Assembly: GCA_025355465.1 (NCBI GenBank) | Contig: JANXZO010000046.1 | Location: 666 to 64,665, forward strand | Length of the DNA stretch: 64,000 nt | Reading direction: 5' to 3' | From: Bacteroidales bacterium | GTDB taxonomy: Bacteria; Bacteroidota; Bacteroidia; Bacteroidales; FEN-979 | Part shown: positions 1 to 64,000 of the stretch, in pieces | Layout: each line of letters starts with the position of its first letter | How positions within the stretch are numbered: position 1 is the first letter of the stretch | The notes under the pieces: model-generated | Seen by the model: the letters and a program-made list of their open reading frames with translations, nothing else | Told to the model about the DNA's origin: nothing | Database searches by the model: none | Position numbers and translations under genes: made by a program

Positions 1-1431
1 TAAATCAACAATAGTTTTCGCTTTCTCTGTTATCAAGTCCAGAACTGATTTTTCGGGAATAATGACTGGAATTTTCTTGATGTAATTGGCAGGGTTATTT
101 GCTGATGGATTAATGGTTCTTATCAATTTATTGCAAGTAGGAGAGTTTAAAAAAGCCAACAAGTAATACGTTAAACTTTCATTTTTCGGAAAGACGCCTA
201 CAATACTTTGGTCAAAAAGTTTGTTTTCAATCAAAGAGGCTGTTATGCTTGATGAACTAATCATTGGAACACCAATGCCAAATTTGAAGTAGTATTTTGG
301 ATTTTGATATCTTGATTTCTTGTCGGTTTTGTAATGCTGAACAGCTTCTCTGCTCCAATTCATAAACCAACTTTCAGGTTTTATATACTTGGTGTTTCCA
401 CCTTTTACGATGGGTAAGAAGTGTTTGCCTCCATCAATCCCGTTTAAAATGTCAGCATTGTTTTTGTAATCAGAGGAAACGGAATCAGGATTTACAAGGT
501 CGTAATTTTTGCCATTTTTCAGTTCGGGGCTTATTACCTGTAGGAATCTTTTATCATCTCCTGAATAGAAACCCGTAACACAATCCGCAATGTCTCCGAT
601 TTTTAGTTTAGCGTGATTTATCAGCTTAGATACGTTGCTGTTTTCAGCTATTAAAAATGCATGGTCCGGATTATTGAAAACATCTTCTTGTATAAAAGCA
701 TAGGTTTTAAGTTTACTGTCTTTTACGTTGTTAAGTTGTTCTACTTCATAAAAATTATTGATTACAGAAAACGTATTATTCACACACGATTTAAAATCGC
801 TTTTCTTTCTCAAAGTAATTATGGAAAGGTTTGCATAACCAAAATTGACTCCCGGAAAAAAAGAAGAAGGAAACAAAGCCAATTCTACAATTTGTGTATT
901 TGTGAAAATGTGTTTTCTCAAAGCCTTGTGCATATGCAGATTGAGAAATGTGTCAGGAATGATAAAACTTAAAATCCCATCTTCTTTGAGTAATTGAATA
1001 CAGCGATATAAAAACAATCCGTAGCTTTCTTTTGCATATAAATCAGGATATATTTTTTTTAGAATGGTCCTTTTTGAATAGTCTTGCCAAGCCCCATAAG
1101 GTGGATTGGCAATAATTTTGTCGTAATAACCTCCAAAGCAAGAATTAAAATCCAAATCAGAATCTAATAAAGTATCGCATTCACGAATATTTACATTAAG
1201 AAAATGCGAAAATTTTTCATTTAAGACGTCAATAGATTTTGAGTTTAATTCGCAAATATCAATGTGGGCAAATTCATTTTCATTTAGAATTGCTTCTACA
1301 AAAACACCATCACCACCACATGGTTCAAAAATTTTATCGATAGGTTTTATCGATAACTTTGAAACCATATAGTCAACGATTGGAGTTGATTTGGTATAAA
1401 ATGCTTGATATTTTTTTGCTTCGCTTATCAT
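1..1431 (-). CDS. N6-adenine DNA methyltransferase, gamma class (TaqI/Eco57I-like); 3' end lies beyond the window
   Basis: Not in the ORF track because it has no stop in the window. My manual translation from ATG 1431, which overlaps the TAA of the upstream gene, reads MISEAKKYQAFYTKSTPIVDYMV...IFEPCGGDGVF (motif I)...KIIANPPYG (motif IV)...ILSFIIPDTFL. The frame is open to position 1. Confidence 0.9.
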   Translation of the reverse strand, partial: MISEAKKYQAFYTKSTPIVDYMVSKLSIKPIDKIFEPCGGDGVFVEAILNENEFAHIDICELNSKSIDVLNEKFSHFLNVNIRECDTLLDSDLDFNSCFGGYYDKIIANPPYGAWQDYSKRTILKKIYPDLYAKESYGLFLYRCIQLLKEDGILSFIIPDTFLNLHMHKALRKHIFTNTQIVELALFPSSFFPGVNFGYANLSIITLRKKSDFKSCVNNTFSVINNFYEVEQLNNVKDSKLKTYAFIQEDVFNNPDHAFLIAENSNVSKLINHAKLKIGDIADCVTGFYSGDDKRFLQVISPELKNGKNYDLVNPDSVSSDYKNNADILNGIDGGKHFLPIVKGGNTKYIKPESWFMNWSREAVQHYKTDKKSRYQNPKYYFKFGIGVPMISSSSITASLIENKLFDQSIVGVFPKNESLTYYLLAFLNSPTCNKLIRTINPSANNPANYIKKIPVIIPEKSVLDLITEKAKTIVDL

Positions 1432-2345
1432 TACCAAAGTAAATATTGTAAAAGGTGGTTGTCTGTCAAATGCTGTGTAGTTTCGGAATTGAAGTCATTC
1501 TCCCAATCAATGTTGGTTTCAATCCAATTTTTCAAATTATAGCCTGAATGTTCGGTGATTTTCTGATATGCTTCACTACCACAATATGCCTCCCAAATAC
1601 CTGAGTTTTTGAGAGTATTGAAATAGCTGTTGTTTTCTTCAGCTCTTACAAAAAGCAAGCATTTGAAATTGTCATCAAGGTTTTGGTAAATGGTTGCTAC
1701 CAATAAAAGTCGATTTGTATTTCCTTTTTCGTTTGAACCAAATCCACTTTTGAAATCAACGACATATTTCTGCTCCTTGGAAATGAAATGTAAATCCAAC
1801 TCCAATTGAATTTCTCCGGACGTTACCAAACTCCAAACCGTATCGTAGTATGATTTTAGTTCTTGTTTTTCTTTGTCCGAAATGTTAAGATTGTTAATGT
1901 ATTCAATAATTTCATCTGTGAGTTTCTTTTTCACTTCCGAGAATAAGGGCGGAACAAACAAGGAAACATCATGGATTGGATAGTAGAAACAGAGTTTGCA
2001 AAATGGGTCCCACAATTCACCAACTCTTCGTGAAAAGTCCATATATTCATAGGGTCTTACAGAATTTCGGCTTTCAATCATTACCGCAATATGGCAATAG
2101 GTAATCATCAGAATTGTTTCTAACTTCTCTTGATTAGTCCATTTTTCTTTCTCCGATTTTTGGAGTAGTGTAGCAATAAGGTTGTCCTTAGTTTGGTTTA
2201 ACTTTTCATTTATTGCTCTTGCTCTCTTGTCTGATTGAGTGTCAGCAAACTTTGTCATAACATCAGTTAAAAACTCACTTGCCCGGGCTCTGAAGTAAGC
2301 CAAAAGCTCTTGTTTCTTGTGTTTTGTATTTTTGTCTATATTCAT
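1431..2345 (-). CDS. Putative type II restriction endonuclease (PD-(D/E)xK-like)
   Basis: 304 aa, AT-rich, with ELDLHF...VDFKSG resembling D-x(n)-D-x-K. It sits between an XRE controller gene and the MTase gene and overlaps both. Confidence 0.65.
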   Translation of the reverse strand: MNIDKNTKHKKQELLAYFRARASEFLTDVMTKFADTQSDKRARAINEKLNQTKDNLIATLLQKSEKEKWTNQEKLETILMITYCHIAVMIESRNSVRPYEYMDFSRRVGELWDPFCKLCFYYPIHDVSLFVPPLFSEVKKKLTDEIIEYINNLNISDKEKQELKSYYDTVWSLVTSGEIQLELDLHFISKEQKYVVDFKSGFGSNEKGNTNRLLLVATIYQNLDDNFKCLLFVRAEENNSYFNTLKNSGIWEAYCGSEAYQKITEHSGYNLKNWIETNIDWENDFNSETTQHLTDNHLLQYLLW

Positions 2346-2662
2346 TTGCTGATTACTCGTTGTTGATATTTAATTCTTGCTTCGGCTGCTTTCAAAATCT
2401 CAAGTCCGTTTTCTTCGTCTTGAAGTTGGTATGTTATCTTGTCGCTCAAATAGCGAACTTTTAATTCTGATTTGTCGATATGAAAAATTCTTGAAATGCC
2501 GTCAATGATTTGTTCGTTGGCATTTCTTTCGTTCTTCTCAATTTTGCTCAGTGTCGAGGTGTCAATGTCCAACTCTGCTGCAACCTTTCTTAATGGTAGG
2601 TTTGAATTTCCTCTGAGCGTTCTGATATACTCTCCAAATGTTATGTTGTCTGTTTTTGACAT
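2342..2662 (-). CDS. XRE-family HTH regulator (R-M controller-like)
   Basis: FGEYIRTLR...LRKVAAELDIDTSTLSKIEKNER is an HTH_3 signature. I placed the start at ATG 2662, downstream of a TAACTTTG box. Confidence 0.85.
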   Translation of the reverse strand: MSKTDNITFGEYIRTLRGNSNLPLRKVAAELDIDTSTLSKIEKNERNANEQIIDGISRIFHIDKSELKVRYLSDKITYQLQDEENGLEILKAAEARIKYQQRVISK

Positions 2663-2693
2663 ATTTCGCCTTGGCATATTTTGTCCAAAGTTA
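2656..2693 (-). promoter_or_regulatory. Bacteroidota -7 box with adjacent putative operator repeats
   Basis: Minus-strand TAACTTTG (2693-2686). On the plus strand, TTGACATATTT (2656-2666) and TTGGCATATTT (2671-2681) form a direct repeat, and TTGGCA-TATTT-TGTCCAA is an imperfect palindrome. Confidence 0.5.
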
Positions 2694-2794
2694 AAAAATA
2701 TTTTTTTACGGGTCAATTTGTATCAACTTTTTTTCGCAAAAGGTGGCTGTGTTGTAAATTTTTTAAATTTGTATAATAAACCAAACAAAAAAAC

Positions 2795-3523
2795 ATGAAA
2801 AAGATCTTTACATTACTCACGTTGGCCGGTCTGCTTTTTGCCGGCACAGCCCTGTCACAGAGCCGGCTCTCTTTCGGCCTGGCAGGATCCTTCCTCACCT
2901 CTGGCATCACCAACCAGAACAACTACGGATTGCCATTTGAAATGGATTATGCCATCACCTTAGGTGGTGCCGGAAACCTTCATATGGAATATGATTTTAA
3001 TAAACATCTTGGCCTTGTTCTGCAGGTTGGATACACAAACCTCGGACAGAATTACACGGATGTTTACATGGACACCAACTACATAAGGCGTATCCAGCTG
3101 AACTATCTGACCATCCCCCTGATGTTCAAGTTCAGGACCGGAGGCGAAGTGGCCCGTTTCTTTGTAATGGCCGGTCCGCAGATCAGCTACCTGCTTTCAG
3201 CCACCCAGGTTTATTACAAACAGGACCTTGCCTATAATAAGGAGGCATGGAATGATATTACCAAACATTGGGTGAAAATTGGCTCATCCACCATTACCGA
3301 CCGTTACAACAGCATTGATGTGTCGGCAAGGATCGATCTCGGCGTAGAAATCTCCATCATCAAGAATCTCTGGATCAACGGCGGTATTACCATGGGATAC
3401 GGATTCCTCGACATCAATGCTTCCGACTGGCGGATCCCCGATAATTCCAGCAATACATACAATCCGTCGCACAATCTTTTCGGTGGGTTCAACGTAGGGA
3501 TCAATTATTGTTTCCAGCCGTAG
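2795..3523 (+). CDS. Outer-membrane beta-barrel protein (PorT/porin family)
   Basis: Signal peptide, LNYLTIPLMFKF and FFVMAGPQISYLL strands typical of Bacteroidota OMP barrels, and an aromatic C-terminal strand. TAAATTTG box at 2764-2771. Confidence 0.8.
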   Translation: MKKIFTLLTLAGLLFAGTALSQSRLSFGLAGSFLTSGITNQNNYGLPFEMDYAITLGGAGNLHMEYDFNKHLGLVLQVGYTNLGQNYTDVYMDTNYIRRIQLNYLTIPLMFKFRTGGEVARFFVMAGPQISYLLSATQVYYKQDLAYNKEAWNDITKHWVKIGSSTITDRYNSIDVSARIDLGVEISIIKNLWINGGITMGYGFLDINASDWRIPDNSSNTYNPSHNLFGGFNVGINYCFQP

Positions 3524-3551
3524 GAATCGACACCCAGATAATTTACTCCCC

Positions 3552-3941
3552 ATGAAAAAATTCAAGAAGATCCTCTGGATCATGGTCGTAGGCTTCCTGG
3601 TTATTCTGGCCATTTTCATTTACTGGAAGTTTTACTTTACTTACAGTGAAGGGTCGAGGGCCGGGCTTTTGCAGAAGTTCTCCTACAAAGGGAATGTCAT
3701 TAAAACCTACGAAGGCGAGCTGATCATGAGCAGTATCGAAAGCACGAAAAGCGCGACGATCGCCTCAGAAAAATTCTATTTTTCGGTAGCTGAAAAGACT
3801 ATTGCCGATCAGCTGATGCAGCTTGAAGGAGTTTATGTGATTCTGCAGTACAAAGAGAAACACGGTATTCTCTTCTGGCGGGGAGAGACCCGGTATATTG
3901 TCGACGGAATTTCCACGCGCGACTCAGGACCGGCCAAGTAG
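3552..3941 (+). CDS. Conserved small single-pass membrane protein of unknown function
   Basis: N-terminal TM helix followed by YSEGSRAGLLQKFSYKG..KTYEGEL, a motif I recognise from a Bacteroidota family often mislabelled as 6-phosphogluconate dehydrogenase. Confidence 0.7.
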   Translation: MKKFKKILWIMVVGFLVILAIFIYWKFYFTYSEGSRAGLLQKFSYKGNVIKTYEGELIMSSIESTKSATIASEKFYFSVAEKTIADQLMQLEGVYVILQYKEKHGILFWRGETRYIVDGISTRDSGPAK

Positions 3942-3986
3942 CAGCGGTTGCATGGGTCGAGGCCAATGACACGGAGCTGCCAATCT

Positions 3987-4461
3987 TTACTCCGGCAACC
4001 GTCCCTGCATCTGGCGGTCGACCATCCAGGCCGCGCAGGGTCTCTTCCAGCGGAGTAACAGGGTCTACGCCATGGATGTAGAGCAGGTCGGCGTATTCGA
4101 TCTCCAGCCGTTTGAGGCTCTCATCCACCGAGTCGAGGATGTGCATCCGCGATAATCCAACCTGGTTGGCGCCGCTTCCCATGCGTCCGCGCACCTTGGT
4201 GGCGATCACCACCTGCTGCCGGTGGATGCCCAGCTCCCGGAGCGCTTTTCCCAGCATGATCTCCGACAGGCCGTCGGAATAGACGTTGGCTGTATCGATA
4301 AAGTTGATGCCTTTCTCCAACGCAATCTTTACCAGGGAGGTGACCTCTTCCTGGGGTAGCTGACCGATGGCGGTCCAGAAGCCTTTTCCCCCGAAAGTCA
4401 TCGCTCCGAGGCAGAGTTCCGAAACCAGAACCCCCGTCGTTCCAAGCAGGTTGTATTTCAT
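3987..4461 (-). pseudogene. Aldo/keto reductase with an internal deletion and frameshift
   Basis: The first ~146 aa are a clear AKR (LCLGAMTFG, NFIDTANVYS, VIATKV, SLKRL, DLLYIH). At ~4028 the sequence jumps to an AKR-like C-terminus in another frame (WMVDRQMQGRLPE*, TAA 3989-3987). Confidence 0.8.
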
Positions 4462-4595
4462 ATAATTTTGATTCAGTTTAAATAAAAGGTCTTTGCAAAG
4501 ATACCGGTTTCCCTCAATGAAAGCAAAATCGCAGGGAGAAAAAGATCAAAAAAATTAGTATTTTTACGGTTCGGTATCCCAAAACTTCCTGAACC

Positions 4596-5810
4596 ATGAA
4601 AAAGATCGCTGCCCTTACAACTCTCGGATTGCTGGTTTCCCTCGGATTATTTTCCCAGGATTTAGCCCAGTGGCGCGGACCACACCGCGATGGTATTTAC
4701 GATGAAACCTCATTACTTAAAACTTGGCCAGAGGGTGGTCCGCAGCTGTTGTGGCATTTTGAAGGCCTTGGTCCGGGTCACGCTTCCGCTGCAGTTTACA
4801 AAGAGAGGATCTTTACCACAGGAACGATTGATGGGATCGGCTACCTTTTCAATTTCGACATGGCCGGTAAACTGCTATGGAAAATACCTTACGGGGAGGA
4901 GTGGACCGAGAGCTATGCGGGAGGGCGCAGTACACCCCTGGTTACCGATGGTAAAGTTTATCTGTTGAGCGGTTTTGGAAAACTGGTTTGCCGCAGCGCC
5001 GACAACGGCGACCTTCGGTGGACAATCGACGTGTTAAAGGATTACCAGGGGCCGAACATCAAATGGGGAGTGACGGAAAACCTGCTGATTGACGGGAACA
5101 AGCTGTTTTGTACTGTTGGCGGCCCCGAACACAATGTTATCGCACTCGACAAGAATACCGGAAAGCTTATCTGGACCAGCAAAGGGAAGGGAGAGGAGAG
5201 TGCCTACTGCTCCCCGATGATCATCACCCTTGGAAACCGAAAGATTTTCGTCACCCAGACGGCTAGTTCTATCCTGGGGCTGGATGCGCAGAGCGGCGCC
5301 CTTTTATGGAGTCATCCCCAGCCCAACAAATGGTCGGTACATGCCAACACCCCGGTATTTCGCGACGGATATCTCTATTGTCAGTCGGGCTATCAGCAGG
5401 GTGGGGTGATGCTTAAGGTATCGGATGATGGTGCCAGTGTGCAAGAAGTATGGCGGGCCAACTTAATGGACAACCGCATGGGCGGTTTCGTGGTGTTGAA
5501 CGGCAAGCTCTTCGGTTCTGACGACTCCGGCAAATTGTGGTATTGCGTTGACTGGAAGACCGGCACCAACATGTTTTCGGAAAAGATCACCGGCCGCGGA
5601 AGTATCATCAGCGCCGACGGGATGCTGTATCTCTACGGCGAGAACGGTGAAATTGTGCTTGCACAGCCTGAGGCAAACAGTTTTAAAAAGGTCAGCGCAT
5701 TTAAAGTATCCTACGGTGCAGATCAGCACTGGGCGCACCTTGTAGTTGTTAATGGCAAGCTTTTCGTGAGGCATGGAACTTCGCTGATGGTTTACGACCT
5801 GCAAAAATAG
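4596..5810 (+). CDS. Secreted PQQ-binding-like beta-propeller protein 1
   Basis: Signal peptide, QWRGPHRDG, and repeated G-x-L-x-W propeller motifs. Confidence 0.85.
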   Translation: MKKIAALTTLGLLVSLGLFSQDLAQWRGPHRDGIYDETSLLKTWPEGGPQLLWHFEGLGPGHASAAVYKERIFTTGTIDGIGYLFNFDMAGKLLWKIPYGEEWTESYAGGRSTPLVTDGKVYLLSGFGKLVCRSADNGDLRWTIDVLKDYQGPNIKWGVTENLLIDGNKLFCTVGGPEHNVIALDKNTGKLIWTSKGKGEESAYCSPMIITLGNRKIFVTQTASSILGLDAQSGALLWSHPQPNKWSVHANTPVFRDGYLYCQSGYQQGGVMLKVSDDGASVQEVWRANLMDNRMGGFVVLNGKLFGSDDSGKLWYCVDWKTGTNMFSEKITGRGSIISADGMLYLYGENGEIVLAQPEANSFKKVSAFKVSYGADQHWAHLVVVNGKLFVRHGTSLMVYDLQK

Positions 5811-5847
5811 CATCCCTCTTTTGAACCCGGATCCAGAAATTGTTGTT

Positions 5848-7122
5848 ATGAATTCCAACATCTTCCTTAGCTGTTTCATGGTCATGGTGGCCCTTCACCA
5901 GGTTTTACCGGCACAGCAAATTGCCCAGTGGCGTGGTCCTGATCGAAGCGGTGTATATCCGGATACCGGCTTGTTGAAATCATGGCCTGCCGGAGGTCCT
6001 GTCATGCTATGGTCGGCAACCGGAGCCGGAAAAGGGCACTCTTCGGTGGTGGTTTACGACAAGCAGGTTTATGTTACCGGGATGAAAGATTCCACAGATT
6101 ATCTCTCCGCTTTTGACCTGAACGGCAAACTGCTATGGCAGGTTCCATTCGGTCCTTCGTGGAGGAATTCCTTTCCCGATACACGCTGCACGCCAACTGT
6201 TGAAAACGATCAGATCTACCTTGTCAGCGGAAGCGGGACGGTTGGGTGTTACAGCACAAAAGACGGAAGTACGCTTTGGCAATTCGACGGGATAAAGCGG
6301 TACGACGGGAAGTTTGGTGAATGGGGGGTTTGCGAATCGCTGCTGATCCTGGATGAGAAGTTGTTTTATACCCCGGGTGGCCCGAATACGACGGTGGTGG
6401 CCCTGGATAAGAACACAGGACAAACGATCTGGACTTCGGAAAGCCTCGCCGACACCAGCGCCTACGTCTCCCCGTTACTGGTAAGGTGGGGAAATAACCG
6501 GATTGTGGTCACCCTGCTATCAAACTATCTGGTGGGGGTGGATGCCGACAATGGAAAGATCCACTGGAAATTTAAATATTCGGCGTTATCTCCCGAAGCG
6601 GGATACAAAATATGGCCAGGAGCGCCCCAGACCAATGCGATCACGCCGTTGTTCAGGGACGGGAACCTTTACATCACGGGTGGTTACAACCATGTTGGTG
6701 CAATGTTCAGGTTAACGGAGGATGGCACAGGGCTTCAGCAGGCATGGACCGATACTACGCTGGATTGCCATCACGGCGGGGTGGTTGAAATCGATGGCGC
6801 TATATATGGTTCAGGATGGCTGGACAATGCCCGCGGAAATTGGTGTTCGGTCGACTGGAAAACCGGTAAGCCCAATTATTCTGAAAAATGGTTTACGAAA
6901 GGATCGATAATTTCGGCAGACGGCAAGTTGTATTGTTATGAGGAGAAAAACGGAAATCTGGGCCTCGTGAAGGCTAACCCGTCTAAATTTGAGCTGATCA
7001 GTACCTTTAGAATTCCCTTGGGAAAAGGTCCGCACTGGTCCCATCCCTCCATCTTTGGGGGAATACTTTACATACGCCATGGAGATGCCGTAATGGCTTA
7101 CGATCTCCGGGAAAAGAATTAG
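5848..7122 (+). CDS. Secreted PQQ-binding-like beta-propeller protein 2
   Basis: QWRGPDRSG and repeated ALDKNTGQTIW-type motifs; paralogue of its neighbours. I preferred ATG 5848 to TTG 5821. Confidence 0.85.
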   Translation: MNSNIFLSCFMVMVALHQVLPAQQIAQWRGPDRSGVYPDTGLLKSWPAGGPVMLWSATGAGKGHSSVVVYDKQVYVTGMKDSTDYLSAFDLNGKLLWQVPFGPSWRNSFPDTRCTPTVENDQIYLVSGSGTVGCYSTKDGSTLWQFDGIKRYDGKFGEWGVCESLLILDEKLFYTPGGPNTTVVALDKNTGQTIWTSESLADTSAYVSPLLVRWGNNRIVVTLLSNYLVGVDADNGKIHWKFKYSALSPEAGYKIWPGAPQTNAITPLFRDGNLYITGGYNHVGAMFRLTEDGTGLQQAWTDTTLDCHHGGVVEIDGAIYGSGWLDNARGNWCSVDWKTGKPNYSEKWFTKGSIISADGKLYCYEEKNGNLGLVKANPSKFELISTFRIPLGKGPHWSHPSIFGGILYIRHGDAVMAYDLREKN

Positions 7123-7155
7123 GGGACATTTTTACCATTATCATATCCTGCAGAG

Positions 7156-8370
7156 ATGAAGAAGTTCATTTTACTTTCCGTTTTTATGATGGTCTCTGTT
7201 TCGCTTTTGGCGCAAACCATCGACCAGTGGCGCGGCCCCAAACGCGACGGCCTGTACAACGAAACCAACCTGCTGAAGCAGTGGCCTCCCGAAGGGCCGA
7301 AACTGCTCTGGAAAGCCGACAGCGTGGGTAACGGCTTTTCCTCGCCAATCATCACCGCCGAGCGGATCTACCTGCCGGGAGAGAAGGACAGCACGGGATA
7401 TATCTTTGCCTTCGACCGGAGCGGAAAGTTGCTCTGGAAGGCCGACATGGGCCCCGAGTGGACCGTCAACTTTCCGGGTCCCCGCTGCACACCTGCCGTG
7501 GTTGGCGACCTGCTGTACTACCTTTCCAGCATGGGGAAGCTTCACTGCCTGGATGCCAGGACCGGTGCCACAAAATGGAGTACCGACTATATCAAAGATC
7601 TTCACGGCGTGAACCTACGTTTCGGGTACACTGAATCGCCGCTGATTGAAGGTGACCGGATCTACTGCTCCCCGGGAGGCCCCGACACCAATGTGGTTGC
7701 CCTCAACCGGTTCGACGGCAAGCTGATCTGGAAGTCGAAGGCCATGGGTGATTCCTCCGCCTACTGCTCACCGGTACTTGTTCAGCTTCCCGGCCGCACG
7801 GTCTTTGTCAACCTGACCATTCATCATCTGATCGGGCTTGACGCGGCAACCGGTGAGCTGCTCTGGAGTTACAAAACGGAGCGCTGGCCCAACGACATCC
7901 ATTGCAATGTGCCGTTGTTTGAAAACGGCAATATCTATCTCAACGACCGGGGTGGCAACGGATTTGTGAAGCTGCAGCTGGCTGCCGACGGGAAGAGCGT
8001 GACCGAGACCTGGCGCAATTTCAAGGCCGGGAATATTCAGGGGGGCTTCATCAGGCTGGGCGATTACCTATACGGTTCACGCTACCGTCCCTCCCGTTTT
8101 GAGACGCTGTCGGCTGCCAGCGGAGAGGTTGTTGATTCGCTTAAATTCAGCCATGGCAGTACCATTTACGCCGACGGACTGCTTTACTGTTACTCCGAGC
8201 AGGGAGCGGTGGGGCTGATCAAACCCGACAACGGCAAGTCGGAACTGATCTCCTCCTTTAAAATTACCGAAGGAACCCTGGAACATTTTGCCCACCCGGT
8301 GATCCGCGATGGCGTTTTGTACATTCGCCACGGAAAGGTTTTGCTGGCTTATGACATCCGGCGGAGATAG
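7156..8370 (+). CDS. Secreted PQQ-binding-like beta-propeller protein 3
   Basis: Signal peptide, QWRGPKRDG and LDARTGATKW repeats. The C-terminal AHPVI..LYIRHG motif is shared with paralogues 1 and 2. Confidence 0.85.
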   Translation: MKKFILLSVFMMVSVSLLAQTIDQWRGPKRDGLYNETNLLKQWPPEGPKLLWKADSVGNGFSSPIITAERIYLPGEKDSTGYIFAFDRSGKLLWKADMGPEWTVNFPGPRCTPAVVGDLLYYLSSMGKLHCLDARTGATKWSTDYIKDLHGVNLRFGYTESPLIEGDRIYCSPGGPDTNVVALNRFDGKLIWKSKAMGDSSAYCSPVLVQLPGRTVFVNLTIHHLIGLDAATGELLWSYKTERWPNDIHCNVPLFENGNIYLNDRGGNGFVKLQLAADGKSVTETWRNFKAGNIQGGFIRLGDYLYGSRYRPSRFETLSAASGEVVDSLKFSHGSTIYADGLLYCYSEQGAVGLIKPDNGKSELISSFKITEGTLEHFAHPVIRDGVLYIRHGKVLLAYDIRRR

Positions 8371-8459
8371 AAGTACCCCCAAAGAACCAATTTTACCACA
8401 CATCATCAGAATGTTGATAAGAAATTAACCTTATTCAAGGTTGATACAACAAACTTTAT

Positions 8460-8480
8460 TATTTTTGACACGATTGTCAA
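8460..8480 (+). promoter_or_regulatory. -7 promoter box overlapped by a perfect inverted repeat (putative autoregulatory operator)
   Basis: TATTTTTG (8460-8467) overlaps TTGACA-CGAT-TGTCAA (8465-8480), which ends 15 nt before the XRE start. Confidence 0.6.
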
Positions 8481-8495
8481 GAAATACAATTCAAG

Positions 8496-8810
8496 ATGAA
8501 AACAGAAAATTTAGGTGATTATATTAGACAGCTACGAGAACAGGAAGAAATGCCACTACGCAAACTTGCTGCATTGCTCGATATTGACCAAAGCACACTA
8601 AGTAAATTGGAACGCGGAGCGCGACCAGTAAGCCGACAAATGTTACCAATCATTGCAAAGACTTTTAAAGTGGACGAAAAAGAACTTGTCATAAAGTTCA
8701 TGAGCAAACAAGTGGCTTATCAACTGGCAGACGAAAAATACGCTAAAGACATTTTGATTGCAGCAGAGGAAGAAATACAATACCTAACCAAAAAGAACGG
8801 TAGGAAGTAA
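8496..8810 (+). CDS. XRE-family HTH regulator (R-M controller-like)
   Basis: LGDYIRQLRE..LRKLAALLDIDQSTLSKLERG; homologous to 2342-2662. Its stop overlaps the start of the Res gene. Confidence 0.85.
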   Translation: MKTENLGDYIRQLREQEEMPLRKLAALLDIDQSTLSKLERGARPVSRQMLPIIAKTFKVDEKELVIKFMSKQVAYQLADEKYAKDILIAAEEEIQYLTKKNGRK

Positions 8811-10174
8811 TGGAGTTACAATTAGAAAATTTAAAATATCAGGACACCGCTATTCAGGCAGTCATTAAGGTGTTTGACGGAACAGAGAAAAACACTTTTG
8901 ACAATGCTTGCACTGAGGGTATACGTTCAAATGTTTGTAAACTAATCGCTTCGCAGTTAGCCGACAATATTAAAGCTATTGCAAAAGAAAACGGCCTTGA
9001 CGAAGAAACGGCAAAGTATTCAGCCGATAACGATCTCTGCATTGAAATGGAAACGGGAACAGGTAAAACACTTGTTTACATAAAAACCATTTACGAGTTA
9101 TACAAACACTACGCTTTTACAAAATTCATCATACTTGTTCCGTCAATTGCAATTAGACAAGGAACTTTAGGCACTTTCAAAACATTTGAAAAGCAATTAG
9201 CTACTATTTACGGCTTTACAGTTTCGGCTTTTGACTATGACAGCAAGAAGCTGAACAAAGTAACCAATTTCATTGAAGAACAGTATCCGCGGGTTATGAT
9301 TATGACAACTGGTGCATTTTCTTCTGACGACAGAATTTTAAACCGAACCCAAAGAGAAGATTTGTTTAATAATTTGCCATACATTGACGCAATTGCAAAA
9401 GTGCGACCAATCATTTTTATGGACGAGCCACAGGAAGGAATGGACAGCGACAATATGGTGGAACGTTTAAAAACGCTGTCAGCAGAGGAAAGAAAAGAAC
9501 GTTACAGTGAAAAAGCAGGCCAATCTGTTTGGGACTATAATAAAACAGAAGGAACAGACCATAAATTTATATTGATACAAATTCCTGAAGCTACGGACGA
9601 GAATAGTGAAGCTTATAAAGCGGGTTACAAAAAGATCAGCGACATCACCATTGAACGAAATAAACGAGTGGTTGGAAAACTCATTGAAGAAAAGAAAAAG
9701 CAACAACCAGACCTGTTTACCAACGGACACAAAGCCGATGCAATAAATGGTTTAGGCTTTAAAGTTTTCAAATTGGTAAAATCAAATTTCCCAAGAGTTG
9801 AATGGGCTCCCGATATTGAGAAAACAGACGAAGAAAATATTGCAACCCTGAAAAAATACATTGCCGACAAAGAAGCCCAATTGGTTACAGCATTCAACCG
9901 AAACGAATTGCTGACAGAGATTTTATTAAAAAGCGGTTTTCAACTAAACTACAAGGCCGACAAACAAGACCAGTTTACAAAAAACGAAATTTTATTAGCG
10001 ACAGACGGATTAAAAGAAACCTTAATTTGTTTAGATGTAGCAATTGATGCCGACACAGTAGAGCATTTCAAAAAGCACACAGACAAAAAATTCATTTGCC
10101 TTGAACGAGCCTTGGATACTACAAAGAAATACAACCTGAAGCACTATTTAGGTGATAAGTTTAATGTGTTTTAG
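8810..10174 (+). pseudogene. In-frame chimera of a type III R-M Res N-terminus and a Mod C-terminus (deletion remnant)
   Basis: aa 1-~223 carry Res helicase motifs (IEMETGTGKT, IILVPSIAIRQG, MDEPQ). From ~aa 236 the protein reads as a Mod tail (KFILIQIPE..YKAGYKKISDITIER..GFKVFKL). The later helicase motifs, the nuclease domain, DPPY and FAGSG are absent. Noticeably AT-rich relative to the flanks. Confidence 0.8.
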
Positions 10175-10219
10175 GGAATTACAATGCAATTGCAGCTGAT
10201 TTCCCGTCTCCTCAAGCCC

Positions 10220-11647
10220 ATGACAAAGAAGAATACAGAGCGAATCCTGCTGCTACTTGTGGCTGCTGTTGCTGCAGGGCTGCTGGTGTGGTGGTTTCTC
10301 TACGATCCTTCGGGGAAATTCTCCCTCTCCGTGCCGGGGATGGACCACCGTAAAAAGGGGCTTCCGGGACAGGGGGCGCCGGTAAAGATCGGGACACTCT
10401 TCACCTCCTTTAAAACGGCTGACGATCAGCCCGGAACCAGCTGGCCGCGCTTCAGGGGAGAGGATTTTACGAACATCAGCAAAGAGCAGCTCCCGCTGAT
10501 CGGTAAATTTGCACAAGGCGGACCGAAAATATTGTGGAAGAAGACGCTTGGCGAAGGGCACGCAGCGCCTGCCGTTTACAAAGGAAAGATCTACCTGCTC
10601 GATTACGACGAGGTGAAAAAGGAGGACCAGCTCCGTTGCTTTATGCTGACGACCGGGGAGGAGCTGTGGCGCCGGGGTTATAATGTAAGATTGAAGCGCA
10701 ACCATGGCCTTTCGCGCACCATCCCGGCGGTAACCGAGAAGTTTGTCGTAACCATGGGTCCGCGGTGCCAGGTAATGTGCGTCGACCGTGCCACCGGAGC
10801 TTACCGCTGGGGCATTGAACTGGACCGTGAGTACAAGGCCGAAATTCCCTTCTGGTACACCGGTCAGTGCCCGATGATCGATGGCGACACGGCCATCATC
10901 GCGGTGGGAGGAACTTCGCTGATGATCGCGGTCGACTGCAACACCGGGAAAAAAGTGTGGGAGACCCCCAATCCACGGTCCTGGAAAATGTCCCACTCGT
11001 CGGTGATGCCCATGGTGGTGAACGGCCGGAAGATGTACGTATATGCTGCCATTGGCGGAATCTGCGGCATTGCGGCGAACGGCCCTGACCGAGGCAAGGT
11101 GCTGTGGGAGAATACGGAGTTCGGTCCGAACGTGATGGCCCCTTCGCCTGTGGTGATGCCCGACGGGCTGATCTTCGTCACGGCCGGCTATGGTGCAGGC
11201 GGAGCCCTGCTGAAGATCCGGGAAACGGGCGGGAAATTCACGGCGGAGGTAAAACAGCGGTACAAACCCCTGGAGGGGTTGGCTTCGGAGCAGCAGACAC
11301 CGGTTTATCAGGATGGTTATCTTTACGGTATCCTTCCGAAAGATGCGGGAGGGCTGCGAAACCAGTTTGTGGGCTGCAAGGCCACAGACTGCCAAACGAT
11401 CGTGATGAGCAGCGGCAAAGATGAACGGTTCGGACTCGGACCATACATCCAGGCCGACGGAAAATTTTATATCCTGAACGACGACGGAGAGATGACCATT
11501 GCAAAGGTCACCCCCGGTTCTTTCAAGGTACTCGATAAGGCAAAGATCATCGACGGGCAGGATTCGTGGGGCCCGATCGCCATTACGGGTGGGTATTTGC
11601 TGATGCGGGATTCGAAAACGCTGGTTTGTATGGATGTCAGACAATGA
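10220..11647 (+). CDS. Membrane-anchored PQQ-binding-like beta-propeller protein 4
   Basis: N-terminal TM helix, WPRFRGE and propeller repeats. Alternative start at 10184. Confidence 0.85.
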   Translation: MTKKNTERILLLLVAAVAAGLLVWWFLYDPSGKFSLSVPGMDHRKKGLPGQGAPVKIGTLFTSFKTADDQPGTSWPRFRGEDFTNISKEQLPLIGKFAQGGPKILWKKTLGEGHAAPAVYKGKIYLLDYDEVKKEDQLRCFMLTTGEELWRRGYNVRLKRNHGLSRTIPAVTEKFVVTMGPRCQVMCVDRATGAYRWGIELDREYKAEIPFWYTGQCPMIDGDTAIIAVGGTSLMIAVDCNTGKKVWETPNPRSWKMSHSSVMPMVVNGRKMYVYAAIGGICGIAANGPDRGKVLWENTEFGPNVMAPSPVVMPDGLIFVTAGYGAGGALLKIRETGGKFTAEVKQRYKPLEGLASEQQTPVYQDGYLYGILPKDAGGLRNQFVGCKATDCQTIVMSSGKDERFGLGPYIQADGKFYILNDDGEMTIAKVTPGSFKVLDKAKIIDGQDSWGPIAITGGYLLMRDSKTLVCMDVRQ

Positions 11648-11663
11648 GCATTTAATGTAGCCT

Positions 11664-12638
11664 ATGAAACAACGGATCATTATTGGTATCGCCCTGTTGC
11701 TGCTTCTTGTGGTGATCGGGTTCATGGTGTGGGATTTTTTCCTGAGCAGACCGGAAGGAGCCGCCAATCCTTACGCCTATGACCTGAGCGAGCTAAAAAA
11801 GAGCGACACTGCCCTCAACCGCTATGAAGAGGCACTGCAGTTTACTCCCGGACTGGAGGAGATCCACGGTATTGCGGTGGATCCGGCCGGCAGGATCTTC
11901 GTGGCCGGAAAAAACGGGGTGAAGGTGTTTGACGATTCCGGAAAGCTGTTACGGAAATTCAAATTCGACGGATATGCCGATTGCATCACCCTCGGCCTTT
12001 TCGGAAATATCCTGCTGGGGATGGGAGATCATGTGGAAATTTACAGTGCTGAAGGAAAACTCCTGGAAAAATGGAAGCCGGCCAATTCCGAATCGGTGAT
12101 CACCAGTATAGCCGCTACGGGTTTGTTCGTTTTTGTGGCTGACGCGGGAGCGAAGGTTGTTTACCGGTACGACCACAGTGGAAAGCTCTTCAACCGGATC
12201 GGGGAGAAGGACCCCGAAAACAGGATCCCCGGGTTCATCATCCCGAGTCCGTATTTCGATGTATGCATCGGAAAAAAGGGGGAGCTCTGGGTGGCCAACA
12301 CCGGCCGGCACGAACTGGAGCAGTTTTCGCCTGACGGCAGGCTTGTTACCTCGTGGGGTGTTGCCTCCATGGCCATTGAAGGCTTTGCCGGTTGCTGCAA
12401 CCCCTCCCACTTTGCCATCCTGGCCGACGGGTCGTTCGTCACTGCCGAAAAAGGAATTGAGCGGGTGAAGATCTACTCTCCCGGCGGCGTGTTGAAATGT
12501 GTTGTAGCCACACCCGAACAATTTGAAGAGGGAACCAAGGGCCTCGATCTCGCAGTGGATCCGAAAGGGCGCCTCCTTGTGCTGGATCCGGTAAGGAATC
12601 AGGTCCGGATATTTGTTGAAAAACTGAAGAAAAAGTAA
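11664..12638 (+). CDS. Membrane-anchored NHL-repeat beta-propeller protein with a GCCNP motif
   Basis: TM anchor and HGIAVD/VFVADAG/LWVANTG/DLAVD NHL blades, plus FAGCCNPSHFAI. Confidence 0.8.
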   Translation: MKQRIIIGIALLLLLVVIGFMVWDFFLSRPEGAANPYAYDLSELKKSDTALNRYEEALQFTPGLEEIHGIAVDPAGRIFVAGKNGVKVFDDSGKLLRKFKFDGYADCITLGLFGNILLGMGDHVEIYSAEGKLLEKWKPANSESVITSIAATGLFVFVADAGAKVVYRYDHSGKLFNRIGEKDPENRIPGFIIPSPYFDVCIGKKGELWVANTGRHELEQFSPDGRLVTSWGVASMAIEGFAGCCNPSHFAILADGSFVTAEKGIERVKIYSPGGVLKCVVATPEQFEEGTKGLDLAVDPKGRLLVLDPVRNQVRIFVEKLKKK

Positions 12639-12641
12639 CCG

Positions 12642-13298
12642 ATGCTGAACAGGCGCGATTTTATTCAGACCCTTGTCCGCGGATCCATCCTCGCCGGCCT
12701 GACCCTGCTTACGGGGGCGTTGGTTTACCGCTCGCGCAAGGGAGGATGTGAATCGGGGTTTGCCTGCGGGAGCTGCCCAAAGTCTGACGGTTGCAATCTG
12801 GCTGAGGCCAAAGCCTTCAGGCAAACGGTGTGGCAGCTCGACCCCGCAAAATGTATCCAGTGCGGCCGCTGCGCCACCAACTGTGTGATGTCGCCTTCGG
12901 CCGTGAAGTGTTTTCACGTTTATGCCATGTGCGGCTACTGCGACCTCTGCGGAGGTTATTTTAAACCCGAAACCAAGGATCTCACCACGGCCGCCGAACA
13001 TCAGCTGTGTCCCACAAACGCCATCAAACGCAAGTTCGTGGAGGATCCCTTTTTCGAGTACTCCATCGACAAGCCCCTTTGCATCGGTTGCGGAAAATGC
13101 GTTAAAGGATGTGGCGCTTTTGGCAACGGGTCGCTACAGCTGCAGATCGACCACCACCTCTGCCAGAACTGCAACGAGTGTTCCATCGCCCGCAGCTGCC
13201 CGTCGGAAGCATTCAGCCGGGTACCGGCCGGCAAGCCTTACCTGCTGAAGAGTTTCGGGAAGGAGCTGTTGCCTGACAAGAAAACTACCTCCGGATGA
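12642..13298 (+). CDS. Polyferredoxin (multiple 4Fe-4S) with twin-arginine-like N-terminus
   Basis: NRRDFI followed by a hydrophobic stretch; CIQCGRC, CGYCDLC, CIGCGKC and CQNCNEC motifs. Confidence 0.85.
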   Translation: MLNRRDFIQTLVRGSILAGLTLLTGALVYRSRKGGCESGFACGSCPKSDGCNLAEAKAFRQTVWQLDPAKCIQCGRCATNCVMSPSAVKCFHVYAMCGYCDLCGGYFKPETKDLTTAAEHQLCPTNAIKRKFVEDPFFEYSIDKPLCIGCGKCVKGCGAFGNGSLQLQIDHHLCQNCNECSIARSCPSEAFSRVPAGKPYLLKSFGKELLPDKKTTSG

Positions 13299-14575
13299 AA
13301 GAGCGGATGAAAAAACTGTGCTGGATCCTGCTTTTTACCCTGGTTGTGGTGAATGGCTTTGCCGTACAGCGCTTCCCCAAGCCCGAATTCGAAACGGCCT
13401 ACCTGCAGCCGCAAACCCACCAGCCTCCGCCCCGGGCCGAACTCCTGGCTGTGACAGATGTTGTGGTCCTCTTCCTGGCGCTCGCCGTCACCACCTGGCT
13501 GGTACTCAAACGCCGCTCCCGGATGGGGGTCTTCTTTATGTCGCTCGCGTCGCTGGCCTATTTCGGATTTTACCGGCAGGGGTGTGTCTGCTCCATCGGG
13601 GCGATTCAGAATGTGACACTGGCGCTCTTTGATCACTCCTTTTTCATCCCGCTCACCGTCATCGCCTTTTTTATCCTGCCGCTGATCTTCACCCTCTTTT
13701 TCGGCCGTACCTTCTGTGCCGGGGTCTGTCCTTTCGGAGCGCTGCAGGACCTGGTGGCCTTCCGGCCTGTGAAGCTGGGTTCACGACTTAACGCTGTGCT
13801 GGGGATGATTCCCTATGTTTACCTGGGACTCGCTGTGCTTTATGCCGCCACCGGAACCGATTTCATCATCTGCCGGTACGACCCCTTCGTGGGAATTTTC
13901 CGGTTCGGCGCCTCCTTCGGGATGTTCATTTTTACCGGGACGCTGCTGCTTTCGGGAATCTTCATTGCCCGCCCTTACTGCCGCTTCCTTTGTCCGTATG
14001 GGGTACTGCTCAACCGGACCAGCCGTTTCTCGCGGAAACATCTCACCATCACCCCCGCCGCATGCATTCAGTGCCGCCTTTGCGAAAACTCCTGTCCCTA
14101 CGACGCCATCGACATTCCCGTGACCGGTAAAAACCCTATGGATAAGCAGCGCCGTATGCGGAACCTGATCTTCATCATCCTGCTTGTGCCGGTACTTGTT
14201 GGAATAGGCGGCTGGACCGGAGCACGGCTTCATGAGACCCTGGCCGGCGTCAACCCGAAGGTACGGCTGGCCAGCCTGGTGATGCATCCCGAATCCTATG
14301 CCGGGATGGCAGAACCCTTCGAGATCACCGCCTTCCGCTCCGCGGGCAAACCGGTTGCGCAGCTTTACGCCGAAGCCTCCTCCGTGCTCGGCCAATTCTA
14401 TACCGGCGGCTGGATCCTGGGCGGATTTCTGGGACTGGTATTCGGGCTGGTGATCGCCGGGAGGATGCTGGCGCGGTACAATCCCGATTATGTTCCCAAC
14501 AAAGGCAACTGCTTCAGCTGTGGCCGCTGCGTGGATTATTGTCCGGTTAAAGCCACAACAAATCCACCGTCATGA
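13295..14575 (+). CDS. NapH/MauN/NosR-like integral-membrane 4Fe-4S protein
   Basis: Multiple TM helices, GRTFCAGVCPFG and RPYCRFLCPYG (CxxxCP), CIQCRLCENSCP and CFSCGRCVDYCP. Confidence 0.88.
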   Translation: MKERMKKLCWILLFTLVVVNGFAVQRFPKPEFETAYLQPQTHQPPPRAELLAVTDVVVLFLALAVTTWLVLKRRSRMGVFFMSLASLAYFGFYRQGCVCSIGAIQNVTLALFDHSFFIPLTVIAFFILPLIFTLFFGRTFCAGVCPFGALQDLVAFRPVKLGSRLNAVLGMIPYVYLGLAVLYAATGTDFIICRYDPFVGIFRFGASFGMFIFTGTLLLSGIFIARPYCRFLCPYGVLLNRTSRFSRKHLTITPAACIQCRLCENSCPYDAIDIPVTGKNPMDKQRRMRNLIFIILLVPVLVGIGGWTGARLHETLAGVNPKVRLASLVMHPESYAGMAEPFEITAFRSAGKPVAQLYAEASSVLGQFYTGGWILGGFLGLVFGLVIAGRMLARYNPDYVPNKGNCFSCGRCVDYCPVKATTNPPS

Positions 14576-16374
14576 GGAAGCTGGAACCGACCCCCCGGAA
14601 CATCAGGCTGCTGCGTAACACCGCTACGGTGAGCGGGATCTTTGCCATGGTTCTGTGCGTGCTCATCCTCATCAACTTTCTTCAGGTAAAAAGGGCCGAT
14701 CCGCTCAATACGCCGGCGTTGAAGATGCTGGTAGAACGACTGAAATCTTCGCCCGGGGACAAGCAGCTTCAGCAGGAGGTGCGCGAACTCGACCTGGTGG
14801 CGCGAAAGGCCTTCTTTACCAGCCAGTGGCAGGTGCGCACCGGTGGCTATCTTCTCTTCTTCAGCCTGTTGCTGGTGATCATCTGTTTGAAGTCGATCGA
14901 AATGATGAAACCGGTTATTCCGGAACCTCCCGGCAAGGAGGATGATTTCTGGAATGAACGGATGCTGAACCGCAAATGGGTGGCATATGCCGGTATTACC
15001 CTGATCGTATTGTCGCTGGTGGCGGCATGGCTGACCCACAACGAACTCGGGAACAACCTTCAGGCAGCCGCTTCCGGTGGTGCAATTTCGGAGGAGCCGG
15101 CAACCGGGGCAGCCTCTCCTTCAGGAAGCAGCGCTGTTCCGGCAGATTCAACCAGGGCCGACACAACGGCGAAGAGCGATACGGCAGCGGCTTCGAATCC
15201 GGTTGACGGTTTTCCGACGCTGAAGGAGATCCGGGCAAACAGCGCCTCCTTCAGAGGATTTGGCGGGAATGGTATAGATTTCCACACGAATCTGCCCATC
15301 TCCTGGGATGGCAAGAGCGGTAAAAACATCCTTTGGAAAACCGAAGTACCGCTTCCCGGATATAACTCTCCCATCGTTTGGAACGACCAGGTGTTCCTCT
15401 CCGGCGCCAGCGATGCAAAGCGTGAGGTGTACAGTTTCGATGCGAATTCCGGCAAGCTGAAATGGCGGTTTACCGTCGACAAAATTCCGGGAAGCCCGGC
15501 GGCCTCGCCGAAAGTCAACTCCGAAACCGGACAGGCGGCTCCCACCATGGCTACCGACGGACGCAGGGTTTACGCCATTTTTGCCAACGGCGACATGGTA
15601 TCCCTCGATATGGAGGGAAAGAAAATATGGGCGAAGAATCTCGGATTGCCTGTAAACCATTACGGGCACTCCTCCTCCCTGATCATGTACCACGACATGG
15701 TTATCATTCAGTATGACCAGCGAAATGCCCCCTGTGTGATGGCATTGGCCGGAAAGAGCGGTGAGGTGGTATGGAAAACAGCCAGAAATGTGAAGATCTC
15801 CTGGGCCTCCCCGATCCTTGTGAATACAGGAAAACGAACGGAGCTGATCCTGGTCGCGGAGCCTTCCATGAAGGGATACGATCCGGCTTCCGGGAAAGAG
15901 TTGTGGAGCATCGACTGTATTGGCGGAGAGGTGGGACCTTCGGCAGCATTTGTCGGTGGAATAGCCTTCTCGGTGAACGAATATTCAAAGCTGGCCGCGG
16001 TGGAGCTGGGCGAGAACCCCAGGCTGCTGTGGGAGGGAACAGAGTATCTTTCGGATATCCCGAGTCCGCTGGCTACGGAAAAATACCTCTTCCTCCTCAC
16101 CAGCTACGGAACGGCAGTTTGCTACGATGCAAAGAGCGGTGAGAAGCAGTGGGAAAAGGATTTTGGTAACCCCACCTACGCTTCGCCGATGCTGGCCGAC
16201 GGGAAGATATATCAGATGGACAAGACCGGCATTATGCACATCTTCAAACCCGATAAAGTGTATGCGTCGATTGCAGAACCCCAGCTGGGCGAGGGATCGG
16301 TGTGCACCCCGGCGTTCGGAGACGGAAGGATCTATATCCGCGGAAACCGGAATTTGTATTGTGTTGGAAGGTAG
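14572..16374 (+). CDS. Three-TM-anchored PQQ-binding-like beta-propeller protein 5
   Basis: Three N-terminal TM segments, an Ala/Ser/Pro linker, SFRGFGGNG, then propeller repeats. Confidence 0.85.
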   Translation: MRKLEPTPRNIRLLRNTATVSGIFAMVLCVLILINFLQVKRADPLNTPALKMLVERLKSSPGDKQLQQEVRELDLVARKAFFTSQWQVRTGGYLLFFSLLLVIICLKSIEMMKPVIPEPPGKEDDFWNERMLNRKWVAYAGITLIVLSLVAAWLTHNELGNNLQAAASGGAISEEPATGAASPSGSSAVPADSTRADTTAKSDTAAASNPVDGFPTLKEIRANSASFRGFGGNGIDFHTNLPISWDGKSGKNILWKTEVPLPGYNSPIVWNDQVFLSGASDAKREVYSFDANSGKLKWRFTVDKIPGSPAASPKVNSETGQAAPTMATDGRRVYAIFANGDMVSLDMEGKKIWAKNLGLPVNHYGHSSSLIMYHDMVIIQYDQRNAPCVMALAGKSGEVVWKTARNVKISWASPILVNTGKRTELILVAEPSMKGYDPASGKELWSIDCIGGEVGPSAAFVGGIAFSVNEYSKLAAVELGENPRLLWEGTEYLSDIPSPLATEKYLFLLTSYGTAVCYDAKSGEKQWEKDFGNPTYASPMLADGKIYQMDKTGIMHIFKPDKVYASIAEPQLGEGSVCTPAFGDGRIYIRGNRNLYCVGR

Positions 16375-16405
16375 TGACAAAGTAAAAAGGTGACAAAGTA
16401 CAACG
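16374..16405 (+). repeat. Imperfect 8-bp tandem repeat at a gene junction
   Basis: GTGACAAA GTAAAAAG GTGACAAA GTACAACG; contains the GTG start at 16390. Confidence 0.6.
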
Positions 16406-18747
16406 ATAATATTATTCAGCAGGTAGACCGGATCGTGGCTCGGTGTGGTCCCACTGTGGATGCTGTTATCCCGATCCTGCAAGGGATCCAGGAGGAGTTC
16501 AACCATCTGCCGGAGGCGGCCTTGAGGCGGGTATGTGAAACAACGGAGATCACACCGTCGCAGATCACGGGCATCTCCACCTTCTATTCCCAGTTCCGGC
16601 ACAGCATTGCCGGGAAGCACATCATCAGGGTTTGCACCGGAACCGCCTGTCACGTAAAGGGGGCCAACTTCGTTTACGATGCGTTCCGGCGTGAGATGAA
16701 ACTGGAACCCGGCCAGGATACGGATGCTTCTGGAATTTTCACCATCGAAAAGGTGGCCTGCCTCGGTTGCTGCACCATCGCCCCGGTGGTGAAGATCGAC
16801 GACATGGTTTATGGACATGTTACTCCTGAAAAGACGGGTGAGATCCTGAAAGACTTCCTGCAGAAACAGAGGCAAAACAAGGAAACAACCACCGGACTTC
16901 CGGTCGACGGACGGGCTTTTCAGGGTGAGATCCGCATCGGGCTCGGCTCATGCTGCATCGCCAGCGGGAGTTCGGAGGTAAAGGCTGAACTGGAGAAGAC
17001 GCTGGCCGGCACGCGGATCAATGTAGCTGTGAAGCAGGTGGGCTGCGTGGGCATCTGCAACCAGGTACCGATTCTGGAGATTGTGAAGCCCGGCGAGACC
17101 CCGGCCTATTATGCGAAGATCAAACCCGAAGAGGTTCGCGGTGTGATCCTGGATCATTTCCGGTCGGAAAGGATGAGCGATCGTCTGAAGACCGGTTTTA
17201 TGAACCTCTTTGAGAACATGCTCTCCGACGGCGCCCCCAGGTCATTTCGCAGGTATAACGAAGACCAGCGCGACACGCCGCTGACCAGCTTCCTGGGGCC
17301 GCAGATAAATATTGCGACCGAGAACCGCGGGGTCATCCGCCCCGGCGATATTGACGAATACCGGCGATCGGGTGGATTTTCGGCTCTCGAAAAATGTCAC
17401 TCCGGGTTGTTGCCGCAGCAGGTCGTCGATGAAATTTTAGCCAGCGGGTTACGTGGCCGTGGTGGCGCCGGCTTCCCCACCGGAAAGAAGTGGCAGCTGG
17501 TAAAGGATCAGGATACTACCGAAAAGTTCATCATTTGTAACGGCGACGAAGGCGACCCGGGCGCTTTCATGGACCGTATGCTGCTCGAATCTTACCCCTT
17601 CCGGGTGATCGAAGGGATGCTCATTGCGGCTTACGCAACAGGCGCAACCAAAGGAATTTTTTATATCCGGGCCGAATATCCGCTGGCCGTGAAAAGAATC
17701 GGCGATGCCCTGGCGGTTTGCCGTAAAGAGGGGATCACCGGAACAGCTGATGACGGAAACGGGTTCGCCATCCAAATCCGCATCTTCGAAGGAGCCGGCG
17801 CTTTTGTTTGCGGCGAAGAGACCGCCCTGATCGCCTCGGTGGAGGGGCGGCGCGGGATGCCTGCCATGCGGCCGCCATACCCTGCCGTGAAAGGACTCGA
17901 TGGCAAGCCCACCCTGATCAACAACGTGGAGACCCTCTCGCTGGCACCCTGGATCATCCGAAACGGTGCGGACAAATTTGCCGCCACCGGAACTGCCGGA
18001 AGCAAAGGGACGAAGGTCTTTGCCCTGGCCGGAAAGGTGAACCGCGGCGGACTGATCGAGATCCCGATGGGCATCACCATCCGCCGGATTGTTGAAGAGA
18101 TCGGAGGTGGAATAGCCGGCGGCCGGAAGTTCAAGGCGGTGCAGATCGGCGGCCCGTCCGGAGGGTGTCTTCCTGCGTCGAAGGCCGACCTGCCGGTCGA
18201 TTACGAAGCGCTCACTGCAGCCGGCGCCATGATGGGTTCGGGCGGACTGATCGTGCTGGATGAAACCGATTGTATGGTCGACATTGCCCACTACTTCCTC
18301 TCTTTCACCCAGAACCAGTCGTGCGGACGGTGTACCTTTTGCCGTATCGGCACCCGCCGGATGCTTGAGATCCTCGAGAAGATCCGCTCAGGACAGGGAA
18401 CAGATGCTGACCTTCACCATCTCGAACAATTGGCAAAAAGCACGCAGGCCGGGAGTCTGTGCGGTCTCGGAAAAACAGCCCCGAACCCGGTCCTCTCCAC
18501 CCTGCATTATTTCCGGGAGGAGTATGAAGCCCATATCCGTGGCCTCTGCCCGGCCGGTAAGTGCGCACCGCTGATCAGGTATCTGGTGAACGACAAATGC
18601 ATCGGATGCACCAAGTGTGCACAGCGCTGCCCGTCGGACGCCATTGTCTATCAGCCCTATGAAAAACACACGATCGACCTGGAGAAATGTATCAAATGCG
18701 ACATCTGCCGGCAAATTTGCCCTGTGGATGCAATAACCATAAGCTGA
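16390..18747 (+). CDS. Fused NuoE-NuoF (HydC-HydB/StnA-StnB-like) NADH-binding flavo-iron-sulfur protein
   Basis: NuoE: CTGTACH..CLGCC. Thioredoxin-like 2Fe-2S: GSCCIA..GCVGIC. NuoF: GLRGRGGAGFPTG, CNGDEGDPGAF, GAFVCGEETAL, SCGRCTFCR..CGLG. Two C-terminal 4Fe-4S motifs. Confidence 0.92.
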   Translation: MTKYNDNIIQQVDRIVARCGPTVDAVIPILQGIQEEFNHLPEAALRRVCETTEITPSQITGISTFYSQFRHSIAGKHIIRVCTGTACHVKGANFVYDAFRREMKLEPGQDTDASGIFTIEKVACLGCCTIAPVVKIDDMVYGHVTPEKTGEILKDFLQKQRQNKETTTGLPVDGRAFQGEIRIGLGSCCIASGSSEVKAELEKTLAGTRINVAVKQVGCVGICNQVPILEIVKPGETPAYYAKIKPEEVRGVILDHFRSERMSDRLKTGFMNLFENMLSDGAPRSFRRYNEDQRDTPLTSFLGPQINIATENRGVIRPGDIDEYRRSGGFSALEKCHSGLLPQQVVDEILASGLRGRGGAGFPTGKKWQLVKDQDTTEKFIICNGDEGDPGAFMDRMLLESYPFRVIEGMLIAAYATGATKGIFYIRAEYPLAVKRIGDALAVCRKEGITGTADDGNGFAIQIRIFEGAGAFVCGEETALIASVEGRRGMPAMRPPYPAVKGLDGKPTLINNVETLSLAPWIIRNGADKFAATGTAGSKGTKVFALAGKVNRGGLIEIPMGITIRRIVEEIGGGIAGGRKFKAVQIGGPSGGCLPASKADLPVDYEALTAAGAMMGSGGLIVLDETDCMVDIAHYFLSFTQNQSCGRCTFCRIGTRRMLEILEKIRSGQGTDADLHHLEQLAKSTQAGSLCGLGKTAPNPVLSTLHYFREEYEAHIRGLCPAGKCAPLIRYLVNDKCIGCTKCAQRCPSDAIVYQPYEKHTIDLEKCIKCDICRQICPVDAITIS

Positions 18748-18748
18748 C

Positions 18749-20296
18749 ATGGTAAAACTGACGATTGATCACATCCCCGTTGAAGTTCCTGAAGGCACCA
18801 CCCTGATGGAGGCTGCCGCACAACTGGGTATTCAGGTCCCGTCGATGTGTTACCTGCCGGGTCACCATTGTCACCCCTCCTGTATGGTTTGTCTGGTGAA
18901 AGACGTAGCCACTAACCGGCTGGTCACTTCCTGTGCCTACCCGGCTACGGAAGGAATGAATATCATCACCCACTCACCGGAAGTGCGTGAAGCCCGTCGC
19001 AAAGCGCTGGAACTCCTCCTCAGCGACCATGTAGGCGACTGCGAAGCCCCATGCCGTCTCTCCTGCCCGGCCGGTATGAACATTCCGCTGATGAACCGGC
19101 TGATCGCCGATGGAAGGTTTGATGAAGCGCTTGTCGTTGTACGCGAAGAGATCGCCCTGCCGCTGATCCTTGGCTATATCTGTCCGGCTCCCTGCGAAAA
19201 GGCCTGCCGTCGCAAACCGCTGGAGGGCGCCGTATCCATCTGTCTGCTGAAAAGGATCACGGCGCAGGATGAAAAAAGACGAAATGAAGAGACGGGAATC
19301 CATCGCGTGATGAATGGCAAGAAGGTAGCCGTGATCGGTACCGGGCCTGCCGGACTGTCGGCTGCTTTCTACCTGCTCAGATCGGGCCACGAGGTGGTGC
19401 TCTTCGACAAAAATGAACTCCCCGGAGGTATGCTCCGGTACAGCATCCCCGAAGAGAAACTCCCCCGTACTGCGCTGGATGCCGAGATCGCTGTGATCCG
19501 CGGGATGGGAGCTGTCTTCAGGATGAACAACCAGATTACGCAGGAAATTTTAGAAGCGGAGGCAGAAGGGCATTTTGATGCGGTGATCCTGGCTACCGGG
19601 AGCGCCTCTCAGCAAGAATCACTTAAAAGCATGGTCGGCCTGCCTGCGGTTTTCGCCTGCGGAAACATTCTCCGCGACCAGCCATTGGCTGTACGTTCGG
19701 CGGCCCAGGGCAGGATGGCTGCGTGGGAGGCTGAGACCTATCTGCAGACCCGGCATTTCAAACTGCACCCACCAAATTTCAATTCGGCGTTTGGAGTACT
19801 GAGAGAAAGTGAACTCGGAGAGTATATAAAAGAGAGTCTCCCTGGTGCAAGAACCTCGCCAGTTGCAGGTTATACTGGTGGTTTCACCCCGGCCGAAGCG
19901 ATCCTGGAGGCACGCCGTTGCATGCATTGCGACTGCCGCAAACCGGTTACCTGCAAACTCCGTATCTACGCTGCCGAATACCAGGCAAACCGCAAACGGT
20001 ACGCAGCTTCTGAACGGAAACAGCTGACCAGAAATTTTCAACACGACCTCGTTGTTTATGAATCCGAAAAGTGCATACGCTGCGGCCTCTGTGTTGAGAT
20101 CACCCGGCGCGAAGGGGAGGCGCTGGGTCTTACGTATGTGGGCCGGGGATTTGATGTGAGAATCGTGGTCCCATTTAATGAAACGATGACCAATGCCCTG
20201 TTAAAGACTGCCCGGCGCTGTGCGGAGGCTTGTCCGACGGGGGCACTGGCCGATAAGAGTGACAGGGTCACAGCGAAAGAGGGCAAGAGGGATTGA
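18749..20296 (+). CDS. Fe-S flavoprotein: NuoG-type 2Fe-2S, GltD-like FAD domain and 2x4Fe-4S (StnC/SfrB-like, shortened)
   Basis: PSMC..SCMVC..TSC; DCEAPCRLSCP; GYICPAPCEKAC; VIGTGPAG; EARRCMHCDC; CIRCGLC..CAEACPTGAL. Confidence 0.85.
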   Translation: MVKLTIDHIPVEVPEGTTLMEAAAQLGIQVPSMCYLPGHHCHPSCMVCLVKDVATNRLVTSCAYPATEGMNIITHSPEVREARRKALELLLSDHVGDCEAPCRLSCPAGMNIPLMNRLIADGRFDEALVVVREEIALPLILGYICPAPCEKACRRKPLEGAVSICLLKRITAQDEKRRNEETGIHRVMNGKKVAVIGTGPAGLSAAFYLLRSGHEVVLFDKNELPGGMLRYSIPEEKLPRTALDAEIAVIRGMGAVFRMNNQITQEILEAEAEGHFDAVILATGSASQQESLKSMVGLPAVFACGNILRDQPLAVRSAAQGRMAAWEAETYLQTRHFKLHPPNFNSAFGVLRESELGEYIKESLPGARTSPVAGYTGGFTPAEAILEARRCMHCDCRKPVTCKLRIYAAEYQANRKRYAASERKQLTRNFQHDLVVYESEKCIRCGLCVEITRREGEALGLTYVGRGFDVRIVVPFNETMTNALLKTARRCAEACPTGALADKSDRVTAKEGKRD

Positions 20297-20318
20297 GGGT
20301 GTGAGGGAAAGAGTAAAT
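20257..20318 (+). repeat. Imperfect 8-bp tandem repeat spanning a stop codon
   Basis: GAGGGCAA GAGGGATT GAGGGTGT GAGGGAAA GAGTAAAT (20279-20318), preceded by GAGTGACA GGGTCACA. Confidence 0.65.
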
Positions 20319-20377
20319 ATTTTACCATTTTACATTTGACTGAATACATAAAAATACATGAATCTAAAAAATCCGAT

Positions 20378-21496
20378 GTGAAAAGGATATTGTTTTTAAC
20401 ATTGATTTTTTTGATTGCGGTTGGTTCTGCCTTTACCCAGCCGATTAGCGCCTCCTGCTGGCCTCAGTTTCGCGGAGATCCGCAGCTCTCGGGGAGTTCG
20501 CCGGCGGCAGTGAAACCTCCATACCGGTTGCTCTGGACCTTCAAGGCGGGTGATGCGATCAAATCGTCGCCGGTGATCAGCGATGGTGTGATCTATTTCG
20601 GTTGTGATGATGGATTCATTTACGCGCTGGGTTCCGGCGGTGAAGTGAAGTGGAAATTCAATGCGGGCACTTCCATCGAAGCAGCACCGCTGCTGCTGAA
20701 ACATACGGTTTTTGTCGGGTCAACGGAGGGGGTGTTGTTCGCCATTGATGCAGCCACCGGAGCATTGAGATGGAAATATGTAACCGACGGACAGATCTCC
20801 GGTTCACCGAACTGGGTAGCCGGCCCGGATAAACGGCAGGCGCGAATTCTTACCGGTAGTTATGATTTCAATCTGCATTGTGTGGAGGCTGAAACCGGCA
20901 CGGGCCTTTGGAAATTTGAATCGGGGAACTATATCAACGGATCACCCGCCTTGTTTGGCAAACTGGCCATCTTTGGCGGATGCGACGGTTTCCTGCATAT
21001 GGTCAATACGGAGAACGGAAAACCGGTAAGCCAGATCGATGTCGGAACCTATGTTCCCGCTTCAGCCGCGATATCAGGAAACAAAGCATATTTCGGAAAT
21101 TACGACGGAGCGTTTTTCTGCGTGGATATCCGGGCGCAGAAAACGCTTTGGAAAACCGAAGGCGGAGGCCCTTTTCTGGCTTCGCCGGCAGTAGCCAAAG
21201 GCAAGGTGATCAGCGGGGCACAGAACAAATATCTTTATTGCTTCAATGCTGAAAATGGAGTGCTCCTCTGGAAATTCAAAGCCCTGGGCAAGGTGGACGC
21301 TTCGCCTGTGGTTGCCGGAAACCTGGTTGTAGCCGCCTCTGGCGACGGCCGGCTGCATGTGCTGGAGATCGGAACGGGTAACGAGATCTGGAGTTATGAA
21401 ACCGGCAGCGCCATATTTACCACCCCGGCCGTGACTTCAAAAATGATCGTTGTGGGGGCCGCCGACGGCACCCTTTACGCTTTCGGGCCAAAATAA
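20378..21496 (+). CDS. BamB/AfsK-like PQQ-repeat beta-propeller protein 6
   Basis: Signal peptide from GTG 20378, WPQFRGD, and regular SSP-x-V...G-x-LYA repeats. Confidence 0.85.
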   Translation: MKRILFLTLIFLIAVGSAFTQPISASCWPQFRGDPQLSGSSPAAVKPPYRLLWTFKAGDAIKSSPVISDGVIYFGCDDGFIYALGSGGEVKWKFNAGTSIEAAPLLLKHTVFVGSTEGVLFAIDAATGALRWKYVTDGQISGSPNWVAGPDKRQARILTGSYDFNLHCVEAETGTGLWKFESGNYINGSPALFGKLAIFGGCDGFLHMVNTENGKPVSQIDVGTYVPASAAISGNKAYFGNYDGAFFCVDIRAQKTLWKTEGGGPFLASPAVAKGKVISGAQNKYLYCFNAENGVLLWKFKALGKVDASPVVAGNLVVAASGDGRLHVLEIGTGNEIWSYETGSAIFTTPAVTSKMIVVGAADGTLYAFGPK

Positions 21497-22792
21497 ATGA
21501 AGATGAAAATTGTCAATATTGTTCCGGGATTCGGCGGGACCTTTTATTGTGGAAACTGCCTTCGCGACAGCGCCTACGTGGCATCCCTCCGCGAGGCCGG
21601 ACACGATGCCGTAACCCTCCCGATGTACCTCCCGCTTACGATGCTCCACGAGCCGGGAGAGCAGGAGGTTCCGGTGTTTTACGGCGCCGTGGGGATCTAT
21701 CTGCGGCAGTTTCCGGTGTTAAGAAATATGCCGGGATGGCTGGAACAACTTGTCAACAGCCGTCCCATGCTCAAATATGCCGCAAAAAAGGCCGGCTCCA
21801 CGCGCGCCCACGGGATGGAGAAACTGACCGAATCGATGCTCCTGGGAAGCGAAGGACTTCAGCATCACGAACTTCAGCAGCTTGTCGATTTCCTGAAATA
21901 CAACCTGAAACCCGATGTGGTTCACTTTTCAAATGCCCTCCTTCTCGGAATGGCACGTCAGATCCGCGAAGAGGTGGGAGTGCCCGTCGTGTTCTCGCTG
22001 CAGGATGAAGATGTATGGGTGGATGCCATGGATATAAGCTACCGGGAAAAGATCTGGAAAATGATGTCTGATAAGGTGGCCGATGTGGATGCCTTTATTG
22101 CCGTGAGCGAATGGTTTGCACGGGAGATGCAGCACCGGATGAAGATCCCCGACGAAAAGCTGCATGTGGTCCACATCGGTGTGAACCCCGGTAAATATAA
22201 GATCCGGAAGCCGCAGAACAATCCGCTTGCCGTCGGCTACCTCTCGAGGATCAACCAAGAGAACGGGTTTGAGGTGCTGGTTGATGCCTTCATCCTGCTG
22301 AAAACGGATCCCCGGTTCAAAGAATTAAAACTTCGTGCCACCGGAGGTATGACAGCCGACGACAAACCATTCCTGCGAAGGCAGATTGCAAAACTGGAAA
22401 CGGCCGGTATCTCAGGCGACCTTGAGGTTCTTTATGACTATGAAAATGTGGATCCGGATGATTTCTTCGCTTCCGTCTCGCTGATCTCGGTACCGGTTTT
22501 GAAGGGCGAAGCTTTCGGACTTTACCAGGCAGAGGCACTGGCGTCGGGCATCCCCCTCGTTCAGCCCGCCCTCGGAGCCTTTCCCGAGATCATCAGCACC
22601 TCAGGCGGCGGCGTGATCTATCAGCCCAATACCGCAAAGGCGCTGGCAGAAAAACTGGCAGAAGTGCTGGCGGATTACCCCGGGTTGGAAGCAATGGGAG
22701 CCAGGGGCCGGAAATCCGTTGAGGAGCATTTCGACTGCCGGAAGATGACTGCGAAGATGGTGGAGATCTATCAGATGGTGAGAACGAGATAA
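21497..22792 (+). CDS. Glycosyltransferase family 4 (GT-B) with an N-terminal CxxC
   Basis: EAFGLYQAEALASGIP is the GT4 E-x7-E motif; FYCGNCLRD lies at the N-terminus. Confidence 0.88.
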   Translation: MKMKIVNIVPGFGGTFYCGNCLRDSAYVASLREAGHDAVTLPMYLPLTMLHEPGEQEVPVFYGAVGIYLRQFPVLRNMPGWLEQLVNSRPMLKYAAKKAGSTRAHGMEKLTESMLLGSEGLQHHELQQLVDFLKYNLKPDVVHFSNALLLGMARQIREEVGVPVVFSLQDEDVWVDAMDISYREKIWKMMSDKVADVDAFIAVSEWFAREMQHRMKIPDEKLHVVHIGVNPGKYKIRKPQNNPLAVGYLSRINQENGFEVLVDAFILLKTDPRFKELKLRATGGMTADDKPFLRRQIAKLETAGISGDLEVLYDYENVDPDDFFASVSLISVPVLKGEAFGLYQAEALASGIPLVQPALGAFPEIISTSGGGVIYQPNTAKALAEKLAEVLADYPGLEAMGARGRKSVEEHFDCRKMTAKMVEIYQMVRTR

Positions 22793-22811
22793 GAAGTTAA
22801 AATGAGATGTT

Positions 22812-23513
22812 ATGCTGGCGGAACTTAAAGATATTTACAAAAGCTACGAAACAAACTCACGGTTGCAGGGGGAGGACCGGCAGCGGAGCCTCGTTCTCGA
22901 TGGGTTGTCGCTGCAGATTCCGGTTGCCGGATCCATCGCCATTGTGGGGCCTTCGGGTTCGGGAAAAAGTACTTTGCTGAATATTCTGGGAACACTCGAC
23001 CGGCCCACATCGGGAGCTGTGATCCTTAACGGAAAAAATATCTCAGATCTGGCAGAGGATGAACTCCCGACAATCCGGAACTCCTTTATCGGATTCGTTT
23101 TCCAGCTGCACCACCTGCTTCCCCAGCTCACTTTGCTGGAAAATGTTCTGCTTCCGGTGTTGCCGCAAAACAATAAACTGGTGATGAAGCAGGCAACGGA
23201 ACGGGCTATCGGACTGCTCGAAAGGGTCGGACTGAAGGAGCATCTGACCAGGCATCCTTACCAGCTTTCGGTTGGTGAGTGTCAGCGGACGGCGCTCGTT
23301 CGGGCGCTGATCAACCGTCCGAAATTGTTGCTGGCCGACGAGCCAACCGGGTCGCTGGATGCAAATAACGCCACACTGCTCGGGGAACTTATGTCAAGCC
23401 TGGGAAAAGAGCAGGAATCTGCGGTGGTTGTGGTAACACACGCTTCGGAGCTGGCTGCAAGGATGGACGAAACCTACCGGCTGACCGGTGGAAAACTAAA
23501 CCGTATCCCCTGA
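22812..23513 (+). CDS. ABC transporter ATP-binding protein (LolD/MacB type)
   Basis: GPSGSGKST, LSVGECQR, LLADEPTGSLD, VVTH. Confidence 0.93.
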   Translation: MLAELKDIYKSYETNSRLQGEDRQRSLVLDGLSLQIPVAGSIAIVGPSGSGKSTLLNILGTLDRPTSGAVILNGKNISDLAEDELPTIRNSFIGFVFQLHHLLPQLTLLENVLLPVLPQNNKLVMKQATERAIGLLERVGLKEHLTRHPYQLSVGECQRTALVRALINRPKLLLADEPTGSLDANNATLLGELMSSLGKEQESAVVVVTHASELAARMDETYRLTGGKLNRIP

Positions 23514-23514
23514 G

Positions 23515-26500
23515 ATGAATTACTGGCGGCTGATCTCCCGGAATCTTGCATACTACCGCCGGCCATACCTTGCGGTGCTGGCTGGCGTGGTTGTAAGTAC
23601 AGCCGTTCTTACAGGAGCGCTCATGGTAGGCGATTCGGTTCGTTACAGTCTGGAAAGGATGACCGATCAGCGGCTTGGAAAAACACGGGTTGCCGTAGTC
23701 CCCGGAGAACGGCTTTTCCGGCAGATGCTAGCGGCGGATATTTCCCGGAACGCCGGCGTCATCGCGGTGCCCATCCTGAAAACCAATGGCATCGCCGTAT
23801 GTGAAGAAAAAGGTACCCGGATCAACCGAGTTGAGATCATCGGGGTGAGTGACCCGTTCAAAGAATTATGGGAGGAGCGTATCCTCATCCCGGGTGAAAA
23901 TGAGGTGGTACTCAGCCAAAATGCAGCTGCCCGGTTGATGGTCTCTGTAAATGATGAGGTCCTGATACGGATAACCCCAGTTGAAAAGGCATCTCCCAAT
24001 GCTCCTTTTGTTCCCGACCGGGCCGACCCGGTGGCCTTACGTTTGAGGGTAATTGCCATCGCCGGCGACGATAATGGTGGCAGGTTCAGTTTAAAAAGCG
24101 AGCAGTCCGCACCCCTCAATTTTTTCGTAAACCTTCACCAGCTTTCAGCCCGGCTCAAACTTGCCGGTATGGCAAACGCAATATTGGCGACAGGCAACAA
24201 CGAAGGAACACTGACCCCGGCAGAACTCGACAGCCTGACCGGCCAGAATTGGCAGATGGCAGATGCCGGCCTGAAGATCAGTGCGCTTGATCAGCCGGAT
24301 ACCTGGGATGTCACTTCCGGCCGGATCTTCCTCAGCCCGGAACAGTCGCGGGCCATCGCCGCGGCCATTCCCAATGCCACTCAGGTTCTCACCTACATGG
24401 TGAATTCCATCTCCGATGGAGTGCTCTCAACGCCTTACTCCTTTGTAACAGCAGCCGATTCATCCATGCTTCACCTCCAGCCGGGTCCCCGTGAGATCCT
24501 TATCAACCGCTGGCTGGCCGGGGACCTGGATGCGGTTCCCGGAGATATGGTTAATCTAACCTATTGGGTGATGGGGCCAATGCGTTCTTTGAAGGAGGAG
24601 AGCGCCAGGTTTTTCGTCAAGGCCATCGTGCCGGTTGATGCGGTTTCGTCAGGCCGAAGGCTGATGCCCGATTTCCCGGGAATGTCGGGGGCCGGAAACT
24701 GCCGCGACTGGGAAACCGGCTCCCCGGTGGATCTCTCCCGGATCCGCAAACAGGATGAAGATTACTGGAAAGATTACAGAGGAACCCCCAAGGCGTTCAT
24801 CAGCCTGAACACAGGACAAAAACTCTGGGCCAATGCTTTCGGAAATGTCACAGCCTTCAGGTTCAGGGCTGCCGGAACAGAATTGCCGAAGCTGAGCCGG
24901 GCGGTAATGCATCAGCTTCATCCGCTGCAAAACGGATTGGTATTCCGGCCGGTTTACGAGGAGGGGAGAGCGGCCGCAGGTCATCCCACCGACTTCGGAC
25001 AGCTTTTTCTCGGACTTAGTTTTTTCATCCTTGCTGCTGCCCTGCTCCTCACAGCCCTGCTCTTTTCGCTGCATATCTCCGGCCGCATTTCCGAAGCCGG
25101 GGTTCTGGCAGCTACCGGTTTCAGCCGGTCGCTCATATACCGCCTGCTGATGGGGGAAGCACTCCTTGTGGCGCTGGCCGGAACCATTCTGGGAGCCTTG
25201 TCCGGGATCCCCTGCAATGCCCTTTTGCTGGCCGGGCTGAACACCCTCTGGTCAGGTGCCGTGCAGACCTCCTCGCTGGTGGCCTGTATCCGCATGCCGA
25301 CACTTGTTACAGGCGCCCTGGCCGGACTCATCACGGCCATCCTTGTGATGATGCTTGCCCTTCGGCGGAAACTAAGGTTGCCAATTGCCTTGCTTGTTAA
25401 AGGGGCCCACCAACCGTCCCGGAAAACGGGTCTTCACCGGCCGCGCAACATCGCAGCCGTTGCCCTCCTGGCGCTGGGAACTTTCGCTGTTGTGGTTACA
25501 GGGGCCAACCGGAAGGGTGAGAACAGCGAAACCGGCAGGAGTTCGGGAACAGGCGGTTTCCTGCTCTGGGCCGAATCCACCCTTCCCGTGCTGAAAGATC
25601 TGAATTCCGTTGAGGGGAAGAAGAGCCTCTCACTGGAGGATGAACCGGTCCTGAAGGGGGTCACCTTTATTCCGCTGCAGCGGCTGGAGGGTGATGATGC
25701 CAGCTGTCTCAACCTCAACAGGGTGTCAGATCCGCCGCTGCTGGCTGTTCCCGCTACCCTTTTTGATTCGCTGGGTTCATTCACGTTCAATGCCCTGGCA
25801 CGCGATGTCGACCCGGCTCACCCCTGGAGGACGCTGACTCAAAACGACACTCCGGTAGTCAATGGGTTTGCTGATATGACCGTCATCACGTGGGGTTTGC
25901 AGAAACAGATCGGGGATACGCTCCGGTATACTGATGAGAGGGGAAACAAGGTGCTCGTGAGGTTGGCGGGCGGACTGGACAACTCCCTTTTCCAGGGTAA
26001 TGTCCTGATCTCCGATGTCCGGTTCCGTCAGCTCTTCCCTTCCGTGGCCGGGTCGCGGTTGATGCTGGTGGAAGGACCTGCACCGAAACGTGATTCCATC
26101 GCTTCAAGACTCGAAGCGCTCCTGCGCGATTACGGGATGCTGGCCGTTCCTGCGGCAGAAAAGCTGGCATCGTTCAACGCGGTAGAAAATACTTATCTCA
26201 CCGTCTTTATGATGCTCGGCGGACTCGGAATGATCATCGGTACCATCGGCCTGGGGATCATCCTCTGGCGCAATACCCGTGAACGGATGGCAGAATTTGC
26301 CCTGCTGAGGGCACTCGGACATCCGAAGCGGCGGATTATGAGAAGGCTGGTCAGGGAATACCTGCACATCCTGATGGCCGGGACCGGGTTAGGTTTCGGC
26401 GGTGCATTGCTGGTGTTGCTCCCGAACTTTTTCATTCCGGGATACCACTTTCCCTTTGTGTGGGTATCAGCCATACTCCTCCTCATCCTGGGTTCCGGTT

Positions 26501-26571
26501 TTGCCTGGATTTGGGCTGCAGCTGAAAAATCGATGCGGCGGGAGATTGTTACCGACTTACGCGAGGAGTAA
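23515..26571 (+). CDS. Large FtsX/MacB-type ABC permease with duplicated periplasmic domains
   Basis: Two FtsX-like TM blocks (RISEAGVLAATGF; ERMAEFALLRALG) and two large extracytoplasmic domains; directly follows the ATPase. Confidence 0.88.
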   Translation: MNYWRLISRNLAYYRRPYLAVLAGVVVSTAVLTGALMVGDSVRYSLERMTDQRLGKTRVAVVPGERLFRQMLAADISRNAGVIAVPILKTNGIAVCEEKGTRINRVEIIGVSDPFKELWEERILIPGENEVVLSQNAAARLMVSVNDEVLIRITPVEKASPNAPFVPDRADPVALRLRVIAIAGDDNGGRFSLKSEQSAPLNFFVNLHQLSARLKLAGMANAILATGNNEGTLTPAELDSLTGQNWQMADAGLKISALDQPDTWDVTSGRIFLSPEQSRAIAAAIPNATQVLTYMVNSISDGVLSTPYSFVTAADSSMLHLQPGPREILINRWLAGDLDAVPGDMVNLTYWVMGPMRSLKEESARFFVKAIVPVDAVSSGRRLMPDFPGMSGAGNCRDWETGSPVDLSRIRKQDEDYWKDYRGTPKAFISLNTGQKLWANAFGNVTAFRFRAAGTELPKLSRAVMHQLHPLQNGLVFRPVYEEGRAAAGHPTDFGQLFLGLSFFILAAALLLTALLFSLHISGRISEAGVLAATGFSRSLIYRLLMGEALLVALAGTILGALSGIPCNALLLAGLNTLWSGAVQTSSLVACIRMPTLVTGALAGLITAILVMMLALRRKLRLPIALLVKGAHQPSRKTGLHRPRNIAAVALLALGTFAVVVTGANRKGENSETGRSSGTGGFLLWAESTLPVLKDLNSVEGKKSLSLEDEPVLKGVTFIPLQRLEGDDASCLNLNRVSDPPLLAVPATLFDSLGSFTFNALARDVDPAHPWRTLTQNDTPVVNGFADMTVITWGLQKQIGDTLRYTDERGNKVLVRLAGGLDNSLFQGNVLISDVRFRQLFPSVAGSRLMLVEGPAPKRDSIASRLEALLRDYGMLAVPAAEKLASFNAVENTYLTVFMMLGGLGMIIGTIGLGIILWRNTRERMAEFALLRALGHPKRRIMRRLVREYLHILMAGTGLGFGGALLVLLPNFFIPGYHFPFVWVSAILLLILGSGFAWIWAAAEKSMRREIVTDLREE

Positions 26572-26576
26572 AAAGG

Positions 26577-28658
26577 TTACTTGTTTGCGTCGGCCCTTTT
26601 CTTCTCTTCCACTTTTTTGATCACCTCGTCCTGCAGGTTTTTGGGCAGCGGGGTGTATTTGTAGAACTCCATGGAGTAGTTGGCGCGACCGCTTGAAATA
26701 TTACGGAGCTGCGTGGCATATCCGAACATCTCCATCAGCGGAACAAACGCATTTACTTTTTGTGATCCCTTACGGTAACGGCGCATTGCTTCGATCTTGC
26801 CGCGACGGCGGTTGAGGTTGCCCACCACTTCACCGATATATTCGTCGGGGGTGTTTACCTCAACCTTCATCATGGGTTCGAGAAGGATCGGGTCGGCTTT
26901 CATGAAACCATGTTTGAAACCGATGGAGGCGCAGGTCTGGAATGCCATGTCGGAGCTGTCGACGGGATGGAAACTGCCGTCGAGCAGAACGACTTTCACA
27001 TCCACTACCGGATAACCAGCCAGGATGCCCCGTTCGAGGGTCTTCAGAATTCCCTTGTTTACCGAAGGGATATATTCGGCCGGGATGTTCCCGCCTTTGA
27101 TCTTCTCGATGAATTCGTAACCGTTGCCGGAGTTGGGCTCGAGCCGCATCAGCACGTGGGCGAACTGACCCTTGCCACCGGTCTGCTTGGAGTGTTTGTA
27201 ATTGGACTCCACCTCGGTGGTGATGGTTTCGCGGTATGCCACGGAGGGTTCTCCCACGATGGCGTCGACCTTGAATTCGGTCTTGAGGCGGTCGACAATG
27301 ATTTCAAGATGAAGTTCGCCCATCCCGGAGATTACAGTCTCTTCGGTCTCCTCGTCAAATCTGACGTTAAAGGAGGGGTCTTCCATGGCCAGTTTGTGGA
27401 GTGCTTCACCAAGTTTCGTCATCTCGGCACGTTTGGCCGGATTGATCTTGAGCTCAATAACACTGGGCGGAACGTGGATCGACTCCAGCAACATACGGTG
27501 TTCGTCGGAACAAAGCGTATCGCCGGTCTTGGTCACCTTCATCCCGATCAGTGCCACGATGTCGCCCGGACCAGCTTCGGAAATCTCCTCCCGGTCTTTG
27601 GCATGGATGCGGAAGATGCGGCCCACCCGTTCGTGCTTGCCTTTGCTGGCGTTGAATACCTGCATTCCGCTCTTCAGGGTTCCGGAGAAAATACGGGTAA
27701 ATGTTTGTTGTCCTACAAAGGGGTCGTGAATAAGTTTGAAAGCCAGGGCGGAGAAGGGTTCTTTATGGGAAGGATGACAGGTATGAAGTTTCTCGGGGTT
27801 GTCGAGGTCGGTACCGGTCACGGCACCTACATCAATAGGAGAGGGGAGGTAATCCACCACCGAATCAAGCAGCATGTGAACACCCTTGTTTTTGTAGGCG
27901 GCACCACAAAATACCGGTGTGATCAGCAGTTTGAGGGTGGCATCACGGAGTGCTTTTTGTATCAGTTCGGGCGAAACCTCTTTCTCCTCCATGAAGTGCT
28001 CCATGATCTCATCGTTGAATTCAGCCAGTTTTTCAACCGCCCAGGCACGCGCCTCTTCAGTTTTCTGTATATAGTCTGCCGGGATGGGGATCTCAACCTG
28101 TTCCAGGTCGCGGAAGCTGTAGGCTTTTTTGTATATGATGTCGATGATTCCTTCAAAATGCTCCTCGGCCCCGATGGGGATCTGGAATGGCACTGCGTTG
28201 GCATCCAGGTATTTGTTCATCTGGGAAACCACAGCCGGGAAGTCTGCGCCGGTCCGGTCCATCTTGTTGATGAAAGCAAAACGGGGTACACGGTAACGGT
28301 CGGCCTGGTTCCAAACGGTTTCACTCTGGGGTTCAACACCTCCTACCGCACAGAAAACGGCAACCATCCCGTCGATGACGCGCAGAGAGCGTTCCACTTC
28401 AATGGTGAAGTCGACGTGTCCGGGGGTGTCGATAAGGTTGATCTGGTGATCTTTCCAGGCGCAGCTGATGGCGGCCGACGCGATGGTGATCCCGCGCTCC
28501 TGCTCCTGTTTCATGAAGTCCATGGTGGCAGCTCCGTCGTGCACTTCACCCATTTTTCGGTTGGTTCCCGTAAAGAAAAGAATGCGTTCCGTAACCGTGG
28601 TTTTGCCGGCGTCGATATGGGCGGCAATCCCGATATTTCTCAATTTGTTTAATGGCAT
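26577..28658 (-). CDS. fusA: Elongation factor G paralogue (intact GTPase motifs, outside the str operon)
   Basis: [49 protein letters not shown] box at 28688-28681. Confidence 0.93.
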
Positions 28659-28771
28659 GATAGGTCTATTTTTGGGGGTGCAAAGGTACAATAATTTTCT
28701 GATTTACAGTACAGAGACGAATATTAAATTTGAGTTAAATCAGGTAAAGTAAGGAAGGAGGCGTGTTTGCG

Positions 28772-29836
28772 CTATCTTGTCATCTCGCTGTTGCGCTTCT
28801 TCAGTTCAAGCGCCCTGGTGAAGTCGGCGATAGAACCGGAAAGGTCGCCGAGGTTCTTTTTGGCAAATCCCCGGTAATAATATGCATCACCCTGATCGGG
28901 CCTCAACTGGATAGCGGTGGTGAGCGACTCCAGCGCTTTCTGGTATTTCTTCATCCGCAGCAATACAACACCCCTGTTGTAATAGGCTTCAAATATTCGC
29001 TTGTCCTTTGAAATTGCTTTTCCGAATGAGTTGATGGATTTGGAATATTTTTCAATATAGGCTTCCGTACACCCTCTGTTGTTGTAGGAGGGGGCAAGGC
29101 CGGGCTTTTTGGAGATCAGCAACTGATATGATTTTATGGATTGCGCATTGTCGCCAACCAGCCGGTAAAGGTAACCCATGCAAATAAGCAGCGCACTGTC
29201 GTCTTTTTGATCCAGCTCGCGTGCCTTCAGAAAGAGATTTATTGAGTTACTGTAGCGGTGCATTGTAAACATGTATGTCCCGAAGTTGTAATACGCATCG
29301 TAAAACTTGGGATCCTTCGTCGCATATTTGAAAAGGGCTTCGATCAGCAGTGTGTCGGCAGGCCGGTGCAGCGCGTTGTTGGTCCCCATAAGGTAGGCGG
29401 CAAACGTGTTATCCTTAACATAATCGGCGTTATCCCAGTACTCGGCTTTTTTAAGTTGGGTCACCGGTACTTTCATCGCCCGGCTGTACATGGTGAGAAT
29501 GCTGTCTGGCATATTCAGCTGCATAAAGGCAATGCCAAGATAGAGGTTGCATAAGGAACGGTTGGTGGTGGTGTCGTTGAGGGCGCTTTTGAAATCAAAG
29601 ATGGATTCCTGATAGGCACGTTTCCGCAACAAGCTGAGCCCGCGATAAAAATGGACAAACCCAACCGTATTTCCTTTGGGAAACAGATCATCCTTGTTGC
29701 GGTCGGCAATAGAGGTATAGTCTGTCTGGTAACCAATATTGCAGATCTCCTTCAGTTCCAGTGTCTGACTCTTCGCCTGCAACGGGAGAAGAAAAATACA
29801 AACCAATGCCGTCAGTAAATACTGCACTCCTTTCAT
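28772..29836 (-). CDS. Secreted tetratricopeptide-repeat protein
   Basis: Signal peptide; AYYNRG, SYNNRG and AYYYRG TPR units. Confidence 0.85.
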   Translation of the reverse strand: MKGVQYLLTALVCIFLLPLQAKSQTLELKEICNIGYQTDYTSIADRNKDDLFPKGNTVGFVHFYRGLSLLRKRAYQESIFDFKSALNDTTTNRSLCNLYLGIAFMQLNMPDSILTMYSRAMKVPVTQLKKAEYWDNADYVKDNTFAAYLMGTNNALHRPADTLLIEALFKYATKDPKFYDAYYNFGTYMFTMHRYSNSINLFLKARELDQKDDSALLICMGYLYRLVGDNAQSIKSYQLLISKKPGLAPSYNNRGCTEAYIEKYSKSINSFGKAISKDKRIFEAYYNRGVVLLRMKKYQKALESLTTAIQLRPDQGDAYYYRGFAKKNLGDLSGSIADFTRALELKKRNSEMTR

Positions 29837-29935
29837 TTTACTCAAAATTGATAAGTTAGCCGGAATTTTCTTTCAAATATAGGCTTTTTTGGAAATCAAT
29901 GATTTTTCTAACTTTACAAAAAATGCATTGGTTAC

Positions 29936-30766
29936 ATGAATTTCAGGCTTAAAACAAGGGAGCTGCTCCTTTTTATTACAATTGCACTGGGCATCTACAT
30001 GCTATTGATCATCGGATTTGCCTGGCTCTATTATGGCACGAACAGCATCGGGCTGACTCCTTACTCAAAGCCATTTACCGAGACGATCGACTTTGAAAAG
30101 GCCATCTATTTCAGCATCGTATCGTTCCATACCATCGGGTTTGGCGATATTCATCCCACCAGCGACCTTGGCCGGCAGATCGTGATGGTTCAGTCGACCC
30201 TTTCACTTTTCTTCACCGCAATTTTTTCGGGCTTCCTGGTCTATTTCGTCATCAAACGCCCCAGGGATATTTTTGCTACCGAAAGAGTCTATATCCGTTT
30301 TCGAAAACACCATTATTTTTTATCGATACGGCTTGGCAACCTGGGGCGCGATATCATCGACCTGAAGAGTAAATTCGAAGCATGGACCATCGTAAACAAC
30401 ACCCGCATCCGTGCCTTCCGGTCGGAAGAGGAGCTGGCCGACCTGGAAAAAATCCTGTACTTCGATATCGACCTTAATGAACCGGCCAATTTAAACCTGC
30501 GCAATGCCATCAAAACCTCCCTGGAAAACAAGACCCTGCTGCATATGAAATTTTCATTCATTGGCAACGATATCAAAACCGGAGAACAGGTAGCGTATGC
30601 AAAATACTACGACACGGGGCATCTTCGCTTCGGCAAGATGTTCCTGAATGTATATTCATGGGATACTAACGGCCGGCGAAAAAATTTCCGCTGGAATAAT
30701 TTTGAGCGTATAGAAGAGATGAACCCGGAACTGGTTCAGGGGTTTCTTGAAGCTGAGGCGCCCTGA
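29936..30766 (+). CDS. Two-TM potassium channel, KirBac-like
   Basis: TM1, YFSIVSFHTIGFGD filter, TM2, then a beta-rich cytoplasmic domain (LSIRLGN). Confidence 0.8.
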   Translation: MNFRLKTRELLLFITIALGIYMLLIIGFAWLYYGTNSIGLTPYSKPFTETIDFEKAIYFSIVSFHTIGFGDIHPTSDLGRQIVMVQSTLSLFFTAIFSGFLVYFVIKRPRDIFATERVYIRFRKHHYFLSIRLGNLGRDIIDLKSKFEAWTIVNNTRIRAFRSEEELADLEKILYFDIDLNEPANLNLRNAIKTSLENKTLLHMKFSFIGNDIKTGEQVAYAKYYDTGHLRFGKMFLNVYSWDTNGRRKNFRWNNFERIEEMNPELVQGFLEAEAP

Positions 30767-31374
30767 TCGGATTCCACTTTTCCCTGCACTCCCGGGGGAA
30801 GGCGGAAATATAGTGTCGCCCTCCGGGCTGCATAAGCGATCCAGATGATCCACATGATCAGGATCTCCAGATAGAACATCGGGCCGAACAGAATATCCTG
30901 AAGCAAATGAAAATGTTCAGGATAAATGGTGCAATGGAGCGTGAGCAGTACGAACCGGATCAATACGAGGGCCAGTATGATCAGGATGTTCAGGGGAATG
31001 TACCAAAGTTTAACCCTCCACGGCCCCGGGAGGATCAAAAAGACGGCGGAAACGAGAAAAATCTGCTTCAGGCCGGAAAAATAGAACCAGTAACTCATTA
31101 AAAATCCGCCAGGCAGAACCAGACTGTTGCTTTCACGCACAATCCCGATGTGCAGCACAGGATTCAAAATGGATGGCGTAACCCGAAGCAGGATGTCCCC
31201 GATGAAATTACTGATCCCCGTTAGCAGCGGCAGATTTGAAATAACCTCTTCCTTCGATTCCCATAGCACCTGATAAGCGACCATGATGAACATAAACAAC
31301 CACAATTCAGCAAACAGACGGTGGTTCCACGTTGATTTCTGGTCATTCTTCCGATCTGGCAGGGAGGTGGACAT
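30736..31374 (-). CDS. Exosortase/archaeosortase-family membrane protein with degenerate catalytic residues
   Basis: SGLKQ..LPGPWRVKLWYIP..IRFV resembles Bacteroidales exosortase-family proteins, but Phe rather than Cys precedes SGLKQ. Confidence 0.6.
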   Translation of the reverse strand: MSTSLPDRKNDQKSTWNHRLFAELWLFMFIMVAYQVLWESKEEVISNLPLLTGISNFIGDILLRVTPSILNPVLHIGIVRESNSLVLPGGFLMSYWFYFSGLKQIFLVSAVFLILPGPWRVKLWYIPLNILIILALVLIRFVLLTLHCTIYPEHFHLLQDILFGPMFYLEILIMWIIWIAYAARRATLYFRLPPGVQGKVESDQGASASRNP

Positions 31375-31395
31375 CCGGTACGTTTAAACTTTCAC

Positions 31396-32349
31396 TCAGA
31401 ATCTTTTTACGTAACCATGACAATAGGGCGTTGTTCCTTTGTGATTGTAGTAGTCTTGGTGATAGTCCTCGGCCTTCCACAAGGTAGTGGCAGGTTTAAC
31501 CTCCGTGACTACCCTGAACCCCTTTTCTTTGAGTTCGGCAATTAGTTTTTCAGTGATGGTTTTTTGCGATTCATTCCGGTAAAATACAGCTGACCTGTAT
31601 TGCTCTCCCCAGTCGGGTCCCTGGTGGTTCCATTCCGTGGGATCGTGAATTTCGAAAAAGAGACGGGCAATGGTTTCAAAATTTGTAAGGGAAGCATCAA
31701 ACACCACCTCAATGGCTTCATAATGCCCGGTTGTTCCGGTACACACCTCCTTGTAAGTAGGATGGTCTTTATGTCCACCGGTATATCCGACCTCGGTGGA
31801 GATCACCCCCCTGGATTTCATCATGTAGTATTCAACCCCCCAGAAACACCCCCCGGCAAAAATAGCGGTATCGTAGTTTTTAGGTGCATTCGCAGGCAGG
31901 AAATCAAGCGAGATCGAGTTTACGCAATGACGTGTGTTCTTTGGCGTGAAACCTTCGCCCTTGAAAACATGCCCAAGGTGCGCCCCGCATCTGGCACATA
32001 CGATTTCCGTTCGCATGCCGTCGGCATCAGGTATATGCTTTACCGCCCCGTGAATTTCGTCGTCGAAAGCCGGCCAGCCGCATTGTGCATCAAACTTGTC
32101 GGTGGACCGGTAGAGCGGAGCTCCGCAACGTTTGCAAACATAGGTGCCGGGTTCGTTATACTTCTCATATTTTCCGGTAAACGGACGTTCCGTCCCTTTG
32201 TTGATGATCACCTGCTCCTCTTCGGGAGTGAGTTTCCTGTATTCCATGTTCTTCACAATTTTATCACTATTCCGGGTCTGTGTTTGTGAACACCCCATCG
32301 TGGTTGTGATCAGGGCAGCCATGATGAAACCAACGTGCTTGACAGACAT
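31396..32349 (-). CDS. msrAB: Bifunctional methionine sulfoxide reductase MsrB-MsrA (lipoprotein)
   Basis: MsrB: GTERPFTG, CGWPAF, HLGHVF, RHCVNS. MsrA: AGGCFWG, AEDYHQDYY. N-terminal MGC lipobox. Confidence 0.93.
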   Translation of the reverse strand: MSVKHVGFIMAALITTTMGCSQTQTRNSDKIVKNMEYRKLTPEEEQVIINKGTERPFTGKYEKYNEPGTYVCKRCGAPLYRSTDKFDAQCGWPAFDDEIHGAVKHIPDADGMRTEIVCARCGAHLGHVFKGEGFTPKNTRHCVNSISLDFLPANAPKNYDTAIFAGGCFWGVEYYMMKSRGVISTEVGYTGGHKDHPTYKEVCTGTTGHYEAIEVVFDASLTNFETIARLFFEIHDPTEWNHQGPDWGEQYRSAVFYRNESQKTITEKLIAELKEKGFRVVTEVKPATTLWKAEDYHQDYYNHKGTTPYCHGYVKRF

Positions 32350-32435
32350 TTTAATCTGATTTAGTCTTGCTAAATACGATAATCTGTCGGAATTATTTCA
32401 AAAAGCAGGGATAATATTTTGCACGTCCGGGAGAA

Positions 32436-32933
32436 TTAAAGGATCATGATCTTTTCCACCTTGGTGATCACACCCGAGGTAAGTCTGACGTAGGCAGCGC
32501 CGGGCCTTACTTTTCCAAGAACGTTGAAGGAGCTGCAGTTCGTGCCGCCGCGCATGGTCTTATGCATCAGGGTCTCGATTACGCTTCCATCGCATGCCAG
32601 AAGCTCGATTTTAACGGGTGCTGTCTCCTCAATGGTGTATACCAGGTTGATAATTTCCATCACCGGATTGGGGAGAATCTTTACCCGCATGTCGTCTCGC
32701 TGATGCACCGCACGCTGGTTCGGACATTCAACCAACATGGGAGGAGGGTTGATCCCCCCGGGGTACAATTCATACTTGGCATATTTTTTAACCGGCGCCG
32801 GCTTTGGCTTGGGTTTGGGAATTATTTTCACAACCGGCTTCTTTCGGCATGGGCAGTCATCCTCCACCGGAACAGCAGAAAAGGATGATAATGAGAAGAT
32901 AAGGAGAAGGAATAAAATATAGCCGCTTTTCAT
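32436..32933 (-). CDS. Small T9SS type-A sorting-domain (CTD) protein
   Basis: Signal peptide, a Pro/Lys-rich segment, then ILPNPV..G..YVRL..KIMIL, which matches the Por secretion tail pattern. Confidence 0.7.
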   Translation of the reverse strand: MKSGYILFLLLIFSLSSFSAVPVEDDCPCRKKPVVKIIPKPKPKPAPVKKYAKYELYPGGINPPPMLVECPNQRAVHQRDDMRVKILPNPVMEIINLVYTIEETAPVKIELLACDGSVIETLMHKTMRGGTNCSSFNVLGKVRPGAAYVRLTSGVITKVEKIMIL

Positions 32934-33098
32934 GATGTTCAATTTCAGTTTTGTACGCAGCTCAACCACATCGGGTTACAGTTTTGATATGGGAATTAGT
33001 AACTGTGCACTTTTTCAGCCATTTTGTATCCCTCGGCAGATGTAAATTCAACCTGCCGCCAGAATGATTACCTTTACCGCCCCAAAAGAGATAAGACC

Positions 33099-34112
33099 AT
33101 GAAGAAAATACTTGGAATGGGCAATGCCCTTGTTGACATCATGATTCCGCTGGAAAGCGACACCATACTTCAAATGCTGGACCTCCCGAAAGGGAGTATG
33201 CAGTTGGTTGACAAGGATCGCAGCAACGCAGTACTTACCGCTTTGAGAGGGTATGAAAAGAGCCAGTCGGCCGGGGGGTCGGCGGCCAACACCATTCACG
33301 GACTTGCCATGTTGGGTGCCGGTACCGGTTATATCGGAGTGGTAGGCGAAGACGAATTGGGCGGGTTCTTTGTCCGCGACCTCATCCAGGCCGGAGTTGA
33401 TCCGCATCTGATCCACAGTCAGGGTGAAACCGGTCGTGCCGTGGCCCTCGTGACCCCCGACTCGGAAAGAACTTTTGCAACCTTCCTCGGTGCAGCCATC
33501 GAACTGACAGCAGAGCACCTCGGAGTTGAGAATGGTCACACCGGAATGCCCTCTGCAGGAGGCGACATTTTCAAAGGCTACTCCTACTTCCATATCGAAG
33601 GGTACCTTGTGCAGAACCATGACCTGATCCGCAGGGCGGTTGAACTTGCCAGGTCCAATGGATTACTGGTGTCGCTCGACATGGCCAGTTACAATGTGGT
33701 AGAAGCCAACCGTGACTTCCTGTTGTCCATCATCACCGACTATGTGGACATTGTCTTTGCCAATGAAGACGAAGCCAGGGCGCTCACCGGCCTGGAACCC
33801 GAAAAGGCGTTGGAGGAGATCGCCGCTATCTGTAAAATCGCCATCGTTAAAACCGGCAGCAGCGGTTCGCTGGTAAAATCAGGTTCCGACGTGCATACCA
33901 TCGGAATCATCGAGGTGACTCCCATCGATACCACCGGCGCCGGCGACCTCTATGCAGCCGGATTCCTTTACGGACATTCCAACGGATTTTCTTTACAGCG
34001 CTGCGGCGAACTGGGAGCCCTGCTGGCAGGCAACGTAATCGAATTCATGGGATCAAAGATGCCCTCCGATCGCTGGACCCGGATCCGGGAACAGGTCTCC
34101 CCAACCCCTTAA
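33099..34112 (+). CDS. PfkB-family carbohydrate/adenosine kinase
   Basis: GMGNALVD, AGGSAANT, FANEDE, DTTGAGDLYAAGF. Confidence 0.92.
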   Translation: MKKILGMGNALVDIMIPLESDTILQMLDLPKGSMQLVDKDRSNAVLTALRGYEKSQSAGGSAANTIHGLAMLGAGTGYIGVVGEDELGGFFVRDLIQAGVDPHLIHSQGETGRAVALVTPDSERTFATFLGAAIELTAEHLGVENGHTGMPSAGGDIFKGYSYFHIEGYLVQNHDLIRRAVELARSNGLLVSLDMASYNVVEANRDFLLSIITDYVDIVFANEDEARALTGLEPEKALEEIAAICKIAIVKTGSSGSLVKSGSDVHTIGIIEVTPIDTTGAGDLYAAGFLYGHSNGFSLQRCGELGALLAGNVIEFMGSKMPSDRWTRIREQVSPTP

Positions 34113-34280
34113 GCATCTCCATCCGGCCGACGCAACACGCTTTAATAGATTGATTCTTAATTCCTAATTCCGCTTTCTTAATTGGGTCAGGGGCTTGGTT
34201 AATTCCGTAAAAATTTCTATTTTTGTGGCCCTTTCACGAAAATTTTAATTCTCAATCACTTATATAATTATTCAGCTGCC

Positions 34281-36416
34281 ATGAAGGTATATCAAACCAA
34301 CGAAATCCGCAACATCGCCCTCATCGGGGGAGCCAAATCAGGAAAAACAACACTTGCTGAAGCCATGCTGTTCGAAGGTGGTGTAATCAGCCGCCGGGGA
34401 ACAGTAGAAGACAAGAATACCGTTTCCGACTATCGTCCGATTGAACTTGAACGTCAGAACTCGGTTTCAGCTTCGATCCTCTATACCCTGGCCGACAACA
34501 AGAAGATCAACATGCTCGATACCCCGGGATTTGATGACTTCTGCGGCGAAGTTATTTCAGCCCTTCGGGTAGCCGATACAGCTTTTATGGTAGTAAACGG
34601 ACAGAATGGTGTGGAAGTTGGCACGGAGATTACCTGGCGGTATTCAAACAGGGCCAACACGCCGGTGGTATTTGTCATTAATCATCTGGATCAGGAAAAT
34701 GCCAATTTCGACGAAACCATTCGTCAGTTGAAGGCTCAGTTCGGAAAGAATATCACCCTCATGCAGTATCCGGTCAATGCCGGAACCGGTTTTAACAGCA
34801 TCATCGACCTGTTGAAGATGAAGATGTTTGTTTATCCTAAAGGGGGCGGAAAACCCGAGATTAAAGACATCCCTGATGGCGAAAAGGGAAAAGCCGAAGA
34901 GATGTATGCCGCCCTCATGGAGGAGCTGGCTTCCAAAGATGAATCGCTGATGGAGGTCTTTTTCGATAAAGGTGTACTTACCGAGGAGGAGATGCTGAAA
35001 GCGCTGAAGACCGGCCTGATCAGCCGTACCATTTTCCCGGTGATGTGCGTGTGTGCAAAACAGAATATGGGTGTTGGCCGTCTGCTCGATTTTATTGCCG
35101 GGAGCGTTCCTGCACCAAACGAGATGCCCGGAACCAAAACCAAAGACGGAAAAGTGCTGAAATGCAACTCTTCCGACCCCACTTCGGCCTTCATCTTCAA
35201 AACTTCCATCGAGCAGCATCTGGGAGAGATCTCCTATTTTAAAGTCTATTCCGGTGAGATCACCGAAGCCATGGATATGATCAACCCGGCCCGGCAGTCG
35301 AAAGAACGCCTGTCACAGCTCTTTGTCGTAAACGGCAAGAATCGCGAAAAGGTTGACAAAATGGTTGCCGGCGACATCGGTGCCACCATCAAACTGAAAA
35401 ACACCTATACCGGAAACACCCTGAATTCTCAGAAGAATGCAGATGACGTAATTGAGAAGACAGTTTATCCTGAGCCCAAATTCAGGACAGCAGTGAAGGC
35501 GAAAAACACTGCCGATGATGAAAAGATCAGTACCATCCTCCACGAACTTGCCAAGATGGATCCCACCCTCATCATGGGATATTCCCGCGAACTGAAGCAG
35601 ATGATCCTCCAGGGGCAGGGTGAACTTCATCTTAACCTGGCCAAATGGCATGTAGAGACACTGGAGAAAATTCCGGTCGAATATTACGCACCGCGCATTC
35701 CTTACCGCGAAACCATTACCAAACCCGCCAAAGCAATGTACCGCCACAAGAAACAATCGGGCGGTTCGGGCCAGTTCGGAGAGGTGCATATGCTTATTCA
35801 GCCTTTCCGTGAAGGAATGACCGAACAAACTGAATTTCCCATCCGCGGCCGCGATGTGACAGAACTCGAATGGGGCGGAAAACTCCAGATGAATAACTGT
35901 ATTGTCGGTGGTTCCATTGATGCACGCTTTATGCCGGCAATCCTCAAGGGAGTTATGGAAAAGATGGAAGAGGGTCCCCTCACCGGTTCCTATGCCCGTG
36001 ACATTGTTTTCAACGTTTACGACGGTAAGATGCACCCGGTCGACTCCAACGAAATCTCCTTCAAACTCGCCGGCCGCCAGGCTTTTAAAGAGGCCTTCAA
36101 AAATGCAGGTCCCAAAATTCTGGAGCCGATCTACGATATTGAGGTGATCGTTCCGGAAGACAAAATGGGGGAAGTTATGACCGACCTCCAGGGCCGCCGT
36201 GCCGTGATCATGGGAATGGACAGCGAAGGCAACTACCAGAAGATCCTTGCCAAAGTGCCGCTGGCCGAGCTAAACCGATACTCTACAGCCCTGAGTTCCA
36301 TTACCAGTGGCCGTGCCACCTACGGAATGAAGTTTGCCGAATACGCACAGGTACCGGGCGACATTCAGGACAAATTGCTGAAAGCCTACGAAGAACAGGA
36401 GAACGAAGAGGAATAG
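34281..36416 (+). CDS. fusA2: Elongation factor G2 (Bacteroides-type EF-G2)
   Basis: MKVYQTNEIRNIAL start; divergent G motifs GGAKSGKTT, ERQNSV, DTPGFDDF, NHLD; an insertion in domain IV. TATTTTTG box at 34218-34225. Confidence 0.9.
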   Translation: MKVYQTNEIRNIALIGGAKSGKTTLAEAMLFEGGVISRRGTVEDKNTVSDYRPIELERQNSVSASILYTLADNKKINMLDTPGFDDFCGEVISALRVADTAFMVVNGQNGVEVGTEITWRYSNRANTPVVFVINHLDQENANFDETIRQLKAQFGKNITLMQYPVNAGTGFNSIIDLLKMKMFVYPKGGGKPEIKDIPDGEKGKAEEMYAALMEELASKDESLMEVFFDKGVLTEEEMLKALKTGLISRTIFPVMCVCAKQNMGVGRLLDFIAGSVPAPNEMPGTKTKDGKVLKCNSSDPTSAFIFKTSIEQHLGEISYFKVYSGEITEAMDMINPARQSKERLSQLFVVNGKNREKVDKMVAGDIGATIKLKNTYTGNTLNSQKNADDVIEKTVYPEPKFRTAVKAKNTADDEKISTILHELAKMDPTLIMGYSRELKQMILQGQGELHLNLAKWHVETLEKIPVEYYAPRIPYRETITKPAKAMYRHKKQSGGSGQFGEVHMLIQPFREGMTEQTEFPIRGRDVTELEWGGKLQMNNCIVGGSIDARFMPAILKGVMEKMEEGPLTGSYARDIVFNVYDGKMHPVDSNEISFKLAGRQAFKEAFKNAGPKILEPIYDIEVIVPEDKMGEVMTDLQGRRAVIMGMDSEGNYQKILAKVPLAELNRYSTALSSITSGRATYGMKFAEYAQVPGDIQDKLLKAYEEQENEEE

Positions 36417-36436
36417 AAACCCTGCTTTAGTTATTG

Positions 36437-36465
36437 AAAACCCGGTCGTTTGGCCGGGTTTTTTT
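36437..36465 (+). terminator. Rho-independent terminator after EF-G2
   Basis: AAAACCCGGTC-GTTT-GGCCGGGTTTTTTT hairpin with a U tract. Confidence 0.85.
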
Positions 36466-36482
36466 GAATCCATCAAGCTGAA

Positions 36483-37745
36483 ATGAATCCAGACGATATA
36501 TCTCCGGTAAAACATGATGCCTATGCTGTTCTGAAAGTCAGGGATTTCAGACTGTTTATGACGTTCAGGTTTTTTACAACCATCGCATTCCAGATGCAGG
36601 GTCTCATCGTTGGCTGGCAGATGTATGAGTTTACCCGGGATCCGCTTGCCCTGGGCCTTATCGGGCTGGCCGAAGCCCTGCCCAATATTGCCACCGCGCT
36701 CTATGCCGGTCATGCAGCCGATCGTTATAACCGTAAACGGATCATCGTATGGTTTACCCTCCTTTTCCTCGTCGGAACCACGCTGTTGTTTCTGTTTTCG
36801 ATTAAAAAACTCGGCCTTGTTGCCGCCTTCGGCGTATTTCCAATTTACCTGGTCGTCATGATCTCCGGAATTTCCCGGTCGTTTCTCTATCCCTCCATTG
36901 TTGCCCTTATGTCGCAGCTTATCCCAAGGCACCTTTACACCAACGCCTCCACGTGGAACAGCACCATGTGGCATGTGGCTGCCATCACAGGTCCTGCCCT
37001 CGGCGGAATGATTTATGGGTTTTTCGGAGTACGGGTTGCTTACCTTACGGTACTGTTTTTCCTGATGCTCGCATTGTCACTCCTTTTCTTCGTCAAAAAT
37101 CGTCCGCTCCCACAGTTTGTGGAAGGTGAAAAACTCGTTCAACGCTTGTCTTCGGGATTAAGGTTTGTCTTTAAAAACCAGATTTTACTCGGGACCATGT
37201 CCCTCGACATGTTCGCCGTACTGTTTGGAGGTGCCGTAGCCATGCTTCCCGTTTTTACCGCAGAGGTCCTGATGGTGGGTCCGCAGGGGCTGGGATTCCT
37301 TCGGGCAGCGCCCATGCTGGGAGCGGTGATGATGTCGCTGGTGATGGCTCACCGGCCTCCGATGGTGCATGCCGGTCGCTTCCTGATGATCGGCGTGGCA
37401 GGTTTCGGGCTGAGCATCATCTGCTTTGCCCTGTCCAGAAACTTCTATCTCTCCCTTTTCCTGCTCATTTTGAGCGGCATGTTCGACAATATCAGTGTGA
37501 TCATCCGCTCCACGGCCATGCAACTGCTTACCCCCGACGAGATGCGCGGCCGTGTCGCCTCCGTCAACGCCATCTTCATCGGATCCTCCAACGAGATCGG
37601 CTCCTTCGAGTCAGGTGTCGCCGCCAAAATCATGGGACTCATCCCCTCCGTCATTTTCGGCGGCATGATGACCCTGGGGATCGTCGGTTTCACGGCTAAG
37701 TTCGCACCCAGGCTGAGGAGGTTGAATCTGAGAGAGATCGATTAA
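36483..37745 (+). CDS. MFS transporter (EntS/H+ antiporter-like)
   Basis: About 12 TM helices; GHAADRYNRKR (motif A), LDMFAVLFGGA, MRGRVASVN. Confidence 0.9.
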   Translation: MNPDDISPVKHDAYAVLKVRDFRLFMTFRFFTTIAFQMQGLIVGWQMYEFTRDPLALGLIGLAEALPNIATALYAGHAADRYNRKRIIVWFTLLFLVGTTLLFLFSIKKLGLVAAFGVFPIYLVVMISGISRSFLYPSIVALMSQLIPRHLYTNASTWNSTMWHVAAITGPALGGMIYGFFGVRVAYLTVLFFLMLALSLLFFVKNRPLPQFVEGEKLVQRLSSGLRFVFKNQILLGTMSLDMFAVLFGGAVAMLPVFTAEVLMVGPQGLGFLRAAPMLGAVMMSLVMAHRPPMVHAGRFLMIGVAGFGLSIICFALSRNFYLSLFLLILSGMFDNISVIIRSTAMQLLTPDEMRGRVASVNAIFIGSSNEIGSFESGVAAKIMGLIPSVIFGGMMTLGIVGFTAKFAPRLRRLNLREID

Positions 37746-37773
37746 ATGATGAACAGGAAGGAGTGTGACGGGG

Positions 37774-38919
37774 TTACTGATAAAAACGCCCCACCAACGC
37801 TTCATATTCCCCCTCGCCGAATTTCAGGGCAGCGCCGTTCACCTTATTAGAAACCATTCCATCGATGATTGCCTGCGGGCTGGTGGCGGATATGTTCATT
37901 CCGGAAAGGCGGACAGGACAGCCGATTGAAAGGAAGAAATTTTCGATCCGGTCGATCGACTGGTCTGCAGTGAGCGGGGTGTCGAAGAGACGTGTCCCCA
38001 GTTCGGCAATACGCCCCGGTATTTGCGCTTTGAAGTGGCGCATCCACGCAGGGTAGACAATGGTAAGCGAAGCGCCGTGCGGAACATCGTAAAGCAGCGA
38101 AAGGATATGGCCGGCACTGTGAACGCCCCAGTCGCCGGAACTTCTGCCGTACATGGTGGTGCCGTTGAGCGCCATGGTGGCGGCAAACATGATCCTGGCA
38201 CGGAGATCGTAATTGGTGAGGTCGTTGAGCAGGAGGGGCCCGAACTCCATGGCCTCCTTTACGATGGAGATCACAAACCGGTCGCTCAGCGAGGCTTCGC
38301 CGTTGCCGAACCAGGCTTCGAAACAGTGCGCGATCAGGTCGGCAATTCCGTATGCGGTGTAATCACGGGGCACAGAAATGGTAAGCCGGGGATCGAGGAA
38401 GGAGTGCTTCGGAAAAGTGAGGGGCGAACCAAAGGCCGCTTTTTGTCCCAGGGCATGGTTTGAAACGACTGCAAACGGGTTCATCTCCGATCCGGTGGCA
38501 GCCAGCGTAAGCACCGCCACCAGCGGAACAGCTTTCACCGCCCTGGCCTTGCCGGAGAAGAAATCCCAACCGGTGTGGGTCACGGGTATGGTAACCGAGA
38601 TGATCTTGGCGGAATCGATAACGCTTCCTCCCCCAACGGCAAGGATCATATCGACCTGGTTTTTCCGGCCAACCTCCGCAGCCCCGTCAACATCTTCGAT
38701 AACGGGGTTGGATTTGATACCGCCATACTCGAATACTTCCAATCCGTCTTGCTCAAGATATCCCTTCACCTGGTCGTAAAGCCCGCTGCTTTTAACAGAA
38801 CCTTTGCCGTAAACCAACAGAACTTTGCTGCCGTACTCTTTCAAAATCAGGCCAAGGTTGGCCAGAACATCTTTCCCGAAATGTAGGGTTGTCGGGTTAT
38901 ATATTGTGAAATTTTCCAT
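37774..38919 (-). CDS. Iron-containing alcohol dehydrogenase (BdhA/YqhD-like)
   Basis: NPTTLHFG, AVGGGSVIDSAK, ATGSEMN, and metal ligands in DLIAH, HSAGH and PHGASL. Confidence 0.92.
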   Translation of the reverse strand: MENFTIYNPTTLHFGKDVLANLGLILKEYGSKVLLVYGKGSVKSSGLYDQVKGYLEQDGLEVFEYGGIKSNPVIEDVDGAAEVGRKNQVDMILAVGGGSVIDSAKIISVTIPVTHTGWDFFSGKARAVKAVPLVAVLTLAATGSEMNPFAVVSNHALGQKAAFGSPLTFPKHSFLDPRLTISVPRDYTAYGIADLIAHCFEAWFGNGEASLSDRFVISIVKEAMEFGPLLLNDLTNYDLRARIMFAATMALNGTTMYGRSSGDWGVHSAGHILSLLYDVPHGASLTIVYPAWMRHFKAQIPGRIAELGTRLFDTPLTADQSIDRIENFFLSIGCPVRLSGMNISATSPQAIIDGMVSNKVNGAALKFGEGEYEALVGRFYQ

Positions 38920-38981
38920 GATTGATGGTTATAATTCGTCCCAATTTCCGCATTCAGAAGTGTGTGGGAGCAGATAGAAAC

Positions 38982-39419
38982 TTATTTTGCTTTTGAACAG
39001 TAGTAGGTTCCCGAAGTATAGTCACTCGGGTTGGTCGGACTGTAGGATTTAAACGTTCCGGTGAGCGTCATATTGCCTGTGTTAAAAGTTCCCTCGATGA
39101 AGGATTGACCGTAAATACCCGTTCCCAGTATATATTTGAAATAGCGGTTGCTCACAGGGGTGATTCCGGAAGTGCTATAGGCCTGGATCGTTTGCTGACC
39201 ACCCGTATCAAACAGGATGATGAACTTGAGGCTCGTCAGGTAAAGGGTTCCTCCGATGTTATCGACATAAAAGTTGATCACCTGCGACTGGGAAGTTGAT
39301 CCGGGCCAGGAACCGATGAGCTCCGGATTATCGGGTTGGGGAGTGGATTTTTTGCAGGCCGGGGATGCCATGAGCAGGAAAATAAAAAGCAGGAAAACGG
39401 ATTTCGTAACGTATTTCAT
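38982..39419 (-). CDS. Hypothetical lipoprotein
   Basis: Signal peptide ending SPAC-KK. TATCTTTG box at 39447-39440. Confidence 0.7.
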   Translation of the reverse strand: MKYVTKSVFLLFIFLLMASPACKKSTPQPDNPELIGSWPGSTSQSQVINFYVDNIGGTLYLTSLKFIILFDTGGQQTIQAYSTSGITPVSNRYFKYILGTGIYGQSFIEGTFNTGNMTLTGTFKSYSPTNPSDYTSGTYYCSKAK

Positions 39420-39531
39420 AACTGTGGTTTGAAGTTGATCAAAGATAGGGATTATACCCTTTCCGGCTACGGTCGCCTCATTTTTTTTCTTAATTTTGCC
39501 GGCTGTTTGATTTCAAAAGAAAGAACCTCCC

Positions 39532-40728
39532 ATGTACGGAAAATTTCAGCAATATCTGCAGAAGCAGATAGAAGGCATTCATAACGACGGATTGTATAAA
39601 ACGGAACGCGTCATCACCACTCCCCAGGGGGTTGAAATACAGACCAACGGCCGGAAAGTACTTAATATGTGTGCCAACAACTACCTCGGACTCTCGAACG
39701 ACCCAAGGACGATGGCCGGAGCCAATATGACTTTTTTCAGGTATGGTTACGGGATGTCGTCGGTGAGGTTTATCTGCGGAACCCAGAAGATCCATAAAGA
39801 TCTCGAAGCCAAGCTCAGCGAATTTTTGGGGATGGAAGATACCATTTTGTACTCCTCGGCTTTCGACGCCAACGGAGGAGTGTTCGAACCGCTGCTGGGA
39901 GAGCAGGACGCGGTCATCAGCGACGAGCTGAACCATGCTTCCATCATCGACGGTGTAAGGCTTTGCAAAGCCCAGCGGTTCAAATACAAGAACAACGACA
40001 TGGACGACCTGGAGGAGGTGTTGCAGGATGCTGGTGAAGCCCGCTTCAAGCTCATCGTCACCGATGGAGTTTTCTCCATGGACGGTATTATTGCCCAGGT
40101 CGACAAGATCTGTGATCTGGCCGAAAAGTACAATGCACTGGTAATGGTCGATGATTCGCATGCCACAGGATTTGTTGGAAAGACAGGCCGCGGAACGGTT
40201 GAACACTGCAATGCTCAAGGCCGGGTGGATATCATCTCCACAACCTTCGGTAAAGCGCTTGGTGGCGCTTCCGGTGGGTCTGTTTCAGCCAAAAAAGAGA
40301 TTGTAGAGATCCTTCGTCAGCGCTCAAGGCCCTATCTTTTTTCAAATACTCTTGCTCCGGCCATTGCAGGCGCCACCCTGGAAGTGCTGAAGATGCTGAG
40401 CGAAACCACTTCGCTGCGTGACAAACTGTTCGAGAATACCCAACTGTTTCGCAAAGGCATGCAGGATGCGGGATTCAGGATCGTTGACGGGATACATCCC
40501 ATTGTCCCTGTCCTGTTCGGGCATCTTCCCAATGATGCGAAACTTTCCCAGGAATTTGCCAATGCACTTCTTGAGGAAGGAGTGTATGTCATTGGATTTT
40601 ATTACCCCGTCGTGCCCAAAGGCAAATCCAGGATCAGGGTTCAGATCAGTGCGGCCCATTCCCTGGAACAGATCGGTTTTGCGCTCGACAAGTTCAGGAA
40701 AGTAGGCAAGATGGTTAGGGCGATATAA
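39532..40728 (+). CDS. kbl: Glycine C-acetyltransferase (2-amino-3-ketobutyrate CoA ligase), copy 1
   Basis: [41 protein letters not shown] (PLP Lys), RSRPYLFSN. Confidence 0.92.
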
Positions 40729-40947
40729 GTATCGATCTCCTTTTACTCATATACGATGCCAACAACGGTAGTATTTACTTCTCCGGTTTTAAATAAAACA
40801 CCTTTTTCATCGTAGATATTAACGCAATGGCCAGGAGGCCGTACCCGGAAAGTTTTCTTATGCTTTTTGTGGGGATGACAATCACAAAGGAACGTTATCA
40901 GACAAAGTTAATTTGAAAATTTGTTATTCGCTATTTTACCGAAATAA

Positions 40948-40955
40948 TAATTTTG
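40948..40955 (+). promoter_or_regulatory. Bacteroidota -7 promoter box for the acpS operon
   Basis: TAATTTTG matches TAnnTTTG and lies 40 nt upstream of the acpS ATG. Confidence 0.55.
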
Positions 40956-40995
40956 TACGCCAAAATAAGTTCATGGGATTACAGAAGAAATAATT

Positions 40996-41376
40996 ATGAT
41001 CTACGGAACCGGAGTTGATATCATCGAATGTGCCCGCATTCAGAAAGTGATGGAACGGGACCTTGGGTTTAAGGACAAGATATTTACACCCGGGGAGATA
41101 GAATACTGCGAATCGAAAAATCGCAATAAATACCAGCATTATGCGGCAAGGTTTTCGGCCAAAGAAGCTTTTATGAAGGCCATCGGTACCGGATGGAGAT
41201 TCGGGATCCGGTTTGGCGATATCGAGGTTATCCATGATGACCTCGGAAAGCCCCATATTCGCCTTCACGGAAAAGCAAAAGAATTGGCAGAAAACGAGGG
41301 GTTCTGGAAAATTCATGTATCTTTATCGCATGTTAAAGAATTAACAACTGCGATCGTGATTATAGAGCGTGAATAA
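40996..41376 (+). CDS. acpS: Holo-ACP synthase (4'-phosphopantetheinyl transferase)
   Basis: GTGVDIIE, ARFSAKEAFMKA, GKP, VSLSH. Confidence 0.95.
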   Translation: MIYGTGVDIIECARIQKVMERDLGFKDKIFTPGEIEYCESKNRNKYQHYAARFSAKEAFMKAIGTGWRFGIRFGDIEVIHDDLGKPHIRLHGKAKELAENEGFWKIHVSLSHVKELTTAIVIIERE

Positions 41377-41404
41377 CGTATAACCTAAAAACCCCTTAAA
41401 ACTC

Positions 41405-43108
41405 ATGTCAAACATCGGATCCTACGACGAAAGGATTAAAAATTTCGATTGGAGTATTGCTGAAAAGGAACTTGATTACCAGCCAGGTAAAGTAATTAAC
41501 ATCGGCTGGTACTGTACCGACCGAATCTGCAAGCTCGGAAAAGCTGATAAAACGGCCCTCATCTGGGAGGGCTCTGCCGGCAACGAAAAACGCTACACAT
41601 ACAACGACATCCGCTTGGCTTCCAACACCATCGGCCAGTTCCTCCGCGACCTCGGCATCAACCCCGAAGACCGCGTATGCCTTTTCATGGATAAGATCCC
41701 CGAACTCTACCTGAGCTTCCTCGGAGTGCTCAAGATCGGCGCCATTGTTCAGCCACTCTTTTCCGCCTTCGGCGATGAGTCATTGCACGTCCGGCTCGAC
41801 AACGCCCAGACTACGGCCATCATCACCCAGCGTAAGCACGCTCCCAAGGTGCGCAAGATCCTCGACAAAATGCCTTATCTCAAGCACATCATCATCGTGG
41901 ATCCGGATCCTGCCAAACCGCTCAACGACCGTGAAGTGGCTTTTGAACTCGAAAAAATGCCGAAAGTTGACCAGTTCGAGATCCACCCCACACTGGCCGA
42001 ATCGCCGTCGGTCTTGCATTATACTTCCGGAACAACCGGTCAGCCCAAAGGTGTGAAACACGTTCACTATTCGCTGATTTCGCAGTACCTCACCTCAAAG
42101 TGGGTCCTCGACCTGCTCGATACCGACATTTACTGGTGCACCGCCGACCCGGGCTGGGTTACAGGAACCTCATACGGTATCATCGGAGCCTTCAGCAACG
42201 GGGTTACGCAGTGCGTACTCGACGCCGGCTTCTCAGCCGACAACTGGTATAAGTTCATCGGGAAACACAAGATCAGCATGTGGTATTCGGCCCCGACAGC
42301 CATCCGCTCGCTGATGAAAGCCGGCGAAGAGGTGATCAAAAAGTATGACCTCTCCTCCCTGCGCCACCTGGCTTCTGTGGGCGAGCCGCTCAACTCTGAG
42401 GCCGTTATCTGGAGCGAACGGGTATTCGGGAAACCATTCCTTGACACCTACTGGCAAACCGAAACCGGCTCGATGATGATCACCAACTTCCCCGGCATGA
42501 AGATCAAACCGGGCTCCATGGGCAAACCGTTCCCGGGCATCACAGCCACGGTGATCCATCCCGAAACCTACGAACCTTTTACCGAGACCGGAAAGATCGG
42601 CCTCATCGCCATCAAACCCGGCTGGCCCTCCATGATGCGCACTTACTGGCGTAATGAAGAGACCTACAATAAAAAATTCCAGAATGGCTGGTATCTTCCG
42701 GGCGACCGCTCCTCCATCGACAACGAAGGCTATTTCTGGTTCGTCGGGCGCGACGATGATGTGATCAACACCGGCGGTCACCTGGTCAGTCCGTTCGAGG
42801 TAGAATCCGCACTGCTCGAACATCCTGCCGTAGCCGAATCAGCCGTTGTCGCCAAACCCGACTTCGTAAACATGGAGGTGGTGAAGGCCTTTGTTACGCT
42901 GAAACCCGGATTTGTGGCCAGCAAGGACCTCGACCTCGACATCATGAACTTCGTACGCAAAAAACTTTCACCGCTCGCCATGCCGCAGGAGATCGAATTC
43001 ATCGACAATCTCCCCAAAACACGCAGCGGAAAGATCATGCGCCGTATCCTCCACGCCAAAGAGTGGGGAGAGGAGATCGGGGATACGAGCACACTTGAAA
43101 ATGATTAA
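41405..43108 (+). CDS. acsA: AMP-forming acetate/short-chain acyl ligase (AcsA-like)
   Basis: YTSGTTGQPKG, WCTADPGWVTG, SVGEPLN, DTYWQTETG, GRDDDVI, LPKTRSGKIMRR. Confidence 0.88.
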   Translation: MSNIGSYDERIKNFDWSIAEKELDYQPGKVINIGWYCTDRICKLGKADKTALIWEGSAGNEKRYTYNDIRLASNTIGQFLRDLGINPEDRVCLFMDKIPELYLSFLGVLKIGAIVQPLFSAFGDESLHVRLDNAQTTAIITQRKHAPKVRKILDKMPYLKHIIIVDPDPAKPLNDREVAFELEKMPKVDQFEIHPTLAESPSVLHYTSGTTGQPKGVKHVHYSLISQYLTSKWVLDLLDTDIYWCTADPGWVTGTSYGIIGAFSNGVTQCVLDAGFSADNWYKFIGKHKISMWYSAPTAIRSLMKAGEEVIKKYDLSSLRHLASVGEPLNSEAVIWSERVFGKPFLDTYWQTETGSMMITNFPGMKIKPGSMGKPFPGITATVIHPETYEPFTETGKIGLIAIKPGWPSMMRTYWRNEETYNKKFQNGWYLPGDRSSIDNEGYFWFVGRDDDVINTGGHLVSPFEVESALLEHPAVAESAVVAKPDFVNMEVVKAFVTLKPGFVASKDLDLDIMNFVRKKLSPLAMPQEIEFIDNLPKTRSGKIMRRILHAKEWGEEIGDTSTLEND

Positions 43109-43118
43109 TAACCGGATT

Positions 43119-43146
43119 GTAAAGATGCACCGCAGTGCGTCTCCGT
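43119..43146. repeat. Solitary REP-like palindrome
   Basis: GTAAAGATGCAC-CGCA-GTGCGTCTCCGT; resembles GTAGAGACGCAC..GTGCGTCTCTAC hairpins linked to Y1/RAYT transposases. Confidence 0.55.
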
Positions 43147-43183
43147 AAAATATTACTAACCAAAAAATAAGGAGAACAAACCA

Positions 43184-43426
43184 ATGGACGAAATGAAAGA
43201 AGTTGTAAAAGCTTATGTGATCAAGGAGTATGTTGAAGATGATACCGAACTTACCTACGACACCCCGCTGATCTCGGGAGGTATTGTCGACAGCTTCTCG
43301 ATGGTCTCCCTGAAACGGTTTCTCGAGAACAAATACAACATCTCGATCCCCGACGACAAAGCAACTCCGGAAGCTTTTGATTCGGTGAATAAGATTTGTG
43401 TGCTCGTCAATGAATATTTAAAATAG
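43184..43426 (+). CDS. Stand-alone acyl carrier protein
   Basis: 80 aa, acidic, with GIVDSFSMVSL (phosphopantetheine Ser). Confidence 0.92.
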   Translation: MDEMKEVVKAYVIKEYVEDDTELTYDTPLISGGIVDSFSMVSLKRFLENKYNISIPDDKATPEAFDSVNKICVLVNEYLK

Positions 43427-43435
43427 GAGGTTTAC

Positions 43436-44683
43436 ATGGCTTATACCGACAAAACCCGCGGGATGTATGGCGATGTTCTCACCGGCCTTAAAGATGCCGG
43501 ACTGTATAAACAGGAACGCTACATCCACTCTGCCCAGGCTGCCGACATCGAAGTTGAATTCCCCGCCGGCGCCTCCCTGAAGAAAGTGATCAATATTTGC
43601 GCGAACAACTACCTGGGCCTGTCGAGCCATCCCGAAGTGGTGAAGGCTGCCCATGCCGGACTCGATTCCCACGGCTATGGCATGTCATCCGTACGCTTCA
43701 TCTGCGGAACACAGGACATTCACAGGACGCTCGAAGGAATGGTCACCAAATTCCTCGGAACCGAAGATACCATCCTCTTCCCTTCCTGTATGGATGCCAA
43801 TGCCGGCGTTTTTGAGGCCGTCCTCACCAAGGACGATGTCATGATCTCCGACCGTCTGGTGCATGCTTCGATCATCGACGGGATCCGTCTTTGCAGCGCC
43901 ATGCATGATACTTTCAAGCACTCCGACATGGAACATCTGGAGGAGAAACTGCAGCTGCACAACGACAAGCGCCTGAAGTGCGTCATTACCGATGGCGTAT
44001 TCTCAATGGATGGCGACACCGCCAAACTGGATAAGATGGTAGAATTGTGCGAAAAGTATGATGCACTCCTTTTTGTCGACGAGTCGCATTCCAGCGGCTT
44101 CATCGGCAAAACCGGCCGCGGAACGCATGAGCAGTACGGCGTTATGGGCAAGATCGACATCATCACCACCACTTTTGGTAAAGGTCTCGGAGGAGCTTCC
44201 GGCGGTTGCGTTTCCGGACGCAGGGAGCTGGTTGAGATGTGCCGCCAGAAGGCCCGTCCCTATCTCTTTTCCAATACCATCGCCCCGCCGGTTGTTGCCG
44301 GGGTCATCAAAGTGCTGGAGATCCTTTCTGCATCCACCGACCGTCGCGATAAGCTGGAAAAGAACACTGCGTTCTGGCGCCAGGGCTTGACTGAAGCGGG
44401 TCTGATCATTAAGGCAGGCGACACCCCCATTGTGCCGGTGATGCTGTTCAACGCCAAGCTGGCGCAGGATGTATCGCGCGACTTGTACGAAGAGGGTATC
44501 TATGCCATCGGCTTCTTCTTCCCGGTAGTACCCCAGGGAGCTGCCCGCATCCGCACCCAGATCTCCGCAGGCCACGAGATCCACCATCTCGAAAAAGCGC
44601 TCGAAGCCTTCCGGAAAGTAGGAAAGAAATATGATATCCTGGGAAAAACAAAGCAGGAGATAATCGAGCGATATGGAATGTAA
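43436..44683 (+). CDS. kbl: Glycine C-acetyltransferase-like alpha-oxoamine synthase, copy 2 (ACP-linked)
   Basis: [56 protein letters not shown] precedes the start. Confidence 0.88.
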   Translation: MAYTDKTRGMYGDVLTGLKDAGLYKQERYIHSAQAADIEVEFPAGASLKKVINICANNYLGLSSHPEVVKAAHAGLDSHGYGMSSVRFICGTQDIHRTLEGMVTKFLGTEDTILFPSCMDANAGVFEAVLTKDDVMISDRLVHASIIDGIRLCSAMHDTFKHSDMEHLEEKLQLHNDKRLKCVITDGVFSMDGDTAKLDKMVELCEKYDALLFVDESHSSGFIGKTGRGTHEQYGVMGKIDIITTTFGKGLGGASGGCVSGRRELVEMCRQKARPYLFSNTIAPPVVAGVIKVLEILSASTDRRDKLEKNTAFWRQGLTEAGLIIKAGDTPIVPVMLFNAKLAQDVSRDLYEEGIYAIGFFFPVVPQGAARIRTQISAGHEIHHLEKALEAFRKVGKKYDILGKTKQEIIERYGM

Positions 44684-45230
44684 ACTGGCCAACCCCGCCC
44701 CCCTGGGCCTTATGGGCTTCGGGATGACGACTGTTCTGCTGAACATTCACAATGCCGGATTTTTCCCTGTAAGCGCCATGGTGCTGGCCATGGGTATCTT
44801 CTATGGAGGCATCGCACAGGTGATCGCCGGCATTCTGGAATTCAAAAAGGGCAACACTTTCGGATTGACCGCCTTTACCTCCTACGGCATGTTCTGGCTT
44901 ACACTCGTTGCCCTCTGGCTGCTGCCGGAGATCAGCAATGGCAAAGGGGTGAAAACCGACGAAGCCTACATGGGCTGGTATCTTTTCATGTGGGGAGTTT
45001 TCACGCTTTTCATGTGGATCGGAACCTTCGGGAAAAGTTTTTGCCTCCAGTTCGTCTTTCTCTCCCTCTGGATCTTGTTCTTCCTGCTGGCTATCCGCGA
45101 CTGGAGTGGTTCGGCACTGATCGGCACCATCGCCGGCTACGAAGGGCTCATCTGCGGGCTCTCGGCTATCTATTTAGCGATGGCAGAGGTTCTGGAAGAG
45201 GCCAGGGGCAAGAAGATATTGCCCTATTAA
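44673..45230 (+). CDS. satP: Acetate uptake transporter (SatP/YaaH, GPR1/FUN34 family)
   Basis: LANPAPLGLMGFGMTTVLLNIHNAG signature, GNTFG and SYGMFW; overlaps the kbl2 end by 11 nt. Confidence 0.95.
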   Translation: MECKLANPAPLGLMGFGMTTVLLNIHNAGFFPVSAMVLAMGIFYGGIAQVIAGILEFKKGNTFGLTAFTSYGMFWLTLVALWLLPEISNGKGVKTDEAYMGWYLFMWGVFTLFMWIGTFGKSFCLQFVFLSLWILFFLLAIRDWSGSALIGTIAGYEGLICGLSAIYLAMAEVLEEARGKKILPY

Positions 45231-45318
45231 CGGGTAACTGCACCGGAAAAACGACTAAACAAACCATTTGGTCTAAATAGTTTTTCTCTGTTTCGGAGAT
45301 TATCTATTTTTATTGCCG

Positions 45319-47841
45319 ATGAGAACCCGGAATGTCTGCCCTCCCATAGTCCTGCACCGGATCTGGGTATTTATCGTAATCGCCGGCTTTTTTCTGACTT
45401 CCGAAGTGCGGTCGCAGGAAACCAACAGGGTTCTTGATTCCGCGGCGCGAAGTACAAAAAACATAGCGGCTGTTCGCGTCCTCACCGGGCCAAAAATCGA
45501 TGGTCGCCCCGATGACGCTATCTGGAAGAACATTCCGGCCACCGGGGATTTTGTGGAATATGCTCCCAGGAACGGATCACTTCCGGCACTCCCGACCAGG
45601 ATCCGGTTCGCCTACGACGACAATGCCCTCTATATTCTGGCCGTGATGTACGATCCGCGCCCCGACAGTATCTGCAAAGAGCTGGGCCGCCGCGATCAGA
45701 TCGAACGGCTGAATACCGACTACATTTCATTCGACATCCTGCCTTACAACGACGGGTTGAACATGTACGAGTTCAAGGTGAGCCCGGCGAACCTGCAGAA
45801 TGATTGCAAATATTCTGCCATCGGACAGGATATTACCTGGGATGCGGTTTGGGAAAGCGCGACCCTTATCACCGACAGCGCCTGGATTGCGGAGGTTAAA
45901 ATTCCGTACTCTGCGTTGCGGTTTCCTAAGGTCGAAAACCAGGTGTGGGGAATCAATATGTGGAGGAATATAAACCGGTATCATGAATTTTCCACCTGGT
46001 CGTGGGTCGACAATAAATCGCAGGATATATTCCGCTATTATGGAACGGTCTCCGGAATCAACAACGTGAAACCACCGGTCAGACTCTCCTTCTCCCCTTA
46101 TATTTCGGGGTATGTAGAGAAAAATCCCGACAGCAAGAACTGGTCCTGGTTCCTGCGTGGCGGACTCGATCTCCGCTATGGTATCAACGAAAGTTATACC
46201 CTCGACATGATGTTGATCCCCGACTTCGGCCAGGTGCAGTCGGACGACAAGGTGCTCAATCTTACTCCGTTTGAAATACGGTACGACGAGAAGCGGCAGT
46301 TCTTTACAGAGGCAACCGAATTATTCAACAAATGTGAGATTTTCTATACGCGGCGGGTCGGGAGCACACCGAAAAATTTCAACGCAGGATACGACAGTCT
46401 GAAACCCGGTGAAAAGGTAACCAGCAACCCCGATCAGACAAGGATCATCAATGCCACGAAAATTTCGGGACGGAACGCAAAGGGGCTGGGTATCGGTTTT
46501 TTTAACGGGATGACAACCAACACATGGGCCACGCTTACCGATACGGTGAAAGGTGAATCCAGAAGGGTGATGACCCAGCCGTTTACAAATTATAACGTCC
46601 TTGTATTCGATCAGAACCTGAAGAATAACTCCTATGTAACGCTGATCAACACCAATTACTGGACCCCGGAGGAAGGATACTCAGCCAATGTTACAGGGAT
46701 GGAAACCATGATCAAAAACAAAAAGGCTACTTTCCAGGTATTTGGTCGGGTGAATGTAAGTCAGCTGTATAGCCGGGCAATCAGCCCGCAGTTCGGACAT
46801 CAGTATGTCGTTGCCCTGGAAAAGCCAAGCGGCAAATTTCAGTGTCAGCTCTTCCGGCAGGAAACCGGTGATACCTACGACCCGAACGACATGGGTTTTC
46901 TTCCATACAACAATGAAACTTTTAACCGGCTGAGGCTATCCTGGTATGATTTTGATCCGAAGGGAAAGATCATCAATACGCAGACCGACTTTCAGACAAT
47001 CTATTCGACGCTCTATAAGCCCTACGACTTCAAAACACTGGATTTCAGCCTGCACAATCAGATCACCTTCGTGAAATACTGGACAAACTCTCTCTATGCC
47101 GCCTTTCAGCCGCTGGGTTATAATGATTACTACGAACCCAGGGTTTGGGGAAGGGTTTATAAGCGGCCGTTAAACTATTCGGGCGAATGGAGTTTCTCCT
47201 CCGATGGAAGAAAGCCATTCAGGTACATGCATAATTTCGGGATTGGAATAAGCCCTGCCAACAATAACATCGAATATTTTATCGGGTTTACTCCGCGTAT
47301 CAGATTTAGCGACCGGCTATCTGTCAGCCTTAACGTACAATACGAAAAGGAGCTCAACGCTTACGGCTGGGTTACCCAGGACGATAATTTGCCATTCGAA
47401 CCGACCATCTATTTCGGCAGACGCGATGTTAACACCATTAACAACATCCTTACGGCAAGTTATATTTTCAGCACAAAAGCCTCACTTTCGCTGCGGGCCC
47501 GGCACTACTGGTCGCAGGCAAATTATCTCTCATTCTATACACTGGAATGGGAGGGAACTCTCGCTCCGGCTCCCTTCATTCAGAATCAGAACATAATCTT
47601 CAATGCATTCACCGCCGATCTCCAGTTTATCTGGTATTTTGCACCGGGCAGCGAGATGAGTGTCGTATGGAAAAACATCATCAATACCTGGGGCGATCAG
47701 CTGGTTCACAATTACCTGACCGACCTCAGCAACACGCTCGCGGCGCCGCAATTGAACAGTTTTTCGGTGAGGATACTTTATTACCTTGATTACCTGAACC
47801 TTCGCAAGGTTTTTACCAAAAAACAAGAGAAGCAAAGCTAA
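45319..47841 (+). CDS. Outer-membrane protein with CBM9-like N-domain and DUF5916 barrel
   Basis: PKIDG..W, AYDDNALYI, AEVKIPYSALRF, WGIN, PDFGQVQSDD, EKRQFFTE. Confidence 0.82.
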   Translation: MRTRNVCPPIVLHRIWVFIVIAGFFLTSEVRSQETNRVLDSAARSTKNIAAVRVLTGPKIDGRPDDAIWKNIPATGDFVEYAPRNGSLPALPTRIRFAYDDNALYILAVMYDPRPDSICKELGRRDQIERLNTDYISFDILPYNDGLNMYEFKVSPANLQNDCKYSAIGQDITWDAVWESATLITDSAWIAEVKIPYSALRFPKVENQVWGINMWRNINRYHEFSTWSWVDNKSQDIFRYYGTVSGINNVKPPVRLSFSPYISGYVEKNPDSKNWSWFLRGGLDLRYGINESYTLDMMLIPDFGQVQSDDKVLNLTPFEIRYDEKRQFFTEATELFNKCEIFYTRRVGSTPKNFNAGYDSLKPGEKVTSNPDQTRIINATKISGRNAKGLGIGFFNGMTTNTWATLTDTVKGESRRVMTQPFTNYNVLVFDQNLKNNSYVTLINTNYWTPEEGYSANVTGMETMIKNKKATFQVFGRVNVSQLYSRAISPQFGHQYVVALEKPSGKFQCQLFRQETGDTYDPNDMGFLPYNNETFNRLRLSWYDFDPKGKIINTQTDFQTIYSTLYKPYDFKTLDFSLHNQITFVKYWTNSLYAAFQPLGYNDYYEPRVWGRVYKRPLNYSGEWSFSSDGRKPFRYMHNFGIGISPANNNIEYFIGFTPRIRFSDRLSVSLNVQYEKELNAYGWVTQDDNLPFEPTIYFGRRDVNTINNILTASYIFSTKASLSLRARHYWSQANYLSFYTLEWEGTLAPAPFIQNQNIIFNAFTADLQFIWYFAPGSEMSVVWKNIINTWGDQLVHNYLTDLSNTLAAPQLNSFSVRILYYLDYLNLRKVFTKKQEKQS

Positions 47842-47990
47842 GCCGGGTTCACAGGTTTTTTCACAAAAAGAATTTATATTTGCTAAAACATTCATGCCTG
47901 AAATCCGATGGGCCTGCAATCCTGCGGCATCTTATCCGGCCTCGCATAATGTTAATTTCCTGAGATGAATAACCCAACCACCCGAAAAAA

Positions 47991-48966
47991 ATGACGAAAA
48001 ATCAATTTCCCGGAGATCAGCAGGTCGTTGCAAGATCGCTGGAAGTGACCATAAAAGTTGGCTTGGCCTTGGGGCTTGTCCTGGTCTGTTTTTTTATCCT
48101 GAAACCCTTTATTCTTCTGATACTATGGGGAATTATTATCGCCGTATCCGTACATCCGCTTTACAGGAAGCTGGGAACCCTGCTGGGGAATAGGCATAAA
48201 CTCGCGGCCATCCTTTTTACATTGTTCCTGTTGATCATCCTCATCACCCCGATCGCAATCCTTGGAGCATCACTTGTGGATGCAGTGATCTTTATCAAAA
48301 ACACCTTTGAAGCCAAGCAAAGCATTATCCCGGCTCCGGTGGATGCTTGCCTCCCTCACCGGAGCCGGGCTGAGCCTGGTACTCTTCTTTGTATCGATCG
48401 TAATTTCAGGTGTACTGCTCATCTATTCGGATGATATCCGGCCGGTTACCCATACTTTCGCCGTTCGGATCATGGGGAACCTGGGTACAAAAGCCGTAGG
48501 AGATTCCGTGATCACTGTCCGGAACGTAATTCGAGGGATCCTCGGCATTGCGTTTATCCAGGCCGTTCTTGCAGGGCTGGGATTTATGGTAGCGGGGGTT
48601 CCGGGAGCCGGATTGTGGGCGTTCATTGCCTTTTTCCTGTGTATCATTCAGATCGGCCCCCTGCCTGTAATTCTTCCCGTATTGATCTTTGTGTTTGTCA
48701 AAGATTCCACGCTCACCTTCGCCCTGCTCACCGCCTGGTGCATTCCGATCCTGCTGATCGACAATGTACTCAAACCAATCATGCTCGGCAGAAAATCCCC
48801 CTCCCCGATGCTGGTCGTTTTCATGGGAGCGATCGGAGGCTTCATCTATTTCGGGATCATCGGGCTCTTTGTCGGATCGGTCGTCCTTTCATTGGGATAT
48901 AACCTCTTCCTCATATGGCTCAGGGCAAACAACGAAAACGAAGGCGAAATACCCTTGGAATCGTGA
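47991..48966 (+). pseudogene. AI-2E (PerM/YdiK) family transporter split by a frameshift or deletion at ~48337
   Basis: The 5' part (LKPFILLILWGIIIAVSVHPLY) and the 3' part (DNVLKPIMLGR, GAIGGFIYFGIIGLFVG) are in different frames. Confidence 0.82.
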
Positions 48967-49001
48967 CCGGGAATTATTTATTTTTGCAAAAACAGATCCC
49001 T

Positions 49002-49529
49002 ATGAAAACCATCGTAAAGTCGCTGACAATTTTTCTCGTGCTTACTTTTCTTTGTACCTCGTTCAACAGTTCAGCGCAATCTGCCGGTAAACCTTACAAC
49101 GAAAACCAGGATGTGAGGGCCGATCTGAAAAAGGCGATTGACCAGGCGCAAAAAGAAAACAAAAATATCCTCATTCAGTTCGGAGGCAACTGGTGCTCCT
49201 GGTGTATGCGCTTTCACGCCCTGGTGAGTGGTGTCAGCAGCGTTGATTCGGTCATGAAGGCGAATTATGTTTATATGCTGCTGAACGTATCTCAGGATAA
49301 AGCAAAACGTGATTATACCCTTTTCCAGGAATTCGGATACCCCAACCGCTTTGGTTATCCTGTTTTTGTAATCCTCGATAAAAACGGGAAAAGATTGAAT
49401 ACTCAGGACTCCGATGCGTTTGAATATTTCAACCCGAAGGTGAAAGGGTATGATACTACAAAGGTGGTTCGATTCCTCACAATGTGGTCGCCGAAGGCAA
49501 TAGACCCGGCTACCTATCAGAAAAAGTAG
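49002..49529 (+). CDS. Exported thioredoxin-family protein
   Basis: Signal peptide, GGNWCSWC and a GYPVFV cis-Pro loop. TATTTTTG box at 48979-48986. Confidence 0.88.
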   Translation: MKTIVKSLTIFLVLTFLCTSFNSSAQSAGKPYNENQDVRADLKKAIDQAQKENKNILIQFGGNWCSWCMRFHALVSGVSSVDSVMKANYVYMLLNVSQDKAKRDYTLFQEFGYPNRFGYPVFVILDKNGKRLNTQDSDAFEYFNPKVKGYDTTKVVRFLTMWSPKAIDPATYQKK

Positions 49530-50893
49530 TAAACCCCGATAAGCAGCCTCAGATTTGCAACCTCCTTTGAGTCGACAGCATACCCGTATTCAGTCACCCT
49601 GCCGTAAGCCGTTGCAGTATACTCAACTTCGGCGGCGATCCTGAGTTTTTGGACATTCAGAATCATCCGGGGAGAGATCCGGTAGAGGTAATCGATATTT
49701 GTTCCGCGGGCATAAGCCGGACCCGTGATTATGTCCAGCGAACCAAGGTTGCGACTATAGGCGGCAAAAATTCCGGGTTGCCATTTTGTGCCGTTTGTAT
49801 GAACCTCGCCCCATACTGCCAGCGAACGAATGCAGGTATAATCCACAAATCCCCTGAGCGGGTCTGTGATGCTGCGAACAGCATAACCTCCCACCATGGT
49901 ATAGGAGTAGTTATTCTCCCCGTACTCCCCGCCAGCCTTCATGGTCAGGTTTTTCAGTTTCAGCTTGGCGTAAATATTTGCAGCGAACGCACCGGTTTTG
50001 GTATTTGTTTTATAGGAGGCCGTAACGGCATCATGGTGAAAAACCAAGTTATTGATCACGGTATCGTAGCCCTTTTTTATCACAACATCGGTATTCAGCC
50101 TTGGCGTGAGCAATAGGTAATTGATACCGGCCCCGGCCAGGAATTCCATCTTTTTTTCCTCATTCTTAAACCCATATTGCAACTGAAGGTCCAATTCAGG
50201 GAGTACCGAATTGCGGGCATATCGGGGCGAGGGTCCTGACGGGCCGTCGCTGACAAAATCTATCTGCGACAAAGCCGTTAACGAAATGTTGAAATGGCCA
50301 AACCCCCGGGTGACTTTTATCTGCGGATTGCGCGAAAAAACCACAAACGGCGCTCCGGTGTTGAACGACACGGTGGCAGGAGAGCACTCTGGTATAAACA
50401 TCGGATGCCACCACTGTCCAACCAGGAGTTCTGTTTTCGGCCATGCAAGCTTTACCCAGGCATGCCGCAGCCGGAATGCATTGATGGCAGTATTGATATT
50501 GCCGAAGAACTCCCCTTCCACATAGGCGGATGTTTTGGCTCCCAGTGCATCAGGACCGGTGGCCGAGCAGGCAAGACGGGTTTGAATTGACAGGAAATTA
50601 TAGCTGGCCTTCGCATTGATATCGTTCCCCTCAGCATCTTTCCTGACAGCCTCCGGAAAAAGCAGAAACTGACTTTCACGCAAGCCCACGGTTTGCCGGC
50701 TGTCAAAGAAGATGTCAGTTTTCACATAGCCTGAAAACACTACCCCGAAAAGGGGAGCCTTCTTGGCCGGAATTTCATGCTGTTCCTCTTTGGCAGGTGG
50801 CTTGGGATCGCCAGTCTGAGCGGAGCAATTTATCAGGGAAAAGTAAAAAATGAGAACGAACAAAAGGGTGGTAATTCTGAGAAGTTGTTTCAT
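49517..50893 (-). CDS. DcaP-like outer-membrane porin
   Basis: Signal peptide from ATG 50893; FSGYVKTD, EGEFFG, FRLRHAW, GQWWHP, RNPQI; C-terminal YFF. Confidence 0.75.
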   Translation of the reverse strand: MKQLLRITTLLFVLIFYFSLINCSAQTGDPKPPAKEEQHEIPAKKAPLFGVVFSGYVKTDIFFDSRQTVGLRESQFLLFPEAVRKDAEGNDINAKASYNFLSIQTRLACSATGPDALGAKTSAYVEGEFFGNINTAINAFRLRHAWVKLAWPKTELLVGQWWHPMFIPECSPATVSFNTGAPFVVFSRNPQIKVTRGFGHFNISLTALSQIDFVSDGPSGPSPRYARNSVLPELDLQLQYGFKNEEKKMEFLAGAGINYLLLTPRLNTDVVIKKGYDTVINNLVFHHDAVTASYKTNTKTGAFAANIYAKLKLKNLTMKAGGEYGENNYSYTMVGGYAVRSITDPLRGFVDYTCIRSLAVWGEVHTNGTKWQPGIFAAYSRNLGSLDIITGPAYARGTNIDYLYRISPRMILNVQKLRIAAEVEYTATAYGRVTEYGYAVDSKEVANLRLLIGVYYFF

Positions 50894-50998
50894 GAAACAG
50901 GTTGGCTTAATTTTCGGTGGCAAAGGAACGACATTTTTGTAAATTTGTAACCGATTACCAGTAATGATCAACATTCCGGAGCATTTACTTCCCCTGCT

Positions 50999-53683
50999 AT
51001 GAACATCCACAAACTCAACAACATCTTCAATCCGCAACGCATCGCGCTGATCGGCGTTACCACCAATCCCAACAGCGTAAGCGGCAAAGTGCTCATCAAT
51101 CTTGTCGGCGGTGGCTTCAAAGGGGTAGTTTATCCGATCAATCCTGATCACGAGGCCGTGATGGGCATCCCGTGTTTTCCGGATTTGAAAAGTCTCCCTA
51201 AAATCCCTGACCTGGGAATTATCTGTTCACCTGCCGAAAAAGTTCTGAACACGGTGCGGGAGTGCGGGGCTTCGGGAATCCGTGGAGTGATCATTATCTC
51301 AGCCGGATTCCGGGAGACGGGAACAGCGGGAAAACAACTGGAGGATGAGATCAGGGCAGAGATCCGGAAATGGGAAGGGATGAGGGTGTTAGGGCCAAAC
51401 TGCCTGGGCATCATTGTTCCGGGGCTGAAGTTAAATGCCAGTTTCGCGGCAAGTATGCCCAAACCGGGAAACATTGCCTTTATTTCACAGTCGGGGGCCC
51501 TCTGTACTTCCGTTCTTGACTGGGCCATGGAAGGCAGGATCGGATTTTCTCAGTTCGTCTCCATCGGAAACAGCATCGATGTGGAATTTGGCGATCTCAT
51601 TGACTATTTCGGGGAGGATGAAAATACAAAATGTATCATACTTTATATCGAGTCAATACAAAACCCCCGAAAATTCATGACGGCGGCAAGGGCTTTTGCC
51701 CGCAAGAAGCCGATCATCGTTTACAAGGCAGGCAGGTTTCCTGAATCGGCCAAAGTCGCTGCCTCACACACCGGGGCCATGGCTTCGGAAGATGCCGTTT
51801 ATGATGCCGCATTTCAAAGGGTTGGACTGGCAAGGGTTTACGAGATCGGAGATATTTTCAGTGTTGCAGAATTGATCGGTCGAAACAAATTTCCAAAAGG
51901 ACCGAGGCTCGGAATCATCACCAATGCCGGTGGCCCCGGGGTGATGGCAACAGATGCCCTGATTGCATCGAACGGGGTGCTGGCAGAATTGTCGCCGGAA
52001 ACATTGGAAAAACTGAATGAGAACCTGCCAGCCTTCTGGTCTCACGGAAATCCGGTGGATGTTCTCGGTGATGCAAGGGCCAAACGTATTGCCAAAGCCA
52101 CTCAAATAGTGCTGGACGACCCATCGGTGGATGCCGTTCTCGTCATCCTGACCCCGCAGGCTATGACCAATCCCGACGCTACTGCCAGGGAGATCACCCT
52201 GCTCGTTTCTGCCACGCAAAAGCCCATCCTGGCTGCCTGGCTTGGCGGACAGAGCATGCATGCCGCCGACGACATACTCATCGAAAGCGGAATTCCTTCG
52301 TTTCGCACACCCGAACAGGCCATCCGTGCTTTCATGACACTGGTCGCCTATTCAAGAAACCTCGACACCCTCTACGAAACACCCAAAGACATTCCTGTCG
52401 AATTTTCGGTTGACCGGCTGCGCCTAAGGGAGGAATTTAAACGCACCATCCATGGGAAAGAACCCATCCTCTCCGAAAATGACTCCAAGTCAATCCTCGA
52501 ATCATATGGGATCAGCACCACCAAACCCGTTTTTGCATCGTCAGCAAAAGAGGCTATCGAAATGGCAGGAAAAATCGGCTACCCCGTTGTTCTGAAAATA
52601 CAGTCGCCCGATATCACTCATAAATCGGATGTGGGAGGCGTTCAGCTCAACCTGGGCACCGAAAACCAGGTGAATGCCGCCTTCGAACGCATCATGGAAG
52701 CAGCCCGTACCCGACGCCCCGATGCAAGAATCGAAGGAGTAACTGTTCAAAAAATGGCTTCGGTAAGGGATGGGGCTGAGCTGATCCTCGGCATTAAAAA
52801 GGACAGTGTTTTCGGTACGGTATTGATGGTGGGGATGGGGGGTATCAATGCAGAGTTATTTGGTGACAAGGCACTTGGATTTCCTCCGTTAAATGAACGT
52901 CTGGCCAGCCACATGCTGGAATCGCTTAAGATCTATCCGATCCTTAAAGGATACAGGGGTAACCCCGCCATGAATATTCCGCAACTGATCCAGGTTTTGA
53001 TCAGGTTGTCATACCTTGCGGCCGACTACCCCGAAATCGCTGAGCTGGATATCAACCCTTTGCTTGTAACTACCGGGGAAGTTATTGCACTGGATGCGCG
53101 CATCGTGGTCGAAGACTACCCCGGCCCGCATGAGAGTAAGAACTATGCTCATCTCGCCCTGCATCCGTATCCTGAAAAATATGTGAAACAGACCCTTCTT
53201 CAGGATGGGACAGAAGTGCTGCTGCGGCCGATCAAACCGGAGGATGAACCAAATTGGCTCGCAATGCTTGGAGCCTGCTCCAAAGAGTCACTTTACAGCA
53301 GGTTCCGTTACTTTTTTCACTGGCAATCGCACGAAGTCGCCACGCGTTTCTGTTACATTGATTACGATCGTGAACTGGCCATCGTGGCAGAAATAATTGT
53401 GAACGGGCAGAAGAATTTAATCGGTGTTGGCAGGCTTATCGCAGATCCTGATCACGAAACGGTGGAGTATGCCATTCTTGTCGTTGATGCATGGCAACAC
53501 AAGGATCTCGGAAACAGCATTACCGACTATTGTCTGGATATCGCCGCACAATGGAATCTGAAAAAAATCGTGGCACAAACCACTCCCGATAACAAACGGA
53601 TGATCTCGGTATTTCAGAAAAGAGGATTTGATGTTCATATCAATACTCATGATTCAACCGTGGATGTGATAAAGATCCTATAA
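50999..53683 (+). CDS. NDP-forming acyl-CoA synthetase-like protein with a C-terminal GNAT domain (Pat-type lysine acetyltransferase)
   Basis: FNPQRIALIG, GPNCLG, SQSGA, ASHTGAM, ITHKSDVGGV, LDINPL, then LRPIKPEDE..IDYDRELA GNAT. Confidence 0.92.
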   Translation: MNIHKLNNIFNPQRIALIGVTTNPNSVSGKVLINLVGGGFKGVVYPINPDHEAVMGIPCFPDLKSLPKIPDLGIICSPAEKVLNTVRECGASGIRGVIIISAGFRETGTAGKQLEDEIRAEIRKWEGMRVLGPNCLGIIVPGLKLNASFAASMPKPGNIAFISQSGALCTSVLDWAMEGRIGFSQFVSIGNSIDVEFGDLIDYFGEDENTKCIILYIESIQNPRKFMTAARAFARKKPIIVYKAGRFPESAKVAASHTGAMASEDAVYDAAFQRVGLARVYEIGDIFSVAELIGRNKFPKGPRLGIITNAGGPGVMATDALIASNGVLAELSPETLEKLNENLPAFWSHGNPVDVLGDARAKRIAKATQIVLDDPSVDAVLVILTPQAMTNPDATAREITLLVSATQKPILAAWLGGQSMHAADDILIESGIPSFRTPEQAIRAFMTLVAYSRNLDTLYETPKDIPVEFSVDRLRLREEFKRTIHGKEPILSENDSKSILESYGISTTKPVFASSAKEAIEMAGKIGYPVVLKIQSPDITHKSDVGGVQLNLGTENQVNAAFERIMEAARTRRPDARIEGVTVQKMASVRDGAELILGIKKDSVFGTVLMVGMGGINAELFGDKALGFPPLNERLASHMLESLKIYPILKGYRGNPAMNIPQLIQVLIRLSYLAADYPEIAELDINPLLVTTGEVIALDARIVVEDYPGPHESKNYAHLALHPYPEKYVKQTLLQDGTEVLLRPIKPEDEPNWLAMLGACSKESLYSRFRYFFHWQSHEVATRFCYIDYDRELAIVAEIIVNGQKNLIGVGRLIADPDHETVEYAILVVDAWQHKDLGNSITDYCLDIAAQWNLKKIVAQTTPDNKRMISVFQKRGFDVHINTHDSTVDVIKIL

Positions 53684-53724
53684 TAATTATTTCAAAATGC
53701 CGTTTACCTAAAAACTAAATTCAG

Positions 53725-54261
53725 ATGAAGATTACTCGATTTTTACCTTTTTATGTGATGATGCTGGGAATTTTAATATTAAGTTCCTGCGTCACCGTTC
53801 ACCCAAACCAGAAACTTTTAATCGGAAGCTGGAAACCGGAAAGTGTTGTAAAATATGTCGATCAGAATACCGTACAGGCTCCATCGGCCACCACGTCAAC
53901 CCCTGCAACTGCACAGCCGGTCAAAGCCAAAAGTGCAGATACTTCCGGCAAGGGAAGAGCCCCCGCCACCCCTGCTGTGCCGATCGACCAGAAAATGGCA
54001 CTGATGCTCGATCGATTGATCGTGGCTGAAGAACGTTCAACCCTGGATATCAGTGCAAACGGAACCGGCGCCAAAATATACCACGGTAAAGTTCTCAAAG
54101 CCAAATGGAAGCTGAAAGCCAAGGGAACCCGGATCGTCGGAAAAGAACTGGAAGGAGGACGTAAGTTCGTCGCCGATATTGTCGAAATATCTGATAAACG
54201 GCTGGTGGTTATCGAACGTACACAGGTTGGCGATATGAAAGTCGTTTATATTAAACAATAG
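53725..54261 (+). CDS. Hypothetical lipoprotein (lipocalin-like)
   Basis: LSSC lipobox, LIGSWK motif and a Pro/Ala/Thr-rich insert. Confidence 0.65.
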   Translation: MKITRFLPFYVMMLGILILSSCVTVHPNQKLLIGSWKPESVVKYVDQNTVQAPSATTSTPATAQPVKAKSADTSGKGRAPATPAVPIDQKMALMLDRLIVAEERSTLDISANGTGAKIYHGKVLKAKWKLKAKGTRIVGKELEGGRKFVADIVEISDKRLVVIERTQVGDMKVVYIKQ

Positions 54262-54271
54262 ACACAACAAC

Positions 54272-54328
54272 AAAGAGGCAGTTTCCAGGGGTCTTATCTG
54301 ACTTTTTTTGGGAACGCCTCTTTTTTTT
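54272..54328 (+). terminator. Long hairpin terminator
   Basis: AAAGAGGC..GTTTCC..GGGAAC-GCCTC followed by T8. Confidence 0.7.
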
Positions 54329-54390
54329 AAATAACATTTGGAATTAGTCTAAATTAAATTGTACATTTGCAACACAAAAACATTATTTTT

Positions 54391-55146
54391 ATGAAGCACC
54401 TTTTGAAATTTTCATTATCAGCCGGATTATTCCTGTCACTTTTTCTGGCAGGATGCAGCAAATCGGAAGATTCAACCCCTTCAACTCCGTCCACCCCGGG
54501 TTCGCAAACTCCGGGAGTGAGCTTTAAGGATGGATACGGCGCCCTTGCTGCGGTAAAAACAGTTTCGTATCAAACCGTTTCCGGATTCTCGGTTCCCGTT
54601 GTGGTGAATACAGCGGTGGCTGCATTTCCCTCCACAGCAGGTTCGGGCGGCAACCTGGTGGATGCAGGAAATGTTTCACTCAATGGCAAAATGCTGACCA
54701 AAACAGCCACCAATGCTTACGTATATCAAACCCTGACGGACCCGTTGGTGTTTAACCAGTTTGCCTGGAAGGTAAGCGGTTCAGGGGCTGTTCCTGCCAT
54801 CACCTATACCGATGACAGGCCAATGGCGGATTTTTCGGGATACGAAACTCTTCCGGGTACCATCACCCGGGCAAGCGGCCTTACCATAGCTCTCGGATCC
54901 GCCGTAACGGATGCTGATTCGGTGTATGTGGTATTGACGGATTACAGCAACGGTTACATTTTGAAACGTGTGGTCGGAAATGCGGCTCAATGCGTTTTTT
55001 CCGCTGCTGAGCTGGCTAAACTGGCTGCCGGACAAGGAATGTTACAGATCTGTCCGTGGAATTATAAAGCTGAAGACATCAGCGATAAACGATTTTACTT
55101 TGTGAATGAATCAGCCTACACGAAGATGGGGGTTACGATCAATTAG
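54391..55146 (+). CDS. Hypothetical surface lipoprotein
   Basis: LAGC-SKSED lipobox with a Bacteroidota export-type signal. TACATTTG box at 54362-54369. Confidence 0.75.
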   Translation: MKHLLKFSLSAGLFLSLFLAGCSKSEDSTPSTPSTPGSQTPGVSFKDGYGALAAVKTVSYQTVSGFSVPVVVNTAVAAFPSTAGSGGNLVDAGNVSLNGKMLTKTATNAYVYQTLTDPLVFNQFAWKVSGSGAVPAITYTDDRPMADFSGYETLPGTITRASGLTIALGSAVTDADSVYVVLTDYSNGYILKRVVGNAAQCVFSAAELAKLAAGQGMLQICPWNYKAEDISDKRFYFVNESAYTKMGVTIN

Positions 55147-55160
55147 CCCATGGGAAAGAG

Positions 55161-55258
55161 ACCCCGGGTAAAACCGGGTTTTTGTTTGGTTTCTAACCCC
55201 GGGGTGGTTCCCGGGGATTTGGTTTCTATGAAAAACCCGCTGAAAGGCGGGTTTTTTT
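55161..55258. terminator. Three stacked GC-rich hairpins; the last is a bidirectional-type terminator
   Basis: CCCGG-GTAAAA-CCGGG; CCCCGGG-GTGGTT-CCCGGGG; AAAAACCCGC-TGAAAG-GCGGGTTTTTTT. Confidence 0.7.
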
Positions 55259-55337
55259 GAAATTCTTTACATTAAATGGTACCTTTGTCAGGAGAAATGA
55301 CAAGTTATTTAAAATTAATGCTTTAACCCAAGAAACC

Positions 55338-56480
55338 ATGAATTTCGATTTCACCGAAGAACAGATCATGATCCAGCAATCTGCGCGGGACTATGCACAG
55401 CGCGAACTGATAAAGGACGTCCTGGAGCGGGATGCCAAAGCTGAATTTCCAACCCAACATGTAAAGGCCTTAGCCGAACTTGGTTTCCTGGGCATGCTTG
55501 TGGATACAAAATATGACGGAGGCGGGATGGATACTGTATCCTATGTTCTGGCCATGGAGGAGATCTCCAAAATCGACAGTTCTGTTTCGGTGATCATGTC
55601 GGTAAACAACTCCCTGGTATGTTATGGTATCGAGGCTTTCGGTACGGAGGAGCAGAAGGAGAAATGGCTTAAACCCCTCGCCCGAGGCGAAAAAATAGGC
55701 GCCTTTCTGCTCTCTGAACCTGAAGCTGGTTCCGATGCCACATCACAGCGTACCACAGCCATTGATAAAGGTGATCATTACCTGGTAAACGGCGTAAAAA
55801 ACTGGATCACCAACGGGAATTCAGCGAGCACCTACGTGCTCATTGCACAGACTCATCCCGAAAAAGGACACAAAGGGATCAATGCATTTCTGGTTGACCG
55901 GCACGCTCCCGGTATTTCGCTGGGCCCGCACGAAGACAAAATGGGAATGCGCAGCAGCGACACCCATTCGGTGATGTTTACCGACGTGATCGTGCCAAAA
56001 GAAAACCGGCTTGGAGAAGATGGTTTTGGGTTTAAATTTGCCATGAAGACCCTGGAAGGCGGACGCATTGGCATTGCCGCACAGGCATTGGGAATTGCAC
56101 AGGGTGCCTACGAACGGGCGCTGAAATATTCAAAAGAACGCAAAGCTTTTGGAACCGAGATCATCAACCACCAGGGGATCGCTTTCAAACTTGCCGAAAT
56201 GCATACCCGCATTGAGGCAGCGCGCTACTTTTGTTTAAAATCGGCCTGGCTTAAAGATCAGGGAAAACCTTACGGTACAGCCAGTGCCATGGCAAAATAC
56301 TGGGCTGCCGAAACAGCCATGTATGTTACAACCGAGGCAGTACAGATACACGGTGGTTATGGTTATGTGAAAGAGTACCATGTGGAAAGACTGATGCGTG
56401 AAGCCAAACTTACCCAAATCTATGAAGGCACCAGCGAAATACAGCAGGTGATAATTGCCCGGGCTATAATGAACGATTAA
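55338..56480 (+). CDS. Short/branched-chain acyl-CoA dehydrogenase
   Basis: [54 protein letters not shown] box at 55280-55287. Confidence 0.93.
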
Positions 56481-56481
56481 A

Positions 56482-59400
56482 ATGAATATTCCCGAACCTT
56501 ACAAACCCAAGAATCATATCCGCATTGTAACCGCTGCCTCACTTTTCGACGGTCACGATGCGGCCATCAACATCATGCGTCGTATCCTCCAGGCCAGTGG
56601 CGCCGAAGTGATACACCTTGGACATAACCGCTCGGTGCAGGAGGTGGTCGACTGTGCCATCCAGGAGGATGCACAGGCCATTGCCATTACCTCTTACCAG
56701 GGAGGTCACAACGAGTACTTCAAATATATGTACGACCTGCTGAATGAGCGGGGAGCCGGGCACATCCGGATTTTCGGAGGCGGCGGGGGTGTTATCCTTC
56801 CGGATGAAATCAGCGACCTGCATGCATATGGTATTACGCGGATCTATTCTCCCGATGATGGTCGGGAGATGTCTCTTCAGGGGATGATCAATGACCTTCT
56901 GGAACGGTGTGATTTCCCGGTTGGGTTATTACCGGCAGAACCCCGCGAAGATTTGACTTTGCAGGTATCCTCTGTAAATGAAATTGCCAACCTTATTTCA
57001 GCTGCTGAAAATTTTCCTGAGCAGGCCCGTCTGCTGCTGGATAAAATCTCGCTGGAGGCGGAAAAGAAAAGGATCCCTGTACTCGGGATCACGGGAACCG
57101 GAGGAGCAGGCAAATCTTCACTGGTTGATGAACTCGTAAGAAGATATCTGCACGATCTCCCCGGTAAAACGATGGCCATAATATCGGTAGATCCTACAAA
57201 ACGTAAAACGGGTGGTGCGCTCCTGGGCGACCGCATCAGGATGAACGCCATCTTCAATCCAAGGGTCTACATGCGGTCGCTGGCTACCCGGCAGTCGAAC
57301 CTGGCCCTTTCAAAATATGTTAAAGATGCCATCAATATTGTGAAGGCAGCCGGGTTTGACCTGGTGATCGTCGAGACTTCAGGGATCGGGCAATCCGACA
57401 CCGAAATCGTCGATCACAGCGATGTTACGCTTTATGTGATGACACCTGAATATGGGGCGGCAAGTCAGCTCGAAAAGATCGACATGCTTGACTGGGCAGA
57501 CCTGGTGGCCATCAACAAATTTGATAAAAGGGGAGCGCTGGATGCACTGCGCGATGTAAAGAAACAGTATCAGAGAAACCAGAAACTATTCGATCTCCCG
57601 GTTGAAAAAATGCCGGTGTACGGAACCGTTGCATCGCAGTTTAACGATCCCGGAGTAAATGAACTTTACCGCGAACTGATCCGTAAGGTGGAAGCGAAGA
57701 CAGGGGCTTCCTTTTCGAGTAAATATGCCGGTGGCATGGAGATGGTGGAGAAGATCTACATTATCCCCCCGTCGCGTACCCGTTACCTTGCCGAAATTGC
57801 TGAAGGGGTGCGGAGTTATAACCTCTGGACAGAATCCCAGGGCCAGGTAGCCCAACGTCTTTATTCAATTGTTCAGACTATCCAAACGCTACAGTCAGAG
57901 GCAGAAGGCAAAAACAGCAACAAGTTACCGGATCAAGGCCAAAAAACCGGGATGTTGTCCGAACTCGAAATGCTTTACGAGCGTACCCTCAAAGAACTTG
58001 ACCCCGCGAACCACGACATCATCAGAAACTGGAACGGGAAGGTGAAATCCTATACGGATGACCACTATGTTTACAAGGTGAGGAACAAAGAGCTATGCAT
58101 TGAAACCCACACCGAATCCCTTTCGCGGCTGAAGATTCCGAAAATATCGATGCCACGCTATGAAGCCTGGGGCGATGTGCTGAGATGGAATCTGAGGGAA
58201 AATGTTCCCGGCGAATTTCCTTATGCCGCCGGCGTTTTTCCGTTCAAGCGTGAAGGAGAAGACCCCACCCGGATGTTTGCAGGTGAAGGTGGACCAGAGC
58301 GTACCAATAAAAGATTCCATTATGTATCCCTGGGGATGCCTTTTGTTAGGTTGTCAACAGCCTACGATTCTGTTACCCTTTACGGTTTCGATCCGGGGAT
58401 GCGTCCCGATATCTATGGGAAGATCGGGAATGCCGGGGTGTCGATCGCCTGTCTGGACGATGCAAAGAAACTCTATTCCGGATTTGACCTGGTGAATTCC
58501 AACACGTCAGTCTCCATGACCATCAACGGTCCTGCACCAACCATGGTTGGATACTTCATGAATGCCGCCATCGATCAGCAGTGCGAATTGTATATCCGGC
58601 AGAATGGCCTGGAGGCGGAGGTTGAAAAAAAGATCAAAGCGATCTACAAAAAGGCAGGAACAAGAAGGCCGGCGTATCAGGGTGAACTACCGCGGGGCAA
58701 CAACGGACTGGGTCTGATGCTTCTTGGCATTACCGGCGACCAGGTGTTGCCCAAAGAAGTCTACGCAAAGATAAAATGTGAAACCCTGGCCAATGTGCGC
58801 GGAACAGTGCAAGCCGACATACTCAAAGAGGACCAGGCGCAGAATACCTGCATCTTTTCCATCGACTTTGCGCTGAAGATGATGGGAGATATCCAATCCT
58901 ATTTCATCGAAAACAATGTCAGGAACTTCTATTCGGTGTCCATCTCAGGTTACCATATTGCCGAGGCAGGCGCCAATCCAATATCGCAACTGGCCTTTAC
59001 CCTGGCAAACGGTTTTACCTACGTGGAATATTATGTTTCACGCGGGATGGATGTTAATAAATTTGCACCTAACCTTTCGTTCTTTTTCTCCAACGGCATC
59101 GATCCCGAATATGCTGTTATAGGCCGCGTAGCCAGGCTCATCTGGGCAAAGGCAATGAAATACAAGTATAAGGCGGATGCCCGTTCACAGATGTTGAAAT
59201 ACCATATTCAAACTTCCGGACGATCGCTGCATGCGCAGGAGATCGATTTCAACGACATCCGCACCACATTGCAAGCCTTGTATGCCATTTACGACAATTG
59301 CAATTCACTGCACACCAACGCATACGATGAAGCCATCACCACGCCTACCGAAGAGTCTGTTCGCAGGGCCATGGCCATCCAGATGATCATTAACCACGAA

Positions 59401-59898
59401 CTCGGACTGGCGAAAAATCAGAATCCGCTGCAGGGCGCCTTCATCATTGAAGAGTTGACCGACCTTGTAGAGGAGGCCGTAATGCTGGAATTTGAAAGGA
59501 TTTCCGAACGCGGAGGCGTGCTGGGCGCCATGGAAACCATGTATCAGCGCAGTCGTATCCAGGAGGAGTCACTTTACTATGAATCCCTGAAAAACAGCGG
59601 AAAACTGCCAATCATGGGGGTAAATACTTTCCTGTCGAGCAAAGGCTCCCCGACCATAACACCCGGGGAGGTGATCAGGGCAACGGAGGAGGAGAAGCAG
59701 TACCAGATTACGATGTTGGAACAGTTGCACGAAACCAACAAGGAGATGTCGGCGGTGATGCTTTCCAATCTGAAAACCGCTGCAACGCAAAATAATAATA
59801 TCTTTGAAAGCCTTATGGAGGCCGCCAAATACTGTTCGATTGGTCAGATCACCGATGCCCTTTTTGAAGTAGGCGGACAGTATCGCAGGAACATGTAA
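56482..59898 (+). CDS. icmF: Fused isobutyryl-CoA mutase / MeaB-like GTPase (B12-dependent)
   Basis: B12 domain FDGHDA; GTPase [20 protein letters not shown]; mutase RMFAGEG and KEDQAQN (Phe and Gln where methylmalonyl-CoA mutase has Tyr and Arg). Confidence 0.93.
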
Positions 59899-59917
59899 AA
59901 ACCCAAAAATCCGTCGT

Positions 59918-60994
59918 ATGAACCCGTTTAATATTTTGGTTGTAAATCCCAAAGATCAGCTCACGCAGATTGCCGTTTACCAGAATTACAAGGTGCTTTA
60001 TATGATCAGTCGCCGGCACAGTGAACAGGAATTATCTGCCTTTCCGACAATTTATGACCAGGTGAACTTTCGCAAAGACATCGTGATGCGGGAGCTGAAA
60101 AACAATGATTTTTCACTGGCGGAACTCACCATCGTAATCTCGCGTGGCGGATTGATCAAACCGGTACAGTCGGGTGTGATCGCGGTGAATGAACTGTTGA
60201 AACAAGACTTGATTCACAGTCCGGTCGGAGAAGATATCATCAATATTGCGGGTCTTCTGGCGGATGCCATTGCCAGCGAAGTTCCCGGAGCGCAAGCCAT
60301 GATTGCAGATCCTACCGTGGTTGATGAATTGCAGGATGTTGCCCGGATCACCGGCTCACCAGACCTGAAGCGCAAATCAATATTCCATGCCTTGAACCAG
60401 AAGGCCGTAGCAAAGATGCATGCCGAAACCCACAAGAAGAAATATGAGGAGATGAACCTCATCATTGCCCACATGGGAAATGGAACCACGGTTGGAGCGC
60501 ATCGTAAAGGACGTGTCATCGATGTAAACCAGGGATTCGAAGGCGATGGCCCTTTTTCCATGGTGAGGAGCGGTACACTTCCGCTGGGAGATGTTGTGAA
60601 GCTTTGTTACGGCGGCACAAAGACCCTGGATGAAATGCTGTGCCTGCTCACCCATTGTGCCGGCGTAAATGCCCACCTGGGAACGATGGACATCAGCGAA
60701 ATTGAGTACCGCATTTATCATGGAGATACCCATGCACGGCTGATCATGGAGGCGATGGCTTACCAGGTTTCGAAAAGCATCGGCGAAATGTTCGCTGTAC
60801 TTAAAGGTGATGTCGAGGCGATCCTCATCACCGGCGACCTAGCGCACAGCCAGTTTGTGGTCAGGTATATTATTGAACATGTTGAAAAATTTGCTCCCAT
60901 CTTTATCTATGCCGGCGACAACGAAATTCAGGCAATGGCTACCAATGCGCTACGTGTGCTGAAAGGTGAGATGGAGGTGCAGGATTATAAATAA
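59918..60994 (+). CDS. buk: Butyrate kinase-family protein with degenerate ATP-binding motifs
   Basis: RGGLIKP, DPTVVDE and HALNQKA are retained, but NPKDQLTQ replaces NPGSTSTK. Confidence 0.8.
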   Translation: MNPFNILVVNPKDQLTQIAVYQNYKVLYMISRRHSEQELSAFPTIYDQVNFRKDIVMRELKNNDFSLAELTIVISRGGLIKPVQSGVIAVNELLKQDLIHSPVGEDIINIAGLLADAIASEVPGAQAMIADPTVVDELQDVARITGSPDLKRKSIFHALNQKAVAKMHAETHKKKYEEMNLIIAHMGNGTTVGAHRKGRVIDVNQGFEGDGPFSMVRSGTLPLGDVVKLCYGGTKTLDEMLCLLTHCAGVNAHLGTMDISEIEYRIYHGDTHARLIMEAMAYQVSKSIGEMFAVLKGDVEAILITGDLAHSQFVVRYIIEHVEKFAPIFIYAGDNEIQAMATNALRVLKGEMEVQDYK

Positions 60995-61023
60995 CGAACC
61001 GGAGCGAAGCGGAGTTCGGCGGA

Positions 61024-61055
61024 GCCAAATGGCGAAATAGTGAAATAGCGAAATG
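61024..61055 (+). repeat. Imperfect 8-bp tandem repeat ending in the next start codon
   Basis: GCCAAATG GCGAAATA GTGAAATA GCGAAATG. Confidence 0.65.
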
Positions 61056-61892
61056 AAATTATATCCGATTAATACAGGAAACCTGAAGCTTGACGGGGGG
61101 GCCATGTTTGGCGTAGTACCCAAGGTGATGTGGAGCAAACTTTATCCCTGCGATGAAAACAACCTTTGCAACTGGTCGATGCGGTGTCTGCTTATTGTTG
61201 ACGGAGATCGAAAGATCCTGATCGATTGCGGTATTGGAAACAAGCAGCAGGAAAAATTTCTGGCCAACTATTACCTTAACGGGGATGACACCCTCGAAAA
61301 ATCATTGGATAAACAAGGGTTTACGACCGATGACATTACCGATGTGATCCTTACTCACCTGCACTTTGACCATGCCGGCGGCGCTATCCGGTGGAATACC
61401 GACCGGACGGGATTTGAACCGGCCTTTAAAAACGCAGACTACTACACCAGCCGGCAACAGTGGGAGTGGGGGACAAGCCCCAACAACCGTGAAAAGGCCT
61501 CGTTTTTGAAGGAAAATATCCTGCCTATCAAGGAGAGCGGACGTCTCCATCTTATCGAAACCGACACCGAACTTTTCCCGAACATCTTCGTAAGGCTTTT
61601 CAATGGCCATACCGATGGTCAGGTTATCCCCTTCATCCGCTTCGGAGACAAGACCGTTGTTTACATGGCCGACCTGCTCCCGTCTGCAGCCCACATCCCG
61701 CTTCCCTACGTGATGAGCTATGACACCCGTCCGCTGATCACACTGACTGAGAAAGAGGCATTCATGGCTGAAGCAGCAGAGAAGGGATATATTCTCTTTT
61801 TTGAGCACGACATCCAGCATGAATGCTGCACAGTGCACGCAACAGAAAAAGGTGTAAGGCTGAAAGAGACCTTTGCGCTGGCCTCGGTTTAA
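61053..61892 (+). CDS. MBL-fold metallo-hydrolase (YtnP-like)
   Basis: LDGGAMFGVVPK, THLHFDHAGG, GHT, ADL, FEHD. Confidence 0.92.
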   Translation: MKLYPINTGNLKLDGGAMFGVVPKVMWSKLYPCDENNLCNWSMRCLLIVDGDRKILIDCGIGNKQQEKFLANYYLNGDDTLEKSLDKQGFTTDDITDVILTHLHFDHAGGAIRWNTDRTGFEPAFKNADYYTSRQQWEWGTSPNNREKASFLKENILPIKESGRLHLIETDTELFPNIFVRLFNGHTDGQVIPFIRFGDKTVVYMADLLPSAAHIPLPYVMSYDTRPLITLTEKEAFMAEAAEKGYILFFEHDIQHECCTVHATEKGVRLKETFALASV

Positions 61893-61898
61893 TTCTCC

Positions 61899-62846
61899 AT
61901 GTTGACGAAGATCCTTGCATTGAGATTCATGCAGCTGTACCGGAGTTCCGGGGACGTAGGAATTTTCAGGGCACTTTTCGTTCTTCTCCTTATCCTTCCG
62001 CTGCTAATCCTCTTTCTGATCCAACGGATCGGAATTCATCCCTGGCCAATGGTTGTGCCTTCTGTAGCCGGGCTTATTATCTGGGTGATACACAGTCGTC
62101 GCAAAGATTACAAATTCCTGAAATCTTTGATAAAGCACACCCGGGTACTCTTTTTTACAGAGTACCTCATTTTTACCTCTCCTCTGATTATTCTCATGCT
62201 ATCAAAAGGACTTGTTTATCAGACATTGGCTTTCTCTTTACTGCTGGCTTTAATAGCCATTGCCGCTCCAACAGCCACAACCCTTACTTCGCATACTATA
62301 AAACTCCGCATGATCCCTGTGGGAATGTTTGAATGGCAAAGCGGAATCCGCAAAAACCTTGGTGCTTTTGTTGTGTTTTATTTTGCCGGACTTTTTGGCT
62401 TTTTTCATCCTCTATTTTCGGCGGTTGCTGCCCTGTTGATTACTGCGTTATTCATCTCATTTTATTCTGAGTATGAACCCAGAAATATGATTTGTGCAAC
62501 CAGATATACAAGCAGGGAGTTTCTGCTGCTGAAACTGGCCACACATGCAGGATACTTTGCTCTCATTCTGATGCCATTACTCTTCATTGCATTGATCCAT
62601 CCCGGTTACCGGCTCATAACGTTGGGTTATTTTCTTGCCGCAATAAACCTCATGGTGTTTTCAATTTTGCTGAAATATTACCATTACCGTCCCGGTGCCT
62701 ATTCCGGCGCACACCAGCTATTGGTGACCCTTGCTGCCATGGTTTGTGTATTGCTTCCCATGGCATTGCTGATATTTGTGCTTAACCTTTTCCTGGCCTT
62801 CGGTGCACTGGCAAATCTAAAACGCTTCCTGGATGATCGCAATTGA
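61899..62846 (+). CDS. Multi-pass membrane protein, probable ABC permease
   Basis: About 10 hydrophobic segments; overlaps the downstream ABC ATPase. Confidence 0.7.
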   Translation: MLTKILALRFMQLYRSSGDVGIFRALFVLLLILPLLILFLIQRIGIHPWPMVVPSVAGLIIWVIHSRRKDYKFLKSLIKHTRVLFFTEYLIFTSPLIILMLSKGLVYQTLAFSLLLALIAIAAPTATTLTSHTIKLRMIPVGMFEWQSGIRKNLGAFVVFYFAGLFGFFHPLFSAVAALLITALFISFYSEYEPRNMICATRYTSREFLLLKLATHAGYFALILMPLLFIALIHPGYRLITLGYFLAAINLMVFSILLKYYHYRPGAYSGAHQLLVTLAAMVCVLLPMALLIFVLNLFLAFGALANLKRFLDDRN

Positions 62847-63519
62847 AAATGTTAGTGTAGCCTACGGCGACAAACTGGTGATAGATGATCTCAGTCTGAT
62901 TCTGCCGGATGGGCAAATACATGGACTTGTCGGGATGAACGGTGCGGGTAAAACCACCCTCCTGAATGCCATGGCGGGTTATGTAAAGCCGCTCCGGGGT
63001 TCAGTCTTTATGAACGGACAGCCGTTGCAAAGAATGGATCTCTCATTCCTTGAAACAGAGAATTTTTTCTACAGTCACATTACAGGACGCGAATACCTGG
63101 GGTTATTCACAGGGCCCGCCGGATCTCCCGGTCCCGATGAATGGAACCAGATGTTCCGGCTACCCCTTGACCAGATCATAGATGGTTATTCAAGTGGTAT
63201 GAAGAAAAAACTTGCCCTTGCCGGCGTGCTCATGCAGGACAAACAACTTGTCATACTCGATGAACCATTTAACGGACTTGATCTTGAATCATCACGACTG
63301 CTTAGCATGATCATTACAAAATTGAAAGAACGGGGTAAGACATTGCTGATCACCTCCCACATCCTGGAGTCGCTTACCGGGCTGTGCGATTATATTCATC
63401 TTATCGGAAACGGACGGATAAGGGTCAGCAGAGAGAGGGGAGATTTCGGCAACCTCGAGCAGGATATCTTCAGGGATATTGATCCCGGTTATGCCGACAT
63501 GGTCAGCAAACTTCTTTAA
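62833..63519 (+). CDS. ABC transporter ATP-binding protein
   Basis: GMNGAGKTT, YSSGMKKK, ILDEPFNGLD, TSH. Confidence 0.92.
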   Translation: MIAIENVSVAYGDKLVIDDLSLILPDGQIHGLVGMNGAGKTTLLNAMAGYVKPLRGSVFMNGQPLQRMDLSFLETENFFYSHITGREYLGLFTGPAGSPGPDEWNQMFRLPLDQIIDGYSSGMKKKLALAGVLMQDKQLVILDEPFNGLDLESSRLLSMIITKLKERGKTLLITSHILESLTGLCDYIHLIGNGRIRVSRERGDFGNLEQDIFRDIDPGYADMVSKLL

Positions 63520-63591
63520 CTGACAAGGCTTGAGTTGTTTAATCCCCACCCGGGTTGACAAGGCCCTCCTTTTTGTTGTACATTAGCCGGA

Positions 63592-64000
63592 ATGAACCCT
63601 AACCCAATTTCAGAATTACTCAGGAAGCTCGATGAGCTGAAGAGTAAACAGGAGAGATTTCAGGAGGAGATCCGTGCTCTTCAAAATGAAATCAGGAATC
63701 TGCAGGAGAAGGCATCAACACCGGAAATAGCCCCATCACCGGTGCCTGTTAAACCAAAGTCGCCAGCTCACGAAGAGGAGACAGAGCCGGATGTCAGGAG
63801 GAACCTGGAAAAATTTATTGGTGAAAACCTGCTCAATAAGATCGGGATCATCATTCTCGTAATAGGTGTAGGGATAGGCGCCAAGTATGCGATCGACCAT
63901 AATCTCATCAGCCCGGGGACGCGGATAATCCTGGGTTATATTCTGGGATTGGGATTGTTTGGAATTGCCTTCCGACTGCGCAAAGAGTATGAAAATTTCA
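63592..64000 (+). CDS. DUF2339-type membrane protein (partial; runs off the window)
   Basis: Manual translation: MNPNPISELLRKLDELK (coiled coil)...LEKFIGENLLNKIGIIILVIGVGIGAKYAIDHNLI. Confidence 0.8.
   Translation, partial: MNPNPISELLRKLDELKSKQERFQEEIRALQNEIRNLQEKASTPEIAPSPVPVKPKSPAHEEETEPDVRRNLEKFIGENLLNKIGIIILVIGVGIGAKYAIDHNLISPGTRIILGYILGLGLFGIAFRLRKEYENF

Follow-up and report, generated by a model that had tools for sequence, protein, structure and literature searches.

The canonical threonine degradation pathway, in which threonine dehydrogenase (Tdh) acts together with Kbl (EC 1.1.1.103 / 2.3.1.29), runs on free CoA and does without a ligase, a carrier protein and a PPTase. In contrast, the locus described here encodes all three next to a Kbl paralog. 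Does this Kbl take its acetyl group from a carrier protein rather than from CoA?

Gene order and its conservation

Five ORFs lie in a row on the + strand at positions 40996–45230 of the window, the 64,000-nucleotide stretch of DNA that was analysed. The first, acpS (40996–41376), encodes an AcpS-type PPTase (holo-carrier-protein synthase) of 126 aa (PF01648, 66.8 bits; TIGR00516, 99 bits, cut-off 59.8). It is followed by the genes for an AcsA-type adenylate-forming ligase, the proposed acetate:carrier-protein ligase (41405–43108, 567 aa), a stand-alone carrier protein (CP; 43184–43426, 80 aa), the CP-linked Kbl paralog Kbl2, a PLP alpha-oxoamine synthase (AOS; 43436–44683, 415 aa), and SatP, an acetate channel/transporter of the AceTr family (44673–45230, 185 aa; NF038013, 273 bits, cut-off 50). 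The intergenic distances are, in order, 28, 75, 9 and −11 nt. A Bacteroidetes-type −7 box, TAATTTTG, is found by pattern only (TAnnTTTG) on the + strand at 40948–40955, 40 nt from the acpS start, and the pattern scan found no further + strand copy from this box through the end of satP. The motif by itself is not significant, with 30 + strand copies across the window. A terminator-like hairpin lies 3′ of satP (45285–45299, + strand; consensus scan only), and the region is no richer in terminator-like sites than its shuffles. Thus, the layout described in the earlier sequence-only reading, five genes behind a single −7 box with satP overlapping kbl2 by 11 nt, was recovered in full.

Two genes of the surroundings had been overlooked. 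One is kbl1, directly upstream (39532–40728, + strand), a canonical glycine C-acetyltransferase (CoA-type Kbl) that exceeds the cut-offs of TIGR01822 (605 bits) and NF005394 (617 bits) and has its own −7 box, a second TAnnTTTG copy at 39491. The other, at 50999–53683 (+ strand), encodes a Pat-type protein lysine acetyltransferase that combines domains like those of NDP-forming acyl-CoA synthetases with a GNAT domain (Pfam CoA_binding, Succ_CoA_lig, ATP-grasp_5 and GNAT), a candidate regulator of the ligase; it is 79% identical to the homolog in locus L043.

Relatives of the CP occur at 586 places in one-genome-per-species contigs, and gene order was counted at the best 80 of these 586 loci, which belong to Bacteroidota, Zixibacteria, Delongbacteria, Aminicenantes, Ignavibacteria and others. 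Among these best 80, kbl2 is directly 3′ of the CP gene in 70/70, the ligase gene precedes the CP gene in 68/71, and acpS is directly upstream of the ligase gene in 57/63. The same core was found at 80 metagenome loci (ligase–CP, 45/45; CP–kbl2, 44/44; acpS–ligase, 27/40) and at 17 loci of the same family (16/17, 17/17 and 16/17, respectively). Recurrence of this order in hundreds of genomes puts the linkage of the core far out of the reach of chance. The earlier expectation of a conserved five-gene order held for acpS–ligase–CP–kbl2, which is kept across phyla, but not for satP, which is directly beside kbl2 in only 24 of 65 loci among the best 80 of 586. Therefore, the conserved unit consists of four genes, not five. 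This four-gene core is no local accident; it is spread over hundreds of anaerobic bacterial species, and the record titles describe its hosts as anaerobes of sediments and digesters. Pat homologs are encoded in the flanks of 22 of the best 80 of 586 loci, in Bacteroidota, Zixibacteria and Aminicenantes.

Carrier protein, PPTase and ligase

The CP carries Ser37 within a GIVDSFSM motif and has no Pfam match at E ≤ 1e-3. Its scores on carrier-protein models are all below threshold (NF052616, 64.8 bits, cut-off 130; DltC, 27 bits), including just 24.5 bits on the AcpP model; the housekeeping AcpP of this genome is encoded on another contig (C18). A profile of the CP orthologs, which share 73–93% identity across phyla, matches solved structures of peptidyl, D-alanyl and acyl carrier proteins (PltL, PigG, DltC and ACPs). 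The nearest solved relatives are the aminoacyl/peptidyl carriers PltL, PigG and DltC and not acetyl carriers, which was counted against an acetyl-carrying CP. In-frame ligase–CP fusions were found in P0012 (659 aa), which has six members from five contigs, in P0007 (664 aa) and in the fragment P0009, and AcpS–CP fusions in P0014, P0018 and P0019; in high-GC lineages, the stop codon of the ligase gene abuts the start codon of the CP gene. The cassette's acpS is the sole AcpS-type gene of this genome and the sole PF01648 gene in three of five other genomes tested, so that it must be regarded as a housekeeping PPTase rather than a dedicated one, and its presence alone is no proof of dedication.

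The ligase was taken for an AcsA-like adenylating enzyme in the sequence-only reading, and this assignment was borne out by an AMP-binding match and by NF003313 (749 bits, cut-off 729). Its best solved relative is the acetyl-CoA synthetase 9g79 (572 aa). All 64 orthologs have V252, T253, V325 and K543, and 63 of the 64 have W350; to judge from V252, T253, V325 and W350, the acetate-size pocket is kept, matching acetate-specific Acs in 63–64 of the 64 orthologs. A separate long Acs is encoded elsewhere in the genome, which makes the cassette ligase an extra paralog. R130 and R518, presumably the equivalents of the arginines that contact the CoA phosphates in Salmonella Acs, are also invariant among orthologs. 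Since both are kept and the score is that of a bona fide acetate–CoA ligase, the enzyme may still make acetyl-CoA.

Kbl2 and its threonine-related neighbours

Kbl2 and Kbl1 are 53% identical. Kbl2 retains the PLP lysine K249 together with H143, D215, H218 and R373, and both this catalytic set and its score place it in the Kbl family. Its score on TIGR01822, the model of CoA-dependent Kbl, exceeds the cut-off (557 vs 493 bits), which was counted against carrier dependence. An ACP-linked clade of Kbl had been suggested as something to look for, and the Kbl2 sequences do form one clade separate from canonical Kbl1 (SH-aLRT 100, branch 0.35). Unlike the canonical enzyme of the Tdh–Kbl pathway, Kbl2 has V142, M119 and R140 and a C-terminal extension (402–415), a signature completed by P116 and C118. 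Among 75 representatives of other Kbl-like clusters, M119 is found in none and V142 in three, and Asn occupies the latter position in 60. Across this genome and 40 relatives, a second Kbl above cut-off accompanies the CP ortholog in 25/25 genomes and occurs in 0/16 of those without CP. The flanks retrieved for 45 of the best 80 of 586 genome loci include another Kbl, of the canonical type.

The suspected association with tdh was also seen, with two structural types of Tdh, as well as canonical Kbl, recurring beside the cassette. The SDR type occurs in 9 of the best 80 of 586 loci (matches to PDB Tdh at E 1e-128) and the Zn type in three metagenome loci, directly ahead of the ligase gene in L176 (NF003808, 382 bits, cut-off 380) and as a cluster mate in L162 and L201. 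In related families without the cassette, SDR-type tdh adjoins kbl. Besides Kbl1 and an SDR-type Tdh, there is a ThrC-like gene (165.3 bits, cut-off 167.1) in this genome, and thus no pathway gap demands a route through the cassette.

Proposed chemistry, precedents and alternatives

We infer, with a probability of about 45%, that acetate is loaded onto the dedicated CP and that Kbl2 interconverts acetyl-CP and glycine with 2-amino-3-oxobutanoate in a threonine-linked reaction. AcpS would attach 4′-phosphopantetheine to Ser37, and the ligase would adenylate acetate and then acetylate the thiol of the CP, either in place of CoA or more readily than CoA. Kbl2 would then catalyze, through PLP, acetyl-S-CP + glycine ↔ 2-amino-3-oxobutanoate + holo-CP, the product being tied to threonine through threonine dehydrogenase or decaying to aminoacetone. 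The direction that we favour is the synthetic one (acetate + glycine → 2-amino-3-oxobutanoate → threonine) because an AMP-forming ligase could hold a private CP pool nearly fully acetylated and so drive a condensation that normally runs backwards on the CoA-linked Kbl1. SatP may serve acetate entry and Pat the control of the ligase by acetylation, both as optional accessories. In favour of the proposal are the gene order, the joint occurrence of CP and second Kbl, the distinct Kbl2 clade and signature, the ligase pocket, the fusions, and the repeated presence of tdh, canonical kbl, satP and pat nearby. If Kbl2 worked in synthesis while Kbl1 worked in degradation, the two would together be a cycle whose only yield is acetyl-CoA; this was counted against the proposal. 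If the proposal is true, the acetate + glycine step of threonine metabolism would run on a private carrier protein, not on coenzyme A.

The closest parallel is the AasR/AcpR/SPT system of sphingolipid synthesis in Rhodobacteria, which combines a ligase and its own ACP with an AOS (PMC9386255). There too the ligase acylates a dedicated small carrier, a PLP AOS encoded by a neighbouring gene uses the acyl group, and the genes for ACP and ACS occur together with that for the AOS; however, the substrates of that system are long-chain fatty acids and serine, and its product is a membrane-lipid precursor (PMC9386255). The cassette differs in its AcsA-type ligase with a predicted acetate-size pocket, in a Kbl-type AOS that falls far below the cut-offs of SPT models (310 vs 640, 275 vs 500 and 228 vs 670), in its neighbours (tdh, kbl, satP and pat) and in its hosts, anaerobes of other phyla. 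The DltA/DltC D-alanyl system shares an ATP-dependent ligase that charges a small dedicated carrier, to which the CP is weakly similar. CitC, the acetate:SH-citrate-lyase ligase, is a precedent for the direct acetylation of a carrier thiol with acetate and ATP. Unlike both, the cassette has an Acs-type ligase and a PLP AOS as acceptor enzyme, and it contains no DltB, DltD or citrate lyase genes. A literature search found no description of a cassette with acetyl-CP/Kbl2 chemistry. The sequence-only reading knew of no short-chain, ACP-dependent Kbl pathway, but the ACP and AONS domains of SxtA (saxitoxin) condense a short-chain acyl-ACP with an amino acid and are a precedent for an AOS that draws a C2–C3 acyl group from a carrier protein, not from CoA. 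SxtA belongs to secondary metabolism, joins several domains in one PKS-like protein, takes arginine as its amino acid and carries out a decarboxylation; the cassette, on the other hand, consists of free-standing proteins with a Kbl-type AOS and is spread over many phyla.

The same chemistry might be catabolic, with Tdh converting threonine to 2-amino-3-oxobutanoate, Kbl2 cleaving this to glycine and acetyl-S-CP, the reversed ligase conserving the thioester energy (acetyl-CP + AMP + PPi → acetate + ATP + holo-CP) and SatP exporting acetate. We consider this improbable. In its favour, Tdh and Kbl classically serve catabolism, the clusters of L103, L099 and L176 begin with tdh, the hosts are anaerobes of sediments and digesters, AceTr channels can work both ways, and an AMP-forming Acs reportedly operates in reverse in Syntrophus. 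Nevertheless, AMP-forming ligases seldom reverse, no conserved thioesterase or transacylase to regenerate holo-CP was found among the cassette neighbours, the CoA-using Kbl1 already gives a catabolic route, and Pat control and the "uptake"-type transporter model better suit acetate activation. Somewhat less doubtful, but still unlikely, are other substrates: the ligase would load another C2–C3 acid (propionate, glycolate or lactate), Kbl2 would take an amino acid other than glycine, or both, giving a distinct small aminoketone as a signal of pyrazine/pyrazinone type or a cofactor precursor. V142 adjoins the PLP-stacking His, the changes F119M, A118C and S116P are close to the active-site loop of Kbl2, the ligase is a mere 20 bits over the acetate–CoA ligase cut-off, and aminoacetone-derived pyrazinones are known signals (PMC12930378). 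Against these observations stand the four conserved ligase pocket residues, the carboxylate-binding Arg373 with the full Kbl catalytic set, and the nearby SatP, canonical Kbl and two unrelated Tdh types, all of which point to acetate/glycine/threonine chemistry.

There may also be no carrier-dependent condensation at all. The ligase would then be a plain acetyl-CoA synthetase and Kbl2 a CoA-dependent Kbl isozyme of the usual kind, and CP and AcpS would be present for another purpose, with CP as, e.g., a partner in regulation or a donor of acetyl groups to acceptors such as DltB-type O-acyltransferases. The cut-offs of the CoA-dependent families exceeded by ligase and Kbl2, the retained R130/R518 and the housekeeping acpS are consistent with this, as are CP paralogs of 40% identity that adjoin DltB-like MBOAT genes with no ligase of their own. 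Yet it appears a poor prospect given the co-occurrence of CP and Kbl2, the invariant CP–kbl2 adjacency in the best 80 of 586 genome loci and in the metagenomes, and the ligase–CP fusions. The cassette has no MBOAT genes, and plain isozymes would be redundant in a genome that already has canonical Acs and canonical Kbl. Moreover, the Kbl2 clade is distinct and slowly evolving, with its own signature.

Organization and distribution of the cassette

The cassette opens with acpS (40996-41376, + strand), whose product scored 99 bits on TIGR00516 (cut-off 59.8). Co-directional with it are genes for an AMP-forming ligase of the AcsA type (41405-43108), an 80-amino-acid protein with the motif GIVDSFSM that will be called CP (43184-43426), Kbl2 (43436-44683) and SatP, an AceTr/SatP channel (44673-45230); the intergenic gaps are 28, 75, 9 and -11 nt in gene order. 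The ligase passed the acetate-CoA ligase model NF003313 by only 20 bits (749 bits, cut-off 729) and failed TIGR02188 (508 bits, cut-off 725). CP matched no Pfam family at 1e-3, and carrier-protein models detected it below threshold. Kbl2 passed the curated Kbl equivalog cut-offs of TIGR01822 (557 bits, cut-off 493) and NF005394 (555 bits, cut-off 460), and SatP scored 273 bits on the acetate uptake transporter model NF038013 (cut-off 50). A canonical Kbl, which scored 605 bits on TIGR01822 and is 53% identical to Kbl2, is encoded upstream by kbl1 (39532-40728, +). A motif scan located a TAnnTTTG box at 40948-40955 and no further one up to the end of satP; a second copy at 39491 precedes kbl1. 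The GC content of window positions 1-4000 and 8001-10000 is 0.33-0.43, compared with about 0.50-0.57 elsewhere, and these segments may be islands or foreign DNA.

Orthologs of CP (76-93% identical) were found in 23 of the 24 genomes of the window's own family. The other families of the order yielded one ortholog among 16 genomes (in G033, 74% identical), and an even sample of the order had it in 25/301 genomes, spread over many families. Twenty regions from relatives were examined, 17 with a CP ortholog and three with CP paralogs that are 40% identical. In the 17 ortholog regions kbl2 always adjoined the CP gene, ligase and acpS genes were each adjacent in 16, kbl1 was near in 12, and satP was found in six. 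With each of 185,579 species represented by a single genome, a scan returned at least 586 stretches that encode CP relatives; some of these loci come from the same genomes as the regions of relatives, and the two sets overlap. CP is 73-93% identical to the window copy at the best 80 of the loci, the closest of which belong to records labelled Bacteroidales, Prolixibacteraceae and Draconibacterium. Labels among the best 80 also include Rikenellaceae, Zixiibacteriota, Delongbacteria, Aminicenantes/Saccharicenans, Acidobacteria/Terriglobia, Ignavibacteriales, Bipolaricaulota and 'Eubacteriales'.

Gene order was counted only at loci with sufficient flank, and neighbors were identified by tblastn and simple ORF calling. 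At the best 80 genome loci, kbl2 was directly 3′ of the CP gene in 70/70 cases, the ligase gene directly 5′ of it in 68/71, and acpS directly 5′ of the ligase gene in 57/63; an alpha-oxoamine synthase gene thus co-occurs with the genes for CP and an adenylate-forming ligase. A second Kbl was encoded in the flanks of 45/80 loci. A separate scan of metagenome contigs gave a best 80 with a mean GC of 0.60, many of which had diverged further (63-79% identity in the ligase), where the ligase gene was found in place at 45/45 loci, kbl2 at 44/44 and acpS at 27/40. The core order, whose recurrence elsewhere the sequence-only reading had left to be checked, is therefore conserved. That reading had also described a five-gene operon. 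All five ORFs are where it placed them, but the conserved core has four genes, with satP adjoining at only 24/65 of the best 80 genome loci. Around this core, satP, pat, tdh and kbl genes are optional additions. Identity across phyla is 74-91% for the ligase, 73-93% for CP and 76-95% for Kbl2, and falls to 31-55% for AcpS.

Clustering of the flanking ORFs found no conserved neighbors beyond tdh, kbl, satP and pat. Families of 452-amino-acid (29 loci) and 559-amino-acid ORFs (12 loci), as well as DUF5916, Fe-type alcohol dehydrogenase, MFS and thioredoxin-like genes, were rejected as lineage synteny. Around the window's cassette, a gene for a Fe-type alcohol dehydrogenase (YqhD-like, below cut-off; 37774-38919, -) and a small lipoprotein-like ORF (38982-39419, -) lie upstream, and a DUF5916/CBM9 protein gene (45313-47841, +) lies downstream; they are kept in many Bacteroidota loci and not in other phyla, which places them outside the system. 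Four loci (L050, L051, L055 and L080) are a set with records labelled Alphaproteobacteria, Hyphomicrobiales or Proteobacteria, yet with Bacteroidota-like gene order and ligases 79-91% identical; the coordinates and identities of L051 match those of the Bacteroidales record L050. The loci with proteobacterial labels probably lie on MAG contigs that were binned or labelled wrongly.

A distinct Kbl clade

The genome of the window (G000; 3.54 Mb, 75 contigs, 98.8% complete) has four alpha-oxoamine synthase genes. Across G000 and 40 relatives, a second Kbl above the cut-off was present in 25/25 genomes with a CP ortholog and in 0/16 without, a comparison among kin that does not amount to a statistical test. 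In the cassette-free families, the single Kbl gene adjoins an SDR-type threonine dehydrogenase (tdh) gene. A tree of 63 rows was built from 36 CP-linked Kbl2 sequences and 12 canonical neighbors (both subsampled), all 11 other Kbl-like neighbors, the two window copies and two outgroups from G000. The CP-linked Kbl2 proteins formed a single clade (SH-aLRT 100, stem 0.35), inside which the branches are short and approximately match the phyla, so the ACP-linked Kbl clade proposed from the sequence alone does exist. The frameshifted copies at L096 and L112 formed long branches and were left out of the residue analysis. The sister of the clade is a second, downstream Kbl of Delongbacteria loci, which may stand between the two paralogs as an intermediate form. 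Seven Delongbacteria-type loci (L079, L084, L085, L087, L088, L094 and L108) have no acpS beside the ligase gene; the second Kbl gene directly follows kbl2, and its product keeps the canonical Asn and Phe.

Residues K249, H143, D215, H218 and R373 align to solved Kbl and are invariant in 24/24 Kbl2 orthologs; judging from E. coli Kbl, we take K249 to be the PLP lysine and the others to be the catalytic set. When 63 Kbl2, 31 Kbl1 and seven Delongbacteria rows were compared, P116, C118, M119 and V142 set Kbl2 apart from Kbl1 and from the Delongbacteria sister copy alike. V142 stands immediately before the PLP-stacking His143, where the canonical residue is Asn (LNHAS), and all 24 aligned orthologs share it. 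Kbl2 thus departs from the Asn-His pair, a conserved trait of the Kbl family and not a formal definition of it. Residue R140 of Kbl2 corresponds to Glu in Kbl1 and is variable in the Delongbacteria copy, and a 14-residue C-terminal extension of Kbl2 is missing from Kbl1 and common to the Delongbacteria copy. A wider comparison drew 75 full-length representatives from the 150 closest 50%-identity clusters; Met was found at position 119 in 0/75, and position 142 was Val in 3/75 and Asn in 60/75. Among these closest clusters, R140 and V142 occurred together outside Kbl2 only in one fragment, probably frameshifted.

Carrier protein and ligase

A profile of 24 CP orthologs matched 28 solved carrier proteins, including PltL, PigG, DltC and ACPs (best E value 7.7e-13), and D36 and S37 of the Asp-Ser attachment motif are invariant. 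On the strength of these profile matches, the 80-amino-acid protein is judged to be a real, PCP/DltC-like carrier protein. The housekeeping AcpP of G000 (contig C18) scored 112.6 bits on the AcpP model, compared with only 24.5 bits for CP. The acpS gene of the cassette is the sole AcpS-type gene of G000, which has one Sfp-type PPTase gene on contig C34. Longer proteins containing CP, and the ligase-CP junction region, were searched for fusions, which were read at the protein level. In-frame AcpS-CP fusions were found (P0014, with four members; P0018; and P0019, with three members), and together with the adjacency of acpS they are suggestive of modification of CP by the PPTase. In-frame ligase-CP fusions were P0012 (659 amino acids, six members, five contigs), P0007 (664 amino acids) and the fragment P0009. 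At five high-GC loci (L140, L148, L154, L156 and L158) the ATG of the CP gene directly follows the ligase stop codon in frame, an abutment that suggests tight translational coupling and would be a likely route to the observed ligase-CP fusions.

Stop-codon readthrough, or a cryptic ligase-CP fusion, was rejected. The two genes share a frame in all 80 metagenome loci, but that set is biased, having been chosen with a junction-spanning query, and in an unbiased set the frame was shared in only 35/93, the level expected by chance. Candidate ACP-Kbl fusions were likewise discarded: P0004, P0006, P0010, P0015 and P0025 include stretches that are deleted or garbled by frameshifts, and P0026 is a canonical Kbl in which an internal segment is duplicated. 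A role of CP as the ornithine-lipid ACP of OlsHI was rejected too; its best NCBIfam match is far below cut-off, and OlsHI is, in the available part of its source, a planctomycete GH3-type system.

Among 64 ligase orthologs and fusions, V252, T253, V325 and K543 (A10 motif) are invariant and W350 is present in 63. By analogy with Salmonella and Methanothermobacter Acs, we take V252, T253, V325 and W350 to form a small, acetate-sized acyl pocket, and K543 is presumably the A10 catalytic lysine. R130 and R518 are invariant as well. Motif alignment to Acs structures other than Salmonella Acs (2p2f) maps them onto arginines that, as we assume, contact the CoA phosphates in Acs. Because these positions are kept, loss of CoA binding by the ligase is not evident, yet natural ligase-CP fusions occur. 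For a putative preference of the ligase for CP over CoA, and of Kbl2 for acetyl-CP, the fusions of CP provide indirect support. A separate long Acs gene of G000 on contig C61 (142428-144143; loci L128/L129) scored 784 bits over two summed pieces and contains one in-frame TAG, which could reflect a frameshift, a pseudogene or a faulty assembly; should this gene be defective, G000 would be left with the cassette ligase as its sole intact Acs-type enzyme.

Metabolic context and comparison with known systems

Co-occurrence with tdh, suggested by the sequence-only reading as a check, was found with two unrelated types of enzyme. SDR-type tdh was present at 9/80 of the best genome loci, directly before acpS in Ignavibacteriales and Zixibacteria; the 323-amino-acid product at the Ignavibacteriales locus L103 matches solved SDR-type L-threonine dehydrogenases (E 1e-128 to 1e-75). 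In the window's family, tdh mostly shares the contig of the cassette, at a distance of 7-54 kb. At the metagenome locus L176, a Zn-type Tdh gene (NF003808, 382 bits, cut-off 380) directly precedes the ligase gene and a canonical Kbl gene (610 bits) follows kbl2; L162 and L201 carry members of the same Tdh BLAST cluster, as judged by cluster membership only. Pat inactivates Acs by acetylating the A10 lysine. A Pat-type acetyltransferase is encoded at 22/80 of the best genome loci. Its gene comes directly after kbl2 at one Zixibacteria locus, and at loci of Bacteroidota and Aminicenantes the distance is 0.6-6 kb; the window copy (50999-53683, +) has NDP-forming acyl-CoA-synthetase-like domains and a GNAT domain. 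Taken together, the two analogous Tdh types, the canonical Kbl, the acetate channel and the Acs regulator connect the cassette with the chemistry of acetate, glycine and threonine. G000 encodes an SDR-type Tdh on contig C6 and no Zn-type Tdh at the cut-off. A missing threonine synthase was rejected as the rationale for the cassette, as G000 has a ThrC-like gene (165.3 bits, cut-off 167.1). At L103:1381-4621, tdh-acpS-ligase-CP-kbl2 comes directly after genes for a TPR-repeat sigma-54 activator and for a solitary BMC-domain protein whose C-terminal tail is long. A link to microcompartments is not general: this is the sole BMC gene of the Ignavibacteriales genome, and none was found in four other genomes.

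In textbook biochemistry, Kbl and Acs work with CoA. The most economical reading of the genes, already proposed from the sequence alone, is that acetate is activated and carried on CP, and that acetyl-CP is putatively used by Kbl2. In its full form, to which we assign a probability of roughly 0.3, many anaerobes of at least six phyla would keep a private, ATP-charged acetyl-CP pool, from which a specialized Kbl would condense acetate with glycine to 2-amino-3-oxobutanoate on the way to threonine. The likely benefit would be that a private thioester pool, highly acetylated at the expense of ATP, could push the Kbl condensation. A rival explanation has the cassette working in reverse, in a catabolic mode that would regenerate ATP. 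In view of the unusual V142 and M119, the exact substrates may also be other than acetate and glycine, and the ligase may still act on CoA. If acetyl-CP does feed Kbl2, there would be a carrier-protein branch of central amino-acid metabolism that went unnoticed because all of its genes are automatically annotated as housekeeping enzymes. The existence of CP-dependent Kbl and Acs forms, 75-95% identical across phyla, would mean that the primary metabolism of acetate, glycine and threonine draws in part on a private pool of thioesters, and abundant uncultured anaerobes of sediments and digesters (Aminicenantes, Zixibacteria, Prolixibacteraceae and others) would be modelled differently. It would also widen the logic of ligase, ACP and alpha-oxoamine synthase from lipids to C2 units, and offer biocatalysis a CoA-independent module for C-C bond formation. 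All components are small soluble proteins, which makes the question directly testable in vitro.

No description of an acetyl-carrier-protein-dependent Kbl, or of this cluster, was found in the full-text library searched, which covers neither most subscription journals nor supplements. The available part of a paper on a 'specialized ACP' of D. vulgaris deals with biotin (PMC10102598). Carrier-dependent alpha-oxoamine synthases are already known; the cassette would be unusual in being short-chain, Kbl-type, linked to primary metabolism and present in at least six phyla. The closest characterized analogue is the AasR/AcpR/SPT system of sphingolipid synthesis, in which, according to the accessible part of its description, a ligase unable to acylate CoA charges a dedicated ACP, which supplies a PLP-dependent alpha-oxoamine synthase (PMC9386255). 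The cassette likewise combines genes for an alpha-oxoamine synthase, a carrier protein and an adenylate-forming ligase. It differs from SPT, which joins long-chain acyl groups to serine, in that Kbl2 is far below the SPT model cut-offs and the ligase keeps the pocket Trp. In contrast to Dlt systems, the cassette lacks a DltA-type amino-acid ligase as well as the partners DltB (MBOAT) and DltD. The CP paralogs of 40% identity at L032:7058-8445, L033:235-1627 and L034 (relatives G002, G010 and G009, respectively) do adjoin genes for DltB-like MBOAT proteins, inside sugar-nucleotide (TviB/LegB-like) clusters and with no ligase gene of their own; these loci could represent a separate system for carrier-dependent O-acylation of polysaccharides.
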